Shown piece after piece: positions 1 through 64,000 of a DNA stretch of 64,000 bases (position 1 is the stretch's first letter; each line of letters starts with the position of its first letter). The stretch comes from Mustelus asterias. Lineage: Eukaryota. The notes below the pieces were generated by a model. It saw only the letters and a program-made list of their open reading frames with translations. It made no database searches and was not told where the DNA came from. Location of the stretch: the NCBI RefSeq assembly GCF_964213995.1, contig NC_135804.1, positions 69,502,001 through 69,566,000 of the forward strand, given 5' to 3'. A program made the translations under genes and the position numbers.

Positions 1-1441
1 ACAACGCCTAAATGGGTCTGAGTATGATTAACTGCCACAACTAATTGGAGGAGTCTTGGTCAGGACGTCAAGGCTCTAAGTTGAATTACCCAGGTCGACT
101 TGAGGACTGTGGAACACAGTGGTACTGAACTGTGGACCGGCAATCAAGGGGTGGCGGGGGGGGGGGGGGGGGGGGGGATGGTGGTGGTGCGTGGATGGAC
201 ACACGTTACCACTCAGCACAGTGGACCCCGAGTGGTACACGGTCGGGGAAGATGTGCGGAGTGGGTTGCGCTCAGTACAGTCGTCCGACGGTGACACAGG
301 CCCCGGATCCACTCTGCCCAGCCGAGCCCAGCCGAGTCAGAGTAACCCCCACAACCAGGAAGCACCCGGGAGAGAGGGAGCCGCACCACGATGTGGCGGA
401 CGTTATCGGCGTCGTGGAGAGGTTGCGCTGAACGAATGCTGCTTAAAATAAGAGAGGGCGCTAGAGAGAGAGCGATTGAAGTCCCTGTGGAGGGGCGCAG
501 GATTATAGTTAGATTCCTGGGTGGGCTTGAATGGGCTACAAGGGTTACAAAGAGAGGGAGAGAGAGACAGAGAGAAAACTGTGGACAGGCTGTGTGTTCA
601 GACACTCAGGCCCAATTATGCACAAAGTTGTACCCGTTTTCGGACGTGAAAACTTTGTAAAGTCAGGCGTGAGGCGCGTTGCACAATTCATGCTCGCCTC
701 TGCGCAGGTTTCCCCCTTCACGAAGGCCTGAAAATGGACGCGATTGGGACCGCAACATAAAAGGGCGTGATGGCCATTTAAATGCATTTGAATGCATTTA
801 TATTGAATTAATGAGCTATATGCCCAACTTTACCAGCAGTTCACCGTTTACCACCGCGTTCGCCAATCCGAAACAGACATGCTCTCGAAAAGTCCCATTC
901 GGGCGCTCCATCAGTGACGGTTAGTGAGGAGGTTACTGTGTCTGACGACTTTCCGCTGCTCACGGATGTCCTTTCATTGCGGCCATTTTCTTTTCTGTGG
1001 TCGGTGGCGGCTCTGCGAGTGTGCGGGAGGTGGAGGGTTGTTGCTCAGCAGCGTCTCCGATGTCGGACTTGCAGCAATGACCCGGGTCTCAGCACTGACC
1101 TCGGGTCTTACGGTTCTGTTGGATCGCCGTGCTCTCAGCAATCTTCCAGCTGAAGGAGGTGCGCAAAGCCCTTGCAAATTCGACTGCTGCAGCCTCTCAA
1201 CTTTTCAAGGAGCTGTGGGGAGCATGTGCTGGGAGAATTGTGGAGGGCTGTGATTGTGGGGAGCATGTGGCTGCGGGAATTGCGGGGGTTGTGATTTTTG
1301 GGAAGCATGTGGAGGAATTGGGAGTATGGACAGTGACTGGGGCAAGCAGCATTCCTTAATCTCTACATGTGCTTCCTTCCATTCCACTCCCCTCGTCCCC
1401 CGCAGCCCCCCCCCCCCCTCCCCCACTTTCAGAATGACGAG

Positions 1442-3935
1442 ATGGCTTTTGCAATGCAACTGATAGATCTTGCTGTTCTTTTGGTTGCTGCTGGGGCTGA
1501 GAAACAAACAAGGAACAAAGAACAATACAGCACAGGAACAGGCCCTTCGGCCCTCCAAGCCCGCGGCGCCCCTGGTCCAAACCAGACCATTCTTTCGTAT
1601 CCCTCCATACCCACTCCATTCATGTGGCTATCGAGATAAGTCTTAAATGTTCCCAGTGTGCCCACCTCCACCACCTGCCCGGCAGCGCATTCCAGGCCCC
1701 CCACACCCTCTGTGTAAAAATATGTCCTTCTGATATCCGTGTTAAACCTCCCCCCCCCCCCCCCCCCCGCCCCAGCTCACCTTGAACCTATGACCCCTCG
1801 TGAACGTCACCACCGACCTGGGAAAAAGATTCCCACCGTTCACCCTATCTATGCCTTTCATAATTTTATATACCTCTATTAGGCCTCCCCTCATCCTCCG
1901 TCTTTCCAGTGAGAACAACCCCAGTTTACCCAATCTCTCCTCATAACTAAGCCCCTCCATACCAGGCAACATCATGGTAAACCTCCTCTGCAATCTCTCT
2001 AAAGCCTCCACGTCCTTCTGTTGTGTGGTGACCAGAACTGGACGCAGTATTCCAAATGCGGCCGAACCAACGTTCTATACAATCTGCAACATCAGACCCC
2101 AACTTTTACACTCTATGCCCCGTCCTATAAAGGCAAGCATGTCATATGGCCTTCTTCACCACCTTCCCCACCTGTGACGTCACCTTCAAGGATCTGTGGA
2201 CTTGCACAACCAAGTCCCTCTGCGTATCTACACCCTTTATGGTTCTGCCATTTATCATATATCTCCCCCCTACATTAGCTCTACCAAAATGCATCACTTC
2301 GCATTGATCTGGATTGAACTCCATCTGCCATTTCTTTTCCCAAATTTCCAGCCTATCTATATCCTTCAGTAGCCTCTGACAATGTTCCTCACCATCTGCA
2401 ACTCCAGCCAATTTCGTGTCGGCCTCAAGCTTACTGATCACCCCAGTTACACCTTCTTCCAGATCGTTTATATAAATCACAAACAGCCAGAGGTCCCAAT
2501 ACAGAGCCCTGCAGAACGCCACTAGTCACAGGCATCCCAGCCAGAAAAAGTCCCTTCCCACTATCACTCTCTGTCTTCTGTGACCAAGCCAGTTCTCCAC
2601 CCATCTAGCCAACTCCCCGTTTATCCCATGAGATCCAACCTTTTGCACCAACCAACCATGAGGCACTTTGTCAAACGCTTTACTAAAGTCCATATGGACG
2701 ACATTCACGGCCCTTCCCTCATCAACCATTCTAGTCACTTCTTCAAAAACTCCACCAGGTTAGTAAGGAGGAGGAACTGGAGGAAGATTGCGGGTACAGG
2801 AGGCACAAGCCTCACCAGTGGCAGGAGGGTGGCGGCCATTCAATCGAGCGGGGGTGCAGAAGAAGGAGGGAGGAGGGACCCCGGCCGTTCCTTGCACGAG
2901 TGTCATTTGAACAGATGTTCTCGACATCTCCGCCTCTGAAAGGAGACAGTGCAACACCTGTGCAACCTGTTGCAGGACCTGGCACCTAGAGGCGGGGGAG
3001 GGCACCCACTCTCGGTGGCTGTCAAATTGATGGCTACTCTGATCTTTCATGCGACTGGCTCCTTCCAGACCCTGAACAAGTATGCCTGTGGCATTTCTCA
3101 ATCAGCTCTGCACACCTGTGTCAAGCAGGTCACAGATGCCCTGTATGCTCAGGCTGGGCAGTACATCAAATTCAAACTGGACCAGGTGCTACAGGAAGTC
3201 CGGGCTGCAGGATTCGCAGCCATTGCAATGATGCCTAATGTACAGCTGGCCATCGACTGCAGCCCTATTCCCTCAAGGCCCCCCAACAGAATCCACAAAG
3301 ATTCTTCAACAAAAGGGGTTCCACTCCCTGAATGTCCAACGAGCATGTGACCATGCTATAAATGTTATGTTCCTCTGCGCAAGACACCGAGTTATTGTGT
3401 ATGACAGCTTCATTGTCAGGAGCTCAGATGTGCCAGAGACATTTGAGGAGGAGCTCAGGCTGTGCGGGTGGCTCGTGCGTGATATGGGTTACCTGCTTCA
3501 GACATGGCTGATGACGCCTATGCGGAGGCCTGTGATTGAGGCGGAGACCTGCTATAATAAGTCCCACGTAGCCATCTGTGAGATAGTGGAGAGCTGCATT
3601 GGGCTCTGCAAAATGCGATCCCGGTGCCTCGACCACTCTGGGGGGACTCCAATACAGCCTTGTGATCTCTCCTCGCATAATGGTCGTGTCTGTGCCTTGT
3701 ACAGTCTGGCTCTACAGAGAGGTGACATATTGGAGGAGGAGAAGGAGAACGTGAATGTTGACCTGCCGGGCATTGCTAGGGAGGATGAACAGCAGAGAGA
3801 AGAGGAAGAGGCGGAGGAGGAAGAAGAGGAAGAGCACGCCGAGGAACACCACCTAGGCACTGAGAGCTGCCAACTCAAATGAGGCATGCGAGGGTGGCAA
3901 AGGAGGCCCTAATCTCCAGGCAGTTCAGTCGCTAG
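1442..3935 (+). pseudogene. Harbinger (HARBI1-like) DDE transposase, frameshifted and split by a CR1 insertion
   Basis: Motifs LSVAVKLMATLIFHATGSFQ, GISQS, AIDCS, KGFHSLNVQ, YDSFI, DMGY..WLMTP, YNKSH..IVESCIGLCKMRSRCLD and an acidic tail. Probable N-terminus MAFAMQLIDLAVLL lies before the CR1 at ~1500-2762. Confidence 0.9.
1500..2762 (-). mobile_element. CR1 LINE, 5'-truncated, inserted in the Harbinger transposase (copy at ~11418-12675)
   Basis: DFSKAFDKVPH, QGSVLGPLLFVIYINDL, RPHLEYCVQFWSP; short-repeat 3' tail. Confidence 0.92.
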
Positions 3936-4589
3936 CGGCTTGTGTCTGTGGGTTTCATTCTCCCCCCCAAAAAATTATTTCCATCTCCTGCAAAATTGTC
4001 ACACCAGAGTGGTGGGGCTGGGTACTCTGTGTTCGTGAGTTTTTTTGGCAGACAGGAGCGTGTTGATGACTCTAAGCACCATTATGATGATGCCACGGTG
4101 AAAATTAGTCTGACTCCTCTCTGAGCTTTGCATTCACGCTGGCATCTGGGCTCATGTCTGTGTACTGGGTAAGGGATCTGAAATCCCCATACAAGGCCCT
4201 GGGCGGGTGGGGGGGTGGGGGGGGGGGGGGGGGGGGGGGGGGGGCGACGGGAGGGAATCACTCATGGGGCCAGCTTTCTTTTCTCAGTGACACAGCATTG
4301 AGGGGCTTCCCCAAGTAACATCAACGTGAAGCATTCCTCCAGTGATCATCAATGGAAGAGGAATTCCACTGGGGAATTAAGGGTTATCATGAACGTTTGG
4401 GTAAGTGGAATTCAGTCCACGAAAAGATCAGCCATGATCTTATTGAATGGTGGAGCAGGCTCGAGGGGCCAGATGGCCTACTCCTGCTCCTAGTTCTTAT
4501 GTTCTTATGCACTTATGTAACTACAACTTCCTAACCTTACATGGCCTATCACTACTCAGTGACTCCCAAGACTGTACATCAGAGGTGGA

Positions 4590-6226
4590 GGGGGGCTAGC
4601 TGCCTACCATGCCCCATTGTTTGTGATGTGCATGGTGGGCATCGTTTGGAGGCCCTGGACCTTGAGGACCCTGGCCGGCTTCCAGGTGTCTGGGCTGTTT
4701 CCATTGCACCCTCTTCAGTGTTGCAGTATTGGCCTGGGAAGCATGCAAGACAGGCAATAGCTGGTCCAATTGAAAGCCTTGGAACTCCTCCCAACAGTCT
4801 CGCAGTTGGTCCAGTGTGGCCTTCAGCCCCTCCTGCATTCCCCAGCTCTGTTGGTGTAACATTAGCAGCTCAGGGAGAAGTGATCTCAGAGGCCCAGCAT
4901 GTAGCCTGTGTCCAGCTGACTCCTTGCCTCCAGCAGGCCCCCACATGCCAGAGGCCTCGGACACCCCTCCTCCACCTGATGTACATTATCAGATGTGTCA
5001 TTCTCTCCAGAGAGTGACCCTGAAGCCTCACCACTAACTGGACCTACTGACGCGTCAGTATCTGGGATCATGAATTGTGAGTTGGAAGCTCACACCAAAA
5101 TGGTGCCACCCTCGGAGGTTCCTTCACGCATACTCATCTGACCAGTCCTCAACAGGATTGGGGCTGCTGCAGCTGTGGTCTGTCGTCCAGAAGGCCCCAC
5201 GGCATCCAGTTCTCTCCCTGCAACACAGACACAAGGTCAGGTTCAAGGGAGGGAGAGGAATTCGGGATGCCAAACATGATCCACATTTCTCCGTTGAGTA
5301 TAGAACAAATTACATCACAGGAACAGGCCTTTCAGCCCTTCAAGCCTGTAGCGAGCAGGCTGCCCATCTGATTTGTAACCCCCTACCCTTCCTGGGCCCA
5401 TTTGATTGTATTCCCTTTCCAATCACATAGATGTAAAGCCACGTCTTAAAGATTGCTATTGTATCTGCCTCCACAACCTCCCCCGGCAGCGAGTTCGAGG
5501 CACCCACTACCCTCTCCGTGCAAATAAACATGCCTCATACATCTCGTTTAAACCTTACTCCTTGCAGCCAGAACTCATGCCCCCGAGGACTTGCCTCAAA
5601 GTGAGTGGAGGAATGACAGGTGCTCACATGTTGACGGCAGCCCAGCCATGCTGTCACTGACAGCCCACATCTCCCGTTCCTTTGTGAACTCCAGTGCGCA
5701 CTCATCAAAGGGGGTGAGGACCCAGAGGTCTGGCTCACCATCCCCTGTCTTCGCCCTTTCATGAGTGTTATGGTTGGTCTTCAGCTGTGGAAACAGAATG
5801 AGCCATGGAAGAAATGAAGACATGACTACTGCAGAGTATCAGATTGCGGCCCATAGAGGGCAAGCACAGTGGGACTCTTGGGGGGATAAGAAGGAGCTGC
5901 TTGGGGGTCAGGAGCTGGAAGTATGCAGGGTGCTGGGGATGGGAGGATCTGGGGGAGATTTGGGCGAAGATGAAAGTTGCGGATCAGCACTCACCCTTGC
6001 TGCCCGGATGAGGTCATTGATCTTTTTGCAGCATTGCGTTGCATTTCGGATGGCCAGTGGCCTGGCATTTACCGAGGCAGCGACTGCCTCCCAGGCCGTA
6101 TTGCCATTTGAACCCCTGGGTCTGCGTCCTCCTGGGGGGGAAGAGCATATCCCAACTCGTCTCTGCTGCATTCAGTAACCTGCCCAGATTGCCCTCAGAA
6201 AAACGGGGAACAAGTAATGCTCACAT
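4590..6226 (-). pseudogene. Harbinger Myb/SANT (NAIF1/MSANTD-like) DNA-binding gene, spliced, decayed
   Basis: Exon ~6226-5995: PRFSEGNL..LL..MLFP, then WEAVAASVNA..RNATQCCKKINDLIRAAR|gtgagt. Next exon from 5784: LKTNHNTHERAKTGDGEPDLWVLTPFDECALEF. Contains a stop and a frameshift. Confidence 0.8.
5300..5570 (-). mobile_element. CR1 3' fragment in an intron of the Myb gene (another CR1 tail at ~4375-4510, +)
   Basis: ERVVGASNSLPGEVVEADTI..FK motif and CR1 3' UTR. Confidence 0.7.
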
Positions 6227-6584
6227 TGTCCTGTACTGTCTGCCTGTCCATTCTTGAGTTTTTAATGGATCTGCCCCTCGTTAGAGCAGATCAGCTGCAG
6301 GCAATTCGGCGGCGCATTCCAGCAAGTTACATGCAGTTTGTTTGTTAGTATTGAGTGGAAGACAAGTGAACACTTGCAGATGTGCTGATTGAGTGGGGGT
6401 TGGGGGGGGGGGGGAGAGTGGTACTGTATCAGTGCCTCAATGAATGGTGACAGGGGAGAGATAGGAAGGTGTCACATAGCCATCGGAGTCCGGAGGAGAT
6501 ACGGGCATTGTGCGGTTAGGTCCGGGGTGGGGGTGAGGGGGATTATTCTGCCTAACATCTGTCTGATGGAGATGGGAGGGTGAA

Positions 6585-6870
6585 TCTCTCTGCCTGAGTT
6601 CAGTGGGAGGAAGGGGGGTCAGCTGCCACTCTGAGATCAGTAGGGGCAAGTGGGATTCGCTGCCATGCTGCCCTAGATCGGTGGGGGTGAAGGGGGGCCC
6701 ACTGCCACTCTGCCTGAGATCATTGGGGGGGGGGGAGGGCAATCCTCTGCCACTCTGCCTGAAATCAGTGGGGGAGCGGGTGGATGGGAGTTCGTTGCCA
6801 CTCTGCCTGAGATCAATGAGGGAGAATGGGGGTCTGCTGCCACTCTGCCTGAGATCTGTGGAGGAAGGGG
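6585..6870 (+). repeat. Minisatellite, ~7 units of ~40 bp with core CTGCCACTCTGCCTGAGATC (also ~16498-16783)
   Basis: Core recurs near 6588, 6622, 6660, 6702, 6747, 6796 and 6837, inside the Harbinger. Confidence 0.85.
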
Positions 6871-7424
6871 AAGGGCCTGCGATTGGTCAGTGTGGCGTGG
6901 GTGTGGGGGGATAAGAGGGTCAGTAATGTTGTGAGGGTGGGGCAATGTCCGGGGAGGCATTCGCCGGCCCGGGAGTGATGTGGTCGGGGAGCATTATTCT
7001 ATCATTTGTTTCTGCGCATGCGTGGCTCGAGGCACCAGTTGGAGCTCCAGGATTTTGGGCGGGTTACGTCCTGCCCACAGGCCTGTGCAATTCGGAATTG
7101 CTGATATTTTTGCAGGCAGAGTGCGTACAGAGGCGCCTGAGAGCAGGTCTAAAAGTCGGATCTGAAACACTCCAATTTCAACTCTGCCCAGCACTTAAAA
7201 TCAAAATGGCAAAATAGGGTTCTCAGAGAGCAGATTGGAAGAGCCAGAGCGCCACCCTGTGCTTTCGTGTGGTAAAACACGCTGCTCAACGGTGACATGC
7301 AATTCTGATTTACAATGGGGGGGCATGGGATAGGTTAATTCAGGTCGTGGCAACAGACCACGGGAAATTAATAAAGAAAATGATGGAGAATGGGTATGAG
7401 CCGCGCACATCGACGTGGAAGAAA

Positions 7425-8240
7425 AGGGATGGCGGACAAGTGGCAGATGGACTTCAAACCAGATAAATGCGTCGTGGTCCATTTTGGTAGGTCAAATGGG
7501 ATGAAGAAGTACAATATTAAGGGAAAGACGCTTAGTACTGCAGAGGATCAGAAGGACCTTGGGGTCCGGGTCTATATGACTCTAAAATCGGCCTCGCAAG
7601 TGGAGGAGGTGGTTAAGAAGGCGTATGGTGTGCTGGCCTTTATCAATCGAGGGATTGAGTTTAGGAGTCTGGGGATAATGATGCAGCTATATAAGACCCT
7701 CGTCAGACCCCACCTGGAGTACTGTGCTCAGTTCTGGTCGCCTCATTACAGGAAGGATGTGGAAAAGATTGAAAGGGTGCAGAGGAGATTGACAAGGATG
7801 TTGCCTGGATTGAGTGGCATGCCTTATGAGGATAGGCTGAGGGAGCTCGGTCTTTTCTCCTTAGAGAGACGTAGGATGAGAGGAGACCTAATAGAGGTAT
7901 ATAAGACGTTGAGAGGCATAGATCGGGTGGACTCTCAGAGGCTTTTTCCCAGGGTGGAAATGGCTGCTCCGAGAGGACACAGGTTTAACGTGCTGGGGGG
8001 TAGATACAGGTTCGGTGGAAGTTTTTCACTCAGAACGTTGTGGGCGAGTGGAATCGGCTGCCGTCAGTGGTGGTGGAGGCAAACTCAATAGGGTCTTTTA
8101 AGAGACTCCTGGATGAGTACATGGGACTTAATAGGATGGAGGGTTATAGGTAGGCCTAAAAGGTAGGGATATGTTCGGCACAACTTGTGGGGCCGAAGGG
8201 CCTGTTTTGTGCTGTAGTTTTCTATGTTTCTATGTTTCTA
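7425..8240 (+). mobile_element. CR1 LINE 3' fragment (copy ~17339-18155)
   Basis: WQMDFKPDKC..RPHLEYCAQFWSP..ERRRMRGDLIEVYK; (ttctatgt)n tail. Confidence 0.92.
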
Positions 8241-8242
8241 TA

Positions 8243-8930
8243 CAGTGAAAATTATTGTTTCTTGCACGCTATACAGACAAAGCATACCGTTCATAGAGAA
8301 GGAAACGATAAAGTGCAGAATATAGTGTTACAGTCACAGCTAGGGTGCGGAGAAAGATCAACTCAATGCAGGGTAAGTCCATTCAAAAGTTTGACAGCAG
8401 CAGAGAAGAAACTCTTCTTGAGTCGGTTGGTTCGTGACCTCAGACTTTTGTATGTTTTTCCCGAAGGAAGAAGGTGGAAGATAGAATGTCCAGGGTGCCT
8501 GGTGTCCTTAATTATGCTGGCTGCTTTGCCGAGGCAGTGGGAAGTGTAGACAGAGTCAATGGATGGGATGCTGGTTTGCGTGATGGATTGGGCTGCATTC
8601 ACGACCTTTTGTAGTTCCATGCTGTCTTAGGCAGAGCAGCAGCCATACTAAGCTGTGATACAGCCAGAAAGAATGCTTTCCATGGTGCATCTCTAAAAGC
8701 TGGTGAGAGTTGTAGCTAACATGCCAAATTTCCTGGTCTACTGAGAAAGTAGAGGCGTTGGTGGGCTTTCTTAACTATAGTGTCGGCATGGGGGCACCAG
8801 GACATGTTGTTGGTGATCTGACACCGAAACACTTGAAGCTTTCGACCCTTTCTACTTCGTCTCCGTTGATGGACATGGGGCATGTTCTCCTTTACACTTT
8901 CTGAAGTCGATGACAATCTCCTTTTTGTTG
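8243..8930 (-). mobile_element. Rex1/Babar-type LINE 3' fragment (copy ~18157-18844)
   Basis: KKAHQRLYFL..., IIKDTRHPGHSIFHLLPSGKTY..RTNRLKKSFF, typical Rex1/Babar C-terminus. Confidence 0.8.
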
Positions 8931-9311
8931 TCGTTTTGTTTTGTTTAGTTACATATCGCACAATGTTCCAGAACAACAAAGAATTTAAAACATGCCGATC
9001 TCATCATTGCACCTTGTGCTATTCTGCACTCTACTTTTGTAATATCTAGCTTATATTAATAATGGCACAATTTCCACTCTTTTCCCACTGGACATTAAAG
9101 CCACCCATTGCTCAACGCCGTTCAATATTCGGAGGCACTTTCCAAATGACCAATCCTCACCTTTTCGTAACATTTGCAATTAAACTGACAAACCCTTGGG
9201 GGGGAGGGGGGCGGGGGGGGGGGCGGAGGGGGGTTTCACAGTGACTTCATTGCAGTATTTATGTAAGCCTACTTGTCACACTAATAAATAAACTTTAAAA
9301 CTTTAAAAACA

Positions 9312-9511
9312 NNNNNNNNNNNNNNNNNNNNNNNNNNNNNNNNNNNNNNNNNNNNNNNNNNNNNNNNNNNNNNNNNNNNNNNNNNNNNNNNNNNNNNNNN
9401 NNNNNNNNNNNNNNNNNNNNNNNNNNNNNNNNNNNNNNNNNNNNNNNNNNNNNNNNNNNNNNNNNNNNNNNNNNNNNNNNNNNNNNNNNNNNNNNNNNNN
9501 NNNNNNNNNNN
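9312..9511. other. Assembly gap (200 N)
   Basis: Run of N. Confidence 1.
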
Positions 9512-11360
9512 TAGAAATTAAGGACAAATAAGGTCCCATCAGATGAGGCTACAAAGTGTCGTTGGCTGGAGTTGCTGACAGTGATGATTATTGACTGATT
9601 TGTATTAATGTTTACTGGATTATGCCCACCAGAAAGGTGAAAATATGATTTTGGAAATGTATAATTGCCCTTGTGGAGGCATTGTTTTCCAGAATGATAT
9701 TGGGCTGCCCATATTCTCTACCTGGTGTGCTGTGCTACTTGACATCATTCTCCCAGTCGATGGTTTGGCCAATAAAGTCAAATCTTAAAATCAGTGCACT
9801 GAGTTTCCTGAGTCTCTGTATTTGGCTTAAGTGTAGTAATACACAGCCTCAAAATAAAGCCCCCCCGTCAATCATTTGGCACTGCGAGCAGGGTGATATC
9901 ACTGGCTTCAGGTGGGAGGACACAACGCCTAAATGGGTCTGAGTATGATTAACTGCCACAACTAATTGGAGGAGTCTTGGTCAGGACGTCAAGGCTCTAA
10001 GTTGAATTACCCAGGTCGACTTGAGGACTGTGGAACACAGTGGTACTGAACTGTGGACCGGCAATCAAGGGGTGGCGGGGGGGGGGGGGGGGGGGGGATG
10101 GTGGTGGTGCGTGGATGGACACACGTTACCACTCAGCACAGTGGACCCCGAGTGGTACACGGTCGGGGAAGATGTGCGGAGTGGGTTGCGCTCAGTACAG
10201 TCGTCCGACGGTGACACAGGCCCCGGATCACTCTGCCCAGCCGAGCCCAGCCGAGTCAGAGTAACCCCCACAACCAGGAAGCACCCGGGAGAAGAGGGAG
10301 CCGCACCACGATGTGGCGGACGTTATCGGCGTCGTGGAGAGGTTGCGCTGAACGAATGCTGCTTAAAATAAGAGAGGGCGCTAGAGAGAGAGCGATTGAA
10401 GTCCCTGTGGAGGGGCGCAGGATTATAGTTAGATTCCTGGGTGGGCTTGAATGGGCTACAAGGGTTACAAAGAGAGGGAGAGAGAGACAGAGAGAAAACT
10501 GTGGACAGGCTGTGTGTTCAGACACTCAGGGCCCAATTATGCACAAAGTTGTACCCGTTTTCGGACGTGAAAACTTTGTAAAGTCAGGCGTGAGGCGCGT
10601 TGCACAATTCATGCTCGCCTCTGCGCAGGTTTCCCCTTCACGAAGGCCTGAAAATGGACGCGATTGGGACCGCAACATAAAAGGGCGTGATGGCCATTTA
10701 AATGCATTTGAATGCATTTATATTGAATTAATGAGCTATATGCCCAACTTTACCAGCAGTTCACCGTTTACCACCGCGTTCGCCAATCCGAAACAGACAT
10801 GCTCTCGAAAAGTCCCATTCGGGCGCTCCATCAGTGACGGTTAGTGAGGAGGTTACTGTGTCTGACGACTTTCCGCTGCTCACGGATGTCCTTTCATTGC
10901 GGCCATTTTCTTTCTGTGGTCGGTGGCGGCTCTGCGAGTGTGCGGGAGGTGGAGGGTTGTTGCTCAGCAGCGTCTCCGATGTCGGACTTGCAGCAATGAC
11001 CCGGGTCTCAGCACTGACCTCGGGTCTTACGGTTCTGTTGGATCGCCGTGCTCTCAGCAATCTTCCAGCTGAAGGAGGTGCGCAAAGCCCTTGCAAATTC
11101 GACTGCTGCAGCCTCTCAACTTTTCAAGGAGCTGTGGGGAGCATGTGGCTGGGAGAATTGTGGAGGGCTGTGATTGTGGGGAGCATGTGGCTGCGGGAAT
11201 TGCGGGGGTTGTGATTTTTGGGAAGCATGTGGAGGAATTGGGAGTATGGACAGTGACTGGGGCAAGCAGCATTCCTTAATCTCTACATGTGCTTCCTTCC
11301 ATTCCACTCCCCTCGTCCCCGCAGCCCCCCCCCCCCCTCCCCCACTTTCAGAATGACGAG

Positions 11361-13848
11361 ATGGCTTTTGCAATGCAACTGATAGATCTTGCTGTTCTTT
11401 TGGTTGCTGCTGGGGCTGAGAACAAACAAGGAACAAAGAACAATACAGCACAGGAACAGGCCCTTCGGCCCTCCAAGCCCGCGGCGCCCCTGGTCCAAAC
11501 CAGACCATTCTTTCGTATCCCTCCATACCCACTCCATTCATGTGGCTATCGAGATAAGTCTTAAATGTTCCCAGTGTGCCCACCTCCACCACCTTGCCCG
11601 GCAGCGCATTCCAGGCCCCCACCACCCTCTGTGTAAAATATGTCCTTCTGATATCCGTGTTAAACCTCCCCCCCCCCCCCCCCCCCGCCCCAGCTCACCT
11701 TGAACCTATGACCCCTCGTGAACGTCACCACCGACCTGGGAAAAAGATTCCCACCGTTCACCCTATCTATGCCTTTCATAATTTTATATACCTCTATTAG
11801 GCCTCCCCTCATCCTCCGTCTTTCCAGTGAGAACAACCCCAGTTTACCCAATCTCTCCTCATAACTAAGCCCCTCCATACCAGGCAACATCATGGTAAAC
11901 CTCCTCTGCAATCTCTCTAAAGCCTCCACGTCCTTCTGTTGTGTGGTGACCAGAACTGGACGCAGTATTCCAAATGCGGCCGAACCAACGTTCTATACAT
12001 CTGCAACATCAGACCCCAACTTTTACACTCTATGCCCCGTCCTATAAAGGCAAGCATGTCATATGCCTTCTTCACCACCTTCCCCACCTGTGACGTCACC
12101 TTCAAGGATCTGTGGACTTGCACAACCAAGTCCCTCTGCGTATCTACACCCTTTATGGTTCTGCCATTTATCATATATCTCCCCCCTACATTAGCTCTAC
12201 CAAAATGCATCACTTCGCATTGATCTGGATTGAACTCCATCTGCCATTTCTTTTCCCAAATTTCCAGCCTATCTATATCCTTCAGTAGCCTCTGACAATG
12301 TTCCTCACCATCTGCAACTCCAGCCAATTTCGTGTCGGCCTCAAGCTTACTGATCACCCCAGTTACACCTTCTTCCAGATCGTTTATATAAATCACAAAC
12401 AGCAGAGGTCCCAATACAGAGCCCTGCAGAACGCCACTAGTCACAGGCATCCAGCCAGAAAAAGTCCCTTCCACTATCACTCTCTGTCTTCTGTGACCAA
12501 GCCAGTTCTCCACCCATCTAGCCAACTCCCCGTTTATCCCATGAGATCCAACCTTTTGCACCAACCAACCATGAGGCACTTTGTCAAACGCTTTACTAAA
12601 GTCCATATGGACGACATTCACGGCCCTTCCCTCATCAACCATTCTAGTCACTTCTTCAAAAAACTCCACCAGGTTAGTAAGGAGGAGGAACTGGAGGAAG
12701 ATTGCGGGTACAGGAGGCACAAGCCTCACCAGTGGCAGGAGGTGGCGGCCATTCAATCGAGCGGGGGTGCAGAAGAAGGAGGGAGGAGGGACCCCGGCCG
12801 TTCCTTGCACGAGTGTCATTTGAACAGATGTTCTCGACATCTCCGCCTCTGAAAGGAGACAGTGCAACACCTGTGCAACCTGTTGCAGGACCTGGCACCT
12901 AGAGGCGGGGGAGGGCACCCACTCTCGGTGGCTGTCAAATTGATGGCTACTCTGATCTTTCATGCGACTGGCTCCTTCCAGACCCTGAACAAGTATGCCT
13001 GTGGCATTTCTCAATCAGCTCTGCACACCTGTGTCAAGCAGGTCACAGATGCCCTGTATGCTCAGGCTGGGCAGTACATCAAATTCAAACTGGACCAGGT
13101 GCTACAGGAAGTCCGGGCTGCAGGATTCGCAGCCATTGCAATGATGCCTAATGTACAGCTGGCCATCGACTGCAGCCCTATTCCCTCAAGGCCCCCCAAC
13201 AGAATCCACAAAGATTCTTCAACAAAAGGGGTTCCACTCCCTGAATGTCCAACGAGCATGTGACCATGCTATAAATGTTATGTTCCTCTGCGCAAGACAC
13301 CGAGTTATTGTGTATGACAGCTTCATTGTCAGGAGCTCAGATGTGCCAGAGACATTTGAGGAGGAGCTCAGGCTGTGCGGGTGGCTCGTGCGTGATATGG
13401 GTTACCTGCTTCAGACATGGCTGATGACGCCTATGCGGAGGCCTGTGATTGAGGCGGAGACCTGCTATAATAAGTCCCACGTAGCCATCTGTGAGATAGT
13501 GGAGAGCTGCATTGGGCTCTGCAAAATGCGATCCCGGTGCCTCGACCACTCTGGGGGGACTCCAATACAGCCTTGTGATCTCTCCTCGCATAATGGTCGT
13601 GTCTGTGCCTTGTACAGTCTGGCTCTACAGAGAGGTGACATATTGGAGGAGGAGAAGGAGAACGTGAATGTTGACCTGCCGGGCATTGCTAGGGAGGATG
13701 AACAGCAGAGAGAAGAGGAAGAGGCGGAGGAGGAAGAAGAGGAAGAGCACGCCGAGGAACACCACCTAGGCACTGAGAGCTGCCAACTCAAATGAGGCAT
13801 GCGAGGGTGGCAAAGGAGGCCCTAATCTCCAGGCAGTTCAGTCGCTAG
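11361..13848 (+). pseudogene. Harbinger DDE transposase pseudogene (copy 2)
   Basis: Duplicate of 1442-3935. Confidence 0.9.
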
Positions 13849-14503
13849 CGGCTTGTGTCTGTGGGTTTCATTCTCCCCCCCAAAAAATTATTTCCATCTC
13901 CTGCAAAATTGTCACACCAGAGTGGTGGGGCTGGGTACTCTGTGTTCGTGAGTTTTTTTGGCAGACAGGAGCGTGTTGATGACTCTAAGCACCATTATGA
14001 TGATGCCACGGTGAAAATTAGTCTGACTCCTCTCTGAGCTTTGCATTCACGCTGGCATCTGGGCTCATGTCTGTGTACTGGGTAAGGGATCTGAAATCCC
14101 CATACAAGGCCCTGGGCGGGGTGGGGGGGGTGGGGGGGGGGGTGGGGGGGGGGGGGGGCGACGGGAGGGAATCACTCATGGGGCCAGCTTTCTTTTCTCA
14201 GTGACACAGCATTGAGGGGCTTCCCCAAGTAACATCAACGTGAAGCATTCCTCCAGTGATCATCAATGGAAGAGGAATTCCACTGGGGAATTAAGGGTTA
14301 TCATGAACGTTTGGGTAAGTGGAATTCAGTCCACGAAAAGATCAGCCATGATCTTATTGAATGGTGGAGCAGGCTCGAGGGGCCAGATGGCCTACTCCTG
14401 CTCCTAGTTCTTATGTTCTTATGCACTTATGTAACTACAACTTCCTAACCTTACATGGCCTATCACTACTCAGTGACTCCCAAGACTGTACATCAGAGGT
14501 GGA

Positions 14504-16140
14504 GGGGGGCTAGCTGCCTACCATGCCCCATTGTTTGTGATGTGCATGGTGGGCATCGTTTGGAGGCCCTGGACCTTGAGGACCCTGGCCGGCTTCCAGG
14601 TGTCTGGGCTGTTTCCATTGCACCCTCTTCAGTGTTGCAGTATTGGCCTGGGAAGCATGCAAGACAGGCAATAGCTGGTCCAATTGAAAGCCTTGGAACT
14701 CCTCCCAACAGTCTCGCAGTTGGTCCAGTGTGGCCTTCAGCCCCTCCTGCATTCCCCAGCTCTGTTGGTGTAACATTAGCAGCTCAGGGAGAAGTGATCT
14801 CAGAGGCCCAGCATGTAGCCTGTGTCCAGCTGACTCCTTGCCTCCAGCAGGCCCCCACATGCCAGAGGCCTCGGACACCCCTCCTCCACCTGATGTACAT
14901 TATCAGATGTGTCATTCTCTCCAGAGAGTGACCCTGAAGCCTCACCACTAACTGGACCTACTGACGCGTCAGTATCTGGGATCATGAATTGTGAGTTGGA
15001 AGCTCACACCAAAATGGTGCCACCCTCGGAGGTTCCTTCACGCATACTCATCTGACCAGTCCTCAACAGGATTGGGGCTGCTGCAGCTGTGGTCTGTCGT
15101 CCAGAAGGCCCCACGGCATCCAGTTCTCTCCCTGCAACACAGACACAAGGTCAGGTTCAAGGGAGGGAGAGGAATTCGGGATGCCAAACATGATCCACAT
15201 TTCTCCGTTGAGTATAGAACAAATTACATCACAGGAACAGGCCTTTCAGCCCTTCAAGCCTGTAGCGAGCAGGCTGCCCATCTGATTTGTAACCCCCTAC
15301 CCTTCCTGGGCCCATTTGATTGTATTCCCTTTCCAATCACATAGATGTAAAGCCACGTCTTAAAGATTGCTATTGTATCTGCCTCCACAACCTCCCCCGG
15401 CAGCGAGTTCGAGGCACCCACTACCCTCTCCGTGCAAATAAACATGCCTCATACATCTCGTTTAAACCTTACTCCTTGCAGCCAGAACTCATGCCCCCGA
15501 GGACTTGCCTCAAAGTGAGTGGAGGAATGACAGGTGCTCACATGTTGACGGCAGCCCAGCCATGCTGTCACTGACAGCCCACATCTCCCGTTCCTTTGTG
15601 AACTCCAGTGCGCACTCATCAAAGGGGGTGAGGACCCAGAGGTCTGGCTCACCATCCCCTGTCTTCGCCCTTTCATGAGTGTTATGGTTGGTCTTCAGCT
15701 GTGGAAACAGAATGAGCCATGGAAGAAATGAAGACATGACTACTGCAGAGTATCAGATTGCGGCCCATAGAGGGCAAGCACAGTGGGACTCTTGGGGGGA
15801 TAAGAAGGAGCTGCTTGGGGGTCAGGAGCTGGAAGTATGCAGGGTGCTGGGGATGGGAGGATCTGGGGGAGATTTGGGCGAAGATGAAAGTTGCGGATCA
15901 GCACTCACCCTTGCTGCCCGGATGAGGTCATTGATCTTTTTGCAGCATTGCGTTGCATTTCGGATGGCCAGTGGCCTGGCATTTACCGAGGCAGCGACTG
16001 CCTCCCAGGCCGTATTGCCATTTGAACCCCTGGGTCTGCGTCCTCCTGGGGGGGAAGAGCATATCCCAACTCGTCTCTGCTGCATTCAGTAACCTGCCCA
16101 GATTGCCCTCAGAAAAACGGGGAACAAGTAATGCTCACAT
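14504..16140 (-). pseudogene. Harbinger Myb/SANT gene (copy 2)
   Basis: Duplicate of 4590-6226. Confidence 0.8.
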
Positions 16141-19100
16141 TGTCCTGTACTGTCTGCCTGTCCATTCTTGAGTTTTTAATGGATCTGCCCCTCGTTAGAG
16201 CAGATCAGCTGCAGGCAATTCGGCGGCGCATTCCAGCAAGTTACATGCAGTTTGTTTGTTAGTATTGAGTGGAAGACAAGTGAACACTTGCAGATGTGCT
16301 GATTGAGTGGGGGTTGGGGGGGGGGGGAGAGTGGTACTGTATCAGTGCCTCAATGAATGGTGACAGGGGAGAGATAGGAAGGTGTCACATAGCCATCGGA
16401 GTCCGGAGGAGATACGGGCATTGTGCGGTTAGGTCCGGGGTGGGGGTGAGGGGGATTATTCTGCCTAACATCTGTCTGATGGAGATGGGAGGGTGAATCT
16501 CTCTGCCTGAGTTCAGTGGGAGGAAGGGGGGTCAGCTGCCACTCTGAGATCAGTAGGGGCAAGTGGGATTCGCTGCCATGCTGCCCTAGATCGGTGGGGG
16601 TGAAGGGGGGCCCACTGCCACTCTGCCTGAGATCATTGGGGGGGGGGGAGGGCAATCCTCTGCCACTCTGCCTGAAATCAGTGGGGGAGCGGGTGGATGG
16701 GAGTTCGTTGCCACTCTGCCTGAGATCAATGAGGGAGAATGGGGGTCTGCTGCCACTCTGCCTGAGATCTGTGGAGGAAGGGGAAGGGCCTGCGATTGGT
16801 CAGTGTGGCGTGGGTGTGGGGGGATAAGAGGGTCAGTAATGTTGTGAGGGTGGGGCAATGTCCGGGGAGGCATTCGCCGGCCCGGGAGTGATGTGGTCGG
16901 GGAGCATTATTCTATCATTTGTTTCTGCGCATGCGTGGCTCGAGGCACCAGTTGGAGCTCCAGGATTTTGGGCGGGTTACGTCCTGCCCACAGGCCTGTG
17001 CAATTCGGAATTGCTGATATTTTTGCAGGCAGAGTGCGTACAGAGGCGCCTGAGAGCAGGTCTAAAAGTCGGATCTGAAACACTCCAATTTCAACTCTGC
17101 CCAGCACTTAAAATCAAAATGGCAAAATAGGGTTCTCAGAGAGCAGATTGGAAGAGCCAGAGCGCCACCCTGTGCTTTCGTGTGGTAAAACACGCTGCTC
17201 AACGGTGACATGCAATTCTGATTTACAATGGGGGGGGCATGGGATAGGTTAATTCAGGTCGTGGCAACAGACCACGGGAAATTAATAAAGAAAATGATGG
17301 AGAATGGGTATGAGCCGCGCACATCGACGTGGAAGAAAAGGGATGGCGGACAAGTGGCAGATGGACTTCAAACCAGATAAATGCGTCGTGGTCCATTTTG
17401 GTAGGTCAAATGGGATGAAGAAGTACAATATTAAGGGAAAGACGCTTAGTACTGCAGAGGATCAGAAGGACCTTGGGGTCCGGGTCTATATGACTCTAAA
17501 ATCGGCCTCGCAAGTGGAGGAGGTGGTTAAGAAGGCGTATGGTGTGCTGGCCTTTATCAATCGAGGGATTGAGTTTAGGAGTCTGGGGATAATGATGCAG
17601 CTATATAAGACCCTCGTCAGACCCCACCTGGAGTACTGTGCTCAGTTCTGGTCGCCTCATTACAGGAAGGATGTGGAAAAGATTGAAAGGGTGCAGAGGA
17701 GATTGACAAGGATGTTGCCTGGATTGAGTGGCATGCCTTATGAGGATAGGCTGAGGGAGCTCGGTCTTTTCTCCTTAGAGAGACGTAGGATGAGAGGAGA
17801 CCTAATAGAGGTATATAAGACGTTGAGAGGCATAGATCGGGTGGACTCTCAGAGGCTTTTTCCCAGGGTGGAAATGGCTGCTCCGAGAGGACACAGGTTT
17901 AACGTGCTGGGGGGTAGATACAGGTTCGGTGGAAGTTTTTCACTCAGAACGTTGTGGGCGAGTGGAATCGGCTGCCGTCAGTGGTGGTGGAGGCAAACTC
18001 AATAGGGTCTTTTAAGAGACTCCTGGATGAGTACATGGGACTTAATAGGATGGAGGGTTATAGGTAGGCCTAAAAGGTAGGGATATGTTCGGCACAACTT
18101 GTGGGGCCGAAGGGCCTGTTTTGTGCTGTAGTTTTCTATGTTTCTATGTTTCTATACAGTGAAAATTATTGTTTCTTGCACGCTATACAGACAAAGCATA
18201 CCGTTCATAGAGAAGGAAACGATAAAGTGCAGAATATAGTGTTACAGTCACAGCTAGGGTGCGGAGAAAGATCAACTCAATGCAGGGTAAGTCCATTCAA
18301 AAGTTTGACAGCAGCAGAGAAGAAACTCTTCTTGAGTCGGTTGGTTCGTGACCTCAGACTTTTGTATGTTTTTCCCGAAGGAAGAAGGTGGAAGATAGAA
18401 TGTCCAGGGTGCCTGGTGTCCTTAATTATGCTGGCTGCTTTGCCGAGGCAGTGGGAAGTGTAGACAGAGTCAATGGATGGGATGCTGGTTTGCGTGATGG
18501 ATTGGGCTGCATTCACGACCTTTTGTAGTTCCATGCTGTCTTAGGCAGAGCAGCAGCCATACTAAGCTGTGATACAGCCAGAAAGAATGCTTTCCATGGT
18601 GCATCTCTAAAAGCTGGTGAGAGTTGTAGCTAACATGCCAAATTTCCTGGTCTACTGAGAAAGTAGAGGCGTTGGTGGGCTTTCTTAACTATAGTGTCGG
18701 CATGGGGGCACCAGGACATGTTGTTGGTGATCTGACACCGAAACACTTGAAGCTTTCGACCCTTTCTACTTCGTCTCCGTTGATGGACATGGGGCATGTT
18801 CTCCTTTACACTTTCTGAAGTCGATGACAATCTCCTTTTTGTTGTCGTTTTGTTTTGTTTAGTTACATATCGCACAATGTTCCAGAACAACAAAGAATTT
18901 AAAACATGCCGATCTCATCATTGCACCTTGTGCTATTCTGCACTCTACTTTTGTAATATCTAGCTTATATTAATAATGGCACAATTTCCACTCTTTTCCC
19001 ACTGGACATTAAAGCCACCCATTGCTCAACGCCGTTCAATATTCGGAGGCACTTTCCAAATGACCAATCCTCACCTTTTCGTAACATTTGCAATTAAACT

Positions 19101-19779
19101 GACAAACCCTTGGGGGGGAGGGGGGCGGGGGGGGGGCGGAGGGGGGTTTCACAGTGACTTCATTGCAGTATTTATGTAAGCCTACTTGTCACACTAATAA
19201 ATAAACTTTAAAACTTTAAAAACATTTCAAGCTGCAATTGAAAAAGTGCGGGAAAGTCTCGTAAATATGCAACGAATTATTAGGCGAGTGGAGGGGGAAA
19301 CTGTGAAAGTATTTCAGCTTAATTGCCTGCAAAACTGAAATAAATTATGAATATAATAGTCTTGCATTACAACATGCAAGATAAGTAAAATCAGGGGCAT
19401 ATGTAGGAGGGAGGGAATGAATGAAAGCAAAAAATGATTGGTTCTGCGATAAAGTGAACGGAAGAATGATTAAGTGACAAAAGGGATAATAATGCATGGA
19501 ATAATATGGGCGGTAATTGGACTAGAAAAGCAAGAAAATTATATCTGGATTAATTTTGCATTTTGATTATTGTTTTAACTGTTTTGCTTTGAACATTGCC
19601 TAATTGCACTTATGGCTTTTCAAATTAATTCTGTGCCCTAAGTTTCTCAAATAATGCACTGCAGGAGGAAAACGACGGAGAGGAAATATAAGTCAAATGG
19701 CACCACATATTTCTTCAGATGACGTGGCTATAGCGCACCCAAAGAGAACTTTCATACCAACTGGCATATACGAACCAGT

Positions 19780-20950
19780 ATACGACTTAGGAGAAGCAGT
19801 AGACCACTCGACCTCTCTACACTGCCCTGTCAATCAATAAGAACATGGCTGACCTGACTGTTATTGAACTCCACATTCCTATCGACCCCAGATAACCTTT
19901 CACCGGCTTATTAATCAAGAAGCCATCGAGGTCAGCCTTAAAATATTCAAAGACGCCGTTCCTACTGTCTTTCGAGGATGAGAGTGTCAGAGACTCACAA
20001 CCTTCTCAGGGAAAATAAATCGTATCTCTGACTTAAACGTGTGATGCTTTAAAAAAAAACAGTGCCTCCCAGTTTTAGAATCTCTGACAAGAGGAAATAT
20101 CGTTTCCACAGCCACCTTGCCGATATCGCCCCACGATTTCAATCAAGTCGTCTTTTACTCTTCTGAACACTCATGAGCACAATGCGAACATTTCCTCATA
20201 AAACAACCAGTCCAGTCCTAGTATTAATCGAGTAAACGCTCTCGAAACTGCTTCTGACTAATTTACACGTTTCCTTAAATAAGGAGACCAATATTGTACA
20301 TAACACTCCAGATGTGGTCTCACGAATGCGCTGCAAAACGTCCTTACTCCCATAATCAATTTCCCCTACAATAAATGATAACATTCTATCAATTTTCCTG
20401 TTTATCTGCTGGACCAGTATACCAGCCTTTTGTGACTCATGCACGAGGAAACTCTCACCATCCTGTCATTGTTTTAATATTCCAAGCGAATATGGACAAT
20501 TTCAAGTGTTCCAACATTATACTCCATTTGCCAGAATTTTGCTGAAGCATTTACCCCAATTTTGGCCTTTCGTCGCATCCTTACGCTCTCTTCACAATTT
20601 ACATTCCTATTTATGTTTGTCTCGTCAGCAAACGTAGCCACCGAACCTCCAGTCCTCTCAGACAAGTCATATATAAATTGAGGAAGTTGAAGGCCATCAT
20701 CGATCCCTGTGATGTCGCAGGGAAAGGCAATTAATTGGACAAACATGGTTTTTCTTGCACAAATCCATGTTGACTCTGCCTAATTTCGTGATTTTTTCCC
20801 CCAAGTCCCCAAGATCTTTCGTAATTGTTTCCAACACTTTCCCTGTGATAGTTGTTGACTAAATGACCTGTAGTTTTCTGTTTCATGTCTGTTGTCCTTC
20901 TTGAATAAAGGAGTTACATTTTCTGTCTTCCTCTATAATGGAACCTTTCC
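19780..20950 (-). mobile_element. Old degenerate CR1 LINE
   Basis: FADETN, WQMEYNVG remnants with many stops. Confidence 0.7.
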
Positions 20951-20959
20951 CGAATGTAA

Positions 20960-21320
20960 AAGTTAAAAAGTTTATTTATTAGTCACCAGTAAGGCTTACA
21001 TTAATAAAAAAAAATAGAAATAGAAACCCTACAGTACAGAAAGAGGCCATTCGGCCCATCGAGTCTGCACCGACCACAATCCCACCCAGGCCCGACCCTC
21101 ATATCCCTACATATTTACCCACTAATCCCTCTAATACTGCAATGAAGTCACTGTGAAATTCCACTTGCCGCCAGATTCTGGCACCTGCTTGGGTCAATGC
21201 ACCTAACCAACACGTGCTTCAGATATTTGGAGGAAACTCCACGCAGACAGTGACCCAAGCTGGGAATCAAAACCAGATTCCTGGCGCTGTGAGTTAGCAG
21301 TGCCACCACTGTATCACCGT
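20960..21320 (-). mobile_element. V-SINE (HE1-like) with a second SINE tail nested at ~21005-21132
   Basis: Reverse complement of the tRNA-like head and V-domain core; taata flanks the nested piece. Confidence 0.7.
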
Positions 21321-21455
21321 GTCACCTGGGAATTTTGGGAAAAAAATAATGGAACATCTTTCTAGCCATTTATTTATGTGATTAGTGTTAAGTCTATCGG
21401 GATACGGGAATTCGTAATCCACAGACCCAACAATTTGCTCAGTATCACTTTCCTG

Positions 21456-22243
21456 ATAAATGTGAGGTGATTCATTTTGGTAGGACAAATTTAAATGTGG
21501 ATTACAGGGTCAAAGGTAGGGTTCTGAAGACTGTGGAGGAACAGAGAGATCTTGGGGTCCATATCCACAGATCTCTAAAGGTTGCCACTCAAGTGGATAG
21601 AGCTGTGAAGAAGGCATATAGTGTGTTAGCTTTTATTAACAGGGGGTTGGAGTTTAAGAGCCGTGGGGTTATGCTGCAACTGTACAGGACCTTGGTGAGA
21701 CCGCATTTGGAATATTGCGTGCAGTTCTGGTCACCTCACTATAAGAAGGATGTGGAAGCGCTGGAGAGAGTGCAGAGGAGATTTACCAGGATGCTGCCTG
21801 ATTTGGAGTGTCGGTCTTATGAGGAAAGGTTGAGGGAGCTGGGGCTGTTCTCTCTGGAGCGGAGGAGATTGAGGGGAGACTTAATAGAGGTTTATAAAAT
21901 GATGAAGGGGATAGATAGAGTGAACGTTCAAAGACTATTTCCTCGGGTGGATGGAGCTATTACAAGGGGGCATAACTATAGGGTTCATGGTGGGAGATAT
22001 AGGAAGGATATCAGAGGTAGGTTCTTCACGCAGAGAGTGGTTGGGGTGTGGAATGGACTGCCTGCAGTGATAGTGGAGTCAGACACTTTAGGAACATTTA
22101 AGCGGTTATTGGATAGGCACATGGAGCACACCAGGGTGGTAGGGAGTGGGATAGCTTGATCTTGGTTTCAGATGAAGGTCGGCACAACATCGTGGGCCGA
22201 AGGGCCTGTTCTGTGCTGTACTGTTCTATGTTCTATGTTCTAT
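21456..22243 (+). mobile_element. Young CR1 LINE 3' fragment
   Basis: Open 230-aa ORF2 C-terminus; (ttctatg)n tail. Confidence 0.93.
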
Positions 22244-22769
22244 GGTTATTGTAATTTCCCTGTGTTCCTCAAGCCCTCCCATTTACTGATTTTCAGCTAT
22301 TTCTGAGCTGTTACTTCTGTCCTCTATGGTGAAAAATCAACGAAAAAAGCTTGTTTAATTCATCCACCATAGCCAGAACCTCCATTGCAAATTTCCCCAG
22401 AAGCATTTTGCATGGGACCATTGCTCACTTCGTTAGCTATTTCCTTGTTTCAACATCCATCGAATGTTTCACGGCCCGCCCTTGTGTTACTAGCTACCAT
22501 CCCTTCCTACTGTAGTTCCCCCCTTATTATCAACCGGTTTGTCATTATTCGATGGTTTTTCGAGGAGAAGTGGGGCACTGGAGTTATTATTAGCCTGTTA
22601 TTGCAGAGGCCCAGGAAATTCTGTAGTTCCCTGATTCGTAGCCCATCGTTGGTATTGGTGACATTTGAAGTGGAAAAAAGTGGAACTAAATGTTGTGTTG
22701 GTTACCTTAAATCTATGCCTTCTTGTTACTGACTCCGCAACTAAGGGAAAAACGTTTCTTCCATTCTAC

Positions 22770-23085
22770 AGTGGCACATTGGTTAGCACTGCTGCCTCAC
22801 AGCGCCAGGGACCCAGGTTCAATTCCTTGGGACCTCGCTTGAGTCACTGTCTGTGTGGATTTTCCATGTTCTCCCCTTATGTGTGTGTTTTTCCTCCGGG
22901 CGCTCTCGCTCCATGCCACAGTCCAAAGATGCGCGTGTTATGTGGATTAGCCATGCTAAATTGCCCCTTAGTGCCTGGGGGGCTAGCTAGGGTAAATGCA
23001 TGGGGTTATAGGGACTGGGCGGGATTGTGGTCATTGCAGACCCGATGGCCTCAATGGCCCCCTTCTACACTGCAGGATTCTATGA
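22770..23085 (+). mobile_element. HE1-like V-SINE
   Basis: ggttagcactgctgcctcacagcgccaggg head, cacagtccaaaga core, CR1-like tail. Confidence 0.8.
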
Positions 23086-23099
23086 TTCGATGTACTTCT

Positions 23100-24190
23100 C
23101 AAATTTGCATACCTCAATCAAGTCCCGAATGAACCACCTCTGCTCCATGGAGAACAATATCAGCCTAACCAGTCTCCCTTTAAGTTTAAACCTTCCAGCC
23201 CATGCAACATCCCAGTGCATATCAGCTGCATCCTCTCTTTGAGATCACATCTGTCCTTCGGCATGGCGGCCAGAAGAGCACACAACATTCATTCGAGCTG
23301 CGACCGAACGACCGTTTGATAGAGCTTCATCACAACCTCCCTGCTGTTATGTTCCATGCCACGGTTAAAAGAACAATTAACCGTTCTGACTTTTTAAGCA
23401 TGATATCTCCCTGTCTTGTTGTCTCCACACCCGATGCATATCGATCGGATAATGTCTCTTGTTGTATTTGCAAAGCTCTGCCCGTCTGACCAGCGCATCT
23501 CTATCGCCGTGTAATCTAAGGTTTCCTTCCCCGCTACTTACCACACCATTATCTTATGTGGCCTTTGCCAATTTAATGAACACGGAACATTTCTGTCTAG
23601 ATCATTGATGTACAAAAAGGAATATAGGATCCGGCACCAATCCCTGTGTTATATCACTGGAACAAGGATATCACTGGACGAAGGAGCAGCGCTCCGAAAG
23701 CTAATGGCATTTGCTACCAAGTAAACCTGTTGGACTTTAACCTGGTGTTGTTAAAACTGTTACTGTGTTTACCCCAGTTCAACGCCGGCATCTCCACATC
23801 ATTCTATCACTGGACACAGACTTCCAGTCACAAAAATTATATTCGACTCCCACCGTCTGATTTCTGCCACTAAGTCAATTTTGATTTCCAACTTGCCAAA
23901 TTGCCTTGGATTTCATGGACTCTAACCTGCTTGATCATTTTCCTATATGGGACATTGTGAAAAGCCTTAGTGAAGTCCATGTAGACTATCTTAACTGCCC
24001 TGCCCCATCTACACACTGACTCACCACCTCGAAAAATGCAATCATTTTGATGGACGTGATTCACCGTTGACAAACGGTAAATCATGAAGACCCTTCTTGG
24101 CTAACCCTTGCCTCTCTAAGTCTAGATTAATTGTGTCCCTCACATTTTTCTAAACAATTTCCTGCCACTGATGTTAAACTCTCTGACATG
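23100..24190 (-). mobile_element. Degenerate CR1 LINE
   Basis: MDFTKAFHNVPY remnant. Confidence 0.65.
23679..23804 (+). mobile_element. Penelope-like terminal-repeat fragment with a 5'-truncated hammerhead motif
   Basis: gacgaaggagcagcgctccgaaagcta...cctgttggactttaacctggtgttg, homologous to 32485-32579; flanked by tatcactgga repeats. Confidence 0.75.
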
Positions 24191-26084
24191 AAATGACTTG
24201 CGATTAGCAACTGAAAACCAGATACTCAGCGTAACTAGTTACTTGTCTTCTAGTGCAGGCAGACATAGTCCTAATATTGCCTAATCCCTCTGCCATTTAT
24301 ATCTTGCTGGATGTCACTGGCCCCTGCTCTCATCTCCACCTCCCTCCCCGCCCCCATGTTATCCCTATTCCCATCTGAACCAGGTTTCCAACTAGCTGCT
24401 TTGTTGCTCACCCAAACCCTCTCGTAAATGTCATTTCTTCATTTTCTACTCAGTAACATTCTTCTTGTCGTATTTGGCAGAGAAAAAAGAACATCGAATT
24501 CCAAAATGTCACTTCAGCCCTGATACAATTAACCATTGACTGTCACCAACTGAGATTGCTACCGATTTTTATGGTCCTGGAGGTTTCCTGCACAAATCTT
24601 TGCGAGCTCAGATGTCTGTGTAAACTTACTCCAAAACCGAAGGGAGGACATCGAAAAGAAAGCTCATATCAATATTTTGAAAGGAACTTCAATAATCATT
24701 CCCTCAGTCAGAGTGGCTGTGTTTAGTTAATTATTTATATTTACTATAAGCCTTACGCACAATCACAGCATGTGTGACCAACGGAAAGCGTGTCAACGTC
24801 ATGCTGATATTGGACAGGTTAGTGCACTTTCCTACCTCCATGAGGTAAAAGTTACGCCTGGCTTTACATGACACTTCAGCGCGCGCACATGCCTTTTCCA
24901 AGCCGTGTGAATGCCATGGACAGTGACTTTCAGTTTGCTTGTCCGTTCCTCCACAATTATCCAGGAGATAAAAGGCCGTCTCCCGTACCATGGCGGGGAA
25001 TTTTGTGCCGCTCTGGCTACAATTAATTATGAGAGCTATGATAAGCAAGTCTGATGATAATTATTATAAACAAGTCTGATTTTCGTTTCATGTTATAAAA
25101 TCCCCACCCGATACTTGTTGCATAATTGTGAAGTATTTCGTTACTGATAAATTAGCAGAACGGAAACAATTTGACATAGGGAACGTTGTCTTCAATATTT
25201 TATTCAATCTCAAGACCTATATTATAACGCATGCATCTTCAATAATAATTTAGCTGGATGTGTTTGTATGGGAACACCGCGGAACAGTAAATCAACCTAT
25301 TAAACGTTAGTTTTAGCTGCAGAATCAAGGTAATTGAACGAGGTGCATTCGCTGTTGCTAAATTTTGGAGGTTGGACAGATTAGAAGAAAAGCCGTTTGC
25401 AAGTCTATAACCGTAGGTTACTGTAAACCACCTTGCGAGAACATGCTTGACGTTTTGAATCATTAGTTCTTTAATTTAGCTCATAATTTAATTATGCAAC
25501 AAACATTTTCTAAGAAGAGAGCCACAACGATGAACAAAATAGCAGTTTATGTTGACAATTATTCCAAACAGCGATATTACATGTCACAAAGACGGTCACA
25601 AAATTTTCATATTACAGGCGACACAAAAAAGTGCATCAAAGTTGAATATGCACGAGACGGAAACACGACTTTTTTAATCAGTAAGAGGAAAAGGATTAAT
25701 AGAATGGGCGGGAAAATGGAGTTGAGTTTTATCATATCAGATCAGTTCTGATGTAATTGAATAGCAGAAAAGACTCGATGTGCCGAATTCAGTAATTCTG
25801 CCCGTCTGAATTATGATATAAAACTAAAATGAGGTAATTTTCAAGCGCAGTAATTAAATACTAATGTGTAAAAGGACAGCTGCAACATTAAACTTGGCAC
25901 AATCAAGAGCTGCCAGGAATGGCAGTTTGGCTCATTGAGAGTTTCGTGGTCGCCAGACTCGTGATAAGTGCGACATAGGACAATCCCCACAGAAGCAATC
26001 AAATGGATCATTGGGTAAGACAGCAATATAGTGACTGTACCCACTTCATCCAACGAGATACACAACTTTGTGTTACATGTAATC

Positions 26085-26214
26085 TGTTTCCAGGTTAGTT
26101 GTTTATTCCCTCGGTCGCAAGGCAGATGTTTTAGTCTTGACATTTGCTCCTGAGGACGAAATTGTGCCTCCAGCGTCACAAGCCAATGAAAGACTCACAC
26201 AATCTCATCAGTAT
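26085..26214 (-). other. Probable terminal exon (3' UTR; encodes DTDEIV* if entered in phase 1)
   Basis: Strong acceptor gtttttttctcttttcgttgatttag ending at 26215; AATAAA on the minus strand at 26107-26102 (another near 25200). 3' end uncertain. Confidence 0.5.
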
Positions 26215-27244
26215 CTAAATCAACGAAAAGAGAAAAAAACAGCCTTGGATATGTTAAATTGTTTGAATAAGTTGTTTCATTTTAACCACTGCTACATCCG
26301 TTGTCTTGTTTTGTAACCAACAGCATTCCCGTGAATAACTGTCACATTACCAGTCACGAAATTGTCACCTTTACATCAGCATATGACATCACAATCTAGT
26401 TTTTAATTATTAAGGCATGTTTCTGCAGTAGATGTTCTAATTTTTAATGTGCACAATATTAGTCTTTGTAATAAAAAACGATTACGTCCGAGTAATAAAA
26501 TTAAATTAATATTTGTAGGTTTTGCAGCTTATACGAAATGAATAAACGTTAAATAATTGTAGGCCATATCTATAAATGAACACGATATGGTGATGAATTT
26601 AAATTGTTTTACGAGAAGCTGTAGCGGATAAGTAAATTGTATTCTCAGCTTTTTACTTTAATTGGTTAAAACAGCACCTTTACGATGCTTTTCCTTTTTA
26701 GGAAGCTATGAAATTGATTAAATTATGAGTAAAGTGGACGATTCCACTAAAAGTGTTTTCCTAAATAGTGCAGCAATTTTCACTGGTCCTCATATATTTC
26801 GACATTCTTCCTCACAACTACTTATTTATATAAGTACCTTGCTGTCACGCTATGAGGGATACTTCACAATTAATATGAATTTCTCCTCTAAGATAACATG
26901 ACAATCTTTGATAGCGCAGGCAAATTTAGACTTGAAGCTTCCGCTTTAATGACGAGCAATAAACAATGCACGAGGATTTTCGTATGCAATAATTCTTTAA
27001 GAACGCATCTGTTTCATAACATTGTACAAAACTTTGGCAAAAATAAGTTTTTCATTGTTAAACAGTATGCATATGACATGGCGAGGGTGCCTCAAAATAA
27101 ATGGCGCTGCGCTCAACGAAGGAAACATCACTCAGGATTTACGTCAATGAAAACGTTCAATATGGAACGCGTTCAGATTCACTAAAGTTCAACTTTATTC
27201 CTAGCTTTGCGAATAATTTTCGGCATTTACCGTTAGCGCTTCAC

Positions 27245-27890
27245 CTAATTAGCACTGCTGCCACGCAGTGCCATGGACCTGGGTTCAGTTCCGGCATCGG
27301 GTCACTATCATTGTGGAGTATGCACATTCTGCGCCTATCTGCATGGGGTTTCCTCCAGGTGGCCCAGTTATCTCTCACTGTTCAAAGATGTGGGTGCTCG
27401 GTTGATTAGCCAATGCTAAATTGCCCGTTATGTTAAAGGGGATCAACAGGGTAAATACATGGATTTAATGGGATAGGGGCTGGCTGGAATTGTTGTCAGT
27501 GCAGGCTCAATAGGCCGAATGGTCCCCTTCTGCACTGTCGGCACCCTATGATTATTTGCGGTGTGCAAGCTGTTGTACAGTGAGCTTTTTAGTTTAGTTT
27601 ATTGATTTGTGTCAAGTAGGGTTACATTAACCCTGCAATGAAGTTACTGTGAAAATACCCGAGTCGCCACACCCCGGCGCCTGTTTGGGCACACAGAAGG
27701 AGAATTTAGCAGGGCTAATGCACCTAACCAGCACGACTTTCAGACTGCGGGAGGAAACCAGAGGACCCGAAGGAATCCCACGCAGACACGAGGAGAATGT
27801 GCAGACTCCAAACAGACAGTGACCCAAGCCGGGAATCGAACCCGGGGTCCCAGGCACTGTAAGGAAGCCGTGCTCACCATTGTAGCACCA
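27245..27890. mobile_element. Two V-SINEs tail-to-tail (~27245-27555 +, ~27590-27890 -) in the last intron
   Basis: HE1-like head and core on opposite strands. Confidence 0.75.
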
Positions 27891-27944
27891 TGGGTAAAAC
27901 GCGCAAATGTTTTACCCCATGCTCTGTGGTAATATTTTTCTTAC

Positions 27945-28046
27945 CTTTAAAATGGGCGCCTTTTGAAATGGTCCACAATGATAATTGTCAGAATGAGAAT
28001 CACGAGGAATCCTAATACAAAACGAGGAATCAGAGCAACGTGGAGC
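27945..28046 (-). CDS. IgSF V-C1 receptor, exon 5: transmembrane with Arg plus short tail (LHVALIPRFVLGFLVILILTIIIVDHFKRRPF*)
   Basis: Acceptor ttagttcacag, hydrophobic stretch followed by the basic stop-transfer KRR, TAA at 27949-27947, donor AG|gtaaga. Confidence 0.8.
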
Positions 28047-28635
28047 CTGTGAACTAACATACAGTAATTACAGGAATCATCAGTTCATTCATTATACGTG
28101 GCATGTTTCGGCAAGAATAAAATGAGACAGACAAATTCAGAATTTAAGAACGGGAATGAAATAAGTTGACCCATAATTTCAGTGTCTCTAATTACAATAG
28201 GATCGGCATCCTGTATGTGAATTTTGAATCAAGAAGTGAAGAAAATATTTATGTTCCGCCATACGTTCCCATTGTATTAAAAGCGGGAGAGTTGAGTTAA
28301 CACAGGTAAGTCGAAGCATGAAGAAATCAGTCCGCATAAAATCACCTATGCTCCGCGATTTGCCAAGTTCAGCTAATTCTAGCAAAATGCAATTATGCCT
28401 CAAAGGGATATCTTATTTATATCCAACAGAGTAATCATTTGCTAGTTACCTAATTACAAGATCACTTTTTTGAACGTGAAATGTTCGCTTGACCCCCGCA
28501 CTGCACCGCAAAACCCCATGTAATATTCCTCACTTTACTTTGAAAAATACAGCTGCAGAATACTTTATTTTTGGCGAGTAACGTTAATATTCGTGGAATT
28601 AAGGTCTCAGTAGACTTGGTGGAATTAGTGAACAT

Positions 28636-29170
28636 TTGGAATATTGTGTGCAGTTCTGGTCACCTCACTATAAGAAGGATGTGGAAGCGCTGGAAAGAGT
28701 GCAGAGGAGATTTACCAGGATGCTGCCTGGTTTGGAGGGTAGGTCTTATGAGGAAAGGTTGAGGATGCTAGGGCTGTTCTCTCTGGAGCGGAGGAGGCTG
28801 AGGGGAGACTTAATAGAGGTTTATAAAATGATGAAGGGGATAGATAGAGTGAACGTTCAAAGACTATTTCCTCGGGTGGATGGAGCTATTACAAGGGGGC
28901 ATAACTATAGGGTTCGTGGTGGGAGATACAGGAAGGATATCAGAGGTAAGTTATTTACGCAGAGAGTGGTTGGGGTGTGGAATGGACTGCCTGCACTGAT
29001 AGTGGAGTCAGACACTTTAGGAACATTTAAGCGGTTATTGGATAGGCACATGGAGCACACCAGGATGATAGAGAGTGGGATAGCTTGATCTTGGTTTCAG
29101 ATGAAGCTCGGCACAACATCGTGTGCCGAAGGGCCTGTTCTGTGCTGTACTGTTCTCTGTTCTCTGTTCT
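28636..29170 (+). mobile_element. Young CR1 3' fragment, same subfamily as 21456-22243
   Basis: Near-identical ORF end (…LLDRHMEHTR..SGIA*) and tail. Confidence 0.92.
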
Positions 29171-29286
29171 AGTTGTTTTTCCTTTCTATGCGCAATTTAT
29201 GCGCATATTAGAAAATATAATGCTTTTAGTTGTTATATGTTTTACTTTCAGCATGTGGATCAAATTATAGGCTTCCACAACTTTAC

Positions 29287-29305
29287 TCGGAATGGTAAAT
29301 TGTGT
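29287..29305 (-). CDS. IgSF V-C1 receptor, exon 4: 19-nt connecting-peptide microexon (D-TIYHS-E)
   Basis: tactaac...ctcattttgcag|ACACAATTTACCATTCCGA|gtaaag. Its phase 1->2 is exactly what is needed to join the C1 exon to the TM exon in frame. Confidence 0.6.
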
Positions 29306-29318
29306 CTGCAAAATGAGA

Positions 29319-31065
29319 CATGGTTAGTACGTTTGCAGATGACACCAAGATTGGTGGCATAGTGGACAGTGATCGCAAACCGGCCTCCCATCCCTTGACT
29401 CTGTCGACACTTCTCGCTGCCTCGGCAAAGCAGCCAGCATAATTAAGGACCCCACGCATCCCGGACATTTTCTTTTCCACCTTCTTCCATTGGGAAAAAG
29501 ATACATAGGTCTCAGGTCACGTACCAACCGGCTCAAAAACAGCTTCTTCCCTGCTGCTGTCAGACTTTTGAATGGACTTACCTTGCATTAAGTTGATCTT
29601 TCTCTACACCCTAGTTATCACTGTAACACTGCATTCTGCACTCTCTCTTTTCCTTCTATATGAACGGTATGCTTTGTCTGTATAGGGCGCAAGAAAGAAT
29701 TGTCACATGTTAATACATGGGACAATAATAAATCAAATCAGATCAAATCAAAAAAGTTATCTAGGTTTGCAACAGAATCTTGATCAATTGGGCCAATCGG
29801 CTGATGAATGGTAGATGGAGTTTAATTTAAATAAATGCGAGGTGATACATTTTGGTAGATCAGCTGAGGGCAGGACCTACTGAGTTAATAGTAGGGCGTT
29901 GGGGAGAGTTATAGAACAAAGAGATCTAGGGTACAGGTTCATAGCTCCTTCAAAGTGGAGTCACAGGTGGACAGAGTGGTGAAGAAGACATTCGGCATGT
30001 TTGATTTCATTGGTCAGCACATTGAATACAAGAGTTGGGATATCTTGTTGAAGTTGTACACGACATTAGTAAGACCACACTTGGGATACTGTGTACAGTT
30101 CTGGGCATACCATCATAGAAAGAATATTAATAAACTAGAAAGAGTACATCAAAGATTTACGAGGATGCTACCGGGACATGATGGATTTAGTTATACGGAG
30201 AGGCTTGATAGACTAGGATTTTTTTCCTGGAGGAAGGAGGCTTCGGGGTGATATTACAGAGGTCCATAAGATGATGAGCGGCATAGATCAGCTGGATAGT
30301 CAACATATTTTCCCAAAAACAGTGGAGCCTAAAACTAGAGGGCATAAGTTAAAGGTGAGAGCGGAGAGATACAAAAGTGCCCAGAGGGTGGTGAGTGTCT
30401 GAAACAAGCTGCCAGAGGTAGTAGTAGAGGCAGGTACAATTTTGTCTTTTGAAAAGCATTTAGAAAGTTACATCAGTAAGATGTGTATCGATGGATATGG
30501 GCCAAATGCGGGCAATTGGGACTAGCTTAGTGGTTAAGAAAGAGCGACATGGAGAAGCTGGGCCGAAGGGCCTGTTTTCATGCTGTAATCCTCTATTACT
30601 CTATGACTCTATTGGGACTTGATGGTTTGAGTGATAAGGAGAGGTTAGATGGATTGGGACTCTTTTCCCTTGAGCACCTGAGGCTTAGGGGTGATCTTAT
30701 AGAGGTCTATAAAATATTGAGGGGAATAGATAAGGCAGATAACCGACATCATTCCCCAAGGTAGGGGAGTCTAAAACAGGAGGTCATGAGTTTAAGATGA
30801 GAGCGGAGAGATACAAAGGGGTTTACAGGGGCATTTCTTTCACTCAGATGGTGGTGCATGTCTGGAACGACCTGTCAGATGCAGTAGTCGTGGTGGTACA
30901 CATCTGTCTTTAAAGGCGCAGTTAGACAGTTCGGCAGCTACATGTGTAAGATGGGTATAGAGGGATATCGGGCAATCATGGGAACTTGGGACTAGTTTAG
31001 GTGTGAAAGGCAAGGGCGGCATGGACAACTGGGGCTGAAGGGCCCGTTTACATACTGTAAACCTC
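29319..31065 (+). mobile_element. Nested cluster: CR1 (~29319-30610) split by a Rex1/Babar 3' end (~29375-29750), then a second CR1 tail (~30610-31065)
   Basis: FADDTKIGGIVDS interrupted by IIKDPTHPGH..LLPLGKRY; RPHLGYCVQFW downstream. Confidence 0.8.
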
Positions 31066-31796
31066 AAAATGAAATTCCAAAATAATTTCCAGGTGAAGAT
31101 CCTTGCGTTAACTATTCACCTAACCTTCATGAAGTGCAAGATATTTGTACGACATAGCTGATTACAGAAATGTGAATTGAGGCTTTAACTGAATTTACCT
31201 AACGTCCTGAATAGCGGTATGCTGGCGATTTTGGAACATCAGGGCACAATAACAAACGTCCTGCTTTATTCGATGAACAGACTTATCAAGTTTTATAAAT
31301 TAGCTTTGATACGTCGTAACAGAAAAACATGACTTGCATTCTAGTTTTTGAGCATTATGAATGCGATAGGCAAGATTATCTTACATAAACATAGGCGTAG
31401 ATAACAGGAATAGGAGTAGGCCATTCGGCACTTCAAGCCTCTATCTCCATTCATTCTGAGCATGGCAGATCATCCAAGTCAGTAACCTGATCCGGCCTTC
31501 TCCCATCGCCTTTGATCTCATTCGCCCCAAGATCCATATATATAACTCCTTCCTCAAATCGTGCAATATTTTTGGCTTCAACTGCTTTCTCTGGTAGCGA
31601 GTTGCAGAGGCTTACCGCTCTCGAGGTGAAGAAACATCTCCTCATCTCAGTGTTAAAAGGTTTACCCCGTATCTTTAGACTACGTCCCATGGTGATGGGC
31701 TCCCCAACATTACACCACACTTCATTTACCATATTGTCTAGTCCTTTTAGAATTTTCAATGTTTCTATGAGATTCCTCCTGCTCATTATTTTGAAC

Positions 31797-32579
31797 CTCA
31801 AAACTAGAAAGAGTGCATAAAATATTTATGAGGATGCTACCGGGACATGATGGATTTAGTTATAAGGAGAGGCTTGATAGACTAGGATTTTTTTCCTGGA
31901 GGAAGGAGGCTTCGGGGTGATCTTACAGAGGTCCATAAGATGATGAGGGGCATAGATCAGCTGGATAGTCAACATATTTCCCCAAAAACAGTGGAGCCTA
32001 AAACTAGAGGGCATAAGTTAAAGGTGAGAGCGGAGAGATACAAAAGTGCCCAGAGGGTGGTTTCAATCACCAGGCAAGACTGTTCTCTTCCTGTTGGGGA
32101 GCACTTCAGCGGCCATGGGCATTCAGCCTCTGATATTCGGGTAAGCGTTCTCCAAGGCGGCCTTCGCGACACACGACAGCGCAGAGTCGCTGAGCAGAAA
32201 CTGATAGCCAAGTTCCGCACACACGAGGACGGCCTCAACTGGGATATTGGGTTCATGTCACACTATTTGTAACCCCCATAGTTGCCTAGACCTGCAGAGT
32301 TTCACTGGCTGTCTTGTCTGGAGACAATACACATCTTTTTAGCCTGTCTTGATGCTCTCTCCACTCACATTGTTTTGTTTCTTAAAGACTTGATTAGTTG
32401 TAAGTATTCGCATTCCAACCATTATTCATGTAAATTGAGTTTGTGTCTTTATATGCTCTGTTTGTGAACAGAATTCCCACTCACCTGAAGAAGGGGCTTA
32501 GAGCTCCGAAAGCTTGTGTGGCTTTTGCTACCAAATAAACCTGTTGGACTTTAACCTGGTGTTGTTAAACTTCTTACTG
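31797..32579 (+). mobile_element. Composite insertion: 260-bp local CR1 copy + Penelope-like GIY-YIG C-terminus + terminal repeat
   Basis: 13-bp TSD cattattttgaac (31784-31796, 32580-32592); PVGEHFSGHGHS..VSVLQGG..RRVAEQKLIAKFRTHEDGLN.D is a Penelope endonuclease C-terminus. Confidence 0.88.
32476..32521 (+). ncRNA. Minimal type I hammerhead ribozyme motif of the Penelope terminal repeat
   Basis: cac-CTGAAGA-a-GGGGC-ttaga-GCTCC-GAAA-gc-TT-gtg: conserved core, stem II and a palindromic AAGCTT in place of helix III. Confidence 0.65.
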
Positions 32580-33459
32580 CATTATTTTGAACACCAGCGA
32601 ATAAATTCTTATCCGAATAAATCTCTCCTCATTAGTGAATCCCTCCATTCCGGCGATAGGTCTGGTAAACATTCGCTGCACTCACTCTGTAGCAAGAACG
32701 TCCTTCCTCAGATAATGAGACAGAAACTGAATACAGTATTCCAGGCGTTGTCTCTCAAAGCCCTGTATATTTACAGCAAAACATGCTTGCTTCTGTGGTC
32801 GCATCCTCTCTCTATGGTGGCCACAATGCAATTTGTCTTATTTATCGCCTGCTGCACATACATGCTTATCTTGAATGACTGATGTACAATTTCAGCCAGA
32901 TTTCGTTGTACATTCCCCTCTCAATCTAAAGCCACTCAGATCATATTTTGCCTTCCAGCTTTTGCTGCCAAAGTGGAGAATGTCACATTTATCCACATCA
33001 TCCTGCACCCCCTATGCATCTGCCCACTCTATCAATTTTTCCAAATCTTTGTATCCCCATCAAAACCCACCCTCCCACCCAGTTTTGTGTCATCTGCAAA
33101 TTTGGAGATATTGCATTTAGTTCCATCATTTAAATCATCCATATATTGTGAACACCTGAATTCCTAGAAGCGATCCCTGCTGTACTCCACCAGTCAATGC
33201 CTGCCTTTCGGAAAAAGACCCAGCTTATTCTAACTCTTTGTTCCCTGTGCGCCAGCCAGTTTTCTATTCATCTCAATATACTGTCCCCAATCCGAAACGC
33301 TTTTATTTTGCACGATGTAATAAGCATAAGACAATAAATGTCAACATTGAATAGCTATGGTCGATCTTTCTTGGACAGAAGAAAAGTCGACTAAGGAATC
33401 ATGAACCATAGAATAGAAAGACATTACAGCTACTGTTCATGGCATTCGAGAATATTTAA

Positions 33460-35360
33460 GAACATAAGAACATAAGAAATAGGAGCAGGAGTAGGCCATC
33501 TAGCCCCTCGAGCCTGCCCCGCCATTCAATAAGATCATGGCTGATCTGACGTGGATCAGTACCACTTACCTGCCTGATCCCCATAACCCTTAATTCCCTT
33601 ACCGATCAGGAATCCATCCATCCGCGCTTTAAACATATTCAGCGAGGTAGCCTCCGCCACCTCAGTGGGCAGAGAATTCCAGAGATTCACCACCCTCTGG
33701 GAGAAGAAGTTCCTCCTCAACTCTGTCTTAAACCGACCCCCCTTTATTTTGAGGCTGTGTCCTCTAGTTTTAACTTCCTTACTAAGTGGAAAGAATCTCT
33801 CCGCCTCCACCATATCCAGCCCCCGCATTATCTTATAAGTCTCCATAAGATCCCCCCTCATCCTTCTAAACTCCAACGAGTACAAACCCAATCTCCTCAG
33901 CCTCTCCTCATAATCCAAACCCCTCATCTCCGGTATCAACCTGGTGAACCTTCTCTGCACTCCCTCCAATGCCAATATATCCTTCCTCATATAAGGGGAC
34001 CAATACTGCACACAGTATTCCAGCTGCGGCCTCACCAATGCCCTGTACAGGTGCATCAAGACATCCCTGCTTTTATATTCTATGCCCGTCGCAATATAGG
34101 CCAACATCCCATTTGCCTTCTTGATCACCTGTTGTACCTGCAGACTGGGCTTTTGCGTCTCATGCACAAGGACCCCCAGGTCCCTTTGCACGGTAGCATG
34201 TTTTAATTTGTTTCCACTGAGATAGTAATCCCATTTGTTATTATTTCCTCCAAAGTGTATAACCTCGCATTTCTCAACGTTATACTCCATTTGCCATATC
34301 CTCGCCCACTCACTCAGCCTGTCCAAATCTCTCTGCAGATCTTCTCCGCCCTCCACACGATTCACTTTTCCACTTATCTTTGTGTCGTCTGCAAACTTCG
34401 TTACCCTACACTCCGTCCCCTCCTCCAGATCATCTATATAAATGGTAAACAGTTGCGGCCCGAGTACCGATCCCTGCGGCACGCCACTAGTTGCCTTCCT
34501 CCAACTGGAAAAACACCCATTTATTCCGACTCTTTGCTTCCTGTCGGATAGCCAGTCCCCAATCCACTTTAACACACTACCCCCAACTCCGTGTGCCCTA
34601 ATCTTCTTCAGCAGCCTTTTATGGGGCACCTTATCAAACGCCTTTTGGAAATCCAAAAACACCGCATCCACCGGTTCCCCTCCATCAACCGCCCTAGTCA
34701 CATCTTCATAAAAATCCAACATGTTCGTCAAGCACGACTTTCCCCTCATGAATCCATGCTGCGTCTGATTGATCGAACCATTTCTATCCAGATGCCCTGC
34801 TATCTCCTCTTTAATAATGGATTCCAGCATTTTCCCTACTACAGACGTTAAGCTGACCGGCCTATAGTTACCCGCCTTTTGTCTCCTTCCTTTTTTAAAT
34901 AGCGGCGTAACATTAGCCGTTTTCCAATCAACCGGCACTACCCCAGAATGCAACGAGTTTTGATAAATAATCACTAACGCATCCACTATTACCTCTGACA
35001 TTTCTTTCAATACCCTGGGATGCATTCCATCCGGACCCGGGGACTTGTCCACCTTCAGTCCCATTAGTCTACCCAGCACTGCCTCTCTGGTAACATTAAT
35101 TGTATTAAGTATTTCTCCTGCTGCCAACCCTCTATCGTTAATATTTAGCAAACTATTTGTGTCCTCCACCGTGAAGACCGACACAAAAATCTTATTTAAA
35201 GACTCAGCCATATCCTCATTTCCCACTATTAACTCCCCCCTCTCGTCCTCCAAGGGTCCAACATTCACTCTAGCCACTCTATTCCTTTTTATATATTTAT
35301 AAAAACTTTTACTATCATTTTTTATATTAATTGCTAGCCTAGCTTCATAGTCTATCCTTA
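33460..35360 (-). mobile_element. Young CR1 LINE, 5'-truncated, with uninterrupted RT ORF (~600 codons), in the C1-CP intron
   Basis: KSPGPDG, NYRPVSLTS, DFQKAFDKVPH, GVPQGSVLGP, FADDTK; (ttcttatg)n tail. Confidence 0.96.
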
Positions 35361-35663
35361 TTAAAGATATTAAAGAGGAAGTATTGATTGAGGACTGCAG
35401 CTGTGGAGCAAACATGCAATTTCTACATTTGGGCATGAAGGACCAGTGTTTTCGAAAGTTATTCCGGGAAATGGAACGACAGAACTGGAAACAGAAAATT
35501 CCGCGATCTTGGTCTAGATGGGCTTCTACCATTTAGCAATGACTTTACTGCATACTCCAACCACAACGTCCTTTTGCAGAGTTGAAATGTGTCAGTGTGA
35601 GGAGAATGACAGTTGATTTTAAGAAAGTGGACGATACCCATGAGACGCCATATAAGGACATTA

Positions 35664-35995
35664 CGGCACGGTAGCACAGTGGTTAGCACTGCTGCTTCAC
35701 AGCGCCAGGGTCCTGGGTTCGATTCCCGGCTCGGGTCACTGTCTGTGTGGAGTTTGCACATTCTCCTCGTGTCTGCGTGGGTTTCCTCCGGGTGCTCCGG
35801 TTTCCTCCCACAGTCCAAAGATGTGCGGGTTAGGTTGATTGGCCAGGTTAAAAATTGTCCCTTAGAGTCCTGGGATGCGTAGGTTAGCGGGATTAGCGGG
35901 TAAAATATGTGGGGGGTAGGGCCTGGGTGGGATTGTAGTCGGTGTAGACTCGATGGGCCGAATGGCCTCCTTCTGCACTGTAGGGTTTCTATGAT
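35664..35995 (+). mobile_element. Full-length HE1-like V-SINE
   Basis: tRNA-like A/B boxes (gtggttagcac / gggttcgattccc), V-domain gtttcctcccacagtccaaag, CR1-derived tail. Confidence 0.9.
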
Positions 35996-36091
35996 TACTT
36001 TCAGTATCGGTGAATCGTGGTCTCTAGTCTCGTTAATAATCTGTAAATAAATAATCTTAATAAAACTTGTTTGCTCCACTATTTGGCTCAC

Positions 36092-36391
36092 CTTTCCAAT
36101 TTAGAACATAGAAGCTGGCATTAACCGGAATAATAAGCGTGCGATGAGTTACTTGGCACGTTACGTAACGGTCAGTTCTTGTGACAACCAAAGAGCTGAA
36201 AAGTTCATAAAGTCCTTCGGAATTTAGATATTTAAATGTATTTATCCCAGCTGCAACACGAAAGCCATCCTTGTACCAAGTTACATTGATACCATCCGGG
36301 TAAAAAGCCGCCGTTTTACACGAAATAATTAGAGACTCGGGTGTCTTATTTGCAAGTAACTCGGACTTGATGCTCAACGGAATTGGAGGAA
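36092..36391 (-). CDS. IgSF V-C1 receptor, exon 3: C1-set Ig domain
   Basis: Acceptor ctttattttgcag, donor G|gtgagc, 300 nt, phase 1-1. C1 signatures ISCKTAAFYPDGINVTWYKDG, GLYELFSSL, VTCQVTH. Confidence 0.95.
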
Positions 36392-37918
36392 CTGCAAAAT
36401 AAAGCAGAAACAGACTATGTTCATCTCTGCTTTGTAACCAACATTTCGTCCAGTCATTAGATTTGCACTGTTTTTAAATTTCCTGTGATAATTTACACTG
36501 ACGTTCACGACGATTAGAGAGCAATTTTCTATTGCACCCTTTGAAGGGTATGGAGGAACAGTGTGAGGAGTGCAAACAGCTGGGTATCTCTTTTATGCAT
36601 TAAGTTCAATACAAAGAAAACGTGTAATGTATTTCTAAACCATGGAATATTCGCTCGCATATCCAATTCAATGGAAACAGACAAAGTCAAATTGCGAACA
36701 AATAAATGTATTATTAAGGAAAAGTGATGAATGAGGCAGAAAAAAATCAAACATTTGCATTGCACTAATATCTTCCTAAATTGCCAACCATAATTAAAAT
36801 CTGAACAAATGCGACGATCGTAATATTAATCGTTGCAAGAGAGACTGCAGATTAAAAACATTCTTTGCTTGAGTTCTGAATTGTTTGGACGAATTTAGTA
36901 GTTACGATTTAATTAAGTATAATACACTAACGCATTTCCAATGCTGTCTATCTCGGAGAGCTACAGTTTCACAGAAACTGCGAGAGAAACCGCACTCTGC
37001 GAGAAAAAAAATCCCGATATCCTTGTTTGACTGTTCATTGCTGGTGAATCAAATTTGCTCCACCATTAACAAAGGGAAGTCCTATTATGCACCGCCGTCA
37101 AGTGTAAAACGAAGTCGACTCTTAAGTGATGAAGTTTCACAAGGGGCTAATCGATAGAAAAGGGGACAACAATTAATATTTTAATCCAGGGCACGGAAAA
37201 TACAATTAGAACTAATTCTCGAAATTAATGTTTGATATAATCCTATATAAAATATGTCGCAGTTGTCTGATTTTCGATACACTGTTGGATTTTATTTTTC
37301 AGTACTGAAAGCCCGGTGTGCAATTCAGTCTATAAAGAATCGAGAGGATAGTTTCAAGAACAATAGTTTTCCTTCCGAACGGCTAGATTTTCATGTTGGC
37401 CGATGCAGTGATGGAAGCCAATTGGTAGTTCCATTACACAACACTTCCCAATGCATTTTATTAACTTCAATTGAAATATAAATCACACGAGCGTAAAACG
37501 TGCAACCAATTCGTTACATTCCGCTTTGGCGGAAAGTCAGGATCTACAGAAACTCCTTCATCAATCGAATAGCAATGGTGTTGAATTTCAGTTCTCACAC
37601 ACAACCCTGGATTAATTGAATTGTTATCACAGTGGAAATCGCTTTATATCGGCTGAATATTTTCTTGTGTCTACCACCTCCCCACCACCAACCCTCCCCC
37701 CCCCCCTCCCCGCCCTTGACTTTTTATGTTATTTTGCATCAGCGCATTAGGACTTCGAGTATAATTTTCAGTTATAACGCAAAGAATGGATCGATTGCAA
37801 ATGTTTCTCATCAGAGCTATTGGAAAACGATAATCAATGAACATATCAATTTCATACATATTCGATTTCACCTGTTATGAATTATAAAATGAATGATGTG
37901 TGGGCGATTTTCGCTTAC

Positions 37919-38239
37919 CGTAGATAACAAGCTTTGACCCAGTTCCATTTGCAACGAGGCGATCCAGATGTTTTACTCCGCAATAATAGACCCCTGAGTC
38001 CGCGGCGTGGACCTTCAGGAGCTGAAGAGTGGCTTCACCTTTCTTCAAAAGACGAATTACTTTTCTGCTGTCCGATCGTGACTGCAGAAAGTCAGTATCG
38101 CCCAGTTTCCACCAATATATATTCACATTCGAAATATCATTAAAAAGAGGAAACGCGCAATAAAAGGTGACGTTTTCACCTGCCAGCCGGTGAGCACTTT
38201 CGGGGGCTTGGGACACTTTTATCTGACCATCAGCAACAT
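37919..38239 (-). CDS. IgSF V-C1 receptor, exon 2: V-type Ig domain with germline-joined J-like G strand
   Basis: Acceptor tttcttcctcacag, donor G|gtaagc, 321 nt, phase 1-1. Motifs VTFYC, IYWWK, ATLQL, DSGVYYC and J-like ANGTGSKLVI (GxG motif) in one exon. Confidence 0.95.
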
Positions 38240-38422
38240 CTGTGAGGAAGAAATGCAAACAATAAGATCATCTATGGCAACAAAAAGGAGAAAAAAGGAA
38301 AGATTTTGAGCCGATCGGAGAGATGAGGCTTGGCTGAGGGGGGTGGTGGGGGGCGGGTGGTTCGGGTGGAAGGGAGGATGTGTTCGGAGGGGGAGTGCAG
38401 TGGTAAGGCGTCAAATACATAC

Positions 38423-38480
38423 CTGCGTGAATAATGACGAGAACATTTACACATAGATGCAAAACAGCGTCCAGAAGCAT
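38423..38480 (-). CDS. IgSF V-C1 receptor, exon 1 (signal peptide MLLDAVLHLCVNVLVIIHA)
   Basis: ATG at 38480, 19 mostly hydrophobic codons plus 1 nt, then donor G|gtatgt (phase 1); in frame with the V exon across a 183-nt intron. Confidence 0.85.
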
Positions 38481-38929
38481 TTCCAACAATAAAAACTATT
38501 AGTTCGCTACTCGGTGAAACTTGAGCCTAGTTTATTACGACATAGCATACAAAATTAACTCGCCAGGTTAGGTACATGTGCTGTCCGTGTAGCGGATGAG
38601 GCAAGGCAACCGACGTGGGAACGATTAGTCCTGAGCATCATACGTTGTCAGCACATTTGAATAATTATTCGTGAATAACTGCAGAGCTTTGTTTCTGGGC
38701 TGATCAACCTAATGGTCGACGTGGAAAACGTGACAGGAATGGATAATTAAACTGATATTCATAATTAACTATAAGTGGCTGATAAAATTGAAAATATTAT
38801 TTCAGCACTGAATAATATTTTAAATTAGTTTAACCGGTTCACCATCATTGCTCAAGGCTATAGATGGTGAAGTTTGCGACAAATGAAAATTGACGTGCAT
38901 TCATGAAACAAATCGCATCGGGAAGTATA

Positions 38930-40480
38930 ACATATGAATTAGGAGCGGGAATAGACAATTCAGCCCATCGAGCCCGCTTCGCCGTTTACCATGGTCTTAA
39001 CTTGGTCTCAATTCCACTCCCCTGTCTGCTCCTTATAGCCCTTTATCCTGCTTTTTCGCAGAAATCAATCTATTTATTTCCTGAAGCAGTTGATTGATTC
39101 TGCATTCACTGCACTCTGGAGTAGTCAATTCCACAAATTCACGATCCTCTGAGAGAAGTAGTTTCTCCTCCTCTCAGTTTTGACTCTACCTGCTCTCACG
39201 CTATATCTGTGACATCTTGTTTTTGATTGTCCCACAAGGGGAACATCTGTTCAACGTCCACCTGACCATTCCCCTTTAGCATTTTGTATATGTCGATCAG
39301 AACCTCCGTTCTGAACTCCAGCAGGAACAAGCCCAACTGGTAACAAACTAACTGCGCTGAGGCTAATGCACGTGGGTGCCTGTTCCTAATTTCTGCGAAC
39401 CCTTCTCCATATAACAATAAAACCATAGATGTGTCCATTCGGCCCGTCCTGTCCATGCTGTCCCCTAGGTATCCTTTCTAATCCCATCTTCCTGCACACG
39501 GTCCATGGTGCTGTAGAGTACAGCACTTACAGAGCAGAAAAACGTACTTTTTAAGAGTTAAGGGTTTCTGCTTCTACCACAAACTCATGCAGCGAGATCC
39601 AGACACCCACCATGTTCTGCGTAAAAAAACCAGTTGCTTAAGTGCCCTCTAATCCTTCTGCCACTTAGCTTGAATCTATGACCCTTAGTTATTAAACTCT
39701 CTGCTAAGGGAAAGAGGTTCTTCCTATCTAGTCTCTTCCTCTATTCCTCACAAAACACCTCAATCCTGTCACCACTCAGCCTCCTCTGTTCCAAGGAAAA
39801 CAACCCCAAGCTCTCCAATCTCTCCTCGTAGCCGTGGTAGCCTTCTAGCAAATCTTCTCTGCAGTCTTTCCAGCGCAATTCCGTCCTTCCTTGAAAGAAG
39901 TGACCAGAACTGCGCACAATACTCCACTTGTGGCCTCACCAGTGTCTTTCACAGTCCCATCATTATATCCCGAGTTTTGTTATCTTTACCTCTGTCAATG
40001 AAGGAGAGTATCATATATGCCTTCTTTACAACCTTATCTACCTGTGCTGCAAATTCTAGTGACTCCGCATGTGCAAGCCAAGATTTCTCAGTTCATCTAC
40101 CCCTCTCAGTATTTTCCCGTGTCTTGTGTATTTTCTTTAGCTGTTTGACGTCGCACTGATCAGAGTTGAACTCTATCTGCCACTTTCCTGACCACTCCAC
40201 CAACTCACCTTTGTCATTTTGGACAGTTATCCTCTATCCGGCATTTTTCTGTTTCGCATGCAAATTTCCCAATTGTCTCCCAAATCATTAATTTTTTTTA
40301 AAAAATAGCTGTGGCTCCAGGACCGAGCTCTGTGGAACACCACTTGAAACAGCTTTCCATCTGCAAGTGCAGCCATCGACCATTATCATTTGTTTCCTGT
40401 TGCTCAGGAAATTTGCCACATTACCCTGTTTCCCATGTATTTTCTTTTACTTTTTTGACCAATCTACCGTTTAATCTCCG
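38930..40480 (-). mobile_element. Degenerate nested CR1 fragments
   Basis: CR1 3' UTR remnants and LIDIYKMLKG..VDVEQMFPL. Confidence 0.7.
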
Positions 40481-41099
40481 TCCATCCAATATTTTTTGTT
40501 GTAGCCAATAATTCCATCGTAAACTTGCCTTACTGGCACAGCCAGGAAGTAGCTCCATATGAAATAAAGACTACCTGACAATTTCATCCTCTGCTGTGTT
40601 GGGCAGTAAGCGCAGGAATGCAAATCACAAAGATTTGATCATTTGCATTTCCATTATTACTGCTTTCCAGCGCCATTGCTTTACAGAAGTTCACAATTCC
40701 TGCTTGAAACTGATGCATACCCAAAGCTAATCAGAGGGCACATTCAAAACAGAGCACACAATTGTAAACGTAGCCATACTGGCTATCGTCAGCACACATT
40801 GAAAGTAAAGCAATTATGACATTATGTAGGTGTGGATGTTCAGTATTTAAATATTTCCTTCAACTTCTAGCATCTTATGTCTTTTCAATACAATCGCTTA
40901 CCCATCCTAATGTCCCCGTGTAAAGATTGGCCAGCTGAATATAATAAAAATATGTTGCCATTTAGACAGGGTGGGTCCAATTATTAACACAAGGTAGGTT
41001 AACATACAATGTAGGTCAGCTTTGCATAAATCATACATTTTCATTGAATTTTAATACACGTTGATGCTCGAAAAATTATCTAGTTATCTGACGATATAA

Positions 41100-44000
41100 T
41101 ATGTAACTGCTAGTTCAGGTAAAGGGGAGCCAGTCAATGCAACGTGTCTGGATTAGTAAAGCAATATATAAGATGCTAATCAAGAGCGCAAGATGAGGTC
41201 TCACAGAATTAACTCAATGTATTCGCGTGAAGTAATGATGAGATAGGAAAAGGAAACACAATATTTTTATGTCTTTGATTAAGTGGGGCCAGGATCAGTA
41301 AAGGGGATTTAGCTATTTGCAATCTATTTCAATCATTTGGACAAAAAGACAGAGCAAAGTGTACCAACCTGATTGATGTAAAGTTAGAGGGCAATATAAC
41401 TTACAAGAAATGAACAGAGAGCACAACATTGGTCTAGATGGTTAAGTGAATGGCCAATAAGGTGAGAGGTGGAGCATAATGTAAGCAATTATGTGGTTAT
41501 CTTCTTTGATAGTAATAATATGAAAAAAGATTTTTTTTTAGAAGATAAGCTTAAAGTTTCGAAGTTTCAATGTTCAGAGAGATTTGGCAGTACTTGAGCA
41601 ATGAGTGCAGAAGGTTAGCCTAGAGACCATTTGCAGCATTTGCGTAATATTTGACACTGACATGAGCTTTAATCTTCATATCTTCATGCTTGTTAAGACC
41701 ATCCAATTCCTCCTGCACAATGTCACTGGACTTCACGTCGGCCCCGGAGTACTGATTTTGATTCAGTCATTCCCACATTCATTACCTCTTGAATTGTCTA
41801 TTCTGAAACATTGCACTCAATCTTTTCCATTATACCTCGATATACTTAAAGACATCCACACCTGTTCCCGTTGTGCTTCCATGCACCATCTTCTGTTCAT
41901 ATTTCACAACTGTGTCTGCTGGTGTACAATAGCTGCACCACAAGCAATGCTTGCAGTTTGAAATTCGCAACCTTCCTTCCCAATCTCCCCATGGTTTAAC
42001 GGTTCCACTATCTGCAATATTGTCCAGTATCACAAACTGTCGATATAACTATGTTTATACAACTAGAATACGAGAGGAAAAAAAATGTAAAAATAGACAG
42101 GAAGCATTTCGCCAAACGTAGACAAAAAAGAACGTAGCTAAGGCAAATATTGCTCTTGAGCTGTTACGAATTAATAATACAAACAGCGGAATGGCAAAGA
42201 CTTCTAACATGTGTTTATAACTGTCTCTAAGTTAGGGGAGAAAGCAATTATAGAATATTAAGAAAATAAAGAGTGGAAAGCGCTTCAGAAAATTCATAAC
42301 ATTGATTGTAAAAAGTAAATGCTTGGTCTGTTAATAAACGCCTGGTCCGCAACCTGATGGGCTGAATCCTAGGGTCTGGAGAAAATAACTGCGGAGATAG
42401 AGGAGACATTGTTTTTAATCTTCTACAATTCAGAGTTTTTGAAAAAGACCCATGTTATTGGCAAGCACATTCATTTGAAGAAAGGGTTAAGTCAGAAACC
42501 AGGGAATTATATGGCCTGATGTCTAAGATCTGTCATTGGGGAAATGCTTGAATCCATTCTCAATGAAGTAGCAGGAGGGCACTTAGAAAATCAAATCTGT
42601 CATGTAAAGTCAATATGGTTTTGTGGAAGAAAATCTGTTTTAGAAGACATTATTACATACAGTTCGTTGAGGAAGTATCACACAGAGTGCATGAAGAGGA
42701 ACATGTAAATGTAGTGCGCTTGGATTACCAAATGTCATTCAATATAATGTGCGGAAAAAAAATGTTGTGGACTCGGAAGGACATTTTGCTGCTGAGTCTA
42801 TTGTTTTAGCATGGTTGGATGATTAGCTAATAAACAGAAAACAGCATCGAGATCGTTGGGTCATTTGTAAATTGGTAACTTGTAACTATTACCATGGGGG
42901 CGGCACGGTGGCATAGTGGTTCACACTGCTGCCTCACGGGCCAGCCCAGGTTCAATTCCAGCTTTGGGTAACCGTCTGTGTGGAGTTTGCACTTTCTCCC
43001 CGTGTCTGCGTGGGTTTCCTCCAGTGCTCCGGTTTCCTCCCACAGTCCAAAGGTGAGTGGATTAGGTTGATTGGTCATGCTGAGTTGCCTCCTAGTGCCA
43101 GGGGGATTACGACTGTGAATATGTGGGGTTACGGGGATGGGATCTGGGTGGGATTGTTGTTGGTGCAGGCTTGATGGGCCAAATGACCTCTTTCTGTACT
43201 GTAGATTCTATGATTAAGTACTTCAAGGATCAGTGCCAGGGCCTCAACTGGTTACAATCTATATGAATGGCTTGGATGAAAGGTCCTAATACATTATACT
43301 CACATTTTCTGACCACGCAAGATAGGTATGAAAGTAATTGATGAGAATGATACAACAAATCTTGAAGTAGAAATAACCGTCATCACTGAGTGGTCCAAAT
43401 TGGCACATGGGGTAAAAAGTGAGTATGACCACCTGAATGGAAACTACATAAAAACATAAAAGGAGAAAAACTTCAGTGTTGTGTCACAGAGCGATCTGTC
43501 TTCGTGCATGTAGTCCGAACGGTAAGCATGCAGGGGCAACTAGTAATTATAAACGCAAATTCAATTTTGGTCTTTATTGCAAGGATGGACCATAAAATTA
43601 GGGAAGTCTTGTTACACGTGGGACAAGTATTGATCAAACTGCACCTGTGTTGGTGCGTAACCTTCTGTCCTCCTTATTTGAAAACGGATAATATTTGCTT
43701 TGGAGACAGTTCAGAGGAGGTTCCTTATTTTAATTCGTGAGTTGAACATTTGTTCATATGAGACACATTCGACTAGTTACTTCTATAGTTACTGAAACTT
43801 GAAAAACTGAAAGACGACCTTATGAAAAGAAAAAAAAATATTATGTGGGGTTCTGAAAGGAGGATGCCAACAGGACGTTTTCCTTCTTGAGCAATCTAGG
43901 ATAGGGGCACAGTTTCCAAATATGAAGCCATGAATTTGAGGTGGTAATGGGGAGGAATTTCTTCTCTCAGACTATCATTTATCGTGGGAATTCCCTGAAA

Positions 44001-44450
44001 CGTAGCACACAGAAGGTTGAATTATGATATGATTCGAGGCTTGAGGGATTTTTAATTAGAAATTGTTTGTACCGGAGAAAAGTCAGGAAAGTTGAATTAA
44101 GACCAGTCACATCAGCAATGACCGTATTGAATAGTAATGTAGGCTGGAGGGCGAAATGGCCTGGCACTTGCTCCTATCATCTTCTTATGCGCAGGTTCCC
44201 TTGAGCATTCATGGTTGACTGTTCTCCAACACTGATTGCCTTCCGTTCAGGTTCCTTGGCCCTGGACTCTGCATTTCCCACCCTAAATTTCTCCAACTTC
44301 CTAATTCTCTTTAATCTTTTAAGGGCACTATGAACTTAACTGCTTAGGGAAGCATTTGATCATCTGCCCTAATATTTCGTTATGTAGCTTGATGACGGAT
44401 TTGACCATGTAAATCAACTGCAAGGCATCCTGAGACATATCATTACGTTA
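41100..44450 (+). mobile_element. Highly decayed CR1/L2 LINE fragments with a V-SINE at ~42897-43215
   Basis: FVEEVSHRVHEEEHVNVVRLDYQMSF remnant; clear SINE head and core. Confidence 0.6.
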
Positions 44451-45009
44451 ACAGCATAGCATTACTCGTGATATACTGAATTTTCAATGTTGTGCATACC
44501 AAATTTAGTATTTATTCCACAAACTCTTGCATAGAAGAGAAAATACGGAGTTTGCATGAGCAACTTGATTGCCAAATTGCTCTCAGCGCAACAGTTCCGA
44601 GAAACTGGCAAAGGTATCAGCAGTTTTCAAATTTGTGTCATTTATAGTTTTAGCAACTGGGTAAACAAAGATTTTGCCGACGATTGGGGAAGTATCGCTA
44701 CAATTCTAAGTCTGCTGTGAGCCTATAGTTGTCAGCCCCTTCTGAATAGCTATGATCCTTTAATGCATTCTTACAGTGTTACAGAAGGGCACAGGCATCC
44801 GCAAAACAGAAATTCCCATATCATCATGTGTGGTAACAGGTGAAAATTTCAATCGGCTCAGCTTAAAGAGATTACCATCTATTCAGAATTTGCTGTATAT
44901 TTCATAAAAATTCGCATCAAATGGCACAGAAAGCATGGCAAAAATGAATATATTGAAGAAGACAGGGGCTATGACAGGCCGTGCAGCATACTACTTGTTG
45001 CATAAAAGA

Positions 45010-46000
45010 GAAACACGGAAACATAGAATATTGGAGCAGAATTAGGGCATTCGGCCCTTCAAGCATGCTCCATTTTCATTGTGACCATGGCAGATTACCC
45101 AACTCAATAGCCTCATCTCACTTTCCACCAAACACCTGCCCCACCCACCCCACCTCCCAAACACATATTTTGATTCCCGTCGCCCCAAGACTTGTATCTA
45201 ACTCCTTCTTGATAGCATGTAAGGATTTGGCTTTAGCGGCTTCCTATGGTAGAGAATTACTCAGATTTAGCACTCTTTTGGTGAATACATGTCCATTCAG
45301 CTCTGTCCTAAAAAGTTTACCTTGTATTCTTAGACTATGATCCTTCGTCACATATTCCCTCATCATCGGGAACATCCTTCCTGCATCTACCGTGCCTGTT
45401 TCTGCTAGAAGTTTGTAGCTTTCTATGAGATCCCCATTCCTTCTTCTGAACTCAAGCGGATATAGTCCTTACCGACTTAATCTGTCCCCATTTGACAGTC
45501 CCGCCATCCTGGTAAACCATCGCTGCATTCCCTCAGAAGCAATAACATTCTTTCTCAGATAAGCAGACTAAAACTGCGCACAATATTTAAGGCGTGGTTT
45601 CACCAAGGCCTTGGTGAATGGGCGCAAGACACTCCTGCTCCTGTACTCGAATCCTCTCACTCTGAAGGCCAATAAATCATTTATGTTCTTTAGCGTCTGC
45701 TGTACCTACATCCTTACCTTCAGCTACTGGTGTGCGAGGTCGCTCTATGCGCATCCCCTGTCTCAAATGTAACCATTCATATAATAATCTGCCTTGCTGA
45801 TTTTGCTACCAAAGTGAATAGCCTCACATCATCCACATTATAACACATCGGCCATGCATTAGCCTTCTCACTCAGCTTGTCCAAATCACAGAGCCGCAAC
45901 TCTGCATTTTCTTGGCAGCTCACCCTTCAATTGCGCTTCGTCTTGTGTGATAAATTGGAGAAATTACATTTAATTGCCTCTTCTAAATCATTGATGTATA
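45010..46000 (-). mobile_element. Degenerate CR1
   Basis: CR1 3' UTR and antisense ORF2 remnants. Confidence 0.65.
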
Positions 46001-46419
46001 TATACATATATATTTGAACTGTTTGTCAGGATATTTAAATCTTTCCAAAATACCTCTATGGCCTTATATACCCTCCTTTTTCCTGCCTGGGGAATATGTT
46101 CTACCCACTACAGATACAATAAGCAACGGGAAGGTTTACGCAGGAGGTGCTTTCGGTATATCATGGGAATTAAATTTCCCCCACACCAAAGTACTTCAAA
46201 AAGCGGATATGTATGTGTTTTGAGCAATTTTCATCAGGAATCAGTCCAGTCAAAGTGGACAGTTAGTATGGATAACTGGTGATAAAATCCCTTGGGCGAC
46301 CAAGTATTCGCGAAGTTAACTTCCGTTCTACCTGCAAAGTGGATCGGTATCAAAATTCGAGGTCTGATTTATGGTGAATCTCACCAACTATGGCATGGTC
46401 TGCACGCTTGGCGAAATTG

Positions 46420-46680
46420 CGCGAGGAAGTACTTCCTGGCAAGTAATCTAAAATAATGGCATTGTCTCCTTCCAACAGCAAATAATTCACGACGTTAAGG
46501 ACATAAGCATGAGAGATAGCGCTATCTGAAGAGAGATGTAATTATCTTAGTGGGACGAAAACTGTAGTGGAGACCACTTACGTAACACTACGAGAAATAC
46601 AATTGTGACTTTCTACAACATAACGACAATTAACGCACACAAGAAGAGCTGAACCAGTTTCGATTCCTCTGTGGTCAGCA
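46420..46680. promoter_or_regulatory. Candidate haematopoietic/lymphoid enhancer or promoter (ETS palindrome, GATA palindrome, EICE, RUNX)
   Basis: AGGAAGTACTTCCT 46424-46437; AGATAGCGCTATCT 46514-46527; TTATCT 46542-46547; GGAATCGAAA (minus) 46658-46667; TGTGGTC 46670-46676; lies in non-repetitive DNA. Confidence 0.55.
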
Positions 46681-49514
46681 GCTTGGACCCAATCATTCAA
46701 TACCTCCCAGATGTTTTACTTTCTTCAAAACAGTTAAAAAGATACTTCCGGTTTTTAACGTTCTTGCAGTCAGATACTTTAACAAAGTCATTGACCTACT
46801 TTTGATATTTTTACGATTTGCAGAAAGGGCAGCGACGGAGTTGACAGCTAGAATGGTAATATGAATGTCTGCAAAGATTAATACATAGCAAGATTTACTG
46901 CCTAAAGCTGAAGTGCAAATTGACAAAATTATGATATTATGGAGAGTCAGAATATAGAAATAATCGTTATGTTCGTCGAAGTAGTTAGATCAGAATTTTA
47001 TGCACCTTTATTACAAACTATTTCACATGGTGAATTATGTAGACGTTTCTAAGTTTCGACATTGTTGCTGTTAGCTGCCTAATATCTGTGCCTCATTTGT
47101 TCTTAACTTGCTCTACTTTTTGACACAGAGTGAAACAAGACTCTTCATTATTATGTAATATTATTTCGATAAATCTTTAAGATTTCACAATTTATAAATA
47201 TAGTGATACCTTCATCACCTGGAGTGTAAATTTGCGATTGTCTATTCATGACCTTACTGCTGTCGCGTAGCTTCATTCAATGTAGTTTTTTTTTGTAAAT
47301 GGGTTACAAGAAGTGAATAAGCTCACACGAGCTTATAGTGATCCATGGATTGCAAAGGCCACGTATCATTTCCCAAACACCGGCACGCTATCGTTCTTGA
47401 AATGCTATTCAGCAGTTGCCTTATTTTGCAATTCGTTACAGTGACATCTCCGTATTGATTATAACTTGTTTATTTTTTGATCTAAGTTCAGTTCTCAACT
47501 TGTTCCTGTCAATTAAAATCTAGTCGTCGCAAATATAGCGGACACGTCCATTTATCAATAATTTACATTTTTCCTCGTAATTCTGCTTTGCACTTTTCCA
47601 GTACGATCACCTGCTGTTTGTAATGGGCTGACGAATAAGATACCCAGAATTCTAAATTTGGAATACCCAGTGTTTGATCAATTCTACAATAACTTCCAGT
47701 CTTTTCAGTACTAAACACAATTATTCCCGATGTCTCCTGAACTATTTGCTCCGTTCCTTTAAGAGGTTGTTGATATGCACTCCAAGACCCAAATATCCCT
47801 CCACACCTGTTGGTGGTGGAGACAATGCGTGTCCCAACGCCTTGTTTGTCCTCGCAATTCTCCGTTTGATTTACAGAGCAGAATTTTACATGTTCCCGAC
47901 CAGGGTGCTAGGGGAGGGGGAAGCAAAATGGCATGGATGTCCATCTAAGTACCTACCCATCCATCCCAAACTGACCCTCTAATTCTGTGGGTGGGCGGAC
48001 ACCAAAATCGCCATGTACAAATGACAATTTTAAATCAATAACACGTCTTATGAAGCCGACCAAACCTAATAATATAATGACCACACCGTAAACCGTTAAC
48101 CTCAATGAATAAAGGGCGGGAAGAAAGGGGTTGCCACACTTCGGTGGCCGGCTTTTGCCTACAGCGGGTCGGCGCCTTCAGATTGATCACCAACTTCCTT
48201 CGTACCGCTCCTTTTCTTAGCCCCTTCCGCCCACCTCTAATCCCATGCCACCAACCCAAACCCATCCAATCCCCCCTCCACCCCCCCCCAACCCCCACTC
48301 CACCCCCGCACGCCATGCACTGCCCTTAACCTGAAGACTTACCTGAAAAGGGGAGTCCTCGGCTTCGGGCTCTTCTTCTCAGTTACAGTGGCGGCAGCTG
48401 CCATTACCCCATTACCAGCGCTGCCAGGGCTGGTAGAACTGCCGGTCCATTGGATTAGTAGGTAGCTCCAGAGGACGGACGCAAAGATGCATTTGGTCTT
48501 CGTTAATGAACCTTCTAGTGCTTTAATGCTGAGGGACTTTTCGGCGTGTTCTCACTCCGCTTCACGCCGACAAGGTTTGAGGGAGGCGCGAGGAATGGCC
48601 ACGTGCCTTCTGCCCACATAGCAATCGGGCACCGTTTGGAATTGTTCTCTCTCTATCCATTGCACAGGCGTGTTGGCATCACGTGCAACATTCATATATA
48701 TTTCCGCTATTTTCAAGTGCAAATAATTGCTGCATAAGTCGATAAGGAAACGATCTCGTAGGAGTTCTGTGGAACCCCTATCGAAAGAACAATCCAGTCA
48801 AAATAAAATATCTTGCCAACGTTTGCTTATTTTCAGTGAGGGAATAGTGCATCCCATTCCCCTGGGAATCAATGGTCTTTTACTTGTTTTGCCGGTCAAA
48901 TATTTCTTGAAATTAGGACGACTATATCAAACTCACCAATCTCTTCGACGTGTTGTTTTATTTCCTCGAAAAATTCAATCAATGTCGACAAACGCACATT
49001 TGTCTCAACCACCCCTCTGGGTACCCTTAATTAATCCGTGTCATTCGAAAACACAATGAGTAACGCGCCACAAAATGACTAATTTATTTGCCAGATACCT
49101 GGATGACACTGACGGGTCTGTCATTGCTGCCGCGAATGTTTTGTTTTAACAATGCTACTATGATAGAGGTACCATATTCCTTCTGAAAGACGCCTAAGGC
49201 GATAGAGAATTGGAAAATGATGTGCGGATCATTTGCTCTCTTCTCCATTGTTTCTGTTTGTAACCTTATAAATTTCATCCGCAGCATCACACCACGGTTA
49301 TCTGCACAGCAAAAATGACATTTCATGCATTTCCATATCTCGTACTTCATCTGGGAAATTACACTACAGTCATCATGATGGCAGTGTGTCTGGATTTTAC
49401 ATTCCTTGCACGATTTGAAATGTTTTTCCCAACGCAGGGCATGGCAAATGTAACATTAAAAGCAGCCGTCCTAAACGGGTCGTTGAGGGTCATTATTTTA
49501 GATATTCCTTTCGC

Positions 49515-50285
49515 AATCTGATGAGGCGGAGTACAGGAAAGAGATAGCGAATCCGATTAATTGGTACTCCCTCAATGCCAATAAAAGAAAGGAGATATTC
49601 ATCCACTTCAGGAAGTGTGCGTTAATGGGGATGAAGTGGAAGTCGTTCACAACTTCAGGTTTCAAGGTTTTCAGATCACCAACAATCTGGCCTGGTCCCT
49701 CCAAGCCGACGCTATAGTTACGAAAGCCTACCAACGCATTTACTTTCTCAGGAGGCGAGGAAATTCGGCATGTTCGCTGCGAATCTCAGTAACGTTTACA
49801 CATGCAACATTGGAAACACCTTTCCGGTTGTATCACAGCTTCGTATGGCTTCTGCTCTATCCAAGACCGGAAGAAACTACAAAGGTGCATGAAGAAGCCC
49901 AGTCCATACTCACATCCATTGCCTCCATCAACACTTCCCGCTGCCTCGGAAACGCAGCCAGCTAAATCAAAGGCCGCGAGCACCCGCATAACGAAAGACC
50001 CCATGCATCCCAGACAAGCACTTTTCCACCAACTCCAACGGGAGCAAGATCGAAAAGTCTGAGTTCAGGTACTAACCGACTCAGAACAGTTTCTTCCCGG
50101 CTGTCATCAGACTTTGAAATGGACCTGCCTCCTACTGAGTTGATATTTCTCCACTCCCTAGTTGTAACAGTAGCACTACATTCTGCACCCTCTCTGTTAA
50201 AGAGCTGATTTGTCTGTGTACAGCGCAAAATCCAAAACTTTTCTCTTTATACAAACACAGGTGACAATACTAAAACAAATCAACA
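49515..50285 (+). mobile_element. Rex1/Babar LINE 3' part, decayed
   Basis: NGDEVEVVHNFRFQG..ITNNLAWS..KAYQRIYFLRR, LSGCITASYG. Confidence 0.8.
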
Positions 50286-51079
50286 TGAAAGAGCAAATAA
50301 TACAACGAATACCACTGTTTTCTGCTATCCGTATATTAGTTTCATGTCCATGTTGCCATTGTAACTTTAATGCGGTGGTTTTCAATGAATCTAGGAAAGT
50401 TAATATCTGGCATCTTATAATAAGTCTGCCAAGCGTTCCTATATACAACACTACCACCATCAACCAATTCATCGAAATGACTGGAATGTCATGATTGAGC
50501 AATAAAGTTTTGGAACTTGCTCTATGCTGATCCTATCACACTCATCCCAAGTGGTCCATTAATCACAGTGACGGTAGTGACTATAGTGACCATAATGACC
50601 AGCGAAACGTTATATTTTCTCACTTGTGTTAATGAAATCTTACGGAGCAGCTTTGAAATCATTCCGACGGCACAGTCTGTATTTTTTGTGCAATTCGGGT
50701 TATCCTTAGTCATGTTCATGACCGTCTGATGGATGAAACGGTGCTTCCACACAATAACGATGGCAGCATTTTGGTAACGTAAAGAGCACAACAAAAGTAA
50801 AATATTTTGTTTCGGGCAGGAGTTCAAATCCAGCCAAGGCAACCCTTGGAATTTAAATTCAGATAAGGAATCATGCTGCAGTTAAAAAGTAATCATGAAC
50901 ATATATTCGGTTTGGGGGTTAGCAGACTGAGTGGAAAGTGAGAACTTGGTGCAATTATGAATTTCTTGGGGAGGCGTAATATGCACTTGTCAAGTTCGAG
51001 TGGAACTACCAACGATTCAGATTCTTAAATTAAAATCGCTGTTCAGTATATAGACATCGAATATTTACTTTGTTAGTTC

Positions 51080-54000
51080 TGTTACGAAGGGTAGGTTGAT
51101 CTCCTGTCTGAGAACGAACACTCAACCACTCAAAGAGAAGTACCTCCCTTCATAATCTATTAAAGTCTGTATCAGAAGGGATAATATCAGCATTTCAGCA
51201 GCCTGTAGTGACCAACTCGAAATAACTACCTGAGACTGTCTTTGCCTCTCGAACATTGTTTCAGTCTGTGTACCGCTTGCACCTACTTCTCTTCAGTACA
51301 GAACAGAAACTAGCTTTTCTAAAAGAACCATGAAATTTTACAATTTCTAGCATTTTAGAAGATTTTTTGATAATTTGGCAAATACTAATTTCACAAAACC
51401 TTCACCCCTTAAGTAAAGAACGAACCATCATCATGAAAAGTTGGCTTCATTTTTTAAAAACTCATGATAAAACATATGCAATAACATTTTCATGACCCAT
51501 AACATGTACAATCTGTAAGTTAAATGCTTGTAACAAGTGACACTTTATTTATCTAATTAACAATAAACAGGTTAACGAAACTATTAACAAACCAAATAAA
51601 ACATTATGCTAACAGAATTCTGTTTAAATAAATACAATTCCCACTTATTAAAAAAATGAAATATTTAGTCACACTCAAAATACAACTAGGTGTCATCTTC
51701 CGGAAGCTTCTTTATTCTTCATCTTCGATTTTCACTATCATCTGTTGGCATCTTTGTAATTAAGGTAAGGCTTTTGTTTAAGACATAAATGTGGCTGTTA
51801 CACTGTTAGATGACAGTTGCTGGCTGTGTGCATTTCTCTCAGAGCAGAGCTAAGCTGTTACTCAGCAGGTGACAGGCGTTCTTCTACCGTTTGTGCCCTT
51901 GATCCTGTCTTTTATACTCCTAATGATATACCAAAATCCCTACAATAGGATTGGTTTGCAGGTTATCAAAACATCAAATTCAAATCTGATATGTTGCTGC
52001 GATTCAAATGCATATTTCAAATTGATTGGTTAAAATTCAAAAACATGTTCTGATTCAAATGCCTGAAGTATGTTACCAAGTCAACCCTGCTGTCTTTGCC
52101 TCTCATACATTGTTTCAGTCTGTGCACTGCTTGCACTTACTTCTCTTCAGTACAGAACAAAAACTACCTTTCCCAAAAGAACCATGAAACTTTAAAATTC
52201 CTAGCATTTTAGAAAACTTTTTCATAATTTGGCAAACACTAATTTCACAATACCTTCACCCCTTCAGAAAAGAATGAACCATCATCATGAAAAGTTGGCT
52301 TCATTTTTAAAAAACTCATGATAAAACATAGGCAATAACATTTTCATGACCCACAACATGTACAATCTGTAAAGTGTACATGTAACATGTAGCTTGTAAC
52401 ATAAGACCCCAACAAAATAGTCTGGCCATGTTATCCTTTAATCTTTCCAGAAATGTCAAAGGATTCTGATCAGTATACACAATCAATTCTGATTAATTGT
52501 TTGTAACATAAGCATTAAAATGTTGTAAGGATATTACTAAAATTATTAAATCCTTTTCAATATTGAAATATTTTGTCAGGCAGATATTGTGGGTTTTTTT
52601 CGAACATTAGCCGATTGGCATTTCAATTCCAAAATTATTCTCCTGTAACAACACAGCTCTAACACTTACATTGCTGACCTCAATAGTGACTTCAAATGTT
52701 TTCAAAAAGTTTGGTGTGGCTAAAACAGGTGCGGTGGTTAACACTGCTTTCAGATTCTGATATGCCTCTTGGTATTGTTCTGTCCACCAAAATTTCATGT
52801 TCTTTTTTAACAAGGTCGTCAACAATGCCACTGGCTGCTAAAATTTCATACGTACTTTTGTAGAATCCGCTCAATCCCAAAACTCACCGCACTTTCTTCT
52901 TCAATGATGGTCTTTGAAATTCCTCGATGGCCTTCGTCTTCAGATTTCTCAGTCTCATCCATCCGTATCCGATATTGTGTCGTAAAAATATCACTTTTGC
53001 CTCCGCACATTCTGTTTTGCCAAGTTTATGACCAATTTTAGACCATAAGACCATAAGACATAGGAGCGGAAGTAAGGCCATTCGGCCCATCGAGTCCACT
53101 CCACCATTCAATCATGGTTGATTTCAACTCCATTTACCCGCTCTCTCCCCATAGCCCTTAATTCCTCGAGAAATCAAGAATTTATCAATTTCTGTCTTGA
53201 AGACGCTCAACGTCTCGGCCTCCACAGCCCTCTGTGGCAATGAATTCCACAGACCCACCACTCTCTGGCTGAAGAAATTTCTCCTCATCTCTGTTCTAAA
53301 GTGACTCCCTTTTATTCTAAGGCTGTGCCCCCGCGTCCTAGTCTCCCCTGTTAATGGAAACAACTTCCCTACGTCCATCCTATCTAAGCCGTTCATTACC
53401 TTGTAAGTTTCTATCAGATCTCCCCTCAACCTCCTAAACTCCAATGAATATAATCCCACGATCCTCAGACGTTCATCGTATGTCAGGCCTACCATTCCTG
53501 GGATCATCCGTGTGAATCTCCGCTGGACCCGCTCCAGTGCCAGTATGTCCTTCCTGAGGTGTGGGGCCCAAAATTGCTCACAGTACTCCAAATGGGGCCT
53601 AACCAGTGTTTCGTAGTCTCTCAAAGAACTCTGCCAAATGCTCCATGTGATCTTTCCAAGAACGATTAAAGGTCATGAAGTCACCAATGTAAACATCGCA
53701 ATTCGTCAATCCGGCAACAACTCTCTTCATAAAGGTAGCGGGTGCATTTTTCATCCCAAAGGGAATTACTTTAAATTGACATATCACATTTGGGGTTAGA
53801 AAAGCAGAAACTTCTTTAGCTCTCTCTGACAAAGTTACTTGCCAATAACCGTGAAGTAAGTCCAACTTTGTGATGTAAGTAGTTTGTCCTACCTTTTCCA
53901 CACAATCCTCCAGCCTTGGAATTGGCTATGTATCAGATTTAGTCATAGTGCTGACCTTGCGATAATCTATGCAGAACTGTTGAGTACAATCAGGTTTGAG

Positions 54001-56018
54001 GACCAACACTCTCGGCGAACTCCACTTGCTTTGACTTGGCTCTCTGATATCTTCATGTAGCATTGCTTTCACTTCCTTCTGAACCTGAGCTGCTTTGGGA
54101 GGCATTCGCCTTTAGGGTATTATTTTATAGGAACAGCATTCCCGACATCCACCTCATGTACTATATCTTTAGTCCTCCCCATTGTCTTTTTACATAGGAC
54201 CTCATAGCCCTGTAACACGGCTTTAAATTCAGTTCTCTGGTCCTGAGGCAGGTAACTCACTACCCCTATTCCATTCCTTAAGTTATTCTTCATTTTTCAA
54301 TTTATTCTGAGGCACATCAAAATCTACATCATCTGGATTTGATTCCTCACTCTGAGTGGCAGTATCTTATACTTGTTTCTCCAGTTCCCTGTCCCTGTTA
54401 TAATACTCTTTTAGCATGTTAACATGACATACCCTATGCATCTTTTTCCTATCTGTCATCTTTACCAGATAATTCACCTGACTATATTTCGCCTCAATCT
54501 GAGAACCACTGGCCACTAAACCTGGCCAACAAAGGATCTCCTGCCATTGGTAATAGCATGAATACTTTATCCCCATGGGCAGACGTAGAATTTTAGATTT
54601 CTTATCTGCTTCTTGTTTCATTAGTTGCTGTGCCATTCACAAATGTTGGGTAGCTAATTCACCCATTCTGTTTAATCTTTCTTTCACCACAGCTATATAA
54701 TCTCAGACTTTGGACCTACCAACTTTTCCTTGACGAATTCTAAAGGACCTCTTACTTCATGTACGAATATCAAATCAAATGGAGCAAGCTGAGTCGATCA
54801 ATTTGGAGCATCTCTCATCGCGAATAATATAAATTTAAAGGATGCCTTTATCCCAATCAGTTGGGTAATCCTGGCAATAAGTCCTCAACATGGTCGTCAG
54901 GGTATGATGCCAACTTTCCAATGTTCCCTGGGATTCAGGAGAGTACACATTTGAGATGAAGTGTCTGATGCCTAAAGCAGGCATGACGTCCTTAAATAAT
55001 TTGGCAGTAAAATTGAACCTTGGTCTGACTGAATCCCCCTGGGTAATCCATAACGGGTAAAGAAAGCAAGCAATTCCTCCACAACCTTTCTTGCCTAGAT
55101 AGTCCTCTGGAAACCTGGTGGGCACATCCATTACAGCGAGAAAATACTGGTTCCCACTTTCGGTTTTAGGACGAGGATCTACACAATCAACTATAACCCA
55201 TGTAAAACGTTCTTCAAATGCAGGAATTGGCATCAAGGGTGCTAATTTTATCGCTGCCTCTGGTTTTCTTATCATCTGACATGCATGATAGGTTTGACAA
55301 AGTTCAACCACATCTCTATGTAATCCAGGCCAATAAAAGTGCTTCTGTATCTTAACCGGAGTCCTCTTCAATTCTAGATGACCATCTACAGGTAATTCGT
55401 GTGCCACCCACAATACTTCCTTTTTGTATTCTACCAGCAACACAATTTGGTGAATGTCTGTCCATTTCTCACCTGCAGTTACCTGCCAAAGTCTGCACTT
55501 TTGCCTTAAGATTTTATCCTTCAGGTAATAGCTTCCTGGAATACACTCTCATTCCTTTTCTGTATAGGCTTTATAATGTAAATCTGTCATAATCTCATCT
55601 TTCTATTGTAACTCCATTCATCGTTCAGAACTAGATATCTCTGCCTGATCCTTTATCTGCTTAGATGTTTTCCTTTACCATCTCATCGAACATAGTGACA
55701 TACCAAAATTCCCACAATAGAATTTGCTTACATGTTATCAAAATATCAAATGCTTTTCAAATTGATTGGTTAAAATGCCTACTTCAAATTGATTGGTTAA
55801 AATGCAAAAATATGTTCGGATTCAAGTGCTTGAAGTCTGTTACAAAGGAAACCCTGCTGTTTTTGCCTCTGGTACATTGTTTCAGCCTGTGTACTGCTTG
55901 CACCTGCTTCTCCTCAGTACAGAACAACACTACCTTTTCGAACAGAACCATGAAATTTCACAACTCTTAGCATTTTAGAAGTTTTTAAAATAATTTTACA
56001 ATCATTCACTACACAGCA
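51080..56018 (-). mobile_element. Gmr1-like Ty3/Gypsy LTR retrotransposon (IN-RT-RH order), decayed, gag apparently deleted
   Basis: Candidate 4-bp TSD gttc (51076-51079, 56019-56022); 3' LTR ~51080-52252 with adjacent PPT gaaggggtgaagg; partial 5' LTR ~55700-56018; integrase 55443-54835, RT 53901-53599, RT connection/RNase H 52831-52607. Confidence 0.88.
53040..53606 (-). mobile_element. Young CR1 3' fragment inserted in the Gypsy RT
   Basis: RPHLEYCEQFWAP..RGIKGYGERAGKWS*; (tcttatgg)n tail. Confidence 0.92.
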
Positions 56019-56439
56019 GTTCAGTATCCCTGTGGACTGAGAGTTATTGCACCTGGAGGAGCGAGTGTTCTTCAGGGGAGGAATGTCTGCCTTCTAGCTT
56101 CCCTCCAGATGAACATCAATGTGACTGGCTCTTCAGTGCCTCTGAAGTGACGCAGAAAGCCATTCAGGGTAATACGTGGTGGACAACAAATTACGCTGTT
56201 TTCTCGACCAATGACCAGAACCCAGGCAAAAATTCGAAAAAAATTCACAAATGTCATGTAAACTAATCTTGATGATGACGGGCTGTAATAAACTTTGAAA
56301 TGGCTTCGTGATTTGCAGATTTCTGACTCGGAAGGCTGAGTAGGAGATGCGTCCTGCACCCCAAATATAATGTTAGTTGATGGAGATCTATAAGCAAGCT
56401 TAGAATTTGATGATTATTTGATGAATACACTCTCATTCC

Positions 56440-59435
56440 TTTGCAGGGGAGTGGGAACCAGAGTGCCAGAGCAGATAGTGGAGCAGGGGTAAAAAGACAG
56501 GTTAGTTCAAGCAAAATCACAAATGGAAGGGTAGAGTGTGGTGGAAATAATTTTTGAGGTGTGTCTATTTCAATGCCAGGAGTATTGTGGGGAAGGCAGA
56601 TGAGCTGAAGGCGTGGATAGACACGTGGAAATATGACATTATAGTCATTAGTGAAACTTGGCTACAGGAGGGGCAGGACTGGCAGCTCAATGTTCCAGGG
56701 TTCCAATGTTTCAGGCGGGATAGAGGCAGAGGGATAAAAGGTGGGGGGGGGGGGTGGCATTGTTGGTCAGGGAAAATGTTACAGCGGTACTCAGGCAGGA
56801 TAGATTAGGGAGTTTGTCTACAGAGGCCCTATGGGTGGAGCTCAGAAAGAGGAAAGGTATGACCACATTAATGGGCTTGTATTATAGACCACCCAATAGT
56901 CAGCGAGAATTGGAGGAGCAAATCAGCGGTGAGATAGCTGACAACTGCAAGAAATACAAAGTTGTGATAGTAGGGGATTTTAATTTTCCACATATAGATT
57001 GGGACTCGCATACTGTTAAAGGTTTAGACGGGGTAGACTTTGTAAAATGTGTTCAGGAGAATTTTCTACATCAGTATATAGAGGTGCCAACTAGAGAGGA
57101 TGCGATATTGGATCTCCTATTGGGAAATGAGTTAGGGCAGGTGATGGATGTGAGTGTGAGGGAACACTTTGGATCCAGTGATCATAATGCCATTAGTTTC
57201 AACCTGATCGTGGATAAGGATAGATCTGGTCCTCGGGTTGAAGTTCTGAACTGGAAAAAGGCCAAATTTGATGAAATGAGAAGGGATCTGGGAAGTGTGG
57301 ATTGGCACTGTCTGTTCTCTGGTAAGGATGTAAATGGAAAGTGGGAGGCCTTCAAAGGAGAAATTTTGAGAGTGCAGAGTTTGTATGTTCCTGTCAGGAT
57401 TAAAGGCAAAGTCAATAGGAATAAGGAACCTTGGTTCTCGAGGGAGATTGTAACACTGATTAAGAGGAAGAGAGAGTTGTATGAAATGTACAGGCAGCAA
57501 GGAACACATCAGATGCTCGAGGAGTATAAAAAGTGCAAGGAGCTACTTAAGAGGGAAATCAGGAGGGCTAAAAGAAGACATGAGGTTGCTTTGGCAGACA
57601 GAGTGAAGGAAAATCCAAAGAGCTTCTATAGGTATGTTAGGAGCAAAAGGATAGTGAGGGATAAAATTGGTCCTCTTGAAGACCAGAGTGGTAGACTGTG
57701 TATGGAACCAAAAGAGATGGGGGAGATACTAAATGGTTTTTTTGCATCCGTATTTACTGAGGAAACGGGCATGGAGTCTACGGAAATAGGGCAAACTGGT
57801 AGGGAGGCCATGGAACTTTTACAGATTAAAGGGGAGGAGGTGCTCGCTGTCTTGAGGCAAATCAGAGTGGATAAATCCCCAGGACCGGACAGGGTATTCC
57901 CACGGACCTTGAGGGAAGCTAGTGTTGAACGTGGCAGACATAATTAAAATCTCAGTATTCACAGGGGAGGTGCCGGATGATTGGAGGGTGGCTCATGTTG
58001 TTCCGTTGTTTAAAAAAGGTTCCAAAAGAAATCCGGGAAATTATCGGCCAGTAAGTTTGACGTCGGTGGTGGGCACGTTATTGGAAGGTGTGATAAGGGA
58101 TAGGATCTACAAATATTTGGATAGACAGGGACTTATTAGGGAGAGTCAACATGGCTTTGTGCGTGGTAGGTCATGTTTGACCAATCTATTGGAGTTTTTC
58201 GAGGAGGTGACCAGGAAAGTGGATGAAGGGAAGGCGGTGGATGTTGTCTACCTGGATTTCAGCAAGGCCTTTGACAAGGTCCCTCATGGGAGGTTAGTTA
58301 GGAAGGTTCAGTCGCTAGGTATACATGGGGAGGTAGTAAATTGGATTAGACACTGGCTCAATGGAAGAAGCCAGAGAGTGGTTGTGGAGGATTGCTTCTC
58401 TGAGTGGAGGCCTGTGACTAGTGGTGTGCCGCAGGGATCGGTGTTGGGTCCATTGTTGTTTGTCATCTATATCAATGATCTGGATGATGATGTGGTAAAT
58501 TGGATCAGCAAGTTTGCTGATGATACAAAGATTGGAGGTGTAGTGGACAGTGAGGAAGGTTTTCAAAGCTTGCAGAGGGATTTGGACCAACTAGAAAAAT
58601 GGGCTGAAAAATGGCAAATGAAATTTAACGCAGACAAGTGTGAGATATTGCACTTTGGAAAGACAGACCAAAGAATAACGTACAGGGTAAATGGTAGGAC
58701 TCTGAAGAGTGCAGTTGAACAGAGGGATCTGGGAATACAGATACAGAATTCCCTAAAAGTGACGTCACAGGTGGATAGGGTCGTAAACAGTGCCTTTGGT
58801 ACATTGGCCTTTATAAATCGGAGTATCGAGTATAAAAGTTGGAGTGTTATGGTAAGGTTATATAAGGCATTGGTGAGGCCGAATTTGGAGTATTGTGTAC
58901 AGTTTTGGTCACCAAGTTACAGGAAGGATGTAAATAAGATTGAAAGAGTGCAGAGAAGGTTCACAAGGATGTTGCCGGGACTTGAGAAGCTGAGTTACAG
59001 AGAGAGATTGAATAGGTTGGGACTTTATTCCCTGGAGCGTAGAAGATTGAGGGGAGATTTGATAGAGGTGTATAAGATTTTGATGGGTACAGATAGAGTG
59101 AATGTAAGCAGGCTTTTTCCGCTTAGGCTAGGGGAGTAAAAAACCAGAGGGCATGGGTTAAGGGTGAAAGGATAAAAGTTTAAGGGGAATATTAGGGGGG
59201 GCTTCTTCACGCAGAGAGTGGTGGGAGTGTGGAATGAGCTGCCGGATAAAGTGGTAAATGCGGGGTCACTTTTAACATTTAAGAAAAACTTGGACGGGTT
59301 CATGGATGAGAGGGGTGTGGAGGGATATGGTCCAAGTGCAGGTCAGTGGGACTAGACATAAAATGGTTCGGCACAGACAAGAAGGGCCAAAAGGCCTGTT
59401 TCTGAGCTGTAATTTTCTGTGGTTCTATGGTTCTA
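56440..59435 (+). mobile_element. CR1 LINE with near-complete ORF2 (APE endonuclease + RT), disrupted
   Basis: YFNARS, ISETWL, GDFN, SDHN endonuclease motifs plus RT motifs; frameshifts at a G-run (~56745) and ~57935, stop at 59137-59139. Confidence 0.95.
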
Positions 59436-59519
59436 TAAATCTAACAGAGAGGTGCAATATGATTATCATGAAAACTAGTGGGGCTAAAGAAATTGAGACT
59501 TTTTTCTTCAGTATCTAAG

Positions 59520-59860
59520 TTGTGTGCAGAGATATTTAATATTTAGCCTCGAATCATAGAATCATAAAACACAGAGGAGGCTCTTTGGTCCATCAAGTCC
59601 ACACCGACACATTAGAAAAGCTTAAACTTTCACTTATCCCATCTGTCAATATTTGGCACAAAGCCGTTAATGTTATGACTTGCCAAGAGCTCATTCGGGT
59701 ATTTTTTTAAAAAACGTATATGCGGTAGCCCACATCTACCACTCCCCCAGGCAATGCATTCCAGACTGTTACTACCCCTTGGGTAAAAAAACGTCTTCCC
59801 TCACATCCCCCTCACCCTCCTGACCCTCATCTTGAACCTATGTCCCACCGTGACTGAACC
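59520..59860 (-). mobile_element. CR1 3' fragment
   Basis: Antisense CR1 3' end with an (atcataga)n tail. Confidence 0.65.
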
Positions 59861-59899
59861 TCACTTTCTTACTTTGTTTATTAACACCTTTACACAAAA

Positions 59900-61216
59900 C
59901 ACAGAACAAATCCAAGCTGTCCAATTACCCTCTAATCAACCTACTCTCGATAATTCAAAAAGTAATAGAACAGGCCATCAACATTACCATCAAGCAGCAT
60001 CTGCTCAGCAACAACCTGCTCAGTGATGCGGAGTTTGGGTTTCGCCAGTGTCACTTAGCTCCTGATCTCATTGAAGCCTTGGTTTAGACATGAATAAACA
60101 AGCTGAATTCTAGAGTTGATGTGAGAATGACAACCCTTGGAATCAAGACGGTATTCGACCAAGTGTGACATCAAAGAGCCTAAGGGAAACTAGAATCAAC
60201 GTGTTTCAGGGGGCATACTCTCCATTGGTTGCATCACTGAGCAAGTAAGTTGTTGCTGAGCAGGTGCTGCTTGATAGCGCTGTTGCTGGCAGCTTCCATG
60301 ACTTGGTACAAAGGAGGATCATTTTGGTTGAGGGGGCCAGCCATCTCAGCTCCAGGACATCCCTGCACGTCTACCTCAGGGTAGTGTCGTAGGCCAACCA
60401 CCTTCAACTGTTTCATCAATAACCTTCCCTTCATCATCAGGTCAGAAATGAAGATGTTCGCCGATGATTGCACATATATTCAGCAATATCCGTGAATCTT
60501 CACATACTGAAGTAGTCAATTTCAAATGCAAAAAGGTCTGGGCAATACACAGGCTTGAGCTGAGAAACTGCAAGTAACGTATGTGCCACACAAATGCCAG
60601 GTAATGACAATCACGAATCATTCACTATCTAACCACTGCCCGTTGGCACTCAATATCGTTACCATCACTGAATCCTCCACTGTAAACATTCTTGGGGTGG
60701 CCATTGACGAGAGCAGGTCAGGTGGTAGATTAACTGTGGCAAGTAACTCACCTCGTGACTCCCCAAAACCTGTCCACCTTCTAAAAGACAGAAGTCATGG
60801 GTGGGATGGAAGACTGTCATGGGTCTGGATTGGCGCAGCTCCAACAACACTCAAGCAGCTTGACACCATCTAGGAAATTACAGCCACAAATTGGTATCAC
60901 AAACAGAAACACTCACTCCCTCCACCACCGACGTTCAGTCGCAGCAGTGTGTACGACCTACAAGATGCATTGCAGAAATTCACCAAAGATCCTGAAACAA
61001 CACCTTCCAAACCGGTCACCACTTTTATCTAGAAAGACAAGGGCAGCAGATACATCAAAAGACGACCACCTGCAGGCATTGTGCGTTAGCCCAGAGCACG
61101 TGGACTGCCGAGTTTCAAAAAGACAGCTCACCACAGCGTTCTCAAGGGCAACGAGGAATGGACAATATATGCTGGACTGCCAGCGGCGTTCATGACCCAC
61201 GAATGAATAAAAAAAA
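59900..61216 (+). mobile_element. Degenerate L2/CR1-group LINE with an internal inverted segment
   Basis: IKQHLLSNNLLSDAEFGFRQ, MFADDC remnants; ends in gaatgaataaaaaaaa. Confidence 0.7.
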
Positions 61217-61899
61217 TCAGTGGATATTTGCATCGTTAATTTTAAGGAACCAATAGAAAAGCGTCAGTGTGGGTTGGTCTGTTTAAGTAGCATCCACCTC
61301 AAACACACACCGTCCTGTTTATGAGTTAATTTTAAGATTCCCGTTATCATACAAGGCCTTCTGGATCATGGAAACTTAAATTAGTGCGCCCCGCCGGAAC
61401 CTCCGCATGCCCCCTGATGCAAGTAGCCCGTTTCTTGCACGTGAATCAGTTGTTCAACCTCAATCTGAGGTTGAGAGAAGAGAAACAAAAAGGTGTCAGG
61501 CTAAAAGTGCCAGTACCTGCAGCCGTATCCAACAGGCATTTTAACATTCATGAGCTGGACAGATCAGTTTAATCTAAGAAGTCGCGGAGCCATGATCGTG
61601 CGAACCTTCGTAAAGTCAGTTTAAATGTTTTCACAGCACCAGGAAAACGTTTCCCAAATTGGATATTCGGCCTTGTATTGTGTGGTAACTGCAAGCTGGA
61701 TTGGTGTCATAGATTTATTTAATTTGAATGTTGTTTGGGTTTGGGAAGTCTTACGATGTTCAGGGAACACCGATATATATCTTGGAACAAGGAGCAATTA
61801 TAAATGTGTGTGTGATTAATATATGTAATTATTTTACACTGCTAAGTTCCAGTCGTGTGTATGTTTTCTTTCGTATAATGATTAGTATCTGGTGATTGC

Positions 61900-62565
61900 C
61901 ACACGACGACTGGGCTGCTTATTCTCAACGGGCTTTCATGTGACCCCTCACACCCTTCTAAAAACCAAATCACAAACCACCACAAACATATGGTTCAATT
62001 TTTGACACGCTTGCGGGTACCATCCACGTGGCGGTTGGCACATGATTTGGCCAATTTTCCCACGCAGCCCCAATAGCTGAGAGCATTGAAATACCTCAAG
62101 GCCAAGCAAGATGAACACATTTGTAAACCGAGCAAACAATTAACAGGTATCCTCACCAAGCACGTAATGATTATATCAACAGAATGTACGCCATTCTTAC
62201 TCACAGTTCCAATTTCCCATCCATCCAACCTGCCACTCAATGGGACAGGACAATCATGCTCCAAGGGAGACCAACAAACGCCTGTTGGACCAATGTGAGA
62301 ACAACAAACTGTAAGATGCTATATATAATATGCCTCGTGCTCATATCTTCCTGCGTCGGTGTATGGGCTGTTCAAGACAAATAAAGTGATGTACGCTGAT
62401 GCGTTGTCTTACGTATGACAGGCTCTGCACAACATGAATTGATCAAATGGTTGGGTGAGTTCTGACAACCAGCTTTGAGCAGGTTTTTTTCATTTGATCT
62501 TGCTAGGCCATTCACCGAAGTGCCGCTCAAAGAAGTCATACTCATTTGCACTGCAGTGCTGTGTG
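61900..62565 (+). mobile_element. Decayed Penelope-like RT fragment
   Basis: NDYINRMYAIL, MTGSAQHELIKWLGE, SFDLARPFTEVPLKEVILIC resemble the PLE RT motif SFDV.SLFT.VP. Confidence 0.6.
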
Positions 62566-62569
62566 ATAA

Positions 62570-64000
62570 GATCATAAGAACTTGGACCCATGTGGCCCAT
62601 CGAGTCTGCTGCGCCATTCAATGAGATCGTGACTAATCAGGTATGATAATCCTCAAGTTCACTTTCCCACTTTATCCCCATAAACCTTGATTCCCTTACC
62701 AATTAGAAATACGTCCATCTTAGCCTTGAGCATACTTAACTCGTCGGCATCTGCAGCCCTCTGCGGTAAAGAATTCTATAGATCCACTGCTCTCTGAGAG
62801 ACCAAAGAAATTCTCATCATCCCCCTCTAAAATGGAGACCCTGATTAGCACTGCTGCCTCACAGCACCAGGGACGTGGATGCAGTTCCTAGCTTGGGTCA
62901 CTGTCTGTTCAGTGTCTGCACTTTCTCCCCGTGTCTGCGGGGGTTTCCGTTGCATGCTCCAGTTTCCTCCCACAGTCCAAAGGGCACGCTGGTTCGGTTC
63001 CAGTGCCCATGCAAAATTCTACCTCCATGTACACGAGTGGGTGGCAGAGTGTGGAGAGTAGGGGACTGTCAGAGTCTCTGCATTGCAGTATAAATAAAAG
63101 CCTACTTGTGATGCTAATAAGTAAACAAAAAAAAGACTTACTATGAAACTTTGCCTACTGGTCTTAGACTCTTCCACAAAGAGAAACGACCTGTCAGTGT
63201 TTACTCTTCAATCCCACTGATGAGCCAATGTGGCACAATGAAGACAAAGAACAAAAGAACAAAGAAATTTACATCATAGCAACAGGCCCTTAGGCCCTCC
63301 ATGCTTGAACCAACCATGCTGCCCGTCTGAACTAAAACGTCCTACCCTTCCGGGGACCAGATCCCTCCATTCCCATCCTATTCATGCATTTGTCCAGACG
63401 CCCGTTAAACGTCACTATCGTATCTGTTTCCACTACCTCCCCCAGCAGCGAATTCTAGACACCCACCACCCTCGTAAAAAACGTGCCTCGTACATCTTCT
63501 TTAAACATTACCCCTCGCACCTTAAACTAATGCCTCCTCATAAACGACTCTTCCACCCGGGAAAAAAGCTTCTGACTATCTACTCTGTCTATGCCCCTCA
63601 TAATCTTGTAGACTTCGAATAGGTGGCCCCTCAACCTCCGTCGTTCCAGTGAGAACAAACCAAATTCCTCCACATCCTTCTGATATCCTTCAGGATGCCT
63701 CTCATTTTTCTAAACATATCGAACATACTCGCACTCTCCTCTTAAGAAAATCCCTCCACATCTGGGGCCACCCTAGAAATCGTGCTTGACTGCGTCCAAC
63801 GCAATATATTTTTCGTTATATCAGGGGGCCACAACTGTTCACAGTGTTGCAGGTTTGATCTAACCAATGACTAGTAGAATTCTGGCAAGACTTTCCTGTT
63901 ATTATAATATTACATTACCTTATAATAATTACCTTAATTCCTTTTGAAATAAAAGCCAACATGACCTTTGCCTTCTCTATTAGCTGTCAATGTTTTATTT
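62570..64000. mobile_element. Nested CR1 fragments (-) with a V-SINE (~62845-63130, +)
   Basis: CR1 3' UTR remnants; SINE head and core. Confidence 0.65.

What the first reader, a model, noticed from the sequence alone, without database searches (positions are those of the whole stretch)
26085..38480. Intact non-rearranging VJ-C1 receptor with TCR-like exon plan and an activating (Arg) transmembrane segment
Seen in sequence: five phase-compatible GT-AG exons give a 265-aa type I protein with leader, V domain already containing a J-like strand (YYCGVKHLDRLVANGTGSKLVI), C1 domain (FYPDGINVTW, CQVTH), 19-nt connecting exon, and TM ALIPRFVLGFLVILILTIII with tail DHFKRRPF*. The stop lies 2 nt before the last donor, so a separate untranslated exon follows. 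There is no RSS at the V/J junction, no tyrosine motif in the tail and no hinge Cys. Established: C / connecting peptide / TM+stop / untranslated exon is the TCR alpha/delta constant-gene layout. An N-proximal TM Arg with a short tail is how NKp30 and NKp46 pair with FcR-gamma or CD3-zeta. Germline VJ+C1 genes (PRARP/VJC1-type, shark UrIg) are discussed as relatives of the pre-RAG antigen-receptor ancestor. Inference: this is an activating innate receptor of a poorly described cartilaginous-fish VJ-C1 family, which pipelines would probably label SIRP-like or NCR3LG1-like.
Basis: partly seen in the sequence, partly recalled or inferred. Interest (0 to 1): 0.9.

Follow-up and report, generated by a model that had tools for sequence, protein, structure and literature searches.

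The report
Shark activating VJ-C1 immune receptor
This is an intact shark gene for a cell-surface immune receptor built like one antibody or T-cell-receptor chain but fixed in the germline; it is the probable 'switch-on' member of a large, auto-annotated but apparently unstudied shark family of switch-on and switch-off receptors.

Summary
The gene is real, on the minus strand. Leader (38480-38423), VJ-type V exon (38239-37919), C1-set exon (36391-36092) and an Arg-bearing TM exon with a Tyr-free 8-residue tail are all intact and in phase.

The 19-nt "connecting exon", and so the TCR alpha/delta exon plan, is not supported. That gives 4 coding exons and 261 aa, not 265. The untranslated last exon stays unverified: only DNA runs were found.

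The window matches XP_078068149.1 ("NCR3LG1-like", Mustelus asterias) at 104/106 (V), 96/99 (C1) and 33/34 (TM) residues. It belongs to a strongly supported one-to-one orthogroup in six galeomorph sharks.

That orthogroup sits in a multigene VJ-C1 family; every named member was a cartilaginous fish. Many members carry ITIM tails and others have a basic-TM short tail, sometimes on closely related ectodomains. This is a paired-receptor family.

A family profile matches SIRP-alpha D1-D2 (69.6 bits) about as well as an antibody V-C chain (72.6 bits).

My reading is an activating receptor that signals through an unidentified ITAM adaptor; this is inferred, not shown.

First readers of this scan noted similar genes elsewhere in this genome (unchecked).

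The parts
38423..38480 (-). Exon 1: start codon and signal-peptide (split leader) exon, 58 nt, ends in phase 1
   Evidence: Searches show the ATG at 38480 and a GT donor after 38423. The N-termini of 3 of 6 orthologue models (P0160 10/19, P0159 9/19, P0001 8/19 identical) start and join the V exon the same way. The other 3 models, including the near-identical P0158, use other upstream exons.
37919..38239 (-). Exon 2: VJ-type variable domain, 321 nt, phase 1 to 1, with the G-x-G J-like strand inside the same exon
   Evidence: Translation is. Pfam V-set scores E 1.2e-7. The exon is 104/106 identical to P0158 and 74-80/106 to the other five orthologues. The two Gly of the J motif are at least 90% conserved in 53 family members. 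No RSS motif was found.
36092..36391 (-). Exon 3: C1-set constant domain, 300 nt, phase 1 to 1
   Evidence: Translation is. Pfam C1-set scores E 3.1e-11. PDB hits are antibody constant domains and UrIg2. The exon is 96/99 identical to P0158. tblastn found no second V or C1 exon in the window; the next best E-values were 0.023 and 0.19.
27945..28053 (-). Exon 4 (corrected start): short stalk, TM segment with Arg (codon 28024-28022), 8-residue tail, stop TAA 27949-27947, then a GT donor
   Evidence: The acceptor AG is at 28055-28054. The exon is 33/34 identical to the C-terminus of P0158, whose model joins it directly to C1. Only 16 hydrophobic residues lie between Arg and Asp, so the Arg must sit inside the bilayer (sequence reasoning).
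29287..29305 (-).
   Evidence: It is one of 23 open AG-N19-GT candidates in the intron. Its peptide is absent from 194 relatives. The 6 of 6 orthologue models need no such exon. The finding gave no coordinates for it, so this identification is my guess from its splice context.
26085..26214 (-). Proposed untranslated last exon with AATAAA at 26107-26102: unverified
   Evidence: A pyrimidine tract precedes an AG at 26216-26215, and the poly(A) signal follows. The two lamniform orthologues (P0001, P0157) continue after the homologous donor, P0001 by 10 and P0157 by 6 more residues, so a downstream exon exists there. There is no RNA evidence here.
33556..35532 (-). LINE-type reverse-transcriptase ORF inside intron 3 (not part of the gene product)
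   Evidence: ORF list. Pfam RVT_1 scores E 2.5e-33.
49174..49305 (-). Upstream exon used by the NCBI model of the near-identical gene in place of the leader (with further pieces at about 49401-49517 and 52855-52962)
   Evidence: tblastn of P0158 gives 93% identity over 44 residues. The exon has an AG acceptor and a phase-1 G|GT donor. Whether it is a real alternative 5' end or a modelling artefact is open.

Best explanation
This is an intact, expressed-type gene for a type I membrane receptor of 261 aa. It has four coding exons: split leader, germline-joined VJ variable domain, one C1-set domain, and a stalk/TM/8-residue tail.

It is the Mustelus copy of a gene kept one-to-one in galeomorph sharks. 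It is the 'activating-type' member of a large VJ-C1 receptor family whose named members are all cartilaginous fish. Other members of that family carry ITIM-bearing tails.

Proposed mechanism:
- The VJ domain binds a still unknown, probably conserved ligand.
- The receptor has no signalling motif of its own.
- The Arg buried in the outer half of its TM helix pairs with an acidic TM residue of an ITAM-bearing adaptor (CD3-zeta-, FcR-gamma- or DAP12-like), which carries the activating signal.

Shown here: the gene structure, domain types, orthology, the family context with ITIM relatives, and the conservation of Arg. Inferred: adaptor pairing, the activating sign of the signal, and expression.
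For: Exons and phases.

Domain types.

Near-identity to XP_078068149.1: V 104/106, C1 96/99, TM exon 33/34.

Second haplotype: DNA contigs of the same individual carry exactly that protein's five V/C1 differences and are also intact.

Orthogroup: 6 rows have SH-aLRT 100, with branching that follows shark orders.

Conservation: V is kept better than or as well as C1 (74-80/106 against 59-73/99).

TM Arg: present in 5 of 6 orthologue models.

TM cassette: an Arg...Asp/Glu-His cassette occurs in 11 of 194 proteins (7 genes), on ectodomains that are not one clade. The AU test gives p 3e-31, though the group was named after seeing the tree.

Family make-up: of 77 single-V, C1-bearing relatives, 30 have ITIM-like tails.

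Pairs: basic-TM short-tail forms pair with ITIM forms on closely related ectodomains, e.g. P0028/P0029, P0022/P0171 and P0186/P0090.
Against: - There is no transcript evidence.
- The adaptor is unidentified. A 2014 survey found no FcR-gamma homologue in shark data (PMC4016189).
- The Chiloscyllium plagiosum orthologue has Gln in place of Arg (P0159).
- The Arg lies only 4-5 residues into the helix and could partly snorkel.
- The NCBI model of the near-identical gene lacks the leader and uses upstream exons, so the 5' end in Mustelus is not settled.
- The TM exon found nothing among solved structures (0 hits at E up to 10).
Confidence: 0.6

Rival explanations
1. It is simply the shark SIRP-beta: a true member of the SIRP family, orthologous to tetrapod SIRPs and reduced to one C1 domain.
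For: - The family profile aligns colinearly with SIRP-alpha D1-D2 (2wng_A residues 3-205, 69.6 bits). D3 scores 51.5 bits and SIRP-gamma has E 2.3e-29.
- Paralogue tails carry LTYAAL/TEYAEI-type motifs.
- One ray member has V + 2 C1 and a 153-residue tail (P0029).
- Many NCBI names are SIRP-alpha/beta/gamma-like.
- The best Atlas structural match by query coverage is a 'SIRBL' cluster, TM 0.67.
Against: - An antibody V-C chain scores as high (72.6 bits).
- This gene has one C1 and Arg rather than the SIRP-beta Lys (the Lys is recalled).
- 0 bony-vertebrate proteins appeared among the 23 and 20 hits of two family searches, though both were capped at 8000 candidates.
- No tree with SIRP references and no synteny test could be run.
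Confidence: 0.2
2. It is a B7-type ligand (B7-H6/NCR3LG1-like), as the NCBI name says: a V-C membrane protein that is recognised rather than one that recognises.
For: - NCBI names P0001 and P0158 'NCR3LG1-like'.
- The V exon hits PD-L1 and CD276 chains at E 1e-4 to 2e-5 over residues 7-89 or 20-89.
- Pfam CD80-like C2-set_2 scores E 8.9e-4 on the C1 exon.
Against: - The J-like G-x-G strand is conserved, and C1-set beats C2-set_2 by 8 orders of magnitude.
- No B7 chain is among the 60 best profile hits, which include SIRP-alpha, SIRP-gamma and UrIg2.
- A buried TM Arg plus ITIM-tailed sisters is receptor logic.
Confidence: 0.06
3. It is a decaying or non-functional copy, with a tail cut short by the TAA next to the donor and never made as a protein.
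For: - The two lamniform orthologues read on after the homologous donor: P0001 by 10 more residues and P0157 by 6.
- No RNA run was found.
- The nearest annotated model lacks a signal peptide.
Against: - All four coding exons are open, with the canonical Cys-Trp-Cys of both domains.
- Both haplotypes are intact.
- The same stop is in the M. asterias model, and the two Scyliorhinus models stop even earlier.
- A short tail is what an adaptor-dependent receptor needs.
Confidence: 0.07
4. It is one chain of a germline-encoded, TCR-like heterodimer that assembles with a partner VJ-C1 chain and a CD3-like module through its TM Arg.
For: - It has a VJ + C1 + basic-TM architecture.
- The family profile is as close to antibody V-C as to SIRP.
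- First-reader notes describe tandem VJ-C1 gene pairs elsewhere in this genome (s1-890389, unchecked).
Against: - There is no membrane-proximal Cys for an interchain bond.
- No partner gene lies in this window.
- The connecting-peptide exon that suggested a TCR layout is not real.
Confidence: 0.07

Closest known systems
SIRP family (SIRP-alpha/beta/gamma; solved chains 2wng_A, 4i2x_E)
   Same: - It has a J-containing V domain followed by C1-set domain(s).
- It is a paired family with ITIM-tailed and basic-TM short-tailed members.
- The family profile matches V-C1 colinearly at 69.6 bits.
- Paralogues carry similar tail motifs.
   Different: - It has one C1 instead of two.
- It has Arg near the outer end of the TM rather than the SIRP-beta Lys (recalled).
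- It is no closer to SIRP than to an antibody V-C chain.
- No bony-vertebrate relatives appeared in the searches.
- A 2022 review says SIRP origins are unknown beyond mammals, birds and lizards (PMC9652883, passage).
NKp30 / NCR3 (and the shark NCR3 family of Kinlein et al. 2021, which I could not read)
   Same: - The VJ domain does not rearrange.
- It has a TM Arg and a short tail, and signalling is assumed to go through an adaptor. The NKp30 features are recalled and also stated in the finding.
   Different: - NKp30 has no C1 domain.
- Shark NCR3 genes are reported as MHC-linked (recalled from the abstract). Linkage of this gene was not tested.
- Some members of the present family have V-only isoforms, so an overlap with the 'shark NCR3 family' cannot be excluded.
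PRARP (Fu et al. 2019, J Immunol; not held, abstract recalled)
   Same: It is a non-rearranging VJ + C1 + TM membrane protein outside the Ig/TCR loci, and it is discussed as a relic of the antigen-receptor precursor (PMC10751288 and PMC11599192 passages).
   Different: - PRARPs are described from bony fish to birds and carry an ITIM (recalled).
- This gene has a Tyr-free tail and a TM Arg.
- No PRARP sequence was available to compare.
UrIg and UrIg2 (PMC12227049, sections 4 and 7 read; PDB 9dmx)
   Same: - It is an elasmobranch gene with a single-exon VJ and a split leader, followed by C1-type domains.
- UrIg2 C domains match the family profile at 60.3, 31.6 and 39.9 bits.
   Different: - UrIg has three C domains and is secreted. 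UrIg2 has nine to eleven C domains.
- The front part of the UrIg2 V domain barely matches (1.2 bits); its end aligns within the 60.3-bit stretch.
- Neither is part of a paired ITIM/basic-TM family.
NITR of bony fish
   Same: It is a clustered multigene family of V(J)-bearing receptors with inhibitory and activating (charged TM) forms (PMC9652883 passage).
   Different: - The second domain of NITRs is not C1-set (recalled).
- NITRs are known only from ray-finned fish.

Membership tests
SIRP family | N-terminal V domain with a J-like strand followed by C1-set domain(s) | tested here: met
   Pfam finds V-set and C1-set. The family profile aligns colinearly with 2wng_A residues 3-205 at 69.6 bits.
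SIRP family | Three extracellular Ig domains (V-C1-C1) | tested here: not met
   There is only one C1 exon. tblastn of the C1 exon against the whole window found no second copy; the next best E was 0.19. The orthologue models also have one C1.
SIRP family | Orthology to tetrapod SIRPs by tree or synteny | not tested
   No SIRP reference sequence could be brought into a tree.
SIRP family | Activating member pairs with DAP12 through a TM Lys (recalled) | tested here: inconclusive
   The basic TM residue is Arg, not Lys. Pairing is not testable here.
NKp30 / NCR3 | A single VJ domain and no constant domain | tested here: not met
   A C1-set exon lies at 36391-36092, in phase with the V exon and present in all 6 orthologue models.
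NKp30 / NCR3 | TM Arg with a short tail lacking motifs | tested here: met
   Arg codon 28024-28022 and an 8-residue tail without Tyr.
NKp30 / NCR3 | Linkage to the MHC | not testable with these tools
   The rest of the window is transposon sequence. The chromosome identity of the orthologues' records was not available.
PRARP | Non-rearranging VJ + C1 + TM protein | tested here: met
   and no RSS motif.
PRARP | ITIM in the cytoplasmic tail (recalled from the abstract) | tested here: not met
   The tail has no Tyr. Paralogues do have ITIM-like motifs.
PRARP | Sequence orthology to chicken/bony-fish PRARP | not tested
   The paper is not held and no PRARP sequence was available from any tool.
UrIg / UrIg2 | VJ followed by three C1 domains and secreted (UrIg), or nine to eleven C domains plus TM (UrIg2) | tested here: not met
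   This gene has one C1 exon and a TM exon. The definitions come from PMC12227049 sections 4 and 7.
TCR alpha/delta constant-gene layout | A separate short connecting-peptide exon between the C and TM exons | tested here: not met
   All 6 of 6 orthologue models join C1 to the TM exon directly. There are 23 chance candidates for a 19-nt exon. None of the tested candidate peptides occurs in 194 relatives.
TCR alpha/delta constant-gene layout | Stop in the TM exon followed by a wholly untranslated exon | tested here: inconclusive
   The stop lies 2 nt before a strong donor. The candidate exon is at 26214-26085 with AATAAA. No RNA data were found.
Paired activating/inhibitory IgSF receptor families (generic kind) | Closely related ectodomains, some on ITIM tails and some on basic-TM short tails | tested here: met
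   30 of 77 relatives have ITIM-like tails. 15 of 71 tree rows were labelled basic-TM/short-tail by eye and are interspersed with ITIM rows (11 changes on the tree). Examples are P0028/P0029 and P0022/P0171.
Paired activating/inhibitory IgSF receptor families (generic kind) | Association of the basic-TM form with an ITAM adaptor | not testable with these tools
   This needs co-expression and co-precipitation. FcR-gamma was reported as not found in sharks in 2014 (PMC4016189).

The most novel reading that the evidence does not exclude
This family, seen here only in cartilaginous fish, may be more than a 'shark SIRP'. It could be a surviving non-rearranging sister of the antigen-receptor chains themselves: one VJ, one C1 and a basic TM residue, about as similar to an antibody V-C chain as to SIRP.

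On this reading its Arg-TM members signal through a CD3-zeta-type module as TCR chains do. It would then show what a pre-RAG antigen-receptor chain and its signalling looked like. The conserved orthogroup found here would be its best-kept, ligand-constrained member. The shared Arg...Asp/Glu-His TM cassette on unrelated ectodomains would record exon exchange that switches a receptor's sign.
Probability: 0.12. Interest if true: 0.85.

Novelty: new variant of a known kind. Interest (0 to 1): 0.5.

Why it matters
If the reading holds, sharks and their relatives keep a large family of germline VJ-C1 receptors with switch-on and switch-off forms. Genome pipelines scatter this family under at least seven unrelated names.

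The family bears on two open questions:
- Where SIRP-type paired receptors come from. A 2022 review calls their origin unknown.
- What non-rearranging relatives of the antigen-receptor chains looked like and how they signalled.

This particular gene is the most conserved activating-type member seen here. It is one-to-one in six shark species, with a V domain 70-75% identical across orders. That makes it a practical entry point for finding a ligand and an adaptor.

The correction of the exon model also matters. It removes the one feature that pointed specifically to a TCR constant gene.

Tried and rejected
**The 19-nt connecting exon is rejected.** See the observation check.

**A third possible junction has no support.** That join would be in frame (my reading). 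No orthologue supports it. The two Scyliorhinus models that extend C1 by 11 residues still enter the TM exon at the upstream acceptor. The window's read-through meets a stop after 11 codons (and my reading).

**Transcript evidence could not be obtained.** The look-up of sequencing runs gave only 3 holders, none on record as RNA. Read laying therefore showed DNA haplotypes only.

**Fold comparison was not done.** The Atlas search gave only generic V-C1 neighbours: Ig kappa-like, tapasin-related, CD80, SIRP and butyrophilin-like clusters.

**The TM exon against solved structures gave 0 hits**.

**No paralogues lie in the window**. The remaining long ORFs are transposon genes, so no synteny markers were available.

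**The literature searches found no description of this family.**
- They cover only the open library.
- Kinlein 2021, Flajnik 2012, Ohta 2019 and Flajnik 2023 were asked for and are not held. Fu 2019 and Dornburg & Yoder 2022 were never asked for by id and are known only from reference lists and from recall.
- Any of these may describe it.
- Supplements were not opened. Table S1 and fig. S1 of PMC12227049 and supplementary files S1-S3 of PMC10751288 may list such genes.

**Taxon range rests on partial naming.** Names were looked up for 20 of the 150 listed hits, plus the named rows.

**The joined spliced protein of the window was never assembled, printed or searched.** Exons were searched apart. 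The natural proteins P0001 and P0158 served as full-length proxies.

Full report
**1. What is in the sequence**

Reading that strand gives three exons:
- a leader exon, 38480-38423 (58 nt, GT donor, phase 1);
- a V exon, 38239-37919 (321 nt, AG/GT, phase 1 to 1);
- a C1 exon, 36391-36092 (300 nt, AG/GT, phase 1 to 1).

Translated apart, the exons match Pfam V-set (E 1.2e-7) and C1-set (E 3.1e-11). The V exon runs without interruption through a G-x-G J-like strand. No RSS heptamer or nonamer lies in 38300-37850.

The TM exon encodes a hydrophobic segment with one Arg (codon 28024-28022). It continues with an 8-residue tail without Tyr and a TAA at 27949-27947, 2 nt before an AG|GTAAGA donor. 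Only 16 hydrophobic residues separate the Arg from the Asp that ends the segment. The helix must therefore begin upstream of the Arg, so the Arg lies in the outer part of the bilayer (sequence reasoning).

There is no Cys between C1 and the membrane. tblastn of the exon peptides found no second V or C1 exon anywhere in the window.

**2. The exon model needs one correction**

The 8-kb intron holds 23 AG-N19-GT stretches that stay open in that frame, so one is expected by chance.

An acceptor AG at 28055-28054 lets C1 join the TM exon directly and in frame, starting at 28053. Relatives found with the V exon alone decide the matter.
- P0158 is XP_078068149.1, 'natural cytotoxicity triggering receptor 3 ligand 1-like', Mustelus asterias. 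It is identical to the window at 104/106 (V), 96/99 (C1) and 33/34 (TM exon) residues.
- P0158 reads from the last C1 residues straight into the residues encoded from 28053.
- The white shark, basking shark and bamboo shark models do the same.
- The two Scyliorhinus models lengthen C1 by 11 residues but enter the TM exon at the same point.

That makes 6 of 6 models. None of 194 relatives holds either of the two best-context candidates' peptides.

The CDS is 786 nt, or 261 aa. The joined protein was not assembled or searched. Exons were searched apart, and natural orthologues served as full-length proxies.

**3. The two ends of the gene**

*5' end.* The leader is matched by the N-termini of 3 of 6 orthologue models (P0160, P0159, P0001). 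The other three, including P0158, begin with unrelated upstream exons and lack a signal peptide. Those of P0158 map to 52962-52855, about 49517-49401 and 49305-49174 in the window. The last has a phase-1 donor. I cannot tell a real alternative 5' end from a modelling artefact.

*3' end.* The two lamniform models continue after the homologous donor, P0001 by 10 and P0157 by 6 residues, so a downstream exon exists in that lineage. In the window the stop precedes the donor.

*Transcripts.* No RNA run holds the locus: 3 holders, none on record as RNA.

**4. Haplotypes**

DNA contigs of one individual (X1 and X2, the same sample) carry both the window's C1 allele and a second one. A second V allele is present as well.

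The 7 listed exonic differences are 5 amino-acid changes and 2 silent ones. The 5 changes are exactly the V and C1 differences between the window and P0158. Both alleles are intact. 24 further variant rows were not shown, so the 5:2 ratio is not a complete count.

**5. Orthologues and family**

The V-exon search of 1.84 billion representatives gave 237 proteins at E up to 1e-3 and 86 at E up to 1e-10.

Names were looked up for 20 of the 150 listed and came.
- Every named protein with V plus C1 is from a cartilaginous fish: 18 species of sharks, rays and one chimaera.
- The four weak, C1-less hits I looked up were reptilian.
- The names vary: SIRP-alpha-like (PTPNS1-like), SIRP-beta-1-like, SIRP-gamma-like, tapasin-related-like, Ig lambda-1-like, NCR3LG1-like, CD276 homologue, PD-L1-like, TCR-beta-like and 'uncharacterized'.

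Of 186 proteins then held, 77 have one V and at least one near-complete C1. Of these, 30 have ITIM-like motifs in long tails, 15 have no TM segment, and the rest have other tails.

By eye I labelled 15 of 71 tree rows as 'basic TM residue, short tail'. Six isoforms or near-copies were dropped first: P0151, P0152, P0153, P0154, P0166 and P0167.

The quick maximum-likelihood tree of V+C1 shows three things:
- P0158 sits in a 6-row clade (SH-aLRT 100) whose branching follows shark orders, which indicates one-to-one orthologues.
- Its nearest neighbours include ITIM-tailed genes.
- Basic-TM forms are scattered among ITIM forms (11 changes for 15 rows), several as close pairs: P0028/P0029, P0022/P0171 and P0186/P0090.

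An Arg...Asp/Glu-His TM cassette like the window's occurs in 11 of 194 proteins, or 7 genes. A tree that holds their ectodomains together is rejected (p-AU 3e-31), with the caveat that the group was named after the tree was seen. The same TM cassette therefore sits on different ectodomain lineages.

Records of equal length suggest that family members share a chromosome within each species. This is an inference.

First-reader notes of this scan describe further VJ-C1 genes in this genome. One lies 1.6 Mb and two lie about 10.5-10.7 Mb before this window, and others are on other pieces. I did not check them.

**6. Relation to known families**

A profile of 53 members was searched against solved structures. 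The matches were:

| Target | Score |
|---|---|
| Antibody V-C chain | 72.6 bits |
| SIRP-alpha D1-D2 (colinear) | 69.6 bits |
| SIRP-alpha D3 | 51.5 bits |
| UrIg2, end of V plus first C domain | 60.3 bits |
| UrIg2, start of V | 1.2 bits |
| SIRP-gamma | whole-chain E 2.3e-29 |

The family is thus antigen-receptor-like and SIRP-like to about the same degree. That explains the unstable names.

- UrIg (VJ + 3 C, secreted) and UrIg2 (VJ + 9-11 C) have different architectures (PMC12227049, sections 4 and 7).
- NKp30 has no C1.
- PRARP is described as VJ-C1 with an ITIM, from bony fish to birds (recalled; cited in passages).
- Two further family searches returned only cartilaginous-fish proteins, 23 of 23 and 20 of 20. 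Both scored only 8000 candidates.
- A 2022 review states that the origins of SIRPs are unknown (PMC9652883, passage).
- Ten searches of the open library found no description of this family.
- Four key papers were asked for and not held, two more are known only from reference lists, and supplements were closed (see Tried and rejected).

**7. Mechanism and verdict**

The best-supported reading is an adaptor-dependent activating receptor. It has a conserved VJ domain for an unknown ligand, no motif of its own, and a buried Arg that recruits an ITAM adaptor. Arg is present in 5 of 6 orthologue models and is Gln in P0159.

Which adaptor is involved is open. A 2014 survey found no FcR-gamma homologue in shark data (PMC4016189, passages).

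The receptor and its family are real and largely unstudied. The TCR-type exon plan is not supported.

Both look-up of encoding contigs and structure prediction were closed, so synteny, orthologue exon structure and fold comparison remain undone.

Noticed in passing
window 1-9311 and 9922-19224 (N run 9312-9511 between them): A 9.3-kb stretch is repeated in tandem at 99.7% identity on either side of an assembly gap. It carries transposon ORFs (DDE_Tnp_4, reverse transcriptase). It could be a recent duplication or an assembly artefact at the gap.
   Followed up: partly
window 52855-52962, about 49401-49517, 49174-49305 (minus strand): Three upstream exons form the N-terminus of the NCBI model XP_078068149.1 in place of the signal-peptide exon. 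They are conserved in the window and the last has a phase-1 donor. This is either an alternative 5' end without a signal peptide or a chimeric gene model.
   Followed up: partly
window 36058-36091 (minus strand, just past the C1 donor): Reading through the C1 donor gives 11 more codons and a stop. These are homologous to the 11-residue insert that the two Scyliorhinus orthologue models include. Donor choice therefore differs between shark genera, and intron retention here would give a soluble V-C1 form.
   Followed up: partly
window 36110, 36193, 36251, 37955, 38221 (and silent 36179, 38013): The sequenced individual is heterozygous. The second haplotype changes five residues in V and C1 and equals the annotated M. 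asterias protein. Replacement changes outnumber silent ones 5 to 2 among the listed rows, with 24 rows not shown.
   Followed up: yes
window 33556-35532 and 56754-59139; 54835-55443; 3238-3882: A LINE reverse-transcriptase ORF lies inside intron 3 on the gene's strand. A LINE endonuclease plus RT pair, an integrase fragment and a Harbinger-type DDE ORF lie elsewhere. Apart from this gene the window is transposon sequence.
   Followed up: yes
relatives P0015, P0032, P0058, P0178, P0182 (other species): One subfamily of the same VJ-C1 family has a Trp-Trp-Ile-Tyr start to its TM segment. Its tail is Cys- and Lys-rich, about 70-85 residues long and without Tyr motifs. It is neither ITIM-type nor basic-TM-type, and its function is unknown.
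   Followed up: no
window 37711-38336: One low-depth contig of run X2 skips 624 bases between two G/C-rich low-complexity stretches in introns 1 and 2, which would remove the V exon. The side is only 21 letters and the depth 7.4, so it is probably an assembly artefact at the repeats.
   Followed up: no
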